Source of the DNA: Schizochytrium sp. TIO01
Taxonomy: Eukaryota; Protista; Bigyra: Labyrinthulomycetes
Length of the DNA stretch: 64,000 nucleotides
Assembly (NCBI GenBank): GCA_004764695.1
Contig: SMSO01000006.1
Coordinates: 1,689,859 to 1,753,858 of the forward strand
Direction: 5' to 3'
Shown: piece by piece, positions 1 through 64,000 of the stretch
How positions within the stretch are numbered: the stretch's first letter is position 1
Layout: every line of letters starts with the position of its first letter
Program-made: the position numbers and the translations under genes
The notes under the pieces: model-generated
What the model was told of the DNA's origin: nothing
The model's database searches: none
The model's input: the letters and a program-made list of their open reading frames with translations, nothing else

Positions 1-2
1 TG

Positions 3-1096
3 CATCCACAGCAATTCGCTAACTTTCAACAACAACAACAACACAACCCCATGCAGAACAACATGGTGGCAATGAATAATAATAATAACAACAACAACAA
101 CAACAACAAACTACAACAACCACCCTCACAGAAAAGCTTGAGCAGCTCGCCAAGGTGGCCAAGCGTAACGCATTACGCAACAGCAACTCTTCTGGTAGCA
201 GCCCTAGCAGCTCCAACTCCTCGAGCAGCAGCAATAACAAGAAAACCAACCAATCACCTACCACTGCTAAACGCTCACGTTATGAATCAGTCTCAGATGA
301 CAACGAGGACGAGGACCAAGACGAGGACCAGGACCAGGACCAAGACGCCACTTTGTCCAGTGGCAGCACAACCAGCAACAAGAGGATGCGCAACTCCGTG
401 GATGACACTAAGACAGACAGTGGACGTAACTCTGAAGACTCGGCCTCCTCTAGCGACTGCACAGAGAGCAACAGTAGCATTATTGACTCTTCATCTCGCC
501 CAAACTACAGCCCTGAAGAAGCAGCCAAAAGAGCTTCTGAAGCAGCCGCCAAAGCCCAGCTACAGGTCCGCCATCTTCAGCAGCGTAAACGCCGTCGCCG
601 TGCACGCCGCAACCGTGCACCTGACTGCCCCCATAGCGATTACCGTGGTGTCTCCTGGCATCGTCGCGATCGTAAATGGCTTGCGCGTACTTGGATTAAT
701 GGCCGCATCGAACACCTTGGCTGCTTCCGCACAGAGGAAATGGCTGCCCTCGCCGTTGATCTTCGCACAATCGAACATTTCGGTCCCGATACAAAAAAAG
801 AGCTTAACTTTTCGGAACCAGAAGAACGCGAACGTCTGCGCCGCGAATTTGACTCTTCCGGCGAATTTAAGATTAAAACAGCACGTGAGCTTAATGGTCC
901 TGGCAATTATGCAGCCAGCAAAATGCCTGCGGGTATGCGCTTCACAACTGTCTTCATCCCTGGTTTCGGCCCTGTAGCTGCCGCCGCGCCCGCACAACCA
1001 GGCGCCCCCTTTGGGTACAATTATGACTTTGCGCCCGTTTTTGCCACACACATGCCGCAAGGCTTTCCTGCAAATTTACCACCACAACAAATGTAA
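3..1096 (+). CDS. AP2/ERF-domain transcription factor (5' probably truncated by the window edge; frameshift near 108-110)
   Basis: ORF 155-1096 has the AP2 domain YRGVSWHRRDRKWLARTWINGRIEHLGCFRTEEMAALAVDLR...LNF and a basic NLS-like QRKRRRRARR. Its frame is closed by TAA at 77-88 and the ORF starts at GTG. The Q/N-rich frame from position 3 (HPQQFANFQQQQQHNPMQNN...) joins it if one base is added in the AAC repeat. Confidence 0.85.
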
Positions 1097-1619
1097 AATG
1101 ACTGTCGTACATTTAAACTACTCTTACTTTTCTTAAATACCTTTCTTTGCTGATTTACTCTCCACTTCTTCATTTCGTAATCCTTCTCTGACTTCCAGTC
1201 GAACATACTATTTACATTGATTTGCATGCCCTTGATGCAATTTAATACACAGCCGCCGCATATACAAGACTTGAGAGAATAATAATTCTATCAGACCATC
1301 CTCAAATCAGATTTTCGAAAAAATGTAAGCGTAAAGACTTTTTCTGGTACATACTTCTTCTCGCCCTTCATCAACACATCATAAAATACTCTCTAGGGCG
1401 CGAGGAGTCAAAGGAACCATGTGCTTTGTATGTTTATGCCAGTCCATTTATCTTTGTCCAACAAGCTCTTGATCGTTTTTATTTTTTTATTTGCAAAACG
1501 TGTAATATTTATTCTTCTTGCAATCTTAGACGATAGCTTACTATGAATGAGTGACCTTTTAGCTGTCCTTCAATGTGCACTTGAATGAATCACCAAGAAC
1601 CGGATCATCTTTCACATGG

Positions 1620-2038
1620 CACTGAAAGAAGATTCTGGTCAGCTTTGAGGTTGACTGTAAAGATGAAGGCAAGGGTCTTGATGAAGGCTTTAAAAAGGCT
1701 GATTTGAGATTTAGCGAACTGCTGTCCTGGAGAATGAACTCCAGGACAGATGGACTCGTGTAGTAATTAAGAAGGCTAAGATATTCTTGCAGGTGTTGGA
1801 GATAATCGATGGGGTTAGGGGAATTCGACAGCTTCAACCATCGATTCAAGTTACACCATACTTGGATGTAGGTTATGTGTAGTCACACTTTTGCTTCTTG
1901 ACTCTGGCAGCCACATGAATCTGGCTGCCTACTCTCTTGCTCTATTGTAAGCCCTGTGTCTACTAGGGTTTCACAAATGGACGCCAAGAACTTGAGCAAT
2001 GTCTTGTCCACTAGTTCTATCGATTCGAGATCTCAGCA
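1620..2038. mobile_element. Solo LTR copy A (~419 bp) with 5-bp TSD CATGG
   Basis: Homologous end to end with 4964-5364 and, inverted, with 2973-3389. Ends CACTG (mutated TGCTG)...CAGCA. CATGG flanks it at 1615-1619 and 2039-2043. Confidence 0.85.
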
Positions 2039-2972
2039 CATGGTTCTTGTTTTCAGTGATCCTATAATTAATTTACATTCGGAACAGAAAAGGGACTTAA
2101 GATAGCAGGGGGGTGAAACCTCCATGTGAACACAAACGTACTTGCACATTTTACAAATACTAAATTGATGTCTGTAGAGACCAACAAAATGTGCTTGCGA
2201 CGTGCTCAAATAGATTGCAACTGGACGAACTCAAACCTGACGGCTAGAATAGATATGGTAGTCTAACTTCTTGGAAGACTTTTGCAGGAAGACACGATTC
2301 ACATATAATATCGAGATCATCTGACTCAAGAATAGTAATTTTATGACAAGAAGACCATCTAGCTGCAAGCCCAAACTATTTGCTTCCATTCGCCCCTCTT
2401 TGCTCGTACGTAAGGCTTTGACAGCGTTTCCCTCTGTAAGCCCCATGCTTTTTGAGCCTTAATCAACAGTCAGCAGTGATATATAGTATATCTTCTTCTC
2501 CTTTTTAATAAAGATCTCAAAACTGAAGTAAGAGTCTATGCTTAACAACGGATCGCGTAAAATTCTTCAGAATCTAAAGATTTTGCTTAATATAAATAGT
2601 ATACTAAGGAATTCCACAGTAGTGAATTGTAGTGATAACAAAGATTGACTGATTGTTTTGCCTTCTCGCAATATAAATTTTGCTTCCGCGATGGAGTTGA
2701 CTGCTAGTACTTAATTTTTAATAGAGGTTGGATGATTCGTATAGCTTGTTTTAATGCATTATTCACGTTATCGGTTCATAACTTATTTAAGTTCAACTTG
2801 TGCGCATGCAGCACCCTCGTACAGAAAAATATTTGATAGCGGCAGAATCTACGTCTTGTTCTGACCTTCAAAAATGTACAGATAAATAAATCAGGCCTTC
2901 AATTGATAAGTCTATTTTCCATTGCTCCCACTCATTCATCTATGGTACAACACATTTTATCGACTGTATAAT

Positions 2973-3389
2973 TGCTGAGATCTCCAATCGAAGGAACTAG
3001 TGGACAAGACATTGCCAGAGTTCTTGGTGTCCCTTTGTAAAACCCATTGGAAATAAGGTTTACATTAGAACAAGAATAAGCAGCCAGACTTATGTGGCTG
3101 CTGAAGCCAAGAACTAGAAGTGTGAATACACATCACCGACACCCAAGCTTGGTTTAGCTTGGATCGATGGTTGGAGAAGGTTGGATAACCTAACCCCATC
3201 GATTATCTCTAACCACATTCAAGAATGTCTTAATCTCCCTAAATTACTACATGAATCCATCTGTCCTGGAATTCATTCCCCAGGACAGCAGTTCGCTAAC
3301 ACTTAAATCAACCTTCTTATAACCTTCATCAAGCTTCTTGCCTTCATCTTTACAGTCAACCTCACGCTAATCAGTTTCACCTTCCAGCA
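2973..3389. mobile_element. Solo LTR copy C (inverted relative to A and B, more diverged) with 5-bp TSD ATAAT
   Basis: TGCTG...CAGCA termini (TG...CA inverted repeat). ATAAT at 2968-2972 and 3390-3394. The reverse complement aligns to copy A throughout. Confidence 0.88.
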
Positions 3390-4963
3390 ATAATGACTCA
3401 AGGTTGCTCAAGAATATCAACCCAAGCTTGCCCGGTAATCGCAGCAGCCCCTAGTAGCCAACCAAGGGATCTGAACAGTCCTTGATAGCTTGCCAAAGAT
3501 TATCATCTATTTCGAAGACTTATCAAGGAATTATGGTAGCTTATAGTTTTCTCGGACTACGGTTCAGAATTATGGACAATGAACTCCAGTAATCACTGAT
3601 GATAATGTCTTAATAGACGGTGTGTGCTGCGAGATGGGTTTTGTCAGCTGAAGTTCAATTTATCAATATGAGGGTAAGAGGATCGATGAACTTTGGCTTT
3701 TTGAGTTTGTGATTTGCTATCCCTTGAAACGATTTCCTGAAGGGACTGATTCATGTCATATTTAAAAGACTAAATTGAACTTGAGTTGCAATTGACACTA
3801 GACAATTGAGGAGTTGGGTAAACTCGAATGTTTAACCATCGTATTTAAACAAACTTTAATTCCAGCGAAAATGTAAGTCCATTTACAGTTCTCAGCTTCT
3901 CTTCGGTCCCCAATTACGCATTGGTTGTTGAGTTCTGATCCTGTCTAAATACTTATTCTAAAGTGCTTACAATTCAACTCCTATAGCTCTACCAACAAAT
4001 TATTTTTTATTGGAAAACCTCAGCACTATGATAGACCGAGAAGTCATGTTCGATATAGATATGTATGACTACCAGTACTGCGAATGCCAATGTGCAGTTT
4101 CAGTGCAAACATCTTATTGAATAAATGGATAAATACATTTGATACAAGCCCACGATTGATTAATTATGCTTAAGAATCCCCCAAAACACTAATTCACTTC
4201 GCTATTTTCCATGTAGTACATCTTGTGATACAAAGTTTGACCTGGCTTCAAACCCCATCTCCGAAGCCTGCAACGTCTGAAACTTTTCAATAAGAATTCA
4301 GTCTTAACATTCAACATTTTCTCATTAGATAGTCTCAAGTTGTGTCCGGTGGTCTCAAAAATCAGGGTTATCCAGAGTGCGTGTTCTGGCTCTGCCTACA
4401 TTATTGAATTGATCAGTGCTGGCACTGACATTTCAAACGATATTACAAACTGCAATACTCTACGCGAAACACCAGTAGAACGTAGTCCTTTAGAGTGGCT
4501 TTTGATACAAGAGGTGTTTTCTTAATCTCGAGATTCAACGAATCTGCGAAGGAGTTGCCCGCAGAAAAAAATGCATAATCATGGAATCATCCACAACGAA
4601 TATAGAAACGAGGCTGCAATCTCTTTAAAAGCATACAAAGTTTGCTGTGAAAGTCAATCACTTTTGTCGAATGCTTTCGCTGTGACTTTAGACTAGACAG
4701 ATACAGGTAGTATGTTATTGTGAAGCACAAATATCGTTGCGCGAGCTGCTCATACATCATCCATGCAGCTTCACATAATTTACAAGTGCAGGCCTCTTTG
4801 AAGGCTTTTACTGGTACATGTTTGAACTAGATGGTCTTTTGCCTCAAAGTTCTTTGTGGCTTCTAGTGGCCCATGGATAATAAAGTACTTCATTCTATCT
4901 CGAGAAGTTCTATTCAGAACAACTTGTGGGTACCTTTGCTCTATTCTTCCCTTTTAACTTTTC

Positions 4964-5364
4964 TGCTGTAAGATGATTCTGGTCAGCTTGGGGTTGACTG
5001 TAAAGATGAAGGCAAGGGTCTTGATGAAGGCTTTAAAAAGGCTGATTTGGGATTTAGCGAACTGCTGTCTTGGAGAATGAATTCCAGGACAGATGGACTC
5101 GTGTAGTAACTATGTAGGCTAATATATTCTTGCAGGTGTTGGAGATAATCGATGGGGTTAGGTAAATTCAACAGCTTCAACCATCGATTCAAGTTACACC
5201 ATACTTGGATGTAGGTTATGTGTAGTCACACTTTTGCTTCTTGACTCTGGCTGCCTACTCTCTTGCTCTATTGTAAACCCTGTGTCTACTAGGGTTTCAC
5301 AAATGGACGCCAAGAACCTTAGCAATGCCTTGTCCACTAGTTCCATCGATTAGAGATCTCAGCA
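4964..5364. mobile_element. Solo LTR copy B (same orientation as A)
   Basis: TGCTG...CAGCA termini and near-identical to copy A, apart from substitutions and a 17-bp deletion between short repeats (TCTGGC). Flanks TTTTC/CTTAC match only 3/5. Confidence 0.8.
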
Positions 5365-7381
5365 CTTACCATTTTACGGAGATTTAGTGCAAAACAAAAT
5401 AGTATATGGATTAACAAGTAGGAAAACGGAAACATCGTTAAGGCAAGACTTCACGAGGCTAAGAGGAACACCTTGTAAACCGTTATATGGACGCATGAAG
5501 AAGCGAAGGGAACGAAGCAAGCTTCAAGATGAGTTTGCAAGGAAAGGTGACAGTGGACCCAAATCATCCAGACACCGAGCCTCAAGCTATAGACATGTAA
5601 AATGCCTAGCTCCTAGATAAGCACAAAAACCTACGACAATTTTTCTTGAGAATGTCCAGGCTACACAATACTACATTTATCATGGATGGGGTATTTCAGG
5701 TCAAGCCTGGTGCGAATAAGCGTACTCAATGTTTCTAGGTCCTGCATTATGATTAGTCGCCGTAAGTGTGTACGAGAGGAATGTTGTAACGTTAAGGAAC
5801 TTTTTGTGAAATAGAATGTGCTCCTTAGAGAATATTTTTCACTTCCAAATCCTGCATCGTTTTCTAGTGTAGCAGTATCGCTGTTGGCGTTCACTTACTA
5901 TTGAGCATCTACTCAGAAGCATCTCCTGCTCAGAGCCCCGAGAACATAGTGAAGAAACCCCTAATGCGACGTATCTCATTACAATGGTCTCCTTTTGTAA
6001 TTTTCCGAAGGCTGTTATCCTAAATATGGTGCAATTCTTTTAAGTAATGATTCGAAAGAAGGATTTTCATGAATCTGGGTCTGAATTACGAACTCCTCTA
6101 GTGTTCTAAATCAACTATCGAGTAAACGTAACATGCAGATAAACCAAAAATATTGTAGACCTTATTTTTGAAATGCAGCTATTTTCACATGTGTGCTATT
6201 CATGAAGCTCGGAGGTTCACGGCCCGGTCTCTGTGCCTCGAACATCCAATACAGCTCAAAGACATAATACATCGTCACCAGTATCACGGAGATTTTGTAC
6301 AATCTCGCCCATAGCATGTAAACACGTTCCCTTGCTCCTGCATCATCCCATTTGAGAATGTATAACAGGGGTTGACAGGCGTGACATCTAGTATACGAAA
6401 TTATTCGTAGTTTAGGGTAATAAACTTTGTGAACGAGTTCACTAGTACCCAGTTGCCAGTGTCGGCAACCAAGCTCAACAGTTGAGGATTTGCAGTGACG
6501 TTGCGTGGGACCGATGGAGATATCAAAACTACGCCTTTGTAAATACTGACTTTTCGAAGTCAATAGTCTGCCGTTTTTTCGGTTCGTTTTTACGACTTTC
6601 AACATACAACCTACGTCAGTTTGCTGTCAATCCTACTAAAAGTCGCGACTTGCGGGACTGCTAAAGAAAAATGAACTCCAAAGTCTTTAGAGCAAACAAA
6701 AAGTTTTCAAGAGAAAGTATCGAACCAAGGTTTGTTTATCTTGATTCTTATGATATTTACAGCTAGACATGGGTTAGATTTCATGTATAGAGCATGATGC
6801 GCATTGCTGTGCGTGAAATGTGTATAAAACCCGGTACAGCGCTATGCAGAATTTCTCCCATCAAATATAATTTCACACATTCTTATTGTGTGTAGTATTA
6901 TCTGCCACTCTAATGTAGCTTTGGCGGCCATTAATTTGATGTATACTCTTCATCTTTAGCCTGATTTCAGGTTCTTGGGCTTACAGAGAATTGCTGTTGA
7001 CTTTTGCTATCTTACATCGACATTTTTCTCTGATTGGCAACTTCAATACGTATGAAATCTATGGTGATATAGTTTGTTTGTCAATGCTATTTGCAGGAAA
7101 GCATGGCCTCATCAAGTATAACCTCATTTGATGTACCATCGACGCACAACTCAACCCATTGTGAAAACAGGGTCCAAGAGTCCGAACTGTCAAACGTTTA
7201 ATAAGCATCACACTAACAACATCATAGATTCAAGTTCCTTTGTCTATGTATGGAAACGCTACTGATTGCAGTGATTGACTTTGCACCTTGCCAATTGTGA
7301 AGACCATTCAACTTCTAACGTATGAAATCGCATTCAGAAGGAGTAAGGAATAAGCTATACTCACCTTCCTCTCGTAAGCAC

Positions 7382-7510
7382 TGCTGAAACGTAGGTCCTG
7401 TCCAGCTTGAGGTTGACTGGGAAGATGAAGGCAAGATTCTTGAAAAGGTCGAACAAGACTTTAAGAGATAATATAAGTTTGGTGCCTTTTAGAGCTAGCG
7501 ACCTGCTGAT
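7382..7510. mobile_element. Degenerate fragment related to the LTR 5' end
   Basis: TGCTG start, then CAGCTTGAGGTTGACTGGGAAGATGAAGGCAAGATTCTTGAAAAGG, matching copies A/B (CAGCTTTGAGGTTGACTGTAAAGATGAAGGCAAGGGTCTTGATGAAGG). No right end found. Confidence 0.55.
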
Positions 7511-8770
7511 ATCCAAGGCAAATACCAAGGTAAAGTAGGTTGACTGATATATATTACATCAGGGCTGACTTTATGTGGATTACGCATGGTTGAGGTCAGT
7601 GCGAGTTCGATTTATCAATTACGAGGCCAACGATAACTCTTCCCCATTTTCTTGAATGTGCATGTGCACTGTGGATCTTGGCTTCATAGTTGAGTATCTA
7701 GTTCTTTCCCTCTATAACTCTTTCGGCATTGTAAGGCTGATATCAATGTGCCGAGGACTATGGAAATGTCCTTCCTTTGGTGATCTTGGCATTCACTTGA
7801 AGAGTCATGAGAAGGTGCATGGCGAGTAAGATCCGAACTACAACAGCTAACGTGAAGAGTTTGCAACACAAGGTAAAGTAACAAGCGATGAAGAATCAAT
7901 TCGTAGGTGGAAAAGTCCTCTGAGAAGAATTATGTCTTGGATGTCTGACTTACACCCTCATTTCAGCTTATCGTTGCTGTTACCAATAAAAGACTGCTTC
8001 TCTTTCATGTTACCCTGCAAAAGGAACAAATGCAGTTCCCCATGTTCATAATTTGCGCATTCAAAACTTTTCTTGCTACATATGTTGATTTCCTCATCTG
8101 ATAAAGTTCCTCCTCAAGCCATTTTAAACAATTATATGATTACACGGGAGGTCATTTTCTCATTTAATTTTGTCAACTACAAAAAAGGGTACCGTGATAG
8201 CAACGTTGAATTAACATGTAGCTTTGTGCAACTCTATGATATCTAACCTACTACCCATAAAAAAGGTATCATGCAAATAAATACTTTGTGGATAATGAGT
8301 GACACCATGCTTGTAAATTGCGGGTCTTGTCTATTACACTATTTTTGTCTGAGCTTGTCTGAAATGCATTGGTAAGAAAATTAACCTCAGTAGTGATTCC
8401 GCAAGAGGTTTATGGATATTCACCACGCTATGTTAGCCGAGTGCTCAAATACAGAGTGGCTACGAGTAGCATAGCAAATACCGGGGCGCTACTTTCTCAA
8501 GTATTGTCTCAGTGCAAATGGGCTAATGATTCTAGGGTCTGCGCAATCCACCAGCAAGCATTGCATGTCAAAATGTGAGGATATTCAACCTCAGCATTTG
8601 CTTTGTCGCAGTCTAGTATTTGCAAAGCATGTTCTTCGATCAAAAATGTCTGCGTCTCTGGCCTCGCGATAGCTTCCTTCCTTCCTGGTGTATTCGTTGG
8701 CAGTTCGAGGGGTATTTTGCGTCTCTACAGAATCTGCCGATCCACTAAATGTATTCTCGAGTTGAACTGA

Positions 8771-8785
8771 GTTTGTTTGTTTGTT

Positions 8786-8821
<36 letters not shown>

Positions 8822-8823
8822 GG
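8771..8823. repeat. (GTTT)/(TTG)n microsatellite
   Basis: Directly visible tandem repeat. Confidence 0.9.
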
Positions 8824-10013
8824 GAAGTGCCTCTTGCCTCATGAATGCACAAAATACTTGAATCTATGGGCAACCTTGAGGACGCCATCGAAATAAGTTC
8901 GGTGCGTTTCTTGACGAAGAATTCAAGTGACAAGACCTTAAACGGATACTACTGTCATGGATGCAATCATGTAAAATCAGCACGAACCGTCCCAAGTCTC
9001 GCGGCCATGAGGCTCGTGGATCCGGAAGCAGTCTATGTATATTCGCTTTAACAGGTAACATAGACCTTCTTTAATCATGGAGCGCCATCAAACAATGACG
9101 TCTCAATTTTATCCGATTTCACGAACGAGTTTTTATGAATGTCGTAAAAACTATAAGATTTCTCAAAAAACAAAATGAGATTATAAGCATTCATTTCATC
9201 TCGTGCAGGGACCTCCCTCTCCCATCTCAATACTCAGAGAGACTACGTCTTTTGATGTTCTCACTTTATAAGTCACGATTTATTACTCAAAAAACCTGTT
9301 CTTGATCTAGCGGACGTTGGTCCCCTCTTCAGCGCTCGCGACCACGCTTCAGTCAATCACCCAATTACTTACTGCATAGCATATCACACCCTCATTACCT
9401 ACCTGCGGCTGTAACATATGAATTGCATTCCACATATAGTCACAGCTTCCCATATAACACAAAATGCGCAAGCCAGCTCACTAGCTCAGGTCAAACACAG
9501 CAGCAACACAGCCACTCACTCATCAAAATGCCGCTTTCCCAGATCCTGTCTCCATCCACGAGGCCGCCTTCCTCAACACCTATCTATAATAAGGCCAAGG
9601 CCGCTCGCTGCCTTTGTTTTGTCCTCTGTCTGAAGTTATTCGTCCTCATCAGTGACATTCAATAGGTCATTGTAATAGTATCTATTATCCTCTGAGGGCT
9701 CGGGACAGGGCCTGGTGGCGCACACACTTCACGCTTTGTTACTTTTGGCTCTTTCTTTATTTGCCAAAAAAAAACAATTTTTAAAGGAAAAGATCAAACG
9801 ATACGATTGGCGGAAAGGAAACAAAGAAAGAAAAATGAAAAAAAGAAAACAATGATTTAATAATGATCCGTTATGATCACGTCTACTGTCGTTTCCATCC
9901 GTCAACTTCATCATTCGTGAGAGAAATTTTGATCGCCGGAGAAACACCCTTTCGTTTCTGAAGTGCCTTTATGCTTTCTGAACAGAAATGCCATGGTCTC
10001 CATCGAGACCCAC

Positions 10014-10160
10014 TATTCGTTATTCATTCGTTATTCATTCGTTATTCATTTATTCATGAGCCTTCATTCATTTACTTACTTATTCACTTAATCATTATTC
10101 ATGAGCCTTCATTCATTCATTCATTCATTCATTCATTATTTATGGGCCTTCATTCATTCA
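10014..10160. repeat. Degenerate (ATTC)n array with a ~45-bp higher-order unit (ATGAGCCTTCATTCATT x3)
   Basis: TATTCATGAGCCTTCATTCATT at ~10051 and ~10096; variant TTTATGGGCCTTCATTCATTC at ~10139. Confidence 0.8.
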
Positions 10161-13100
10161 CTCGCCCTCGTTCTCCTCCTCGAGGATAGTGCAGCATCGG
10201 AAAATTGCTGCGGCGAGAACCTCACGGTTCAGAAGTTCATTGGTGACGTTGCTATTTTCTTAGAACAGGTGCTGGTGGCGGCTTGAGATGAGCGACCATT
10301 GATTGCCAAGTGCTGCTCAGACGAGAGAGCGCTCATTTGTCACACACGAATCATCGCTAAAAACTTATAGCCATTGACGCCCTCTGCAGAGCACGGTCTC
10401 ATCCTCATCAGATCAACTGGGATCAACTGAGATCAGATCAGAGTCGCTCAGATCAGGCTGCGATTGAGATCCTCTGTCCTCGCGAAGAAGGCCCTCGAAG
10501 AGTCCCACGCGAGCATACGAAAGGGCGCTCTTCGCAAGCCAAGATGTCAAAGGCCGTTCGTTCATTCTCTGGAGCACGGACCGCCGTGAGCTCGACTGGA
10601 TTTGATGGCTTTGGGTCCTGGCCCGTCCGCGGAGTCGAAGCCGCGAAGAAGACAGCGGCACTAGCTCGAGGAGACAGCCTCGGCGGCGCTTGGGAAGAGA
10701 TAAGGCGCAATCAAACGATTGATTGGCAATCGCAGCGAAGGCTTTAAAGCGTCGCACATTTTAGAGTCTTCAACAAGTATACATACATACATAAATGCAG
10801 ACTTACAGAAGACGATGCAGTATGCATTTTGATGGCCTGCACGCGTAATGCAAACAAACCAAACAGACCAAAGCGGCGCTGCTTGAGCTTGAGCTGGTTC
10901 TCTCGAGGAAGCCGGACGCTCTCGAAGGCAAACATTCGCAAACAAACAGTTTGGACGGCCACTTATTGCGTCTTCGGAGAATGAGCGATCATCGCAATTC
11001 TGCGATACGAGCATTTGTTTCCCTTTCTTTTTCATTTTCTCATTTGTTTGGTTGAAAATATATGATTGGGGAACACGGGGAACGGGGGCGTCCCCTACGA
11101 CCCCTTCCTGGGACACACTCGCAGGCGCAGCTGTGGGGAGCGCAGTGTCAGATTCGTCAAGCTTGAAGCGTCCCTCAGACTGTTCTGCACTGGGGCCTTT
11201 TTCCACCTAAAAGTATCCAGTGGGTATGAGGGGACAGAGGGCGAAAAGGCACAGAAACTATTTATAACTTGGAAGTGTGGGATGGGAGGGAAGACGGGCA
11301 ACCGCGGTCCCTCCCTCGGCCGCGACCCACAAAAATGAGGGGGCGAGTGCTACAGTTTACGGCATATGGGCATTAAATGTCGAGGGGGTTTGAAATCCAA
11401 GCCAATCAGCAGAGTAGAAAATAAGAACGAAATCCCCTAAAATTAAATTATCTCTGGTAGATTTTTTTAATATTAATTGTTCGTTCTGCTTAATTAAAAT
11501 AGCTATTTTCTTTTACTCAGGTCTTTCTAAAAACTTTTTTAAATTTTAAAGAAACATTTTTATAAAAATCAAATTTAAAAATCAATGCTGCCATTGCACA
11601 AGGTGGTTGCCAAGAACCAATCGTACAGGTAGTGGTAGGTGGCGTTTAAGATTCTGTCTGGTGAGGGGAAAGTGGCCTAACCTTCAACACGAAAATAATG
11701 TAAAATCATTTTTATTTTAAAATAAAACGAAACAAAACAAAATAAAACGAAACGAAAGAAACAAAGAAAGAAAGAAAGAAGAGGTTAAACCTCGTGAAAG
11801 AAGATGAAGAACCAAAAGAGTGGAACTCGCTCCTTCCCTCACTCGCGGAAGGCCCCTCAGTTTAAGCGCGCACACACACACGTACATAGATAAGAAACAT
11901 ACATACACACATGAAGCCTCTCGAAGCCTCTACCTTCGTTCAACTTCTTCTGCTCCCGCTTCTACCGCCCATCCATTCCGAGTCAACAAGCCGGAGGCTC
12001 CAAAGACGTGGCTTGGGATCCACCATCAGCTCAGAACGAGGTCCCCATCAATGACGGACTGCTCTGCAGTAGCGTCTGCTCTTTTCACTTTTCATCCAAG
12101 ACTTTGGTAACCTGCAAAACAATCAACCAATACCTGACAGCTCCAAAGGAGGGGGCGGGAAAAACCGACCTGGAGGATGGAAAGGATGGAAAGGAAGTCG
12201 AAGAAGCCCTGTTGAACTTTAGATCACAATTCGTAGGAAAGCTTAGGGATACTGCATGCACACATGCCTACCTCACCTCAAGCAAGCTGTACGCATATAT
12301 GTCTATCGATCTAATTATCTGTCCATCTATAGATTGATGGATAGTTGAAGATACCTACATTTAGAATTGCATGGGGTCGATCGCCCAACAAGGGCTGGTG
12401 GGATGCTGGGGATTGTGCTGCTCAAGGCCTGCTTTGAAGGTCGGTTTGAGCTATGGAGGGAAGCTCAGCCAGACTCGGACCCTGGTTTGAGGCTTGAGAA
12501 ACCAGCGCATGGAAGAGAGTGAGTGAGGGAGTGGACAGAGTATTACTGTTTGGCTCGAGTGGAGGAGGCGAACGCGAGCAAGGGCTTACGCGGGGAGCTG
12601 TCGTAATGCGAAGGATTGCAGGCACTCACGTGCCTACTTCTTTGAAAGTTTGGTGTTTCTACGCGGATGAACACTGAGGGTGCGGGTCTCCTGAGTAGAC
12701 AACTTCTGGACGTTGACGCTAGTGAGGTACCTACTTGTGGGCGTTGATGGACACTGACTTGCTCTTCGCTGTGCTAGCAGCTGTAGCTAGTTTGTCAAGA
12801 TGCTGTGTCTCTGAAGAAAGGTTTCCAAAGCCTCGGGGAACAACCGTGACAGCGATTGGCGCTATTTGAAGATGGTGTCACGAACAGCTTCAGGTTTCTT
12901 CGTCTTCAAGTTGTCAAACACCAGCCCTAACGTTAGGAAGGTGTTGTTGTGGCCAAAAGCAAGTTCTTCAACCGTAAGTGCTAACTTGCTCATCGACGAG
13001 GGAAGTGCCATGAATGACAAATCGGACATTTGAGCAACTCCGCATTTGCTGCTCGAGCAGGCACGGTTCTCTCACTCGACGGGACCTCCCGTTCTTTGAA

Positions 13101-13207
13101 GAACTTCAAAACCCGCCATTGCGATCGCACTCTCCAAGATCGCCCCGTACAAGCAGCAGCAATCACAGCAGGCAAAACTTGCTTCGTTATTGGCCAGGCA
13201 GGGTACA

Positions 13208-13208
<1 letters not shown>

Positions 13209-13246
<38 letters not shown>
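13209..13246. repeat. (GCT)n microsatellite
   Basis: Directly visible. Confidence 0.95.
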
Positions 13247-13247
<1 letters not shown>

Positions 13248-13715
13248 CGAGCCCCGTGGGCTGCAGATCCTGGAGAGAGGGCTCGAGTCGCTAAATCCCG
13301 CTGCGAAATCCCAGAGCGGTAGTGCCTGCCGATGGCATTGAGCGGCACCAGCAACGGCAAGCCCGGCGAGCCCGACGTCATCGCCTTCTTCCAGGCCGCT
13401 TTGGTCCGCGCGAACACCGCCGACATTGGCGAGCTGGCTGAATGGAGCAGCAGCTTCTAGCTAGCTAGCTGGCTAGCTCGCGAGGCACTCACTCACTCAC
13501 GCACTCACTCACTCACTCGCCCAGGAACTAATAGTTGGCTGGCGGAGCTCCTCCAATTGGACTTGGGCATCCCGGGACGCTCGAGCTCGGAGGCTGGGAC
13601 CTTCGGCTCCTCCAGCTCAACCCGTGTCGCCCCGCAACGCGAAGGCGCAGCAAGTTGAACCAGCTTGGAGGGATCAATCAGTTTCGAGTCTATTCGCCAA
13701 TCCGCCGATCAGAGA

Positions 13716-13775
13716 ATTTGAAGTTCAAGTTCGAATTTGAATTTGAGCTTGAATTTGAATTTGAGCTTGAATTTG
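13716..13775. repeat. Degenerate hexamer repeat (TTGAAT/TTGAGC)
   Basis: GAATTTGAATTTGAGCTTGAATTTGAATTTGAGCTT visible. Confidence 0.8.
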
Positions 13776-14757
13776 GAAACCCTACCAACATCTTTTTACT
13801 ATTTTTGAACTTTTTGATTTCGATTTTGATTTTTGAATATAGAGAGAGTTTTAATTTTGAAGAATAGTAATTTTTTTAAGTTTTTTTTTTTTTTTTTTTT
13901 TTTAAATAAAATAAATAGTATGATGTACTTTTACAAAGCATACCTTTTCTTTTTAAAGCAAGACTTCTTTGTACTACCTAGCTCTCAGTAGAATCTGCCT
14001 ACTTTCAAAAGTTTAAATATATAAATCAAGCTCACAAAGAGACTATACCAAACCAAACCATACCAGACCATACCATGATGGAAGCGGTGTCGAAGCTGGA
14101 AAATCCGTCGCAGAGAACCAGAATTCAGGCAAGCTCGGGTCAGATCGCCTGTCTGGAAACCATCGCCGTCTTCATCGCCGTCTCCGCCGCCATCCTCGCC
14201 TCTTTCGCGCCGCGCCGCTTCGGACGAATCCGTCGTGCTAAAACGAGGCTTTTCGCAGGGAACGCACCTGTGAGAAGCCTTCAAAGGCGCGGCGCAAGAA
14301 TCCCGAAAAGTTCTCGAGCGAAGGCGGAGGCAGCGGTTTCGTTGGGGCAGAGACGCCGCAGAGCCGAGCGAACTCGAAGTTGAACTGCCTTGCGAGACAT
14401 GGGCAGCTTCGAAGTGAACAGCCGCAACGATGTGTGATCTTCGAACTGTTTCTTGCTTCTGAGAATGACTTGTTGCCGTAATTTGTATTTACTTGTTTAT
14501 CTATACTTTCTAAGATAATAAATACTTTATTTTAAAATTGAAATGAAACGAAACGAAACAAAACAAAACGAAACCAAATCAAATCAAATCAAATCAAATC
14601 GTTTGTGTAGCAGTATTTTTGGATTGGAAACGGTCGATGAAAACCTTCGTTTCGGTATTTATGCTGCTCTTGCAGTACTTCCGCGCACGGTAATGAAAAG
14701 GCGCAAAAGCTCGTGCACTGCCAAAAAGAGCGCTCTTATCTCCTTCTCCAACCTGGC

Positions 14758-14793
14758 TTGAGTTGAGTTGAGTTGAGTTGAGTTGAGTTGAGT
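14758..14793. repeat. (TTGAG)n pentamer microsatellite
   Basis: Directly visible. Confidence 0.9.
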
Positions 14794-16865
14794 TAGCTTA
14801 TTTGCTGCTATTTACCTATTTTATTTTAATTTAATTATAAAAATAATATAAACAAAAACATCAAAATTAGCAAAAACAAATATTAAAAACAACAAAAACA
14901 GAGAAAGGTTGGTTAAAGAGCGAGGGCGCAGCTAGGCACTTAGGTAGGCACTCCTACTGCTACGCACGCCTTTCAGAAGCAGTCAGTTAGTTGGTTGGAA
15001 ATCGTTTCTTTCTTTTATAAAAGCCAAAAGACCGAGATGGAAGAAAGCACTTAGTTTCAAATCCGTCTCTTTCTTCTCATTCCCAGGGGCGGCGAATTCG
15101 CTCAAGCTGGCCTGGAAAAGGACAGCAGGCGGCCTGAGATCGCGGTGCCTCAGGCCGCCTGTGCGGCGGAAGCGGGCGAACGACGGAGCAGGCGGCGGCA
15201 TACCTCAAGCAGAGAGGGAACGGCGGGCTTCGAGCTGCAGCGGGCGCGAGCTTAGTAGGCACAACTTCGTTCGGGACGCGAGCGCGTGCGTTGCGAGTCC
15301 TCCGCTATAAAGCTAAAGCCAGTGAGTTAACAGTTGAGTCGGGTTGGTGAGGGGAAGGAACACTGGGTACAGCTAGCTATAGGATAGGGATGCGGAGCCC
15401 CCTGCAGCGCAAAGGTGCGGTGAGGTACCGAAAAGCTATCAGCTTTGGTATGATATAGGGGTGTGGGGAAAGGGTTCCCACATGCGGCCGGGGAGCGCAA
15501 AGAAGAGCCATGTGCAGCTTGCGCTGCCGCCAGCTGTGGGGTCTCCCGCAGGCGGAGAATGATGGCTCCGAAAGCTCTCGACGATCGTGCTGCAGCTGCG
15601 ATTTCGTTCGAAAGTTGGACGATGATGGTGATGACGATGATGATCGCGCTCTAAGCCCGCAGATGTTTCTGTTGCAGCGATGGACGCCAGATCTATCCAC
15701 CAACCCTTCGAAAAGGGAACGGTCAAACCTCCCTTGGCCTCTTTGAGACAGCCAGCTGAGGTGCTGTTGCGCAGGTAAGTAGGTACATCCTACTATTTTC
15801 CCTTGTTCTTCCTTTTTTTTCTACTTCTTTTTAATATGTACTTAGCGGTTGCCCAGGTTGAAGAGGTAGCAGTAGGTGTCTTATAATTTATTTCGTTTCA
15901 GACGATGGTTTGGGTTCGGGTTGTTTGCCAACTCGAGAAGGCGAAGTAAGAGCAGATAGAAATCGGAAAAGAAAGGAAACGATCAGAAACAGGCAAATAA
16001 ACGAACGAACGAACTAATTAATTTTAATTAATTTTAATTGCAACTTAGTAATTAATTAATTAATTAATTAAGTGAATAAATAATTAAATAACTGACTGAC
16101 TGACTAACTGCTGAAGAAGTGCTGCTCGCTCGTACAGCAAAGCGCTCCAAGCTGCTGGTTTTCCGGGCCCCAGGACTACGAGAAGTTCAGGGCCGCAAGC
16201 GATGGCATCGACGGTCGCTTGGACGACCGACGGGCTCGGAAACCAAGGCTTTCAGGCTCCGAAGATCCAAATTAAATAAAATCTCAAGATATCAATCACT
16301 CGATCAATCAATCATAATATCAACCGATCAATCAACTAATCATAATATCAATCAATCGATGCTTAAACAGGCTTGAACACGGCGCCTCTCACTTGAGGGG
16401 CCTTCGTAATGGCGACTTTGGGAAACCGCGATACTGAAGAAAGCGCGTCGCTGTTCCTGAGGGTTTAAGGTGCTTCTGGTTGACTGTTTTCTTTCCTTTC
16501 TCAAACAAAGTAGAAAATAGCAAGATCATCGAAAGCGCAAGTAATCTTTGTTTTGTTTTGTGTTGTTTTGTTTTGTTTTGTTCTGTTTTAAGCTTCAGTG
16601 TTTGTCTCATGGACGCGAGATGGGCGGCGAGGATGGCTTCCCTTCCATGGATCAAGTCGCTTGATCCACGACGTGTGTGGATCTTGCTTTGAGCTTGATT
16701 TTGAGCTTGGTCTTGAGCTGATCTTGAGCTTGAGCTTGAGCTTGAGATTGCGAAGGCCAGCTGATTTGGAGCCTCAATCGATCTGACGAGCGAGTGACTC
16801 GAAAAGAGAGGCACGGGAAAACGGCATATCCTTCAGGTGCCGTGCTGGATTGGTCGGACGGTGTT

Positions 16866-16870
<5 letters not shown>

Positions 16871-16900
<30 letters not shown>

Positions 16901-17000
16901 TTGGAAAGACAGGGATTGGAGTGCGGGAACGAAGCAATGAATGAATGAAGGAATGAATGAAGGAATGAATGAAGGAATGAATGAAGGAATGAAAGAATGA
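16871..17000. repeat. (GA)n followed by (GAATGAATGAAG)n
   Basis: Directly visible compound repeat. Confidence 0.9.
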
Positions 17001-17103
17001 AGATCTTGCGAATGTCTTTCCAAATACTCAAGCGAAGCAAACTGTTGAATAGGCGTTGCTCGGGCCTCAAGGGTTCATCGACCAAGCCGTGCACTCGCGC
17101 GAA

Positions 17104-17149
17104 TTCGAGTTCGAGTTCGAGTTCGAGTTCGAGTTCGAGTTCGAGTTCG
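17104..17149. repeat. (TTCGAG)n hexamer repeat
   Basis: About 7.5 perfect copies. Confidence 0.95.
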
Positions 17150-20117
17150 CGTGGAAAGCTCAAGTCTCAAAGAAGACACACGTGCTGCTGCTCTCTCTGG
17201 CCGTGATTGATTGCAGTTGGGGAGGGGTGTGCGCCAGCTAAGGATTATTAGCTAACCCAGGTGAGCATTATGATTTGAGGGGCTTCGCTGATGCTCGTCA
17301 TTCCCGCCATTGCGATTATGACGGCCATCGTGGATGGGTCACGATGGTTACTTGAATGAAAGCGAAGCGTGGGCATCTCAAGAGTCGGGATTCAATCCAA
17401 GAGCCGAACGACCGAACCAATCCCCGGAAGGGAGGGAAGGAAGGAAGCAGCACTCACTGTCCCCGCGTTCGAAAGCGCTTCAGCTCGAGGTGGCCTTGGC
17501 TTGGCTTGGCTTGGCTTTGGAGAAGAGAACCGAAAATATTGAAACTGACCTTTGAGGTTTAAATCTTTCCTTGTCTCTGCTAAGGCAATGGTAGTGATTA
17601 CTGCAGTAGTGTTGGCGCGTACTTACAGAGGGAGTTCCCACTTGAATTCAAAAGAATTCAAACGACACACGCAAAGGTGAATCAAATCGCTGTTGAGCGC
17701 CATTTCAGAAGCGCTTTGCCATCCGAGTTTGGGCCCTCTGCGGCTCGCGCGAGGGGCTCGAAGATGGGCAGACAAACGCACGCAGGCACGCAGGAAGGCA
17801 GGAATGCAGACAGACATTCGCTCAAGGTCACCAGTGCGTGGCGCTCGCTCGAGGCTGTCCGTGGCTGCGGATTTTTGAATTCAAGTCAAGGCCGTTCCGC
17901 ACCAGACGGGCATGGTGAGGGAGCGCCGTGGCATGTTGCGAGGAAAGCAAGCTTTGGCTTCTTGACCAAGAACTCGGTGGCGCTCCGAAGTCACAAGAAC
18001 GCTGAGTGAGGTGCTGAGGTGCTGCGCGGGCCCTGCGTCGAATCTCGAAACCTGCAGGCGTACGAGCATGCATCCATGGATACATAAATTTACATTTACT
18101 CATGCATGCATGCATACATACATAAATACAGGCATGCGGTACGTCCAGATCGTTCGTTCGCCGCACGCATTCGATGGGGCCGGCCTCTTCTGCTTCAACT
18201 TCGAGCTCACTCGCCGTCGCTGGCGATGAAATGCAATCGATCATCGTGATGCAGTGCGGCATTGCAGGTTGATTACAGAGGAGCAGCAGCGCCTGCTGAC
18301 CCCCTCCCCCGTTCACCCCCTTTTGATACACAACAGGCAGGTCCAGCCAAGCATCATTCCCTGCAATCAATCAGGTCTCGAGCCGATTGTAAACGGTCTG
18401 TGATGCTGTCCTTCGCTGTCAGAAACAGTGCGCATTCTACGCCTTTTGCTCGTTCAGTCTGCTCAGAGTTAGCGCTTCTTCTCCATGGATGGAATGGCAA
18501 ACAGCTTACAGGCGGAGGCAGTCGTCCGGGAGACGGGGGCCTCCTATGCTTTACCCTAGGACTGACTAGCGCGGACGGACGCTTGGGAGATCGGCCTTAG
18601 GACAACGGCGGGTCAAGAGGCGGCGAAGGACGAGCAGAGAGTAACAGATGAGAGGCCGATGGAGAGAGGCGGAGACGAAGATTATGGTCAGGAATGTTGA
18701 AGAATTTTGAGGAGGCTGGAAACTCATTTCATTTCATTTCATTTCATTTCGTTTCGTTTCGTCACTCCCGAACTCATTCAAGGTTTAGAAAGAAAGCGAT
18801 TCGATCACTTGGCCGAACTCTGAAAACTTTGGGTCAAAGCCGTCGGCTGCTTTTTGCTATGGATGTTGGTGTTGTTGTTGATGATGATGATGATTCTTTT
18901 CGAGTTTTCTGCTAAATTTCCTCTTACGGAGGAGCCGTCGTTTAGTTGAGCGCTGTGATAGGAATTGCGAGCTTTGAGATGCGGCTGAATTTGGGAATGG
19001 CCAAATGAATGTGCGATACGACTTCAAGGTTGGCATTGGCGAACCTACGGGCATGATTAGTTGGAAATGAGGAGGGGGCGCAATCTCAGACGAAGCGGAG
19101 CTGCTCTTTCACAATGTCTTCGAGATCTCGATGTGCGATTCCTGCAAAAGATCGACATTTGCGCTTTTGAATGCCTGCTTGCTTACGAAACCCCCCATTC
19201 GCAAAGATCTCATTCCCAAACGAGCAGCTTATTAGGAATAAACAGATAAATAAATACATGAAATCCAACGCAATGCAATCTGGAAACACCGCCATGAAGG
19301 CGCTCTGCGAATCAAGGAGGCTAGCGATCTCATCAAACGATCAGTCTTCGAGGTCGTCGCGGTCTTTCTTGAGCGCGAACCGCGCTAATGATGCATTTCT
19401 TTCAAAGCTCACATGATCTATCTATAGAACGTCATCCTTCTTCGTCCTCCAGGTAGTACCTACTAGGTAGTACCTACGGTGTATGTGCAAACCTGGAGAA
19501 CAGTCAGTCAGTCAGTTTGTAGGTGAGACAGTTAAGAGATTTTCTATCTTGATGTGGTGGTATAACGCTAAGAGGTGCTAGCCCCAGCAGTGGACAGGCA
19601 GAGGGGACTGAGGGACTCTGTACCGGGGAAAATGGGAACTTGCGGGGCAGAACCAGCTTCTTCCAACTGTGGACTGTGGTACTTCCAAGTGCCGCTTCGT
19701 GGCTGTCCGCGGACGCTTCCCAGGAAAGCGCTACTCTCTTTCTTTCCCTTTCTTTCTTTCTTTCTTTCTTTTGGCTTTGAAAGCTTTGGAGACAGTGCTG
19801 CAATTATTCATCTGCGTTTGCAGGGTTTGAAGGAACAGCGATTTTCTTACTTACTTCCTCCCTGCTTTCTCACCAATTGCTCTTAGTTCACATGCACGAC
19901 GAATGAAGGGGAAAAACCATTCATTTTTCTTTTCTTTTCATTGTATTCTAATTTTAACAAATAATAATAATAAATAATAAATAGTAACAAAACTTCTTAC
20001 TCCATAGAAAGCAGTATGGACGTACGTAGTGATCGTTGCCAACTTACTTTCGCATCACTTGAAAACTGAGGACATTTCATTTACAGAAATGGCGCCTCCA
20101 AAAGTAGAAAGAGAACG

Positions 20118-20176
20118 GCATTGCATTGCATTGCATTGCATTGCATTGCATTGCATTGCATTGCATTGCATTGCAT
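20118..20176. repeat. (GCATT)n pentamer microsatellite
   Basis: Directly visible. Confidence 0.95.
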
Positions 20177-21352
20177 TTTGAATTGCATTGCACCAACGAA
20201 CTTGAACGAGTTTCAACAACAACAACAACAACGACAACAACAATAAGAAAGAGAAGAAGAGTGAGTCCTACTCGAGGCCTACGGAGCCGCAGTTTATGAT
20301 GTCGAGGCTTCTGCTCGTCGGGAAAGAAAGCGACGGCCGCGGCCCTGTCTACCTACTTGTTTCAAGCTGATTCGGTCTCCTGCGAAACGTGCCTGGCTCC
20401 TTTAGCCTTTGTTATCGCGATTGTTTTAGTCTGTAATTTATTGCTTTATTCTATTTTGTTTATATATTTAAGTCAAGTCACCGTTATCAGTGTTATCTTT
20501 TGTAGAATATTGAAAATAAAATACTGTTTTGTTTTTTGTTTTTATTTTTAAAATTTAATAAGTGAAGGTTGGAGAAAGAAATCAATCAATTAATCAATCA
20601 ATAATCATTCATAGAGATCATCGAAGATTGAATTGGGCGATCAAATTCACTCTCGTTCTCTCGTTCGCGCTCGCGTGACTGCCTGGCCGCGCTAGCTCGC
20701 TACGAAGCAAAAGACACCTCGCGCTCGCTCCCGGCAGGACGATAAGTCTGCCGCCGCAGGTCGCAGCAGACGCTGAGGTACTCGAGGACGGACCGCCTGT
20801 GAGCAGGCAGCGCCATCAGCGAAGGGACGCCGTACCTCAAGTAAGCAAGCAAGCAAGCAAGCAAGGGAAACGGCACTAGTACGAAGACTGCCTCGAGTGG
20901 AGAGAGCAGCGAAAGACACTCGGGCCTGTGCCGCGCCACCTTTGACGAGGCTTGGCTGCCAGTCCTTCACGCGGGGCTGTCTCGAAAGGCGCGAGGTTCT
21001 TCGTGCGTCATTTCATTCATTCATTCGTCTTCTCTGGTTTTGGGCCCTTTTTTGAAAAGCTTCAGAAATTCTTTCGTCTCGTTTAATTTTGGAAATAAAA
21101 TTAAATTTAATTTAAAAAAAAAAAAAAAAAGTTTGGGGAAAAGGGAAATTGAAAGAACTCTCTAGCTAGCGAAAACATTTTTTTTTTATTTTTTTAAAGT
21201 TTAGAGAATAAGAGGGGAAAAAAGGAAAAAGGAAAAAAAGAAACGCAGCTGCTGGAGCAAAGAGGCAAAACCGGAATTGGGCAAAGCTCACGTGAGATTG
21301 CCTTGAAGGCAGATCAAGGCGTGCTCGAAGACACAAACTAATCACAGGCAAG

Positions 21353-22747
21353 ATGTGTTTGATGCAAACACCGCAGGATATGCTGACGCGGAGCTACCGC
21401 AAGTCGCTCGCGCAGTACAACAATAGCGCACGGAGGGGCAGCAGCACGGGTCTGCCGCTGCTTGGCTCCAATGCAACGCTCCCGGCGTGGCTTAACTCGC
21501 AGTCACAACAGCACCAGCACCAGGACCAGGACCAGACAAACTACACCACCTCGAGCAGCAGCTCGGCTCCTTCAAATGCTAACAGCAACAATATTCTAAG
21601 CTCACTCCTCGCACAACTCCAGCAGCAGCAGCAGCAGCCGTCCGCACAGCAACAGCAACAGCCCAAGCCGTACCAGGACCTTCAGAGCGCGGCCCCTTTC
21701 TACTACAACAGCAATGCACAATTTCAGCAGCACCAACACCAGCAAAATAACCTCATAGCAAGGCCACAACAGCACCAGCAGCACGAGTCACCTGTGGCGC
21801 TCTTACACGAGCTTCTTATGCGCCAGCAACAAATTCAACAGCAGGAATTGCAGCAACAGCAGCTCCGCGAAACCCTCTTGCATGACCTTCTCCATAGTCA
21901 AAAACAGCAAGAGGAAGAACAGGAGCAGGAGCGCCGCCGCAAGGAGGAGCAGGAGAAGAGCGAAGCAGACAATGCTCTTGCTCGATTCTCCACTATGCTT
22001 GCCCAGCTCCGGCAAGCAAAGGTTGTCGAACCCATCTCCCAAGTTACTCTTGAGAAGGCAACCGAGTCCGTCATTCGCCCTGTGAATAACAATGACAACA
22101 GTACCACGTCAAACACAACCTCTGTAGTAAAACACTCCGCTCCAGTCACTTTGAAATTAGAAGAAAAGACCCCCGCCTTTGAGGCCAAAAACATTGATGC
22201 AGGTGAGACCAAGAAGAAGAAGCGCGTCAAGAAGAGACCCTCGCCCAGCAACAACACATTACCTATCCCGTCAAGGTATCGCGGTGTGTCCTGGCATCGC
22301 CGTGATAAGGTATGGCTCGCTCGTGTTTGGATCGACGGTAAAATCCGCCACTTGGGTTGCTTCAAGCTTGAAAAGATGGCCGCCATGGCTGTTGATCTCC
22401 GTCACATTGCCCTTTTCGGCGAACACGGTCGCGCACTGAACTTCCCTAGCCGTGCTGAGCGAAACCGCCTTATCAAAGAGTTCAAGCAGCGTGTTGACTT
22501 CAAGCTTCAGGATGCTCTTGACCAAGCTCAGGCCCGCATGGCCGCCGACGGAGACTCCTCTGAACTCCAGTCACCTATTGATTCTCTTCATGAAGACAAG
22601 GCCACTGATAGCGATGCCATGTCCTCTACCTCCGACGCAACGCAGGAGATCACAACTACACACAAGCGCAAGCTCAGCGAAATCAGTCATGATGATGAAG
22701 CTGATGCCGATGCTGCTGCTCGGGCAGCAAAGAAACTGCTCAACTAG
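21353..22747 (+). CDS. AP2/ERF-domain transcription factor with poly-Q N-terminus (464 aa)
   Basis: AP2 domain YRGVSWHRRDKVWLARVWIDGKIRHLGCFKLEKMAAMAVDLR...LNF, NLS-like KKKKRVKKRP, and a Q-rich activation-like region. Confidence 0.9.
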   Translation: MCLMQTPQDMLTRSYRKSLAQYNNSARRGSSTGLPLLGSNATLPAWLNSQSQQHQHQDQDQTNYTTSSSSSAPSNANSNNILSSLLAQLQQQQQQPSAQQQQQPKPYQDLQSAAPFYYNSNAQFQQHQHQQNNLIARPQQHQQHESPVALLHELLMRQQQIQQQELQQQQLRETLLHDLLHSQKQQEEEQEQERRRKEEQEKSEADNALARFSTMLAQLRQAKVVEPISQVTLEKATESVIRPVNNNDNSTTSNTTSVVKHSAPVTLKLEEKTPAFEAKNIDAGETKKKKRVKKRPSPSNNTLPIPSRYRGVSWHRRDKVWLARVWIDGKIRHLGCFKLEKMAAMAVDLRHIALFGEHGRALNFPSRAERNRLIKEFKQRVDFKLQDALDQAQARMAADGDSSELQSPIDSLHEDKATDSDAMSSTSDATQEITTTHKRKLSEISHDDEADADAAARAAKKLLN

Positions 22748-24191
22748 ATTATTGCACACACAAACAAGCGTTTCTGCTTCCTCTCTGTGAATGACCACCT
22801 GCGTAGTAGAACCAAGTTAGTTCTTCTACACTTTCCCCATGATTTCAATCAAATACACAATTGTCCCCATTCCTTATCAAAAATACAACCTCATGAACAT
22901 CTGATACCCATGTCTGCTTCGTATACTTACGTACTACCACATTATTTTTTTTCTTTGCATTACTTTCATTACAATTTTCTTACTTTTGTTGATTTATTTT
23001 TTTATTCTTCTTCGGAATTAATGGGTAGGGAGGTATCCAGATTCCACAGCAAACCAAAGCATGGTGCTACAACAGCAGCAAACGTTGTATCGCAATTTTT
23101 GAAGTTTCTTGGAATTGATGCCTAAAGGGCCAATATGATCCGTTTTAAGCCAGTAAAGCACTCTTCGTAGACATGGTTATTTGAGAAAGGTGCAGAGAAG
23201 CACTTGCTTACTTTCACTTAAAGCATAACGTCTTTTGCTATTTTAGAAAAGGGAGATTCGTAAAAAAAAAAAAAAAAAAAAAAGATACAGCCACTTCCAG
23301 TTTTTCAAAATACTGAGATTCATATACAAAATGCGACGCTTGGAGAGACGATAACCGAATGACTGATTGACTCCATCTCTTTTCAAAACGAGGAAATAAG
23401 ATGTAAGAGTCACCTAGAATCCTTTTTGAGGGTTGAGAGTCAAGCATTTAATGATGTTCACCATAAGATTGTGTTTCGCTTCTGGGGTAAAGCGTTTGAT
23501 AGCGTCAACCCCGAGACTTTCTCTCAGGTGGTATTATTCTTTGAGGGAAATAAATAATAGTCATGTTCACTTGTTGCGGTAAACTGAGACAGTTGTTGAA
23601 ATTTACGTATGTTATTTTCAAATTGGCAAAATTGACCACTTTCTTCGATATATTGTGAGATGCACTTATATTAAACGGGATCATTCAAACCAAAATCATA
23701 TATCCGCATGCAGCTTGACGATGTCAGTCGTACTTGCTCTGAGAGACTACTTACTTAATCTAGTCTTGCAATATTCAATTTAATTTAGATTATGAATGAT
23801 GAGGAGAAAATTTACAGAACAAAGAAGATGCAATTCCTTTTGAGAAGGAAAGTTTATTTTGGAGCGTACATTAAATCCATGGGCGAAACAAGAAGAAAAC
23901 AGCCATGCCTCTTTGAGTTCCCGGGAACTAAACCAAAACTAACTGAGCTACTCTATTGTCAGGTTTTCGTTATAGAGGTTGCCATGAACGTCAACAAAAG
24001 AGCTAGTGAAACTTTTATGAGACAGAAGGGTACATTTACAACACGGAAGACAGTCACACTACTGCAATAACTGGCCTTGCTTGATTCATTTTCCGATACG
24101 AGCTAAAACACGACCACAATAATGGCCTTGCTTGGTACATTTCCAATACGTGCCAAGAGCAAGCCGGGTCGGAGTGAAATAACACGGCACA

Positions 24192-24440
24192 CTAGACCAC
24201 ATCCAGGCTACTTGAAGACAACCTGCGATCCATCACCACTCGCTCACCGTCACGGCTAACAAGCTCAAAACCAGCATGTCTTTCTGCATTGAACTTCTCA
24301 GCCTCCTCAAGCTCCAGGTACTCGTGAGACAAGTATAACCTGTAATAGATGCCGTGGAAAATACCGCAGATTGACACGGCAAAAATAACCACAATCAGCA
24401 CTACCATGCCAGCCTTGTCGACACCCTCATCGATCGCCAT
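24192..24440 (-). CDS. Small single-pass membrane protein (82 aa), hypothetical
   Basis: ATG-initiated, one clear hydrophobic helix (MVVLIVVIFAVSICGIF) followed by a charged tail; not repeat-derived. Confidence 0.55.
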   Translation of the reverse strand: MAIDEGVDKAGMVVLIVVIFAVSICGIFHGIYYRLYLSHEYLELEEAEKFNAERHAGFELVSRDGERVVMDRRLSSSSLDVV

Positions 24441-26581
24441 TCTTCAGAACGCAGTTGCTTATGGCGAATCTCCTCGCAGTAGTCTGCCTGTTTCAGTCCT
24501 CAGACCAGCCTCGATCAACAGAGAAGCTGACCTTGCAATTTCAACCTAGCACACGTGTACAATATTCCTGCCGCACTCAACCAAATCGACCTGACCGGCC
24601 AATCTGGCGTCTCGAGCTCTTCCCAAAAGCAGCACAGCTCGTGAGTGCACCAGAGGCCTAGCAGCTGGAGAAACCTCTGTGAAGACCACCCGTCCCCGTG
24701 ACCTTCCCCGGCCACGCCGCGAAATGCTGTCGAGCAAACTCTTGCGCGCAAGGTTGATCGGCATCGGGTTTTGCTGCTGCTCTTCTTCTGCTGCTTCTTC
24801 TGTACTGTTCCATCGTACAAAAAGAAAAAAAAAAACAATAAAAAACAATAAAAAATTGCCGCCATCATCATAATAGCATTACTACAGAAAACTTCGTTCG
24901 CAGCATCATCATCGTCGTACCTTCCTTCCCATACGAACGTCTACTTACTGTTTCAGGAATATGGGTTGCGGGAGGAGTTGACGATTGCCAACCCGCGGGC
25001 CGCGGAGGAGGAGAAACACTTCTGGGAGGTCGTTGAAGAAGCAGGCGAACAAACACTCGAAAAGGGTTGTCAGGCTGTTTGGGGGATTATTTGGTTGATG
25101 AGGATGCACCACGTGAAAAAACCAGCAACCACAACACCCTCGAGAGCGCTCAAGCAGACCTGAAGGCCTCTCAGGTAGAGAAGTTGGCACAAAGAAGCCA
25201 CGTTTGAAGAAACTGGTGCGGGGTAACAGCTTGGAGAAAAAATCGGAGAACTCGTCGATGCTCTTCGCCTCCAAAAATAAAACAATGTCTTCTTGTTGAA
25301 GGGGCTTGATTGTTTTCAATGTTCGAAGCAAAGGCTCACTCACAGCTATTCGTAAGCTTGCGAAGAGCCCTGGCCTCAAGTTCACATTCTCTCATTGCTG
25401 GGGTGGCCTCGAGTCTGAAATTCCTCGTGAAGGCCCTCTTCGTAGGCACGTAAGTAGGGCACAATCGCGTGGATTTAGATTTAGCTTTAGAATTGCTTGG
25501 AAAACCATTCTAAAGCGCCACCGTCATGATGGGGTTAGCCAGGGCTTCTCTTTGCCTAATCTCTCGAGGAAGACAATGGATGCAAAAGAGAAGGTTTTGA
25601 TTCGCGGGTTCCTTTCGTAGACGGCCCCCACTCATCGACAAATTGATGCACAGAATCCTCGTGAGATACACTCACATGTCTGTACGTTCGTGAGTACTTG
25701 TGCCATCATGACGACCTGAAAATATTAGTTTAGAACAACCCCAAATTCTCCTCTAAAGGGTTGCGCAAAATGCGTTGTCCACACCGCGGCGCGGGATGTC
25801 TTTTCCCCAGTGTCTTTGAGATCACGATCTTTTTTTCTTGGGTTTGGTTGAGGTTTTGCATGATATTACCTGCTCACTTCTTGCGGAATACAGTTCGCGT
25901 TTGGAGTGGCTCTGGCCAAGGGCGAGAGGCCCTGAAGGCGCGTGGCTGGTGACGTGATAGGATAGTGCGTGCGGGACTTGGTCTGAGACGTGCGCGAGCT
26001 GGTTTCCGGTGGAAAAGAGGGAAAAGAAACAAGGAAAAACGTCGTGTGAGCAAGCAGACATTCTTTCAATCCTGACTTTGCTCCCTTCTTCGTTCTAGCG
26101 ACGGCTCCTCAACTTCTGCTGGTAGACCAGGAGAAAGCAGCTCTCCTGTAACCTCTGCTACCACTGCTGCAGGTGCTGGCGGTGCAGCGATCTTAGCCGT
26201 TCTGCAAGTGAAAACGCGAATCCTACCCTGGGTTGGCACAAGTGTTTCCCACCCAAAAGAAGAGTTTTTTAGTAAAAAGCAAAGAATTTACAAGGAAAGC
26301 TGAGCATATTCACGTCGGAGTGGTCCTTCCCCCCACTGGTACAAAGCTGCAAGCTGCAGCATATGTAATACTCGCGTGTGTATTCGAGCACTGCGCCCGA
26401 AGGAACTGGCTTAGTTGTGTTCCTATTTCAGAGGTGAATAGCCAACTGTAGAATTGCAATCTATTGAGGCAAAGTCAATACGTGTATTCTGAGAGTTGAA
26501 TGCACCTGCCTGGCAAAGCTTGATCTCGATCGTTAAGGGTCAAGTTTGTGCAGAAGAAGTGGGCACTGTTTAGTGAGAGCG

Positions 26582-29500
26582 ATGGATGATGAAGAAGATG
26601 ATTGGGAGATGGAGTTGGAGCTCCATTACTCCACAGCACAGGCATGGCTAGAACGGGCTGCTGAGGCCAAGAAGAAAAACTCTAACTTTGACGAAGTCAG
26701 CTATGTGGAAAGCGCCATTGAAGCCTTTAAAGAAGCGCTGTTGTACGAAAATGATGCGAACAACAAGAACAAGTTGTCACAACAAATTAAAGAACTTGAA
26801 ACTCGAGTCAATAGCCTTGGCAAGATGGTGTCAAAACTCCCAGAGGTAGATGAGCTTGTGGATCGAGCCATGCGCCTCGATAAAGATGGGTCAAACGACA
26901 AAGAGGCACAAGCGCTGTACCGCCGCGCTGCCCAAGGATACCAGCAAGCGCTCAAACGACCCTCCGTTCTCAAATATCAAGAGCGTAAATGGCGTAGCCT
27001 TCATCAACAGACTCTTGCCCGTGCAGAAGACCTTAAGAAACGAGCCGTAGGGAAAGAGTTTGCACAAAGCACAGCTGAGGCCCTAGCAGACTCGTCCAAT
27101 GAGAAATACACCAGGGAGGAAAAGCGCGTCCTCTTGGAGTCGTCTAAAATAAATGGCGTACTCATGCAGCCTTGGGAAATCGCCACGCAGGAATCATGGA
27201 AGTTTACATTCCCGGAACCCTTTCGAGACCCTGACGGTAAAATCCCACTGAGTCAGTCACAGCGCGAAAGATGCCAGGGCTGGGCTCGTCCTCGCCAAAT
27301 GATGGAACGTACTCCCTGTATTCTAAGCAAGACGCCCTCTCCACTCGATGTCATTCAGGATTCAGTCACGGATTGCAGCTTTCTTAGTTCTCTGGCCATT
27401 GCTGCCCATCATGAATGGAAATGGGGTAAGCGTCTCATCTCTGGAATTATATTTCCTCAAGATAGTAACGGGTGGCCTGCGTATAACCCAGATGGAAAAT
27501 ACATTATCAAGTTGTGGTGGAATGGAACTGCTCGGCAAGTCATCATTGATGATTTCTTCCCTGTCACTGAGCAGCGTGAATGGTTATGCTCTCACTCTCG
27601 ACGCAAAAATGAATTGTGGGTTAGCCTCATCGAAAAGGCATATATGAAGCTAAATGGTGGCTATAATTTTCCCGGCAGTGTATCAGGGATTGATGTCTAC
27701 GCACTCACAGGATGGATCCCAGAAGCTCACACGCTTTCTTCCTTAGCTGCAGAAAGCAAAGAATTCGCTTGGAACAAGTGCATATCAGCATCTCGACTTG
27801 GTGATGTGCTCATGACTATCTCGACCTCAGACTTTGATGACGAAGTCGCAGACCAGGTTGGTCTTGTCTCATTGCACGCCTATGCTATTCTGAATGTGCG
27901 AGAACTTGCTGATGGTACACGTTTACTTCTTTTAAAGAATCCCTGGAGGAGAGTGCGCTGGAAAGGTCATTTCAGCCCTTGGGATGATGAAAACTGGACG
28001 CCAGAGAGGCTCGCCGAAGTTGGGTATCGTCTCGAAAAAGCAAAACAAACCGATGACGGAGTCTTTTACATTGACTTTGACTCGTTACTTGACTTCTTCC
28101 ACATCCTTTACCTTAACTGGAACCCAGATCTCTTCAAACATAAGTTATTTCTGCATCGTTCATGGCCTTCCTCAGTCAATGAACCTGATGATGCACTTAC
28201 AGTAGCCCGCAACCCGCAGTTCCAGCTTCTCATCGATGATGTGCGCTCAAGTGAGCACAAAATGGGAAGCGACACGCACGTCTATTCGCTCCCAGAGGCG
28301 CCTTCGCACCAGGTGTCCCATCAGCGTTCATTTGGCCGAAAGGATTATGCTGCAAACGATAGTGATGAAGAAAGTGACGCTCATTCATCATCGAGGGCAC
28401 GACATTTATCTGGCACTAGAAATCTCGACGCAGACCAAGCTGCAATCGGAATGCTCAATAAACACGCGCAGGTAGTGGACCTTGGACAATCAGAAAGTGG
28501 AGAAACAACAACTGTTCGTCCTGATCAAGTAGCTAGTACAGATAAAGTTGGGTTGGTTTGGATTTTACTCACTCGGCATGTTGTGCATAACACTGAGCTC
28601 TTACGACAAGACCCAGGGAGCTTTATGGCACTCAACGTCTATGACAGGAGGCACGGCACGCGGGTTTACTATCCGGAGAACCCGCTAATACGTGGAACGT
28701 ACACAAATAACCCTCACAACCTCATTTCCCTCTCAGTTGGGCCTGGTCAGCATGCATATACGCTTGTTGTGTCCCTTTACGAGAAACTGCGATCTATGAA
28801 CTACACGCTCGTCGTTTATGCGTCAGAACACTGTGTTAACCCTGTTCTTCGAGCGTTGCCAATGTCCATGCAGTATTCAAAGGAAATTGATGGAGTTTGG
28901 AAAAGACACTCCGCTGGAGGTTGCCCGAAATATCCGACTTATATGCTCAATCCACAGTATTCTATTACCTTTGAAGAAGATTGCGAGATGCTGCATTTGC
29001 ACATGTTTGCGAACAAAGAGTACCCCGTCAATATACGTCTTTTCAATAAACCTACAGGCCAAAGACGAGTTGACAGCCCTGATCCACGAACTCTTGTGGC
29101 ATCGTCCGGCGCATATCGAAAAGGCTTCTGTATGCTTGAACAGCATAATCTCAAAGCGGGGACCCCATACACCATCGTTGTTAGCACGTTCCTGCCTTCA
29201 CAGTTGGGTTCGTTTTTATTGCACACAGAAGCTGATGTTCCATTCCACGTTGAACCTGTAGCAAATGAGGCAGAACATCTCGATTATCGGCAAGTCATTC
29301 CTGGATCATGGAGCACTGAAGATGGCACTGATGGTGGATGTCCAAATTTTGGAACTTATGCATACAACCCAATCGTTCGGATACATTGCGAGGCTCCCTC
29401 CACGGAATTACTTGTGCGTCTACGTTATTTACCAGAGACTGAAGATGCTACATGCTCAGAATGGCCTTCTCTAAATGTTTCTATTTTTAGTCAGCCGGTC

Positions 29501-30019
29501 TCCTCGCGTCAAGCCCAAGACGCTATCTACGTGTCAAACGGTGGAATATATACAAATCCTCCTTGCGGTACGCTCATCGAAGAATGTCAGTTAAAAAGGG
29601 GCACATATTACCTTGTGCCATCAACCTTTGAGCCAATGGAAGGCGATTACATGCTCGTTTTGTACTCGTCGCAGCCTATTGAGGCCTTTTATGAACCTTC
29701 TCGTGGTCCACCGCCGCCAGGGCTCCGGAAGCCAGTCCCGCCCAAACCCCCCAAGCCTGGGGCTGGGGCTGAGGCATACCCTATATCAAATGACAACGTA
29801 GAGAACACTATGAATGGCGCTGATGGTGATGGAAATAATGGCGACAACTTTGACCCGTCAGCTCCTGCACCCGCCTATCCGCTCGAGCCCTCAGAGGATT
29901 CTACCCCTTCCTATGTTTCTGTTGCAAAGGACCTCCTTGCGTCCATGAACGCTGAGGAGGCTCAGAAGCAAGATTCTGTAGGTGAAACAACTCAGCCCAG
30001 AAATCTTACCCATCTTTAG
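26582..30019 (+). CDS. CAPN7: Calpain-7/PalB-like cysteine protease (MIT domains, CysPc, tandem domain III)
   Basis: Catalytic motifs QDSVTDCSFLSSL (Cys), LVSLHAYAIL (His) and LLKNPW (Asn). Also ELWVSLIEKAYMKLNGGYNFPGS, two N-terminal MIT-like helical bundles and GGC...NPQY domain III motifs. First ATG at 26582. Confidence 0.92.
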   Translation: MDDEEDDWEMELELHYSTAQAWLERAAEAKKKNSNFDEVSYVESAIEAFKEALLYENDANNKNKLSQQIKELETRVNSLGKMVSKLPEVDELVDRAMRLDKDGSNDKEAQALYRRAAQGYQQALKRPSVLKYQERKWRSLHQQTLARAEDLKKRAVGKEFAQSTAEALADSSNEKYTREEKRVLLESSKINGVLMQPWEIATQESWKFTFPEPFRDPDGKIPLSQSQRERCQGWARPRQMMERTPCILSKTPSPLDVIQDSVTDCSFLSSLAIAAHHEWKWGKRLISGIIFPQDSNGWPAYNPDGKYIIKLWWNGTARQVIIDDFFPVTEQREWLCSHSRRKNELWVSLIEKAYMKLNGGYNFPGSVSGIDVYALTGWIPEAHTLSSLAAESKEFAWNKCISASRLGDVLMTISTSDFDDEVADQVGLVSLHAYAILNVRELADGTRLLLLKNPWRRVRWKGHFSPWDDENWTPERLAEVGYRLEKAKQTDDGVFYIDFDSLLDFFHILYLNWNPDLFKHKLFLHRSWPSSVNEPDDALTVARNPQFQLLIDDVRSSEHKMGSDTHVYSLPEAPSHQVSHQRSFGRKDYAANDSDEESDAHSSSRARHLSGTRNLDADQAAIGMLNKHAQVVDLGQSESGETTTVRPDQVASTDKVGLVWILLTRHVVHNTELLRQDPGSFMALNVYDRRHGTRVYYPENPLIRGTYTNNPHNLISLSVGPGQHAYTLVVSLYEKLRSMNYTLVVYASEHCVNPVLRALPMSMQYSKEIDGVWKRHSAGGCPKYPTYMLNPQYSITFEEDCEMLHLHMFANKEYPVNIRLFNKPTGQRRVDSPDPRTLVASSGAYRKGFCMLEQHNLKAGTPYTIVVSTFLPSQLGSFLLHTEADVPFHVEPVANEAEHLDYRQVIPGSWSTEDGTDGGCPNFGTYAYNPIVRIHCEAPSTELLVRLRYLPETEDATCSEWPSLNVSIFSQPVSSRQAQDAIYVSNGGIYTNPPCGTLIEECQLKRGTYYLVPSTFEPMEGDYMLVLYSSQPIEAFYEPSRGPPPPGLRKPVPPKPPKPGAGAEAYPISNDNVENTMNGADGDGNNGDNFDPSAPAPAYPLEPSEDSTPSYVSVAKDLLASMNAEEAQKQDSVGETTQPRNLTHL

Positions 30020-30165
30020 GTGATGAATTTGCATTTGAAAAGGCCAACACTTACATTACAAATATACATACACCGACTCAGATCACTACAGCAAAGAGTA
30101 CATTTTTAGACATTCTTACTCTAATTTATAACTAGACTTCATGATTAGTATAAATATTCCTGACA

Positions 30166-33100
30166 CTACTGCAACGCCTGCCAGTAAGCTCGCAAGCGAA
30201 GAAACACCCGCTGAAGAAGTACACGACGGTGATGGGCCTCTGCTACAATATAACGACGCCCGAGTGTCGAGTAATAAGATGTTAGGGTTGCCCAACACGA
30301 AAAGTGCCTCTGCAGCCTTTTCTTGGTAAGCCTGCTTTGTAGAGTAAATTCATAAGCCTGGCTTGCTGAGGCTTCGCAGCGAATGTGCTGAAATGCAAAT
30401 TTTAGCTGTACGTGAGCCCACCTCTCGCTCATTGTACGAATGGCACTTTGGCGTTCTCTTGCAAGCTGCCTTGTGATGACTAATGCGTCCCAACCAATCC
30501 GCAATAGATGTGCGTGACGTGCATTTGCGAAAAATTCGTGTTGTCTACTTGACACAAGTTTCCAAGTTGAAAAGCTTTGCTTAAGTAGCCTCTGCTTGTA
30601 GTATTGCACGCTCATGTCATGCGACTGACTCCTCCATACTTGAAGAGCTCTCCATACTCGACGTCGTAGGAGCAAAGACCAATGACGTGCAGCACGATGA
30701 TTGTTTTCTTGCTCTGAAATAAGTTCCTGGCGTAACCGTTTGACTGTGCTGACACGTACGGCCCAACAAGAGAATGCCTTGCGAAGAATAATAATATGAT
30801 GTACTCCAAGACAGAATTGCTTCCAGACAGATTTTAACAAGAAATGCGTCGCCACCTTATTGTTCTCATCTCTAACTTTTTGAGACTGCACAGTAGTATT
30901 GAACCAAGCATTGACAACTTTCCGTAAAAGGTGCCTATCTCGGCATATTTGCTTCAAGGCAGACCAGTATTTACATAGTTCACGGTTACGTTCTTCAGTC
31001 ACAAAACGAGCAAAGCGTCGCCAACCAAAGCGCAGGAATACTCGTCGTAATCGATACTGCAAGACTCTATATTTCCAGAAAAGCCAATACTTTCGCTTTT
31101 GTCTATCAAATAATGTATTGGTAACCACTCGTATATTCTTGCGGTCTTCCACACGTTCACGAAAACGCTGCCATCCACACCTAAGTTGGAACTCTTTGAT
31201 GTTCCTAATGTGGTAGCTATTTGCTCGAGCTCGACTAACATTATCCTGTAACCGTCTGAGAATACGCTGAGCATGGCAGGCACGTTGCAAATACTTTCTC
31301 ACAAATATTGCATCTTCTCGAGAAGTTGTACATCTCTGTGCAAGTCCAGGTGCCACCGTTACAAGGTAGGAATACGCTACCTCCCTGCGTCGAAGTGCCT
31401 CAAGCGCAAGATTGCGCCATGTTTTGAATATGGCTTGCAAATGCCTCAATCGTTGTGCCAACCACTCTTGCTGAAGTTGCGAAGCTACTTCTATCCAATA
31501 TGAAAAGTATCGTCTGTAGAGGATCTTGTGTTCTAAAGAAGTACATATGTTACTAGCTGTTTGAAAGCGTTTGCAATACAGTGTATAACGCATCCAAATC
31601 TTAAAAGCGCTCCGTTGATGCACATAATATGCTAGTAAGTGAAAACAACGCTCCCGGACGAATCTTGGGTGGGCTTCAAACTTCCAGGCATACCAAAAGC
31701 GTCGCAATAGGTAAATGGACCACGTGCGAATGAGGAAATTTACCCGTGCATATCTCCACCAGCGCCAGAGCTCACGACGCTGCCTAAGTTGCCTTACATC
31801 GCCCTCTCGCTGTTTTAACCAGACCGATATCCGAGCATTAGCTCGAAGACGGGCTAAAACCTTTTGTTTATTCTCGACGCGTTTTTCGATTTTGAAACCG
31901 GCAACTAATACCTTCCGATGCTGAATCATGCGCGTGCGAATTCCAGGAAGAAGACAACGGAAACCATTTCGCAAATTCCACATCCGATGAAACTGATCCG
32001 AGGTACGTCTGTGTTTTTTTTCTCTGGTAAAATTAGTCCAACAGGATAAGCTCTGCCGAACCTGTACGTGTTGTAGACGATTTGAAGCAAAAACAACTCT
32101 TTCGGATAACGATCTATCTTTGCAGCAACGCAAACGTTGAAACGCTTGCCGTAATTTAAGATTCTGAAGTAAAGATTTACCTGTTTGTACCCGCTGATTT
32201 AAAGTTTGATGGGTACGTAACTTTTGAAATGCTCTTTTAGCACGTTTACCCTGTACGGCTTTTGCCAGAGTATTTTCACGATGACGGTGCACACATCGTT
32301 GCTTGAAGCACTTCATAGCCTGAATAAGTTTGCGTTCTTGTAGGCTTAATTCTATTTGTTTGGTCGTTGTGATAAAATAATGTTCAGCACGAAGTTGCTT
32401 CCATGCAACTTGAAGCCAGTAATGGCGGTACTGATTTCTAGCTTTGCTCTGGATCTCAGCATTAAGTTTGGATCTAGCTGCGTTAGCTTTCAATGTTCTA
32501 AGATATGTTCGCAAGCTCTGTGTATTTTTTTTGCCAATATATTTGCTGCAAATGCCTAACGTCGCTCGCGTACGATGGGCAGCTTCTGAATTCTTTTGTA
32601 ATCTATGAACAGACTTTTGCAAGCTATGATGCCGCCTAAATTTATCCGCTCGAGCTAAATACGTTTCTCTGCACCAACAGTCAAGGTATACTCGAAGGCA
32701 ATGACGGCGGCGCGCCTGAAGTTCGTCAGCCAGAATACTAAAAGCATAGTGTAGAGCTTGCCTACGTAAGATACGTCGTAGCTTGGTATGTTGCTGCCAC
32801 TGCCTAAAGATGATTCGCCTTTGCAAAACACTATTTTTATCTTTTGTTTGTTGAATACGTACAGCTATATTATAAACGCGTCGCCAATAATCTAGATATT
32901 TCCGTGCTTCATTGCGTTTACGGCTAGCGATAATAGAAGATGATAAGGACCGATAGTGGCGGCGTCGTGAAGCATGATGTCTTAAATCGTTAAAAGCAAT
33001 AGTGCATTTCTTGACTCGACAAGCTGTGTTCCAACAAATGACCTGCTGCTGTAGGAACATGCGATGTTCATGAGCTTTATTCCACCGTACCCAAGCAGAT

Positions 33101-34407
33101 CGTAGAACCCGATTCGTAAAGTAAAGATGCGCTAGCTGATGCTGTAGAAATGAACGACGCCATTGTGTAAATACAGGCCGTGCAACCAAAATAACACGAG
33201 CGGAGTGTAATAGAGCAGATTCATGTGCTTTTTGTTGTTCTATAAGATGCTGAAAGCTTTTAAATCCGCGAGACAAGAGCCTGCGACGTGCAATAATTCC
33301 GGCTCTTTGACTTTGCTTCTTAATGAATTGTACATACAAAGACCATAATGAAAAGCTAACATGTAGCATTTTAAAACTCGCGGCGGCTAAACGAAGGTTG
33401 TGCACTGCACGAGCTGCTTGCCGCCATCGCTCAAAATGAGCCAAAAGAAACCATCGTTCAGCGACAAGTTCCCGAGCTTTAGCTTGCCGGCATTGTATGA
33501 TAAAGCGAGACCATGCGTAAAAAAAACGTCGTTGTCTGATTTGTTGCATTATTGAGAGTAAGCGTTGATGGCGATGGCTTTGTTTTGTTAGAAAGGCTAG
33601 TCGCCTTAATGTTTTACGCTTACGTTGCAGCGCTTCAAATTCGCATAAACTTCTTTGGACTTGTCTGTAACGAGCATTTTTATACAACTTGCCAAATGCA
33701 TAGAAGCAGCGAAATTGCTCAAGCTGCAACGCTACATATCTTTCATATTTTAAAAATAATTCACGTTGTCTTCTTGTCTCGCGGTTGCTGATAAGCTTCT
33801 CCACACCCTTCTGAAGAAGTGTCCTAGTTCGAAAAACATCACATGCATCAAGAACAGTTTGCTTACGCTGTCTTTCATGAACACTAGCTAACCACGTTCT
33901 GAAGCATCGGTGCACCCTCCAGGCATCAACAAGAGCACAGCAGTGGGCAATAATAGGACGGTGAATTCTTGGTATTGTATACATACGTGGACCTCCAGTG
34001 GATTCGATCCAATTTAAAAGTGCTTGAATCTGCATAGGATGTCTCAAGACTGGATGAAGCATCATCTTTGTATCTCTCCACTCATGTAGGTAAGATCTTT
34101 GCATATTTTCTGAGAATTCCTCATCTTTCCATGAGGTTGACATCGAAAACGATCCCTTGGGACTTGCTCCTAAATATAAACTAGAATTCGTCTTCCACTC
34201 TTGATCATATCCCCCGCTACAATGAACTTGCGACGAAGCATCTCGAAATTCCGACGGCGTACCTATATCTATTAAGTTACCCACGTGTCGAACTCGACTT
34301 TCAGAGAACCTCCTTTGTGGCCATCGGGCATCCTCTTCATTTGACTCGGTAAAGACTTCCTTTGGGAGCTCGAGTAGACCGTTATGAATCCAACCTCGTG
34401 AGGTCAT
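30166..34407 (-). CDS. Sfi1-like centrin-binding repeat protein (1413 aa)
   Basis: Long basic helical protein with many L..F/W..W[RK] repeats, e.g. AHLYFTNRVLRSAWVRWN, YYKQRLLKQSFSTWK, RRIIFRQWQ and LQAIFKTWR. Confidence 0.7.
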   Translation of the reverse strand: MTSRGWIHNGLLELPKEVFTESNEEDARWPQRRFSESRVRHVGNLIDIGTPSEFRDASSQVHCSGGYDQEWKTNSSLYLGASPKGSFSMSTSWKDEEFSENMQRSYLHEWRDTKMMLHPVLRHPMQIQALLNWIESTGGPRMYTIPRIHRPIIAHCCALVDAWRVHRCFRTWLASVHERQRKQTVLDACDVFRTRTLLQKGVEKLISNRETRRQRELFLKYERYVALQLEQFRCFYAFGKLYKNARYRQVQRSLCEFEALQRKRKTLRRLAFLTKQSHRHQRLLSIMQQIRQRRFFYAWSRFIIQCRQAKARELVAERWFLLAHFERWRQAARAVHNLRLAAASFKMLHVSFSLWSLYVQFIKKQSQRAGIIARRRLLSRGFKSFQHLIEQQKAHESALLHSARVILVARPVFTQWRRSFLQHQLAHLYFTNRVLRSAWVRWNKAHEHRMFLQQQVICWNTACRVKKCTIAFNDLRHHASRRRHYRSLSSSIIASRKRNEARKYLDYWRRVYNIAVRIQQTKDKNSVLQRRIIFRQWQQHTKLRRILRRQALHYAFSILADELQARRRHCLRVYLDCWCRETYLARADKFRRHHSLQKSVHRLQKNSEAAHRTRATLGICSKYIGKKNTQSLRTYLRTLKANAARSKLNAEIQSKARNQYRHYWLQVAWKQLRAEHYFITTTKQIELSLQERKLIQAMKCFKQRCVHRHRENTLAKAVQGKRAKRAFQKLRTHQTLNQRVQTGKSLLQNLKLRQAFQRLRCCKDRSLSERVVFASNRLQHVQVRQSLSCWTNFTREKKHRRTSDQFHRMWNLRNGFRCLLPGIRTRMIQHRKVLVAGFKIEKRVENKQKVLARLRANARISVWLKQREGDVRQLRQRRELWRWWRYARVNFLIRTWSIYLLRRFWYAWKFEAHPRFVRERCFHLLAYYVHQRSAFKIWMRYTLYCKRFQTASNICTSLEHKILYRRYFSYWIEVASQLQQEWLAQRLRHLQAIFKTWRNLALEALRRREVAYSYLVTVAPGLAQRCTTSREDAIFVRKYLQRACHAQRILRRLQDNVSRARANSYHIRNIKEFQLRCGWQRFRERVEDRKNIRVVTNTLFDRQKRKYWLFWKYRVLQYRLRRVFLRFGWRRFARFVTEERNRELCKYWSALKQICRDRHLLRKVVNAWFNTTVQSQKVRDENNKVATHFLLKSVWKQFCLGVHHIIILRKAFSCWAVRVSTVKRLRQELISEQENNHRAARHWSLLLRRRVWRALQVWRSQSHDMSVQYYKQRLLKQSFSTWKLVSSRQHEFFANARHAHLLRIGWDALVITRQLARERQSAIRTMSERWAHVQLKFAFQHIRCEASASQAYEFTLQSRLTKKRLQRHFSCWATLTSYYSTLGRRYIVAEAHHRRVLLQRVFLRLRAYWQALQ

Positions 34408-35266
34408 CTTTAAACGTCTACTTCTAGCCTCACGAAGCCCCTAGCCAGAAGCCTCCACGGCAGCCGAGGGCCAAACAGCCCTCGAGCTGCCTCGACACGA
34501 CCTTTATCACCGCGCAAGGTTCCGTCAATAATTGTATTATTGTTCGGGTCTCGGGAGCATTGCCAATATGATTATATGATGTTAATATGACTTATTGAAA
34601 GAGCAGCGTGGGTCATTATTGACCTTGGAAAGTGCACACGAACTTGGCAACAGCATCAAAACCAGTGAGAAAGCAATCAACGCGTTGAGCTCAATAATCT
34701 ATATGTAGATTCATAGCTATCCTCAACCTTTCGAATAGATGTCAGTGCCTCCATGGGGGTATCATTTGGACTAGCCAGCTTTAAATTTTGTTTCAACTCT
34801 GACGGCTTCACGGTGAGCTTCTGAACGTTCTTTTATTGCAAGCTCTAAACAAATGAAGACTCTTAATCGCAACAAAGGTGATGCAACATCCGAGTGGAAA
34901 CAACCCTGCTGTAACATGCGTGCAAGTTTTCTGTTTGTATCGTTCCATTCACTTGCAGGACCCTGACCTGCAATGCAGACAACGCTTGATGGGCTGTAGT
35001 GGCTGAGGCTCATCGCTGAGGCAGACCTGGGAGCCTTCCTTTTGCTTAAGTCCTACGAATACATAGATTCATAAAAGTCTATAGCCGATATGAGGGGAGA
35101 ATAGAGCAACTGGGGGTTCAAGCGATGTTGAAGGGACGCCAGTGTCAGCAAAACCAGAACTCCGGCCGGAGATATTCCATACCTATACCTAGCGAGAATT
35201 GACGCTATAGATAAATTTCTTCTAAATTCCAGGTCGCTGTACCATCTATCTTTGTACTACATCGTC

Positions 35267-35860
35267 ATGAGTGTTGAGCAGAAGCAACAGGAGCCTGAGG
35301 GCAAAGCAAACATTGCCTTGCATAAGATTCACCAGGAGAAACGCGAGGATCAAGCTCGCCACCAAGGCCGTCTTGAGGTTCGCCTTGGAGCAGCTCTTGC
35401 AGCCACTGTTATTGGCCTGTGGCGTTCTCATGGCCTAGTGAAGGGTCGCCTTGGAGACACTGTGAAAAGCGATCGGTTTGTATTTTTTGCTTTCAATGTC
35501 TTCGAGTCTGCTGTAAATGCTAGTGCTGCGTTCTTCCTTCTTGCAGCGCCAAGCTATACAGCCAGCTTGTTGAGCCCAACCATCAAGGATCACAAGGCAT
35601 TAGAGCACCCTGCCACTCGGTTTTGTCTTCGTCTTTTTGGAGCCACAGAATTTCTAATGGCTAGCCTCTTTGCCTTTGCTCTCAAGCCTTCAAATGCCAA
35701 GCCATTTCTACGTATTATCTTGGGTGGGGATGTACTCCGTCTGGTGCTGCTTCTTGGGTATCTTGCTGATAAGCCTACAAATATCATTGGCCCTGCTGTG
35801 ATTACGCATTTCGGGACTATCTTTTCTGTCATTCTCGCAAAGCTCGTCTACCTCTATTAA
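35267..35860 (+). CDS. Multi-pass membrane protein, hypothetical (~197 aa)
   Basis: Open frame with 4-5 hydrophobic segments; first ATG at 35267. Confidence 0.7.
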   Translation: MSVEQKQQEPEGKANIALHKIHQEKREDQARHQGRLEVRLGAALAATVIGLWRSHGLVKGRLGDTVKSDRFVFFAFNVFESAVNASAAFFLLAAPSYTASLLSPTIKDHKALEHPATRFCLRLFGATEFLMASLFAFALKPSNAKPFLRIILGGDVLRLVLLLGYLADKPTNIIGPAVITHFGTIFSVILAKLVYLY

Positions 35861-36547
35861 TGTCGCTGCCTTCATCTGTAAACTCTCAACCGAATTTCTT
35901 GTGCCCTTGTCACAAGTGTAGCGCGCATTAACATTGTCTACTGATCTGTTTTGACTTGAGTGTCATCCAGGTCCAAAAATTGATAAACATAACCTCTGAC
36001 TCATCTGTGCGTTCATTTCAATCTCGCTTTCATTCTTGCATCATCGAATAGCATAATTTTTTAATTTTTTTTACAACAATTCATATGGCTAGTCTTGCAA
36101 GCTTGATAAAATACCCGTCCTGCACAATAAGTATAAGCTCCTCAGAGTTTTGACTTTCTCCACAGCCCCCATCCACTGCCGCGTCAAATGAAGAGATTGC
36201 TTTCTGAGCAAGCAAGCAAAGCACTCTCGGGAGCTCTCTGCTTCCCGGCCTTCTTCTACAGGAACTATGTAGTTACTGGTAGTATTAAGTACATGTAGGC
36301 TTAGTAACATACTTTTTGCATGTACAGAGAAGAGGGGTAGGTATTACTTTAGGCAAGTTCATTGCAAAGCAACTCTCGCAATTCATTGTTGAGGGCTCCT
36401 CAAAAGCACCCACGGAAAGGAGGTCGTGCTGGCCAGCATACTCCTTAGAGCCTGTGTCGGCGCCCTGAACTAGGATTGGAAAAGCAACTGATCGTGCGAG
36501 GGGATAGAGAGAGAGAGAGAGTCGTTGATTGGCCGACCCGAGGCACA

Positions 36548-37261
36548 ATGAACTTTCTGCTGGGCCTTCTCTTCGTGGTCGTCCCGGGAGGCCTCGGACT
36601 TTACCTTGCTAAACATGGTCATTCAAGGTTCATCACAGACATTTTTGTGGGCATAATCATCACAGTGCTCGGATCATCGTTCTTGGTTTTCGAACTGATT
36701 AATCTCATGATCTGGCCATTTCGTCTTGTGCGACGCGTTCTAGGCCTGGCCCCGAAGCCATTGCCAGCTGCTGAGGCGTCAGATCTTGCCACGGGTCGCA
36801 AGACCACGGAAAAACGCAAGATTGTACTCTTTGATGGCGTCTGTGTCTTGTGTAATCGCTTTGGACGCTTCGTGGTCTCTCACCTTCCTGACCCTAACGA
36901 GGTTGCCTTTGTACCTTTCCAAGACCCCATGGCTAACCCTCATGTAAACGTGAAGCGTCTTACTGAGGAGTTTGGTTTCGAGGATAAGGAACTTGAGGAT
37001 CGTATTGCTGTAATTGAGGGAGATAAGATTTTTTGGGGACCTGATGCTGTGATTACCATCATGCAATGGTGCTATCTGCCTTTTCCATTGGCTAAACTTG
37101 GTCTCCTCGTGCCTTTTCCCATCCGAGATGCAGCCTACTTGACTGTTGCCAAAAACAGGTATCGCTGGTTCGGTACACAGCCGCTTGATCAGAATTTCGC
37201 CAAATATCTTTGCCCATACTTATATGTAAAAAAGGCTTTTGGGAGTGGCAAGCAAGACTAG
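36548..37261 (+). CDS. DCC-family (DUF393) thiol-disulfide oxidoreductase with N-terminal membrane segments
   Basis: IVLFDGVCVLCN (DxxCxxC) and C-terminal P.PIRDAAY..VAKNRYRWFG typical of DCC1/YuxK. Two hydrophobic helices follow ATG 36548. Confidence 0.88.
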   Translation: MNFLLGLLFVVVPGGLGLYLAKHGHSRFITDIFVGIIITVLGSSFLVFELINLMIWPFRLVRRVLGLAPKPLPAAEASDLATGRKTTEKRKIVLFDGVCVLCNRFGRFVVSHLPDPNEVAFVPFQDPMANPHVNVKRLTEEFGFEDKELEDRIAVIEGDKIFWGPDAVITIMQWCYLPFPLAKLGLLVPFPIRDAAYLTVAKNRYRWFGTQPLDQNFAKYLCPYLYVKKAFGSGKQD

Positions 37262-37950
37262 GTTTTTCCAGAGAGGCTTCCCTCACAAGGTCATTTCATG
37301 AAATCGTAAAATCATGAAATCATAGCTCACACTTGCAAGGGATACTTCTTCTTGTGATGCTACCTCTTTCTAAATTGATAAATTAGAGAGGAGAACAAGT
37401 CACGTCACTTTAATTCTACAACCTCTTTCGGTGTTTTTCAAGACTGTGCAAGGAGATAATTCAATACTCGTACATAAAATGAGATTCGATATCAAAACGC
37501 ATTCACTTATGCTCACCCTGCATTGAGAAACCTTATTTTGTAGACAAATACGATTGGGGTCGGCAACTACCTTTTTTACTAGCATAGTCTTATTTTGATA
37601 ATGTTTTTTGCTCGTCCGATTAGGTCCATAACTAGATCTTTTAACTGTATGGGCATGGTATATCCTACAATTTAAAGGGAGTGATGAAAAGGGAATCTCA
37701 CTGAAGAAGTAGAAAAAGGATAGTATTTTTCGTTAGTTTGCAATCCGCTCGTGTATTTAAAAGTCATTAGCTAAGCGACAAGGAGACTTTGCTTTGAAAA
37801 AAAGTAAAAGCTACACGCATGGAGGTATCACGTGAGAGTAAATCGCTGGAATATAGCGAAATGGCGGTTGAGGTTTGGCACGTTCGGGAAAAGGTTGGGA
37901 AAAGAACAGGTGAGTGTCAGGAGGTCTGATCTTAAGTTGCCTTTCGAAAT

Positions 37951-38865
37951 TTAGGCGTGATCTTTCCAATCAGTGATGATGAACTGTGTCACAAGATCCA
38001 AGAGGGTGAAGGCAATCATGGCCGCCGCAAGACTACTCTCAACAACGCGACGGAGGGACCACTTTTTATCTACAGTCTCATCGAGGCCGTACACCATAGG
38101 GAAACTTGGAATAAAGTAGCAGGCGTAGCAAAGGGCGCCCCAAGTCAAAGCCCACTCCATGTTCTTGTATGAAAAGAGGTCGTCGATCGCTTCCATAGTA
38201 GTTGCGAAGATCTCTCCCCAAGCAAACAACAGAGAGGAGAAGAAAACAGCCAAGCCTTGCATCAGAGCCGAATCGCGCACGTAAGGCGCAGTACGAATGA
38301 TGCGGATAAAAACGACGGACACAGCATGGTACGTAATGAAAAAGTACCAAGCATGCATGTACATCATAACAGGCACTACCTGTCGGCCAGTACCGACATG
38401 CTGGCTGTCAAAGTTCCATTTCAGGTGCGGAAACGCATACTTCATACCGAGGACATCAAAGAAGTACTCAGTGAAGAAGTAAGAAGCCTCAAAACCAAAA
38501 AGCCAGATCCACACGGAGAACTTGAACCAGTATGTCTCATACCAGGGTGCTTGCGTAGGGCACCAGATCCATGGTACAACAATGTTGGGAAGCGCGATGA
38601 GAATCGTAACGGCAACGTTACCTACATCACCAACCTTCAAGTGGTAACCCGAAATACACCAACCCACGAAAAGAGCAGCCCAAATTGGGGAGTAGATCAA
38701 ATACCACTTCTCCGTCCAGGCCTTTTCGGGGTTTGGGGAGAACACGCGCCATTCGACATCATTGGACTCGCTCACCTCCACACTCGTAACGTTTTGGTTG
38801 CCTCCATTGGCATTGGTACCTTTGTCCTTGTTCTTGCGCTGGCGCATACCCGCAGAAGAGGACAT
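37951..38865 (-). CDS. CPI1: Cycloeucalenol cycloisomerase (cyclopropylsterol isomerase)-like protein
   Basis: SPNPEKAWTEKWYLIYSPIW, YFFTEYFFDVLGMKYAFP, VP...FITYH, YACYFIPSFPM and LLDL motifs resemble plant CPI1. Multi-TM. Start placed at MSSSAG; the ORF extends to 39030. Confidence 0.8.
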   Translation of the reverse strand: MSSSAGMRQRKNKDKGTNANGGNQNVTSVEVSESNDVEWRVFSPNPEKAWTEKWYLIYSPIWAALFVGWCISGYHLKVGDVGNVAVTILIALPNIVVPWIWCPTQAPWYETYWFKFSVWIWLFGFEASYFFTEYFFDVLGMKYAFPHLKWNFDSQHVGTGRQVVPVMMYMHAWYFFITYHAVSVVFIRIIRTAPYVRDSALMQGLAVFFSSLLFAWGEIFATTMEAIDDLFSYKNMEWALTWGALCYACYFIPSFPMVYGLDETVDKKWSLRRVVESSLAAAMIAFTLLDLVTQFIITDWKDHA

Positions 38866-39920
38866 CTTCGCTCCAAGTCCAGTCGCTATTTGGCGTTTCA
38901 GTAGCAACGCAATTCCCTGGGCCAAGTAAAACCCCCACGAGTTACTATCTCTGCTCGCGCAGAATCCGCCCAAGTTATTACTGTTCTGGCAAAGCAAGGC
39001 AAAGCTTTCCTTTGTACAGGTTTGCGTCATTCAAGCTCACGCAATCACACTCCGTGCATTAAGGTGCATCTCCCGTGATCAGTGGCTATGTCCCATTTGC
39101 GGCTCCTCATAACCTACTTGTGCCCAGGTCACACTATGGCCTATACGTTAAGGCGGATGCTTCACAAGTCACTTATAGAGGGCCTCACAGTGGGGCAAAG
39201 GTTCTCGCGGAGCTGTGTAAAGGAGGGAATCGGAAATGGGTTATACATCGCGTGCAAGTGAGTTATAGCGGCGCATACAGTGCAGGAAACGGAAGATGCC
39301 AGTCCACGTAGCCTAGAGCGCCCTACGCTGGCTCGCTAGGAGACTCGTAGAGGAAAAGTGGAAAGGAAGAAGAAGAAGAAGTCGCGTGCTTTTGCTTCGC
39401 GAACCGGACGCGAGATCTCCATCTTGGACGAGTACAATAGCTAGCTCGCTAGCGGCAAGACGATTGCTGCAAACTCGTCTCCCAGAAGACGACCGCCTGG
39501 ACTCGAGGCTCCTCGAAAGCCTCGAGGCGGCTGGGCGACGACGCTGCGTGAACCGCAGCGTTGGCTCATCTTTTGGCGGAAAAGTGGTACCCGGTATCAT
39601 TTTTTGGGGGCTCCCCCGCGAGATTCTGGAGAATTGGGGCCAACCTGAAAGTAGGTTTGAAGGGCGAGCCTGCGAGCCTCGAGCATAGAAGTTCGCCAGG
39701 GTTTTGACTACACCCGTGAAGGGTGTACAGAAGAAGCTGCGTTGGTCCCCTAAGTTAATACTTTAGGGAGGCACCAGACCGGCTGTAAGTTAAAATTGTT
39801 TGTTCTGCAGATTATAAAGTCACAGAAGTAGCTGTATCTTCTTAAAACTCTGAGGTCAACTGTTAGGGGCTCGCCTGCAAAGTTTGCCCGTGAGCCTTGC
39901 ATTTTGAGTATTGCAGCAAC

Positions 39921-42900
39921 ATGAATTCAGAGGAAAGGCGGCGCAGACTCCCGCAGTCTCGTCAACGTGCATGTGAACAACAAATGTTGACAGAACCTGA
40001 TGTCCACGAAGAACTTGAACATGGTTCGGGAGAAAATATGGCTTCCCAAGCAGATGAAGGGATGCATTCTAGAGGTCGAGTAGAACGTTCGAATTCAGAA
40101 CCCCTCATTACTACAGATGAGGCTGAGTGCAGAGATCCTTACCTCCGTGCCAAGGATCATCATCGTGGTATTTCCTTTCCGAGCCTTGTTGCGTCTCTGA
40201 GCGATCAATCCATTTCCGCAGAACCACAACGACATAGTGGGGACCTCCAAGCTCGGTTAAAGCGAGGCATGAGTTTTGCAAGTGTAGCAAACAATGGAAT
40301 ATCTAAAATGATTGGCAAAATTATGACCCCCTTGGGTCAGCGTAAAGCTCGCAGGAAACGTGCAAATTCCGAGCCACTATTTGTTTTCGAACCTAGCGCT
40401 AGTGACCTTAAAGACAATGCACCTATTCATGGATCGGCGAGCTGGCATGAGCATTCACCGGACAGTAATGTACCTGGTGGTGATGGCTTTGATGATGACA
40501 CTATTTCAATGGCTCCACTTCGACGTGGCTACAGAGAACCCTCTCCGGGATACACGTATTACGCGAGTGGTTTGAGCAAAATATTCAATAAATTGAAGGT
40601 CAAAGCACATGGCATTGATCCTAGCTTTCTTGCATCCTCTCAAAATGCTGCCAACTATCTTTGTTTTCGATACGACAGCCATGCGTTCTTGGAGGATGAC
40701 GAGCAAGAGATTGTGGTTGGCAATATCCTCAAAGTTCAAAAACAATGGTCTGAGCCGCACAACGTGATCCCTAATCAAAACAAGAGCGCGATGTCTGCAC
40801 AGAATGATTTAGCAGATCTCAATAACGATCATATGCAAACGGCTGAAAAGAACGCACGGTACCATTTTGTGTCGGTTTTGTATGAGTTAATTCTCAGAGA
40901 GATGCTTCTTCCTCCTTCAGTAGCACAAAAACTTTTGGAAACGCAGACATTAGCACAGAAAAAAATGCTTATTGAACAGCATCGCCAGCTTTGTACCCAA
41001 CGAGTGCTCAATGATGAATCACGGCGTGCACTTTATCGTGTTCCATCAAATGGACAGTCTGGGTCAGCTTACGCCTCGCTATCATCTATTGTATCACCTA
41101 TAGCAGCAGTGTTGCCAGCAGGGCCGTCATTAGCTGCTTCGGCGTCCTCAATTCTGGCCAAGGTTATGGTTATGAAGGGTCACATCTCCCCAAGGTTAGA
41201 TACCGCGCTTCCGTTGCGCGATTTTGAGCAGATACTCTGCGAGGCACTTGTCCGCCTGCGCACAACAGATCGCCAGGGCTTGCAAGAATTCGTCATTGAA
41301 AATGGCCAGTCACTTTTTGAAATTCTCAATTTCTGTGCCTTCCGAAAGCCTTGTCGCCAAGAGGAAATGGCCATTATTTCCCGAAGTCTTCAGTGCTTGG
41401 AAGTGATTACCAACAACAATTTCGGGATTCAACTGGTGCTGCGTTTTCCTACAGCGCTGGTTACACTCGCAGTTTGCTCCAAATGCGAGCTGCCAGACCG
41501 TTCGAATAGTTCGAGTCCCCAGATTGCCATTGATGGCGTAAACAATGCCATTGTAGCTTTGGAGGTCCTCGTGCGTTTAATGTGGGGCTTACAGGGTGGG
41601 TCACAAAAAGTCATGGCAGGTAAGTTATTTTTTCACAGTTCGGAGTGTTACCCGAGTGTCTCTATGGATTGTTATGTCCCAAACTATTTTGGGCCGAGCC
41701 AATGTGCACGGGCCCCTTGTTATCTTGAAGATCCAAATCGACTCACAGTTAAATTATGCTATCACTGTCTTGCGTGCATATTAAATATATGCTTTCCTTG
41801 CCGCTCCCGTTTCGCTCGCACAGCTCTCGAAGAAGTGGCCAATATCCGTCACTGTCTTGGTGGAAGTCTACTGCTGTTCAAATACAACTACCTGGACACA
41901 TCTCTTGCGGACGATCAACCGTGTTTGCTTGTGGAGCTCTGTCTGGGAATCTGTACCTTCTTAAATTCTCTTATTGAATTAGAGGATGAGATCCAGAGGC
42001 GGGAGACGATCCGAGCGGGTATTCACCGACTTCAACTTTTTCTCGATGCATCTCAATTAGCAGTGCATATGGCTAGTATTCCATGGCCCAAACCTTACAA
42101 GGGAAAACGCTTGCACATCTATGCTCGGGAGGTTGAGACACAACTTGAAATTTTCCGGGTGCGAGGAGCACGTGATCTGAGCTCAATCGTTCAAGAGCCC
42201 AATCTTGATGTATATGGTAAGCTTGGGGAGTTAATCACACCATCTTTGAAACATGAAGCAAAACCGACCGAAAACAATGATTTGACCACTCAAATAGATG
42301 TAGTTCCTTCTGAGAAAATGCAAGTCAAGTTGGCTCTGGAGCCACCAACGTCAAAATCTTCGTCTGCTTCTATTGCAACACCTTTAAAGTTGAGTACCCG
42401 AAAGGGAATGAAGATAACACATCCCTCCGGTCTACAAAGCAGTACATTGGAGCCTCGTGTATTTTCATCATCTTTGCCTCTGGGACAGACTTCAATGAAC
42501 CGATCAACTCGCCAGTCACTGTCTTCTGGTCTTCATCGCGTCCAGACAAGTGGTTTGCACATGAATGCCACATCAGCATCGCAGTCTACCGCTAAGCACA
42601 GGCCTACAAATAATTCTGAAAATGCGCAACAACAGACGCAGCGACGACGGAAAAACCCACCCCCTCCTCGACCACCGCACCCGAGGTCGCAAACTAATTC
42701 ATCATCGCAATCACAAGCTCCTCTTTCAACGCAACTCCCATCATCGTCATCCTTGCCTTTACCCTCTACTCTGCCCGCTCATGCTAACGCCACTCGATTG
42801 CCCTCTGCGAAGCGCACGAAGGAAGCGGGGAGTAAGATATCATTATCTCACGAATCCGCCCCCAGTACATTGTCCGTATCGCTCCCGACTCAATCGCCAG

Positions 42901-44381
42901 ATTTATCGGAAAATCAAGGAAAGCGACCAAGTAGACAGAACACGCAGGTGTTATTGACAGAAACATCGAGACTCCGCAAAACAGCTGGCACTCGAACCCC
43001 TGATGTGTTGGATGTTCCTGAGCAGAAACCACAATGGCAAGCTGTGGTTCAACTTTTAGCACGTGCTGATTTAGCAGCTTACGAGCGGGCGTTCTATGAA
43101 GAAGGCTTTGATACGCTTGAACGAGTCAGCGAGATGGATGCTGAAGACTTTGCAGCGGTGCACATGCGACGTGGGCACATCAAGTCATTGTTGAAGGTTT
43201 TGAAGCAAATCGAAAGTGTCGCACCCAACGTAGGGTGGGATGGGCCACAAACACCCTCCCCGCGGGCTCCTTGTGAACTTTTAGCCCAGCAGTCCTCCCC
43301 TCTATTTTCGAGCAACGAAGTTCACATACCCGTTCCAGGTTCTTCATCTTCACGGCCATTTGGATTCAAGGTCATTCCTAATGCGGCCTTGGTTTTGCAA
43401 GGTCTAATTGGGCGTGGATCATTTGGTGATGTACACTTGTGTGAATATCAAGGTGGGAAATGTGTTGCAAAGAAGATTCGCTGGGCACCAGGAGAACCTG
43501 TCTCTGTTGACGCTGACGTAAATGAACGGCAGCTCCAGGAACAACAAAAAAGACTAACAAACGAGGTCATTTTGCGCGAAGCCGAAACAATGGAAATGTG
43601 CAAAAATCATCCCCATGTTGTCACACTTTTTGGTGTGTGTTTGGATTCTCCTGGCAACCTTTTGCTCATCAGTGAGCTTTGTGAACGCGGCAGTTTATTT
43701 GACGCAGTGGTCAAGCCCCGCCGCTCAGCCTTTAACTTTCAAGAAACTCTTGAACTTGCTCGCCAGGGTGTATCTGGACTGGTGCATCTTCACTCATTAG
43801 ATGTTGTACATCGCGATATCGCTGCTCGAAACTTTCTACTTGATTCAAGAGGAATTGTTAAAGTTTGTGACTTTGGGCTCGCTAAGATTAAGCCTCGCCA
43901 GATGAGCGGCTCATTTGACCATTCAAACTCTGGTGACTCGGCACGCATAAACCCGCTGCGATGGGCGGCTCCTGAAAGTTTACGTGATGGCAAATATTCC
44001 CCAGCTTCGGATGTTTATATGTGTGGCGTGTTTCTGTGGGAATTGTGGATTCGGGAACAACCTTTTCGTGACTTGGAGCCGATCGCCGCAGCATTGCAGG
44101 TTCTTCAAGGGCAGCGCCCACGAATCGACGATGATCGATGCGCTGAACGCCCGGAACTAGTTGATTTACTTCAATCATGTTGGCGCGCGTCACCACTCTC
44201 AAGACCTAGCATGATCGAGGTTCTGGCTTCCCTTCGAACTGTTCAGCAAATCTCATTCAACACTTTGGAGGCAAACCCAAGTTCTCATTGTGCGAATTCA
44301 GATTTTGGAAAGAAAAACTCTGCCAAGGATCGTTGTGGACGCCCCGGAGTCATCCACCACGAATATCAGAACGGAATTTGA
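39921..44381 (+). CDS. Formin GBD/FH3-like + SAM + tyrosine-kinase-like protein kinase; probable intron 41620-41823
   Basis: Kinase motifs IGRGSFGDV, VAKK, HRDIAARN, DFGLA, PLRWAAPE and SDVY. SAM-like LAAYERAFYEEGFDTLERVSEMDAEDFAAVHMRRGHIKSL. Diaphanous-like motifs at ~40860-42170. Confidence 0.88.
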   Translation: MNSEERRRRLPQSRQRACEQQMLTEPDVHEELEHGSGENMASQADEGMHSRGRVERSNSEPLITTDEAECRDPYLRAKDHHRGISFPSLVASLSDQSISAEPQRHSGDLQARLKRGMSFASVANNGISKMIGKIMTPLGQRKARRKRANSEPLFVFEPSASDLKDNAPIHGSASWHEHSPDSNVPGGDGFDDDTISMAPLRRGYREPSPGYTYYASGLSKIFNKLKVKAHGIDPSFLASSQNAANYLCFRYDSHAFLEDDEQEIVVGNILKVQKQWSEPHNVIPNQNKSAMSAQNDLADLNNDHMQTAEKNARYHFVSVLYELILREMLLPPSVAQKLLETQTLAQKKMLIEQHRQLCTQRVLNDESRRALYRVPSNGQSGSAYASLSSIVSPIAAVLPAGPSLAASASSILAKVMVMKGHISPRLDTALPLRDFEQILCEALVRLRTTDRQGLQEFVIENGQSLFEILNFCAFRKPCRQEEMAIISRSLQCLEVITNNNFGIQLVLRFPTALVTLAVCSKCELPDRSNSSSPQIAIDGVNNAIVALEVLVRLMWGLQGGSQKVMAGKLFFHSSECYPSVSMDCYVPNYFGPSQCARAPCYLEDPNRLTVKLCYHCLACILNICFPCRSRFARTALEEVANIRHCLGGSLLLFKYNYLDTSLADDQPCLLVELCLGICTFLNSLIELEDEIQRRETIRAGIHRLQLFLDASQLAVHMASIPWPKPYKGKRLHIYAREVETQLEIFRVRGARDLSSIVQEPNLDVYGKLGELITPSLKHEAKPTENNDLTTQIDVVPSEKMQVKLALEPPTSKSSSASIATPLKLSTRKGMKITHPSGLQSSTLEPRVFSSSLPLGQTSMNRSTRQSLSSGLHRVQTSGLHMNATSASQSTAKHRPTNNSENAQQQTQRRRKNPPPPRPPHPRSQTNSSSQSQAPLSTQLPSSSSLPLPSTLPAHANATRLPSAKRTKEAGSKISLSHESAPSTLSVSLPTQSPDLSENQGKRPSRQNTQVLLTETSRLRKTAGTRTPDVLDVPEQKPQWQAVVQLLARADLAAYERAFYEEGFDTLERVSEMDAEDFAAVHMRRGHIKSLLKVLKQIESVAPNVGWDGPQTPSPRAPCELLAQQSSPLFSSNEVHIPVPGSSSSRPFGFKVIPNAALVLQGLIGRGSFGDVHLCEYQGGKCVAKKIRWAPGEPVSVDADVNERQLQEQQKRLTNEVILREAETMEMCKNHPHVVTLFGVCLDSPGNLLLISELCERGSLFDAVVKPRRSAFNFQETLELARQGVSGLVHLHSLDVVHRDIAARNFLLDSRGIVKVCDFGLAKIKPRQMSGSFDHSNSGDSARINPLRWAAPESLRDGKYSPASDVYMCGVFLWELWIREQPFRDLEPIAAALQVLQGQRPRIDDDRCAERPELVDLLQSCWRASPLSRPSMIEVLASLRTVQQISFNTLEANPSSHCANSDFGKKNSAKDRCGRPGVIHHEYQNGI

Positions 44382-44847
44382 TCTTTTGTAAACATAGTAT
44401 AACCTTATCTATCCTTCGATTTGCTCATTTGATTTTGCTCATTTTTCATGAGAAATGTAGACTTACTGAAGTCTATCTAGCTATTTAATGCTTCTAGAAG
44501 AACACATCAAAGTGCAGTTAAAGGAACGAGTTGTGACGTCGGAAATTTATCAGGGGAAAGCAGGGGAAATAGGATGAAAATCACAAAATAATAATGGAGT
44601 ATAGTACTAGTACTACCTTGGCAAAGGAGAAATTGATTTACAGGACAAGGTGGGAAAATTGACAAACACGGTGAGCTGACTCTTCTTGGCCTTCATTACA
44701 TGGGTACTTATCGAGTCAATTCCTTTTCTAGAAAGAGTGTTTGCGTGTGTAATTGTAGCAGTTACGGTATTCGAAATTCTCTTTTAACACAAAAATACGC
44801 CTCGGCGAAGACAATGCAGCATGGGATTTGGTGCAAACGATTAACTA

Positions 44848-47800
44848 TTAGCAGATAAAGGTCAAAACGTTCTCATTATTTCCACGCATCATGACCGTAG
44901 GAGGCATACCTGTAGAGAGCATCTCGAGCCAAGACATGTAGAGACCCACCGAAATACCCGTTTCAGGCAAGGGGAGGGTAACAAAAATCATGCTGGTCTC
45001 AGGGCCTGAGGATTTTTGACGAATAATTTCAACAAGTCGCAAGGTTTGGTGCGTCTTTGCACGCTCTTGCGGCGAGAGCTCATCCATTGAAAGATGACTG
45101 ATTCTTTCAAACTCCTGAACCATAGCCTCTGATGCACGGCTCGAGAGATTTGCCTCAACGGCATCTACACTAGCATCGATACGGAACTTTTGTAACAAAT
45201 GCACCATGCGGAACTCAGTTTTCTGAAGCTTGGAAGTTTCATTCACGTTATAGTTTGTCACAGTCAGGACACGGAGCTTCTGGTGAGAACGCATAATACG
45301 ATTTTCCTTAAGAAGGTGGGGAATGAGCATTGTCAAACCACCGTCATCAGAGACCCACCATACATCAATGGTGTCACCCTGGAGTGTGGTTTGCGGAGAC
45401 GTGAGGATCTGAGAGCCACCAGGAGACAAGTCTCCACCATCAGAGCTACGAGTGGCACCATTACCTTCGTCGCTAGTAACGGTATTGCGGGGATGAACGA
45501 CGGCATCGTTCATGTCTGGCTGCGGAGTAGAAACTCCGGCACCAGCCAAGTCATCATCCTCATCAGCATCAGATGAGTAGTGGCGGCAGCATCCAGGTCC
45601 GACTGGGACACAGCCAAGAATCTGTTGCGGTTTAGAAACAGTATCCACGTTAAAGACGTTGTTATCATCACGCACAATCATGAGACCCATATTCGAGGCC
45701 AGAGAAATACGAATCATTTGTTCATACTCACGAATACTGGCCGGGCTTTCATTGCGCCAATTCTTCTTATAGCCTAGAACTACGGTGTTAGGTCGCATTC
45801 GACCAACACCAGAGCACTGCAAAAGGCTTTGGAAGCCGTCCAGGAGGGAGTCGCCCACAACAGCCTCGAAAAATGCGTTAGGGCAGCGATTACCACCCCA
45901 GATGTGGCGAGAATTCAAAAACTCCTCACCAGCGTCCCGATGTTTTTGGACGATAGCAAGACGCATTGCAAGCCGGGATGCAAGCTCGTTGTGAGCAGCA
46001 AGCTTATCATCGTCATCAGTGGTGTTATTGGTTTCGACCGAGCTTGAGCGTTGGGAGCTGGATTCCGGGTTTTTGGGTTCGCAAGCGTCAGCCTTGGTAA
46101 TGCTGATGCTAGACCCCTGGCTACCCTGTTCTTCGAGATCTACCTCAACGTCTTCTTCGTCTTCTTCTTCATCACCTTCACAAATATTACCCAAGAGAGG
46201 GGATGCTTCATGAGGGTCAGTGGTGGACGAAGTGCGATGCGCACGAGCAATAACTTCATCGATGATGACGTCACCGCAAATCATAATACCACCACCCTTT
46301 TTAAGTAGAGAGGTAAACTTGACGAGGCCATCGCGCTTGTTGGGGTTTCCAGACATGACAAGGAACTGAGGGCGAAAAGTTTTCACATGATCGCGTCCCT
46401 CGCGTTGGAGTTCCTCCATTTTCTTCAAGGTGCTGAAGTACTTGCGAGCTTCACCTGCCGCGCCCCAGTTGACCTCTGGGTCGAGCCACATAAGATATCC
46501 GTGGAGAAGTGCAGCAACGATGACAGTAAGAATGGAAGCGAGCCAGTCCATCATAAACATGACTACGATGCAAAGGATGAAACCAAAGAGAGACAGCCAC
46601 TTGTTGTAGTACTTGAAAGATGGGCGCCAGCCGGGATAGTGTGCCATAGAGGAGGCAAAACAAGCGTAGTTGGTAAATGCGTAGGACACCATGAAAAAGT
46701 TAGAGATGAGGGGGGCGATGACGTCGAGGGAGCCTACAACAGTGCATCCGCAAGTGATGGCAAACGTAAGCAGGTATGCGCGCACGGGCTCGTTGGCGAC
46801 TCCACGGCCCTTGCCAAAATAGTTGAGCCAAGGCCACGGGAAAAGTTCGTCAGCGGCAACACTTTGAAGAATGCGTGGCGCGCCCACGAGGGAGGCCAGA
46901 GCAGAGCTGAGGGTAGCGGCAAACACACCAACGTATAGAAGGGGAGACCAAATGCTGATATTCTGCATGATCATCTTGTTAAAGATGAGGCCACCATAGG
47001 GAACGAGACCAGTCTGCGCGGCAGTATCCATGTTGACGCAATATTCCTCACCATCAGCATCGGAGCAAACCAAGCTACTGAGGCCAACACACCAAATGAG
47101 AGCCAGGTAAGAGAAAAATGTTACTGTGATAGCTGCCAGGGTACCTTTGGGGATTGCCGAACTAGGATCTTTCAGATCACCAGAGAGGTTAGCACCAGCC
47201 ATGACACCAGTAGCTGCTGGGAAGAAGACAGCGAAGACAGTGAAAAAATCCTGTTGTTTGGCCGGGGTGGCTGGATCGGTGATGAAACTGCCGCCAAAGT
47301 TACGAGCAGCATATCCAACAAAGCCCTCCTCTGCGTTATCTGCGGCATTCGGGATGCCAGGGAAGAAAGTTCCGAGAAAGACAGAGGCCATTGAAAGGAG
47401 GAGCGTGACCAGGAGTCCAATTTGGCACTTTGCGTACCAAGAGACACCAACGAGAGCAATAAGAAGAAGAATGACGGTGGTGGCAAGACCAATGATACGA
47501 ATGTCATTGATCTCACTGCCTGCAATATAACCAACATCGGCGCTGACAAGAAGTGATGAGACAGACTCTGCAAAACCGATGACATACATCGAGGTGGCGA
47601 CAGCCTGGGCAAGGAAGAAAAGGATGCCGATTGGGCCACCATAAATTGGTCCAAGAGCTCTTGAGATGAGAAAGTATACACCACCACCCTTGACCTCGCC
47701 GTTTGTGCAAATTGCGCAAAGAGAGAGTGCTGTGATGGTTGTAACTACCTTGGAGGCGATGAGAATGACAGAGGCCAGAATGATACCTGCCTGTCCTACG

Positions 47801-48129
47801 ACCCAACCCAGGCGTAGGAACATGATGACACCCCAAATGTTGAGAAGGCATGGGATAAAAACACCTGAGATCCAGCTGAGTTTGGCTGGGGCGCCTTTGT
47901 TGTCAGCGACACTTGAGTCGCTCAGATGTGTTTCTCCAGGTGGTGGCACGACCTTGCTCGCAGAGAGACCGTCTCCTCCATTGGCTGGTGAACTATCTAC
48001 GGCAGCAAAGTCGGTGCTTCTGTCACTTCCTCCTGAGTATGCAGCGGAATCGAGAAGCTGCATTACGGACGTGCGTGCGCCCTCCTTACGGTACACGACC
48101 GTGGAGGGCGATACTTCGACGCCAAGCAT
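44848..48129 (-). CDS. SLC12 cation-chloride cotransporter (NKCC/NCC-like), 1093 aa
   Basis: [103 protein letters not shown], and terminal [10 protein letters not shown]. Confidence 0.96.
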   Translation of the reverse strand: [1093 protein letters not shown]

Positions 48130-48821
48130 GTTGGCTTTTGGCTTGCGTGTCTCCGATGCTCACGTCTGCCGTTTGGTTCAAGATTTGCTTTGAACTCTCT
48201 TGGTCCTTAGAAAAAAGACCAGTTGTCTTTGTTACCGGATTACCGCTTGGTTCTTTTTTACTTTTAATTACTTTTCTTTTTCCCCTTCCGCAGCTCTTGC
48301 GCTGGCCAGTCACGCTGAAGTTGTGCTTTCTTCTTTTGGCACGTGCGCGCTTGGTTTATCCTGTGTTTTAGATGAAACAAACTGCTTCTTCTTTGTTAGT
48401 CACCCTGCCAGCATTGTTTAGCACCTCATGGCCTACAAATCCATCCATCCATCCGTCTGTCCATCCATCTATCCACCCACTCGCTCAATCGCTGCACGAC
48501 GGCAGAAATCGTAATGGCGTCCTCTGACAGAGCTTTGATGCACTATTTGCAAACCTCCTATGCCGCTATAGCCGATTGTTATGGCATGCGCTTTTGCTTC
48601 CATAAGTGAGCCGCCGAATTGTCTACCAAGAAAGGCAGAAAGTAGTGTTCGATTATACATCCGTAGATACATGGAAATACATTCACTCATTCAATCAAAC
48701 CTTTCTTTCCCCTTCTGCATCGAGTTGCTTCCATCGTCCCCGTCGCAGCTGCCATTGCATCAACGTCAGAGCGTCGAGCTACTCACTCGGATGCACTTAT
48801 CAATCACTCGATTCGTCAACT

Positions 48822-48880
48822 GATAGATAGATAGATAGATTGATTGATTGATTGAACTCATTCATTCATTCATTCATTCA
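48822..48880. repeat. Compound microsatellite (GATA)n(GATT)n(CATT)n
   Basis: Directly visible. Confidence 0.9.
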
Positions 48881-50458
48881 TTAGCACAAGCGTCTCTCGC
48901 CTGGAGGGACCAAGATGTTCGTTTAACGTAAGTACGCACGCGCACGAAAAGAACGAGGCCACGAGGAGATGGACTTGCTCGGTTGCTTGGCCAGCAGCAG
49001 AGCTGAGCGCCTCCACGAGATGATCGAGCGAGATGAGTGAACTGAGAAGAAGGAGTGCGGCCAATGAATGAACTAAGGGAAAGAGAGAGACACAGAGAGA
49101 GAGGATGGAATTTGAAATGGAGGGAACCGTGGAGCGATTCGGATCAAGAAACCTACCTGTAGAGAGGCCGGGCCGCACGGCGAGCGGGGAGGTCGGCTGG
49201 CTATCGAGCTGCTTGCGGTCTGCCGTTGCCAGGACGCCTCCGCCTCCTGCTCGCGCAGAGCTAGAAGGGCGAAAAGACTAGAGAAAGGCTCTAAGCAAGA
49301 ACCAACGACTCAACGAGCCTCGTAGATGAGCGAGCAGAGCAGAGCAGAACAGCAAAGCGAGTCCGGTGCAGGCGCGAGGAGAGCGGTGTTCGCGTGCCTT
49401 GCTCGCTCCAAGACGAGAGGGCGTCTGCCACCTCGAGCTAGCTAGCCAGCTCGGTCGCTTCTGTTTCTGTATTTGCTTCGGCTTCCGCAGCCGCTTTTGA
49501 ATTTAAATTCTTCTTTCTGCTTTCTGGTCTGTTTGACGTCTCTGCCAAAGAAGACTTTCTTTACATTCTTTTCAACCACCACCTTCAAGTTCTCTTACTA
49601 GCCCCCTACCTACCCTTAGCTACGCACTCACTTCCTCACTGGCGAAGTTTTCTTCTTTCCGTACTTCTCTCTCTCATTCGTTTCCTTTCTGTTCTTTCAA
49701 TTTTGAATTCCTTTTCCAAACTCTTTTTTTTCAGCCGCGATAAGTGCTAAATCAAACTTGAGTTCATCCTCACTCAGTATGCGTGAGAACTCAACTCAAC
49801 CCAACTCAACTCAACTCACGCGTCTTCTTCGAGGCAAGGTCCGTTCTGGTGCCTCCAGGTTTGCGCGAGAACGGCGGCAAGCTGGCCTCGAGTGCAGGTT
49901 AGCGGAGAGAACGAAGTGCTGCTGGCTGTGCTCTGTCGCTTTTCTGACTCTTTCGGCGCTTGGGGTGATAAAAAGAGCTGTTCGAACTTTGAACATTCGA
50001 ACTTTCGCCTCTTCTTTGTTTCTCTCCTCAATCAACACCCAAAGTAAAACAGAAACAAACGCCTTTCCCTCGAAAACGTTATCGCCTTTTATTAAAATTT
50101 AAGACAAACATTTTCTGTTTTATTTTAAAATTAAATAGACGTTTTGAAAAAGTATTTTTTTTATTTTAATTTTCCAAAAAACAAAATGAAAGAGACACAT
50201 GTTTCTTCCCATATCCTCTGTAAGTGGCGATTCCGGCGCCGCAAACTCCCTTCTAGCCGCTCGAGCGCGCCTCAAAGATACCCGCAAACCAGGCAGCCTT
50301 TCGGCCAGCCAGCCGGTACGAGCGCCCTTGTTTGTTTCCCTCTAGTTTTCCCGCATGAATATATGTTTGTTTGCCCGTCTTGACGTTTGTTTCCTCGCCG
50401 TATTTCAAGTGTTCTTTCCGTGCTTTCTGTTGTTCTCTCTCCACTATGTCTTAGGGAC

Positions 50459-50487
50459 TTACTTGCTTACTTACCTACTTACTTACC

Positions 50488-50571
<84 letters not shown>
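50459..50571. repeat. (TTAC)n microsatellite
   Basis: About 28 copies with a few CTAC variants. Confidence 0.95.
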
Positions 50572-50572
<1 letters not shown>

Positions 50573-53426
50573 TTCCAAGAGGGTCATAGCATTCGTAGTG
50601 AGATCCAGTATCTCCTTCGTGTTTCTTCCTGTGGCCATGCACTTGGAAGCGTCTTTCTCTGTCAGTAGGACTCGCTAGGCGGGGGATAGGCGTCGGCGTA
50701 CTTCTTTTGTTCTTTTGTTCTTTTGAGGCAACCACGTGTAATCCGAAATCGCCCTCAGGTTCGAGGTCCATCATAAACTCTTTCGAATGGCCATCGATCT
50801 TCATCCGTTGTCCCATTGGAGATTGAGGCGAGAGCCAAGGAAAGTCAGATCCGCGCTTCTCGGTACAGCCTTTGGGTTCTTCGGCATTGGGTTTCCAAGA
50901 TGAGTACTGCACATTTTGATTTGACCTTGATGCTGGCAAAGTGGATATCTAAATCTAGCCAACAAACTAGACTAGTTCATAGACAGCTTCACCCACCTTT
51001 GGCGATGACTGCTCCGTTACTTGTATCCCAGAAATGACAAGCAGCAGCGACATAATAGTTGAAGTTGCAGAATTGCGAAGTCCCGTGCAACCTGAACGGA
51101 ATCCTACGAAATCCCTCATTCTTCTGCTCGTTACCATGAATTGAAGCTCTCGAATCGTGCTCGCCGAGGTCGAATGGAGCCTCGTGAAGGCCTGAGCTTT
51201 TAGAAGGGCTTTTCGCGCGTGCACTTTGGTATCTTCAGATGGATACATTCGCGGTCCGTGTTCATAAACCTCTTCATGAGCAGCTACGTCGCCTTCTAGG
51301 CCCTTCTACCCATCTCTCTAGCGCTCCCCTTATCCCCGGATTTGGGTTGCTGTCAGATCCCGTTCTCGCCGCCTAAGCACACAAATAATTTAAACCATAG
51401 CACTACCTTCTTGCCCAGGTCACTTTTGTCGCTTTGGCCAAAACTCGGCAAAGCGCTGATTTCGTTTCATTTCACTCCATTTCACTTTCGACGCAGAGGA
51501 TATTTCTGTCGCAGTGCTTGGATTTTGGAGGACCTCGCCGCTTTTGTCCACATTCACAGCATTTTTTTAAGATTGTGCACGAGCTGGTGTGGCATTCGAG
51601 CTGCCTCGAGGCTGGTGTCCAAGGATTTTGTTGGCCTTGAACCTATGGTGCGTGCCCTACCTGTTTTATTATGTATGCCCTACTAAGGTTTCTAGCTGCC
51701 AACAAGCCGTTCTTTTGTTCTTTCTATTTCTATTTCTATTTATGTTTTAAATTAAAATTTTATGTTTTGAAGATGACAATTTTTATTTTAAAAAATACGT
51801 TTACATTTATAAGTAAGTATGGTATAGAGGCATAGGTATCCACCAATGAAAAGGAAAAGGGAATAAAGAGAGTTTCGTGATCCAACTGACTGTTCTTATT
51901 CCTACATCTTGGAACACTGGTTTGCTCGGAACTTGTTGAAAAGCGCTTCAAATTCCTTCGCGGTCAGGTATAAAAAAATTCAACTAAAAGTCCAAGAATA
52001 CCCCGTCTCGCGCTTTTCCGCGTCTGCCAAATCCCAGGGCTCTTCGCGCCGACAGGGGGCATTCCGTACTAGTTCAATACCTTCGCGCTCGCAATGCTGC
52101 ACCGTCTTTCTTGGCTTATTGTTCTTGTCTACGATGTAATTTATAAAACCAAACTAAGGATGCTCTAAACTTGGTTTTCAATCCCAGGCCTCGCACGTTA
52201 TTATTTGGCCTCGACCTTTGTCTCTTGGACCACCGTGTTTGGTTGATTGGAGGTCTGATACGCCGCGCTTCTTCGCCACAGCCACGGGACATGAGGCGTC
52301 TCAATGATCTCTGCCTTCGCGCTTTTTCAATCAATTCGTTTCAACTATAATTTAAAAAAAACACTCAAAACAAGACAGACCAAAGCCAAAACTCGAGCAT
52401 CTTAAAACCAAAGATCGTAGCCGCTTTCGCCGGAGCTGTCTCCATGCAGGGCGCCACCATACAGGGCGCCCAGACATCCGGTGTGTGTATGTGCTGCGTT
52501 GTAGTCATACTTGCCATCATATTACAGCTCGTCGTGTGGAACATATCATCTTTCGATTGCGCGGCGCTTTCTGCAATAACAAACGCCATACAATTTCTGG
52601 TACCGCCATTTCCAACCCATCCAAGCAAAAGGAGGGAGAAAGAATTAGAAACTGTTTCTTTCTTCCTCTCCGCTGGCCGTCGGAAAGAGCTTTCGATGAG
52701 GATATACGTATATACAGACATACATAGACATCTACTGTAAAAAATGAATTAAAGTTAATAAATGATACTCATGATGATAGTAGCAATAAGCTAAGAAGCA
52801 GGGCCTATGTCTTTTCTAGGCATTAGCATGGATGGACTCAGCTGATACTGCGAATACCAAAGTACTACGTACGAAGCGATCGCCGGGGTGTCTCTCGCGA
52901 GCTGGGCTGTCGTTTGGTGTCGTTTCCGACGTGCCATTGGCCACGATGAGCAGCGATCAAAACTCGGTCAGCACAGCCTGAAGACCATTCGAGCGAGCGA
53001 GCGACGTCCCGACAGCGGCAGCGGCTGACTTTGAGGGAGAGATCTTTTCGAAGAAGGACCTTCGGTTTCCGACTTCGCTCATTTTCTGCTCTGCTCTGCT
53101 TTTGATGATCATCTTTAGTCGAAACTCGAAGAAATCAATCTTTGCAAGATCAAGTTAGTTGCTTTACTTTTAAAAGATTCTTATCTTTGCATAGAAATAT
53201 TATTATTCATGGAATATTACATATATAGTTAAATTAATTAGTTTAAATTAAAATTTAATTATTGAAAAAAAAAAAAAAAAAAACACGTTTGAAAATCAAT
53301 TAAAATGTTAATAAAAGGAACCTCCGTTTGTATTTATTTGTTCAGAAAAGGCACGGAAGCGAAGGAGAGGGCCAATCGACTTTGCGCCACCCTTAGTTCA
53401 ACTAGGTATTAGTAGGCGGCACGCAT

Positions 53427-53506
53427 GTTTGTTTGTTTGTTTGTTTGTTTGTTTGTTTGTTTGTTTGTTTGTTTGTTTGTTTGTTTGTTTGTTTGTTTGT
53501 TTGTTT
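53427..53506. repeat. (GTTT)n microsatellite
   Basis: About 20 copies. Confidence 0.95.
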
Positions 53507-56359
53507 GCTCGACTTGGAGTGTCGCTCAACCTGCTCGAAGCCGAGTCGAGATGTCCAGCGACCTACTATATCAGCTCAAGAAAACAACTTGAATGCCACA
53601 TTTCAAGGTTTTCCAAATCCAAATCTAAGGTTGGTAAACATCCCCCCATGTTCTTTCTTGAATGAAGTGGGTACCTGCTTAGTAGTGGGAACGAGCAATG
53701 AAAGAAAACTTGGCCTCCTACCCAATACTACAGAGCGAATATGCGTCTCCGATTCCATGGCCACTGCTGATTTCCCTTTGGGGGAGAGGTATTGATAGGC
53801 ACCCAGAAAGGAGGTGGTTGAAGGTATTCATAACCCCGTGCCATTTGATTTCGTTTGCTCTTTATGAGCACCTATGATGATCTCATTAGTATTTTTTTAT
53901 TTTTTAATGTTGTTTTGTTTCTATAAGTTATTTTTGTCATTATTTTTCTATCAAAATATAAATTAAACTTCAAAAGTGTATGTTTAACAATGCTTTTTTT
54001 TTTCTTTTTTTCTTTTTAGATGTGCTTTTTGCTCTCAGTATTTGGAAGAAGGTGCATTTGGGACAGAGCCGAATAAAGTACAAGAAAAGAAAGACGCAAG
54101 TTCAATAATAGGTAAGAGTGCGGATGAAACAGGAGTCTCAGGTATCAACGAACGAACGAACGAACGAACGAGCGAACATCAGGACTTGGAGAGGCGGTAA
54201 AGATGAGCAATTTCCTCTTTTGAGCCGTAGTTAAGTCAAGAATCTCCAACAGAAGCACGAGAAGGGGATCCATGGCTTCCAGACGCGGCAGTCGCGAAGC
54301 CGGTTCAACGCTGTTGCCTAAGTTTCTTTCTTTCTTTCTCTAACCTTGTTTTCTTTTCTTTTCTTTTTTCTTTTTTCCTACTACAAGTTAAACTTCGAAA
54401 AAAAGAAAACTTGCGAATAAAAGGGAAATCTGGTTTGGCAAGAAGCAGGCCTTGGATAGAGCTCCAGCACAGACATCATTGAAACGACGCCTCCGCCCAC
54501 CAATGAGCCTCGCTCAGCTTGGCAAACGTTTGCCACGGCGCGAATTTATAGAGCGTGTTGACCTTGACGGATCGGGGAGTTTTTCTGTTGTTGTCTTCTT
54601 CTTTTCGGAATTATAATCATGGCTGCTCGCCTAGAGCAGAATTGTCACCCCGCTGTGTCTTGCTCACGCCGGGTTTGCGATTTCCATCTCTTGTGCCGTG
54701 ATTTGCAAGGCATTAGAAAGAAACCAGCAGATGGGCCTTCAAGGCATTGGCGTTGAGACGCAGCATACGCCGCAGCTCGGCTGCACAGGAGCTCGGCCGT
54801 GGATGTGTTAGCTAGTCCTCAGACTTCTGGGCTGTAGCTGCGTGACCCAAGTTTGCCCTGGGAAGTAACGAAGGAGACTTTGGATACGTAAGAAGTCAGA
54901 GGACCGTTGAAAAGGCAACGGACCCCTCGAACGGGCTCTCGTAGCTTCCGTTTGAAGGAAGACCAAGCAAATGACCTTGGAACAGTCACTCTAATTTCCT
55001 GAACGCCACGCTGCGCCACGCCCTGCCACGGGAAATAACCAGAGAGACGAAGGCTGTACATCCATTCATTTGAACCTTTTTGGCTATCAACTCAGCGATC
55101 ATTTAGGCGTTCACGTTGATGATGAACAGTCTACGGGAATGTCGATGGACAGTCTCAAAGTTGCACTGCGCGCTCAGGAAGAACAATGGAAATTGAGCCG
55201 CGTCTGGGCGAAGATGGCAAGTGAGTAAATCTTGCCTTTTTGACTCCAAGAGGAGAGAAAGGAGCTGGATGGAGCAGCCAGTGTCAACAACAGGAGAAAA
55301 GCAAGAAATATCACTCCTTGCAAGTTGTCAACAGCTCAGGCTTTCATTGTGCAAGCCATTACGGCTTGCTTGCCTACCACAACGTGGTACTACCTAGAGA
55401 CAGAGAGCCAGACGGGAGTGCTTCGCGAGCTCAGATTTTAGTTTAATTTCTTGGGCTATTCAATTAGAATGTCCCGGCAAGAGTTTTGTCGCACTAAAAA
55501 TATAGAAGAAATAGGAAATGTCCGTTGTGGGTTGGAAATTCGGGACACTCCGACTGTGTGCGCATTATGTTCCAAACCTTGACAGCAAATTAATTGAAGT
55601 CCTTCAAGAATCTGTGAGCAAACTTGGTATTTGCACACCGGGGAAGAAGCCCTGGAGGCATGACGCATTTAGCTTTGTTCACCTTCAGCAAGAATCAAAA
55701 TATAACATATCTCCCTCACGAAACGGTAAAGGTGCACTAAGTTTGACTGTCATCGCAGGTGGTGGAAGGAAAAGCTAACAAAACAACAAAGACTAAAATA
55801 AAACTAAAAGCAAGTTAGCATGTCTTTTCGCTTGTGGGAAAATGCTGATCATACTCTTTTTAAACACATGTCTGCAGGCTTGTGCTTTTTGTTAGATGCT
55901 CTCTTTTCTTCTTCTTTTCTCTTCTCCAAGGTCATTCATTAAATGATATGCTTTATAGCTTTATAGCTGCTCTTCATTTTGGCTATAACCATACCAGTAT
56001 GTTGCACTTTCCCCCTTCCATCGTACGTGACACGGTTGTATAACTAGCTGGTAAACAATGTTTTCATTTTTTTTTTAATTAAATTAAAATGTAATATTGA
56101 AATATGATATGTATGATTCATCTTTAATAATTTATAATGAAATTAATTCGAAAAGAATCTATGTATACATACCAATGCTATGTCAATTGATTTTTGTTCA
56201 TAATATTGTTATATTTCTACTCGATCTTATTTTTAATTTAAAAAATGAAAAAAAGGGGCGAGTGAAAAAGTATAAGCACTGGGGTCATAAATCTACTGTT
56301 TCTCAATGTGCTTTACTCTCATGTAAATTGAACCATGTGCGACATCGGCATAATTATTT

Positions 56360-58629
56360 TCAAGGTTCTCTATCTCGACGGCGGTCATAATGCTCTGATT
56401 TTTTTTCCAGTGACTTTCGCCACAGCGGATTAGGGGAAGACCGATGTTGTTGTTGATCCGGTGCTGCCGTTTCTTCTGCATCAGCATCCGCTGTTGCTGC
56501 TTCTTGCGCTGCAGTTGTTATAGATATAGTCATTGTAGAAAGCGACAAGCCGGATGACCACGATGACCAGCTCGATGTACTACTGCGTCGTGAATTCTTT
56601 GCTGGTTTATCAAGGTCAGAAAACCCACTCTCAGTATCCGAGTTCCAACGACCGCCACCTGATCGGTGTTTGTGATAAACACAGGTTAAAGAAGAAAAAA
56701 CTCCAACGCATATGACCACCCCAACAATTCCCCCCACAATGGATCTTGTAGGAAATTGGTCTTGACCGAGGCCTCGGCTTTTTTCTTCCGAGAGAAAACC
56801 ATTCTTGATGGTGCCTCGGTCGGGAGTATTGTAAGTAGTAGACGTCGCTCAGGTGTTAATGATTCTTTTTTTCGAAATTGAGTTGCTAAGAAAGAAGAAA
56901 TTAATCGAGAGATGGTGGTTTTCGCATCAGAGATATTGCCTCGTTTGGAAACCTCGCACTTTTCTAATGCTGAAGAGCGAAGAAAATGTGTATGTTCTCG
57001 TTGATATTTCTGTACCTTGCCCTCGATCGAAAAAACGATCAGCTGTGTCATTGCGGCGTCATCTATTTCCAAATCATCAATGTTAGAGCGAAATCCAACC
57101 GCAAGTGTCGTCATGTCTGGACTTGAGATTACGTAGGATACATGATGGGTCTTAGACATCTCCAAGAAAATCCTCTCTTTTAATACCCAGTTGGCTTCAC
57201 TGGTCAGACTGTTGCGTTCTAATAACACTGTCCTCCCAGGCTTAGCAAAGGTAATGATGCCACGGTTGTCGCCTTCATTGGTTGCAACTTGAACGCCCAA
57301 AACGGCCCGCTCACATTTTTGTAACATAATGACCTCAAGGTCTTTGACGCCGATCAAAGAGCCAATGCCACCTTGTCGTAAATTACCTACGTCGGTTATC
57401 TTTTCCAGAAAGTGAGATAAAAGCATTGTGTGTGGATTGGTGCCACTTGCTTGTCCTTTGTAATTTTCCACGTTCAGCGTGGTCATGAATTGACTGTTCG
57501 TAACTAAATTATGTTCAACCGATGCGAAGTCATGGACAACATGAACAGCTTCGCTCATTTTCGTGCGGCGCGAAAGTCCCTCCAAGTCTATAATCGATTC
57601 TGCGCAAGAAGATTCACCCTGAAGTGACCACGTTCCGCATGACTTCTTATAACGAACAGTGAGGCAAGAAGAAACCTTACGAGTTGGCTGATGTCCAACA
57701 ATCAGCCAGCCCTGGTGGGCCACTAAATAACAACCGAACTCTGACTTTCCGCTAAAATCATCGGATACAAGGTAATCTCGTAACCAAAGACTCGCGCCGG
57801 TAAATTCGTAAACGTAAACTTTTGACTCCTCTGGTGCCCCAATAAATATCCACTGACGTCCATCGTCAGTCTGAGACTGAGCCAACGACTTACCAAATGA
57901 GCGACTCGATTGTATCTTCGGTCCACCCTCGCGTTCGCTTTCAAGCCTTCCTCCAAGTATGAAAGAATCCTTGTTTTCTAGACATGCAGATTGTTTCGCT
58001 ACTTCCCAATTGGCATGGCACGATATGTATAAGTAAACTACCCCAATATGGCTTTTTGTTTTTTGTTTGTCAGAACCAGCTCGTCTCATGACGAGCTCCT
58101 CACCAGAGACCAGCACTGCGTCTTCACCTTCAAGACAAAGAATTTGGGATCCAAATCGAACTACTAGACGATCCACTAGTTCTGATGGCGCTCTAATAAA
58201 CTCAGTAGATATGTCATAGTTGCTACTCCTCTCAAATATATGAATGCCGCCTTCCTGGGATGCATTGCCAGGCCCTAAACTACCAACAAATAATTTGTCT
58301 CTACAAAACTGAGCGTCACCATCAAAGCGCAGCAACGTTGGATCACCTAGAATTTTTGTCACAATAACTTTGTCGTTTGTTGCACCCACCTCGTTTCGCA
58401 TGCTGTTATTATTCTCTTTCTGCCTTGCGAAACAAACGACTTGTCCTACTACTACTAAAACAATCAAAACAAAGCCCAGGTAGGAGGCCGTACGGTACAT
58501 GCTTCTCCTATAAACCCCTTTGTGTCCCTGAGCTACCTCAGATTGCTCTGCTTCTCCACTTAAGACAGAGTCCTTGTGGGCAGCATCCCTTCCTGTGAAG
58601 TTGACCTCGAGCTCTGAGTTCATGGCCAT
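56360..58629 (-). CDS. Membrane protein with FG-GAP/beta-propeller-like ectodomain; C-terminal TM and tail lie in the -1 frame (shift near 56770-56810)
   Basis: N-terminal hydrophobic helix (YLGFVLIVLVVVGQVVCFA). FG-GAP-like RFGSQILCL..VLVSG and SFGKSLA...IFIGAPEESKVYVY. RRLL..PTEAPS stalk, then an overlapping ORF giving SIVGGIVGVVICVGVFSSLTCVY plus a Ser-rich tail. Confidence 0.65.
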
Positions 58630-59587
58630 CCCGTGCCTAACCAGGATCTCCAAGGCAACACCTTTCTACGTGTCCAGGCGAGCCGGGAAAAGTCGGAGGG
58701 CCATACCCTGCACAGCGGCGGCAATCCTTTGGCTATGCTCGCCTTCGGATGTAGTGCAGTAGCAAATCAATTTAAGTTGCTATTGATACAAACGGGGACT
58801 GCTGGAGGAGTGTTGCAAACGACGTGCGCCAGAGACTTTTAGTATTATTCTGATGCTATTTCTTTGCCGCTCACCACTAGCTAGATCCCCAGTAAGAACA
58901 CTAAGTGCACTGCGGCCCTCACGCTGGCTCAAGGCAAAGCAAGTGGGCGAGCAAAGTTGATGGCTGAAGTTCTTGGGTATCGACCATAAAGGATTGATTG
59001 TGGGTGTGCACCTTGGGTCACGGCAGTGAGTAACTAAAGCCATGGTTCTGGACGTTTCGATGGATCGGCGACTGTGCTTTCCTTCAGACGCTTTATTTCA
59101 TTGCAAGCACAATTGGCTTATTTGAATTCCAGTCTTGAATTTGAGCACCTACGCCCATCCCTCGCTGAGCCGTGCAATTACAGAATTTAGTAGCATTGAA
59201 GAGTCAGAATGTCAAAGGGAAACAATCTCCTAGTGGTACTCTAGAGTAGTATTACTAACTTTGACAAATGGAAGCTATCGGCGAGGGATTGACCATAGAT
59301 GCAAAGACTCTAAAAGTGCTCAGGGCCGCAACAAGGCACAGGTCTCAAAGATGAAGCATGACGACTGTGAGACTGCCGATGGAGAAATATCGCAAGAGCT
59401 GGGACATTGATCGGAGACTACCTTGATAATAAAGCAAAAGGAAATATCGAGCGGAAGCTTGTGGTTTCTGTCGTGCCATCTGCACCTTGCTCTAGCTAGA
59501 GAACATTTGCGACCGAAAAGAGTAGAATTCACAGTTAGAAGATGGGATCCTCACTATTAAAACGAGCCTGATTTTGTTTACATCCGC

Positions 59588-59968
59588 TTAGCGTTCAGTA
59601 TCATTTCTAGAATGAGCAGCAAGATAACTTCGATGCAGGTCCCGCTTGCGCGACCGGAGTGTGGCTTCTGCCTCGTAGAGGTCTGCCTGAACTCTTAATT
59701 TCTCTCGACGTAAAGCATCTAAGCGCTGTCTGGTCGATGATTGTGAAGAAGACATGAAATTCATTTCATTCAATTCAGTCTCCTTCCACACCGGTTTGCA
59801 AAGCGTGCTTCGAGACCACAAAATCTCCGCTGGCTGTGCTGCTTTACAGTCTACCTCTATACTGCGCACGATCTTTTCAAAGTTTTCACGAACCTCTGCA
59901 ACAAGGCTTCTTCGCGTTTTATGGCCCCTCCAAGATGCCTGGATGCGAGACGCTGCGTTGTTCTCCAT
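59588..59968 (-). CDS. IQ-motif (calmodulin-binding) small protein, IQCC-like
   Basis: AASRIQASWRGHKTRR IQ motif, followed by FEKIVRSIE...W.....KP and a C-terminal coiled coil. Confidence 0.75.
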   Translation of the reverse strand: MENNAASRIQASWRGHKTRRSLVAEVRENFEKIVRSIEVDCKAAQPAEILWSRSTLCKPVWKETELNEMNFMSSSQSSTRQRLDALRREKLRVQADLYEAEATLRSRKRDLHRSYLAAHSRNDTER

Positions 59969-60392
59969 ACTCCTCAGCCCTACAAAAGAGCTAGCAAGCT
60001 GACAACCTACAGACAAGCCCGCGCCCTGAGTGTCTATTTACAAGCCCTGTACACGTATACCCCGGTCTATGTCCGGCTGCTCTCAAGCGCACAAGTTGAG
60101 TTCGCGATTTGATTTTATAAAACTCGCCTGTCTGTTCATTTTCCTTTTCTTGCTCAGTTTTTTTCATGTCTCTGGTTCCGGTACTATTTCCTTTATATAT
60201 TGATTAGCTATTTCTGTTTACAGAAACAGTTTAGCCTTGATACTAGAAAAAGTAGCCACACGGTTGAGAACGTCTCAAGGAGTCAGCAAGGCAGAAAACA
60301 AACTCGGATTCTCTTCATTGCCCAGTTCAAAGTCGTCTGAGGAGGGGGGCGTTTGCTTTGCCGCTACTGTAGGGCAGGTCGGAGACAACAAG

Positions 60393-62732
60393 ATGGAGCT
60401 TTTTGTTCCTGGCAGGTGCGTTTGGCTTCACCATGGTGCTAGATTCAACTGGAGAGGCGGCTTTGCTGAAAGAGATCAAGGCGTAGAACATAACTTTAAC
60501 CTAGCTTCAAGGTCTGACAAACCTCTTGCTGAGATGTTGGTGAATAGCGAATAGAATTCCAAATAGTTGATGAAACTGACAAAGGGTTGAGTATTGATGG
60601 TCATAGAGTTTGTCTTATTGGAGAGCACAGCGACTGGGCTGGGAAATTTCGCACCTTCAACGAAGATATCGTTGAGGGGTACACGCTGGTGACGGGCACA
60701 AACCAAGGCCTGTAAGTTATAATGATTAGATTGTGAACAGTTGCGTCGGTAAAAGTACTCTCGCAGCATCAGCTCTCATGATGAGGTCGATGTAAATTCG
60801 AGAATGACTAACGCCTTACATGCATCAAACAGGTATGCACGCGTGAAGCGACATCCGTCCAAGCTCGTCTTAACGTGCACAGATAATGATGGAGAAAAGA
60901 CCCGTGCAGAGTTTAGCATGGATAGGGAAACTCTGCTCAAAGTGGCACGAGAAGGTGGTTTCTTCAGTTACATCGCTGGTGTGGCCTATAAAATCCTTGA
61001 AGATCATGTGGTGGGAGGGTTAGAAATTGATAACTACATGACTACACTTCCTTTGAAAAAAGGCCTGTCTTCGTCAGCCGCAATCTGTGTCCTCACAACA
61101 CGAGCCTTTAACAAGATGTACGATCTCCGTCTTACTACACGAGGAGAGATGGAATATGCTTACCAAGGCGAAGTCATCACACCATCTCAATGTGGGCGTC
61201 TGGACCAAGCATGTGCATTTGGTAGCACGCCCGTGCTTATGACGTACAATGGTGAGTTCACAGGCGTTGACAAAGTAACTGTTGGCCTCGAACTATATTT
61301 CGTCGTGGTGGACCTGTGTGCAGCCAAATCAACAGTGAAAATTCTCAATGGCCTTCGCAGTGCTTATCCAGTTGCTAGAACGGAAGAGCATCGAGAACTT
61401 CAGCGTTTCCTCGGAGAGAAAAATAAGGTTATCGTTCATCGCGCGATGGAGCTCATTTCTGGAGACCCGCAGGCGCATGGTGGTGAAGAAGTGGTCATTG
61501 AGCAACTAGGCGCCTTGCTGAGCGAGGCTCAAGCTGGATTTGATGCCTATGGTGCACCGCTCTGTCCAAGCGAGCTCACTGCGCCTGTTCTTCATAAATG
61601 CTTAAATCATCCTAGCTTGAAACCATATATTACTGGTGGAAAGTGGGTAGGTGCCGGTGGAGACGGCTCTGCGCAGCTTTTATGCCGCAATGCGCAAGCC
61701 CAGCGCGAGGTAGCACGCATTATTAAGGACGAACTGCACATGGATCCCTTGCTACTCACTATTAATCCGGGTTCCAGAATCCAAACCGCAGTGATTCCGG
61801 CAGGTGGTTTTGCAGGAAGCCTTTTCCCTGCTAGCCAGGCTTGCAAAGCAGAGCTCTTTCCTATTTATGACCCACGTGACGGAATGTGCAAGCCTCTTAT
61901 CCTAGGCACCATTGAAGAACTTTTGGCAGCTGGGCTCGAGCGCATTGTCCTTGTTGTCCAGGCTGACGATCTTATACAATTTAAGCGTCTTTTCCAAGAC
62001 TCGATCAATCCAGGAAATGCGACTCAACTGCCCAAGGATGGAACATTCAAAGCTTATGCTCGCCGATTAATTGACATGGGGCGTCACGTTGAATTTGTTG
62101 TGCAAGAACGCCAACAGGGGTTTGGCCATGCTGTGCATTGTGCTCGGGATCTTGTTGGTAACGCTCCCTTTTTGCTAGTTTTAGGTCACCATGTGTACCT
62201 CACACCTACCGATGCTGAGGACCAGCGTAGTTGCGCAGCCCAGATGATAGATGCCCACAAAATGCTTGGCACTAATGTTGTCGGCCTGAAGCGCACGAAG
62301 TCTGTCGAGGTGCAAAAGTACGGCACCATTGCAGGCTCCTTTCGCGAGGAAGTTAACCATGTCCCGAATAAGGTGCTCACTGTTACCTCGGTTGTTGAGA
62401 AGCCAAGTGCTGAGTTTGCGGCTGCAAATTTACACATTGACAGCATGCCAGAAGATGAGTACTTAACAATGTTCGGCATGTATGCCCTGGAACCTGCCAT
62501 TTTCGATATTCTTGATGAGTTTGTGCGACATGACCTTCGATCTGAGCGAGGAGATATTGCATTTACCCCAGCTCTTGATCGTTTACGAGAGTCTAGTGGG
62601 CTGCATGGAATTGTCATGGAGAGCGAACGCTTGGCAATGAATAGCCCTGAGGCGTTTATTGAGACCAATCAAAGGCTTTTGAGCCTTCGCAAACATCAAG
62701 AAACTCAAATCAAACCTGCTCAACAGGCTTGA
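60393..62732 (+). CDS. Bifunctional GHMP sugar kinase (galactokinase-like) + GalU-like nucleotidyltransferase; join(60393..60415,60607..60711,60833..62732), 675 aa
   Basis: Splicing two GT-AG introns (the second with GTAAGT donor and GACTAAC branch site) restores MELFVPGRVCLIGEHSDWAG...GTNQGLYARV. GHMP motif PLKKGLSSSAA and GAGGDG loop. C-terminal AVIPAGG...KAELFPI, VQERQQGFGHAV and VEKP motifs. Confidence 0.9.
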
Positions 62733-63244
62733 CTCGCTCATTCATTGGTGAATAGATTTTCCCTGTAGAAATCGAAATAAATTCAAATCTATTATTGTTT
62801 TTAATTTATAGCACAAACGTGATCCATTGCTTTGAGGTGTTGTTGACTTGCTTCAAGGACAATTCAATCTACGCAAAAAATAAAATATAAAGTTACAACC
62901 TCCATTCAAAATAAAGAAATACTCATCGGTTCTCTGAAGATATATCTTGTGCTGATATCATAACAGGTGGTGGTAACTTGGAAAGAAAAAAAAAAAAGTA
63001 ACCTCGTTTCCTGTGCCAGTGCTCCTGCACCATGCATCCGTATTAACAGCTTCAGTGTATTTAAATAATAGAGTAATCAAGAGTGCAATGAGTCACGACA
63101 AAATCAAAACAAAATGAAAATAAAAATGAAAGCTCATCCCTTCCCTCTCCCCTTTCTAACCATGGCCAGTCTAATTTATTGTTTCTAAAATGGAGGGGTT
63201 TAGCCAGCAGAAACTAATGTATGCTGTTTTTTGTTTTTTTTCTT

Positions 63245-63937
63245 CTAATAAGTAAAACCTTGGTTAAGTAAATCATGTGCGGCCTGGAGATCATATTCGT
63301 CGAAAGTCTCTTCAAAGAGCATTTCCATGTAATCATCACGCTGAACCGTCATTCGCGGCATTCGTTTTTTCTTTCCTGACGAAGAGGGTGTAGCTGATGT
63401 ATTCGTGATACTCTGTTGTTTCTTCGCATCCCGAGCAGGATTTGACTTCTTGCGAGCACTACCTTGAGCAGTTAAAGCAATCTTGCCAATGCTGTTGTTA
63501 TTACTATCGGTTGGACATTGAAGTGAGTTTTTGTCATCTTGTGCTGCCGCCACAGTCATTACCAGAGGCTCAGTTGGCGGAGCGAGACTTGCCCAATCAG
63601 AGAGTAAAGTAAAGGCTACAAGACTGCCATCTGCTCGTGCTGCAGCGACGAATGATGTACCTACAATAAGTTTTGTCAACGCAACACGGTGCTTAGCCTT
63701 CTTAAACTTCAAGGAGCGTACGACACGACCTTCCAAGTCCTCTGTATCCCAAAACTTCAGTGTACCATCATCGCCACAGGAAACAACGCGGTAAGAGTCA
63801 ATGTACATATCGCGCACAGTCCCAGAGTGTCCCGCGCAACGTTCGTTCTGCAACGCACTCAAGTGCCTCACCACGAAGAATACAGTCTTGTGTTTGTCTC
63901 TTGAATCGCTGCAGAACAATTTCGTGCGAGGGACCAC
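63245..63937 (-). CDS. WD40-repeat protein, C-terminal part (gene probably continues beyond the window)
   Basis: GHSGTVRDMYIDSYRVVSCGDDGTLKFWD WD40 repeat. Possible splice acceptor TTGCAG at ~63848-63853. Confidence 0.75.
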   Translation of the reverse strand: MVPRTKLFCSDSRDKHKTVFFVVRHLSALQNERCAGHSGTVRDMYIDSYRVVSCGDDGTLKFWDTEDLEGRVVRSLKFKKAKHRVALTKLIVGTSFVAAARADGSLVAFTLLSDWASLAPPTEPLVMTVAAAQDDKNSLQCPTDSNNNSIGKIALTAQGSARKKSNPARDAKKQQSITNTSATPSSSGKKKRMPRMTVQRDDYMEMLFEETFDEYDLQAAHDLLNQGFTY

Positions 63938-64000
63938 CAGCGATAGCCACTACTAAGGAAGGGGATTTACAGGTACGAAATGATGTCCCGTCGATTGTGT

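Follow-up and report, generated by a model that had tools for sequence, protein, structure and literature searches.

We analysed a 64,000-nucleotide stretch of the Schizochytrium sp. TIO01 genome (the window), in which positions 39921-44381 of the forward strand are one gene with one transcript. Frame +3 is open from the ATG at 39921 to the TGA at 44381 with no stop (1486 amino acids), its intron being read through as well; with the intron excised, the product is 1418 amino acids and shows 3 mismatches in 1418 to the database protein P0002. Each motif quoted in an earlier note on this DNA was located in frame +3 where it had been placed. The gene and the regions of its product are as follows.

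39429..44423, + strand: exon-joined transcript span (contig 5' ends at 39429-39596, 3' end at about 44423)
39921..41619, + strand: coding exon 1 (residues 1-566 plus one base of 567)
41620..41823, + strand: GT-AG intron, 204 nt, phase 1, in frame and stop-free, within the ARM repeats
41824..44381, + strand: coding exon 2, running to the stop codon
39921..40850, + strand: N-terminal extension, residues 1-310, weakly conserved and missing from the orthologue P0009
40869..40988, + strand: G (GTPase-binding) subdomain of the formin GBD, residues 317-356; the Drf_GBD match begins at 317
41016..41210, + strand: Ser/Ala-rich insert between G and ARM, residues 366-430, nearly gone in P0009
41211..42194, + strand: FH3/DID armadillo (ARM) repeats, residues 431-690, split by the intron
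42195..43019, + strand: low-complexity linker, residues 691-965, 45% S/P/T/Q, with one PPPP run
43020..43214, + strand: SAM domain, residues 966-1030, matched by SAM_1
43395..44231, + strand: kinase domain, residues 1091-1369, with Gly loop, K1116, E1152, HRDIAARN (1229), DFG (1249), PLRWAAPE and CW-x6-RP
44364..44381, + strand: C-terminal Y-x-x-G-hydrophobic end (Y1414), common to all three orthologues; the motif was defined post hoc, from the sequences themselves

The junction of 41620-41823 was seen in 7 of 7 distinct sequencing runs from 6 studies, the runs being RNA by presumption and not by record. The next gene, too, has an intron that these runs splice out, and X6, X10, X12 and X14 show hardly any coverage of intergenic DNA. 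Intron-less single contigs extend from GBD to kinase in X5 (39459-44423) and X12 (39429-44375); a contig in X14 also links the two without the intron, but runs into neighbouring genes. The N-terminal part and the kinase thus did not prove to be separate genes, which the earlier note had named as an outcome fatal to its reading. The transcribed leader (39429-39920) holds no ATG upstream of the start codon. Contigs retaining the intron exist too, and the intron is the break point of some contigs.

The earlier note had likened the N-terminal part to the GBD/FH3 region of formins and staked the claim on similarity at 40860-42170, where Pfam Drf_GBD does match. Residues 317-519 scored E 8e-7 (29.2 bits, below the 30.1 cut-off) when the whole protein was searched and E 1.9e-8 (34.5 bits, above it) with the domain piece alone. 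On whole orthologues, Drf_GBD passed the cut-off in P0009 (E 1e-9) and stayed under it in P0002 and P0003. Drf_FH3 was undetected in the window's own protein; it matched P0009 at E 6.3e-7 (29.9 bits, cut-off 27). Searching the PDB by sequence with GBD/FH3 gave nothing, or mDia1 alone at E 0.74-0.8.

Evidence for the fold comes from a model of the P0009 GBD/FH3 piece (mean pLDDT 63), not of the window's protein. Of the 50 structural matches listed, the 14 best are all formin GBD-FH3 chains, at Z 20.7-15.7, 12-18% identity and an rmsd near 3 over 202-222 residues; the best non-formin reached Z 14.0. The best match was mDia1 (Z 20.7, rmsd 3.0, 220 residues aligned), and a wider structure search left the top 5 unchanged. 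The superposition covers P0009 residues 67-315 only, with the G subdomain outside it. In Foldseek the three best matches were GTPase-bound formins over 304-316 columns, at an rmsd of 15-18 in these full-length alignments. A whole-length P0009 fold was unusable (mean pLDDT 39), and Foldseek matches from it were discarded. Judged by profile matches and this predicted model, a formin GBD sequence and an FH3/DID armadillo fold are present, in agreement with the earlier note.

The domains that follow are not those of a formin. SAM_1 matched the domain piece at E 1.4e-7 (6.3e-8 in P0003, 1.2e-6 in P0009) and PK_Tyr_Ser-Thr matched at E 2e-50, so the predicted SAM and tyrosine-kinase-type domains do lie downstream of GBD/FH3. 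The proposed absence of FH2 also held: Pfam FH2 gave zero matches at E up to 10 in P0001, P0002 and P0003 and up to 1 in P0009, all 756 residues of which are assigned to other domains. Of FH1 polyproline tracts, P0002 has a single PPPP, and neither P0003 nor P0009 has a run of 4 or more. The linker was considered as a relict FH1 and ruled out, having one PPPP run and unconserved sequence; its counterpart measures about 70 residues in P0003 and about 15 in P0009.

The GBD/FH3-SAM-kinase order recurs in Hondaea fermentalgiana and in one metagenomic protist gene without introns. Among 1.84 billion representatives, a profile search recovered three clusters only, the window's included, with identical domain order in 3 of 3. 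The name of P0006 carries a taxon number that belongs to a basidiomycete, in conflict with the 55% thraustochytrid orthologue; this was taken for a labelling problem and left unused. No longer relative appeared in an alignment-based search confined to 1757-5000 amino acids, viral contigs held no relative, and a metagenome scan returned P0009 itself alone, at 2 loci. P0009 is the metagenomic, intron-free gene; it is compact (756 amino acids) and has all four parts, which indicates that linkers were dropped while G, ARM, SAM and kinase were retained. By alignment the G subdomain is conserved as well as the ARM part, with identities to P0009 of 20/52 versus 75/240 and columns invariant across the three orthologues of 14/40 versus 65/228. 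Most likely the gene arose by shuffling of a formin N-terminus, cut at the end of FH3/DID, onto a SAM-kinase.

Our preferred reading, to which we give a probability of about 0.45, is an Ack1-like, Rac-recruited, SAM-clustered kinase of tyrosine type. In this view the soluble kinase is a putative effector for a small GTPase of the Rac type. Once loaded with GTP, Rac would bind the G subdomain together with the first ARM repeats and recruit the protein to the membrane; there the SAM domains would self-associate, clustering and activating a kinase with predicted tyrosine specificity. Ack1 and TNK1 self-associate and become active through a SAM placed immediately before the kinase (PMC10047419). 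That activation here proceeds through SAM clustering, and not through phosphorylation of an activation-loop tyrosine, seems about an even bet. That the protein works at the actin cortex or the ectoplasmic net is a guess.

The described role of the formin G subdomain is GTPase binding (PMC4111664). We mapped the contacts listed there onto the orthologue alignment. Hydrophobic character is kept at mDia1 M90, M94, L96, L104 and M115, and Q118 is invariant; by the same mapping the polar contacts N95, K100, P103, K107 and N164-166 are altered, and only 5 of 14 contact positions are identical to mDia1. From these sequences, the odds that the module binds a GTPase appear slightly favourable. The PMC5499878 supplement records Rac in Blastocystis, Phytophthora and Albugo, and the paper reports several stramenopiles without any Rho-family GTPase. 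A literature search on Rac in thraustochytrids gave nothing on point, and four supplements of PMC12221091 hold no formin or Rho term.

The altered polar contacts, together with the long Ser-rich stretch that separates G from ARM in two of the three orthologues, would also suit a module that no longer reads a GTPase, its concave face instead docking a partner or substrate while the SAM-clustered kinase is held at a fixed site. Six residues mapped to the concave ARM face (R552, W555, N614, S615, E618 and T672) are invariant, which suggests that this face binds a conserved partner that is not a DAD, and entries 4uwx and 6xf1 are, by their titles, non-DAD partners on formin N-termini. The DID of mDia1 reportedly binds liprin-alpha3, and that of FHOD1 is said to bind nesprin. 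Against this, the G subdomain is retained in all three orthologues and conserved like the ARM part, although a scaffold made of ARM repeats alone could do without it; overall, we consider this alternative unlikely, albeit the one that survives best.

The Gly loop, beta-3 Lys, alpha-C Glu, HRD and DFG are present in 3 of 3 orthologues, and the kinase is predicted to be catalytically intact. Sequence criteria for tyrosine kinases are the absence of the HRDxKxxN Lys from the catalytic loop and a Pro in subdomain VIII (PMC3019232). All three orthologues have both features: subdomain VIb reads HRDIAARN in P0002 and P0003 and HRDIASRN in P0009, and P-L-[RK]-W occupies subdomain VIII throughout, in line with the signature (HRDIAARN, PLRWAAPE) from which the earlier note had assigned the kinase. 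Tyrosine kinases made up 58 of the best 60 PDB sequence matches, in a database rich in these. On such motifs the kinase probably prefers tyrosine.

We weighed whether the protein is GTPase-linked but a Ser/Thr or dual-specificity kinase of TKL type, resembling the MAP3Ks Raf, MLK and ZAK, with convergent tyrosine-kinase motifs. The score of the Ser/Thr kinase CTR1 was 116.5 bits, compared with 121.4 bits for the top-scoring single domain of a tyrosine kinase, and its alignment took in nearly the whole domain (8-286 of 287). ZAK, a MAP3K with a SAM (PMC10047419), was among the PDB sequence matches, and oomycete tyrosine kinases were initially grouped with TKLs (PMC3019232). No orthologue of the three has a Tyr in the activation loop, from DFG to APE. 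The N-terminal extension carries three R-x-x-S-x-P motifs (residues 56, 82 and 147), which in Raf-type kinases are 14-3-3 sites. The missing HRDxKxxN Lys and the subdomain VIII Pro, shared by all three orthologues, speak against a TKL assignment, which we regard as improbable.

A loosened pattern for the DAD (MDxLLxxL plus a basic region), which divergent DADs may escape, matched 0 of 3 proteins. In the mapped DAD pocket, 4 of 15 positions (N217, I222, N310 and Q352) have the mDia1 residue in the window's protein, K213 is replaced by an acidic residue and T314 by Glu, and the A256 position would, by helix register, be an invariant Arg. In mDia1, changing A256 to Asp frees the DAD (PMC4111664). 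The pocket thus looks remodelled, and formin-style autoinhibition cannot carry over unchanged, given the changed positions and the lack of a DAD consensus. Invariance on the DAD face was not significantly above the remaining ARM part (6/15 versus 65/228, p 0.24). P0009 seems to leave no room for a formin dimerisation domain: its SAM stands where formins dimerise and begins about 15 residues past the position matched to mDia1 371, the end of FH3. The folded P0009 piece contains no dimerisation domain, and the other two orthologues have unconserved low-complexity linker there.

A clamp at rest, with the remodelled concave face of the ARM repeats gripping part of the same protein, is rather doubtful; one candidate for that part is the conserved C-terminal tyrosine end. 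When the FH3 part (428-700) was modelled in complex with the last 44 residues, without an alignment and with the partner's fold uncertain, the score was 0.00, which counts neither for nor against the clamp. Bolder, and distinctly improbable, is a reading in which a stramenopile lineage independently made a Rac-activated tyrosine kinase by putting SAM-kinase in place of the formin's actin-nucleating half. The formin latch would be reused, the DID pocket with its invariant Arg and Trp gripping the C-terminal tyrosine end instead of a DAD; the GTPase would open it and tyrosine autophosphorylation reset it.

The four positions shared with mDia1, and the presence of GBD/FH3 formins in stramenopiles (PMC2386819 Table 1), would fit a module that binds the DAD of a true formin in trans and couples the kinase to formin activation or inhibition; the acidic residue at K213, Glu at T314 and the presumed Arg at A256 oppose this, and it is very unlikely. 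That mis-assembly or two adjoining genes were taken for one, as the intron's being a contig break point might suggest, is already refuted by the frame open end to end, the X5 and X12 contigs and the fusion in two other species, one of them without the intron.

The Ack1-like reading can be set beside known systems. Diaphanous-related formins (mDia1, FMNL1/2, Entamoeba Formin1, FHOD1) share the G subdomain and ARM-repeat FH3/DID; here, however, searches found no FH1, no FH2 and no DAD consensus, P0009 seems to lack space for a dimerisation domain, and the output is a kinase rather than actin nucleation. Dictyostelium RasGEF-L/V likewise bear a complete N-terminal GBD/FH3 on a non-formin signalling protein, but are amoebozoan with a RasGEF output, and the accessible part of PMC555941 describes no SAM or kinase in them. 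Ack1/TNK2 and TNK1 have SAM directly before the tyrosine kinase domain, and the Atlas structure neighbours of P0009 include TNK1 clusters, with TM below 0.5. Ack1, a Cdc42 effector (PMC10047419), reads its GTPase through a CRIB after the kinase, whereas here a formin GBD/FH3 stands ahead of SAM; Ack1 also carries SH3, MHR and UBA, while no SH3 or CRIB match follows the kinase here, only 35-65 residues without a Pfam match (P0003, P0009). The best kinase match is not Ack1, so there is no sign of orthology. In PAK and other Rho-effector Ser/Thr kinases, an N-terminal GTPase-binding region controls a C-terminal kinase (PMC8305917); PAK differs in its CRIB-type sensor and STE20 kinase. Putative oomycete tyrosine kinases, also stramenopile, share HRD(I/L)AARN and the subdomain VIII Pro: Phytophthora PITG_02400 and PITG_02529 according to PMC3019232, a kinome paper without a GBD or formin term, and Thraustotheca P0010 by our alignment. 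P0010 differs in having a pair of kinase domains, and neither GBD nor SAM is annotated in it.

To our knowledge, the sensors of GTPase-effector kinases are of CRIB, HR1 or RBD type, and our literature search found no GBD/FH3-kinase fusion in print. Within that literature, GBD/FH3 outside formins was described only in the two Dictyostelium RasGEFs (PMC555941), so the novelty lies in pairing the sensor with a kinase rather than in its release from formins. The Ack1-style design of a GTPase-summoned kinase, known in animals, is likely built here from different parts. With three clusters only, the reach is limited; a conserved kinase fusion would nonetheless show the formin sensor to be a portable input module and offer a natural test of GBD/FH3 function without FH2 and DAD. 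Stramenopile tyrosine-kinase activity is, in the literature searched, a sequence prediction only (PMC3019232), and the protein is a soluble, intact candidate for it; knockout and assay are feasible because thraustochytrids are cultured and genetically tractable. Were the latch reading true, it would mean Rho-to-phosphotyrosine signalling outside Holozoa, convergent with Ack1, which may steer the actin-based ectoplasmic net.

Pfam searches of the studied protein placed Drf_GBD at residues 317-519 (E 8e-7 for the whole protein, below the cut-off; E 1.9e-8 for the domain piece, above it), together with SAM_1 (E 1.4e-7, domain piece) and PK_Tyr_Ser-Thr (E 2e-50), and gave no match to FH2. Drf_FH3 was not detected by Pfam in this protein, and was detected in the metagenomic protist orthologue P0009 (E 6.3e-7). 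A language-model search with residues 296-700 ranked Drf_GBD clusters first (0.91, a lead-level score). Residues 18-332 of P0009 were modelled for structural comparison (mean pLDDT 63). Formin GBD-FH3 chains made up 10/10 Foldseek matches of this model at E up to 0.001, the top five of 48,161 chains (Z 18.9-15.7; next Z 14.0) and, in a second structure comparison, the top 14 rows, with mDia1 at Z 20.7, rmsd 3.0 and 220 aligned. The superposition spans model 67-315 (mDia1 144-371), i.e. the armadillo (ARM) part; assignment of G, the GTPase-binding subdomain, rests on Pfam and full-length Foldseek alignments. These matches bear out the earlier note, which had proposed a formin GBD/FH3 module joined to SAM and a kinase, with no FH2, and a structural comparison with mDia1.

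The order GBD/FH3-SAM-kinase was found in three clusters, those of P0002 (the database protein of the studied gene) and of two orthologues:

P0003: Hondaea fermentalgiana, 1003 aa, with 'protein kinase, putative' as its sole annotation
P0009: 756 aa, from a gene without introns on a eukaryotic metagenome contig densely packed with genes

When 1.84 billion representatives were scored with a profile built from the P0002 and P0003 modules, the matches at E up to 0.001 were these three and no others; as formins lay beyond the reach of the profile, it may have missed fusions that are more distant. Identities of P0002 to P0003 and P0009, respectively, were 30/55 and 20/52 in G, 161/247 and 75/240 in ARM, 42/60 and 24/60 in SAM, 215/283 and 152/274 in the kinase, and 17/68 and 2/17 in the linker. 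Hondaea fermentalgiana is the closest named relative, which makes the organism a thraustochytrid.

We tentatively propose, with a probability of about 45%, a tyrosine-type kinase that is recruited by a GTPase and clustered by SAM. In this model G and the first ARM repeats would be the binding site of Rac-GTP, which would thereby take the enzyme to the membrane, and activation would come from self-association of SAM, as in Ack1 and TNK1 (PMC10047419, in part). Its mode of action would most likely be like that of Ack1 or PAK. Rac is recorded in Blastocystis and oomycetes, organisms other than the host (PMC5499878 supplement, in part). Contacts of the mDia1 GTPase face and of the face for DAD, the formin autoinhibitory segment, came from the accessible part of PMC4111664, and were mapped by printed alignments (N164-166, K213, N217, I222, Q307, N310, A311, T314), end offsets of the superposition (V351, Q352, V355), inferred helix register (K252-L260) and, in G, inferred spacing with one insertion assumed. 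On the mapped GTPase face, hydrophobic positions remain hydrophobic and L96, L104 and Q118 are invariant; N95, K100, P103, K107 and N164-166 are changed, and 5/14 positions are identical to mDia1. A GTPase-independent docking scaffold seems unlikely, and is the strongest rival.

The Gly loop, K1116, E1152, HRD and DFG are intact in all three orthologues. The kinase signature described earlier, HRDIAARN with PLRWAAPE, stands for the studied protein; subdomain VIII is P-L-[RK]-W-A-A-P-E across the three, and the P0009 catalytic loop is HRDIASRN instead. In the accessible part of PMC3019232, the same two features are the criteria for calling two Phytophthora kinases tyrosine kinases. Tyrosine kinases were 58 of the 60 best PDB matches, and CTR1 (116.5 bits) came near the best single-domain tyrosine kinase (121.4 bits). 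A TKL Ser/Thr or dual-specificity output is unlikely. In each of the orthologues the stretch from DFG to APE lacks tyrosine, so the switch is not tyrosine phosphorylation of the activation loop. Y-x-x-G-hydrophobic closes all three sequences, the remaining tail diverging; this pattern, picked post hoc, matched 4 of 465 reading frames of at least 60 aa, three being those of the orthologues, and the MMETSP/EukProt relative P0006 ends four residues earlier. The N-terminal extension carries three R-x-x-S-x-P motifs (residues 56, 82 and 147; window 40086-40379), two of them near repeats, a number reached in 0.04% of shuffles; P0003 has one in its N-terminus and P0009 none. Motifs of this form are candidate 14-3-3-type phosphoserine sites. 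Separately, the 1684-aa P0010 of the oomycete Thraustotheca has two kinase domains, each with an AARN catalytic loop.

On the mapped DAD face, N310 is invariant, K213 is acidic in 3/3 and T314 is Glu; by the inferred register of K252-L260, A256 is Arg and I259 Trp in 3/3. Identity to mDia1 is 4/15, and invariance (6/15) is not above background (p 0.24). Scans of the three proteins found neither a DAD pattern nor FH1, and in P0009 the SAM starts about 15 residues past the FH3 end, the site of the dimerisation domain in formins. From the mapped faces, the absence of a DAD pattern and of FH1 and this placement of SAM, the protein seems to have kept the sensor, with a changed latch and a substitute for the dimeriser. 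A resting clamp could form on the remodelled ARM face; binding of a formin DAD in trans is improbable.

A reading-frame scan gave a single open frame on the + strand, ATG 39921 to TGA 44381 (1486 codons). A stop in the same frame lies just 5' of this ATG, and 39429-39920 contains no ATG.

41620-41823, + strand: sole intron, GT..AG, 204 nt
5' side, divergent: neighbour with no Pfam match
44848-48129, - strand, convergent: 3' neighbour, SLC12 transporter

The spliced product (1418 aa) differs from P0002 at three positions. Its junction was seen in 7/7 distinct runs examined, from six studies, out of 24 listed and presumed RNA (X1, X3, X5 and X6 in one set; X6, X10, X12 and X14 in another). In all four runs of the latter set, intergenic DNA was thinly covered and a 796-nt intron 5' of the SLC12 frame (48360-49156) was spliced. 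X5 and X12 each gave a single contig (about 4.7 kb) that starts in the 5' region, crosses the junction, reaches the kinase end and includes no neighbour, which counters the possibility of two separate genes; a motif previously joined across the splice has its halves on either side of the intron. An artefact is very improbable.

The intron is in frame and stop-free, as in 3.65% of 20,000 shuffles. Intron-retaining contigs accompanied the spliced form in 4/4 runs X1, X3, X5 and X6 (depth 125/227, 210/324, 2.8/77 and 13/21; levels are not derivable from contig depth), X1 and X3 possibly containing DNA; none were among the contigs listed for X12 and X14. A 1486-aa protein is on record (P0007). Retention would insert 68 Cys-rich residues among the ARM repeats, which might leave the sensor uncoupled. 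P0009 aligns without an insert at this site, and the spliced form is therefore the conserved one. The Hondaea model P0003 misses, near residue 398, 12 residues present in P0002 and P0009, exactly at the intron position, probably because both genes have this intron and its acceptor was mis-called in Hondaea.

Elsewhere in the window lie a GHMP kinase fused to a nucleotidyltransferase, of sugar kinase/pyrophosphorylase type (60804-62732, its start probably further upstream), a Calpain-7/PalB-like protease (26582-30019; MIT, Peptidase_C2, two Calpain_III) and two frames (386-1096 and 21353-22747) with a common motif, presumably AP2-type DNA-binding. The frame at 21353-22747 and three long frames (30166-34407, 37951-39030, 56686-58629; - strand) had no Pfam match at E 0.001; of these three, the first encodes a putative repeat protein of Sfi1 type and the second a putative sterol cyclopropyl isomerase.

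The protein is not a formin, because it lacks FH2, nor an Ack member, because it lacks SH3/CRIB. In the accessible parts of the sources, GBD/FH3 is known outside formins in Dictyostelium RasGEF-L/V (PMC555941), domain shuffling in stramenopile formins (PMC2386819) and tyrosine-kinase signatures in oomycetes (PMC3019232). Our literature search found no account of GBD/FH3 joined to a kinase, an entry in some domain-architecture table being possible, and the words formin and GBD are absent from the accessible part of the Phytophthora kinome paper (PMC3019232). Actin forms a skeleton in the ectoplasmic net (PMC12221091, in part), which is therefore a place to look; this is not evidence of a role there. 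The GBD/FH3-SAM-kinase architecture is real, conserved and apparently undescribed.
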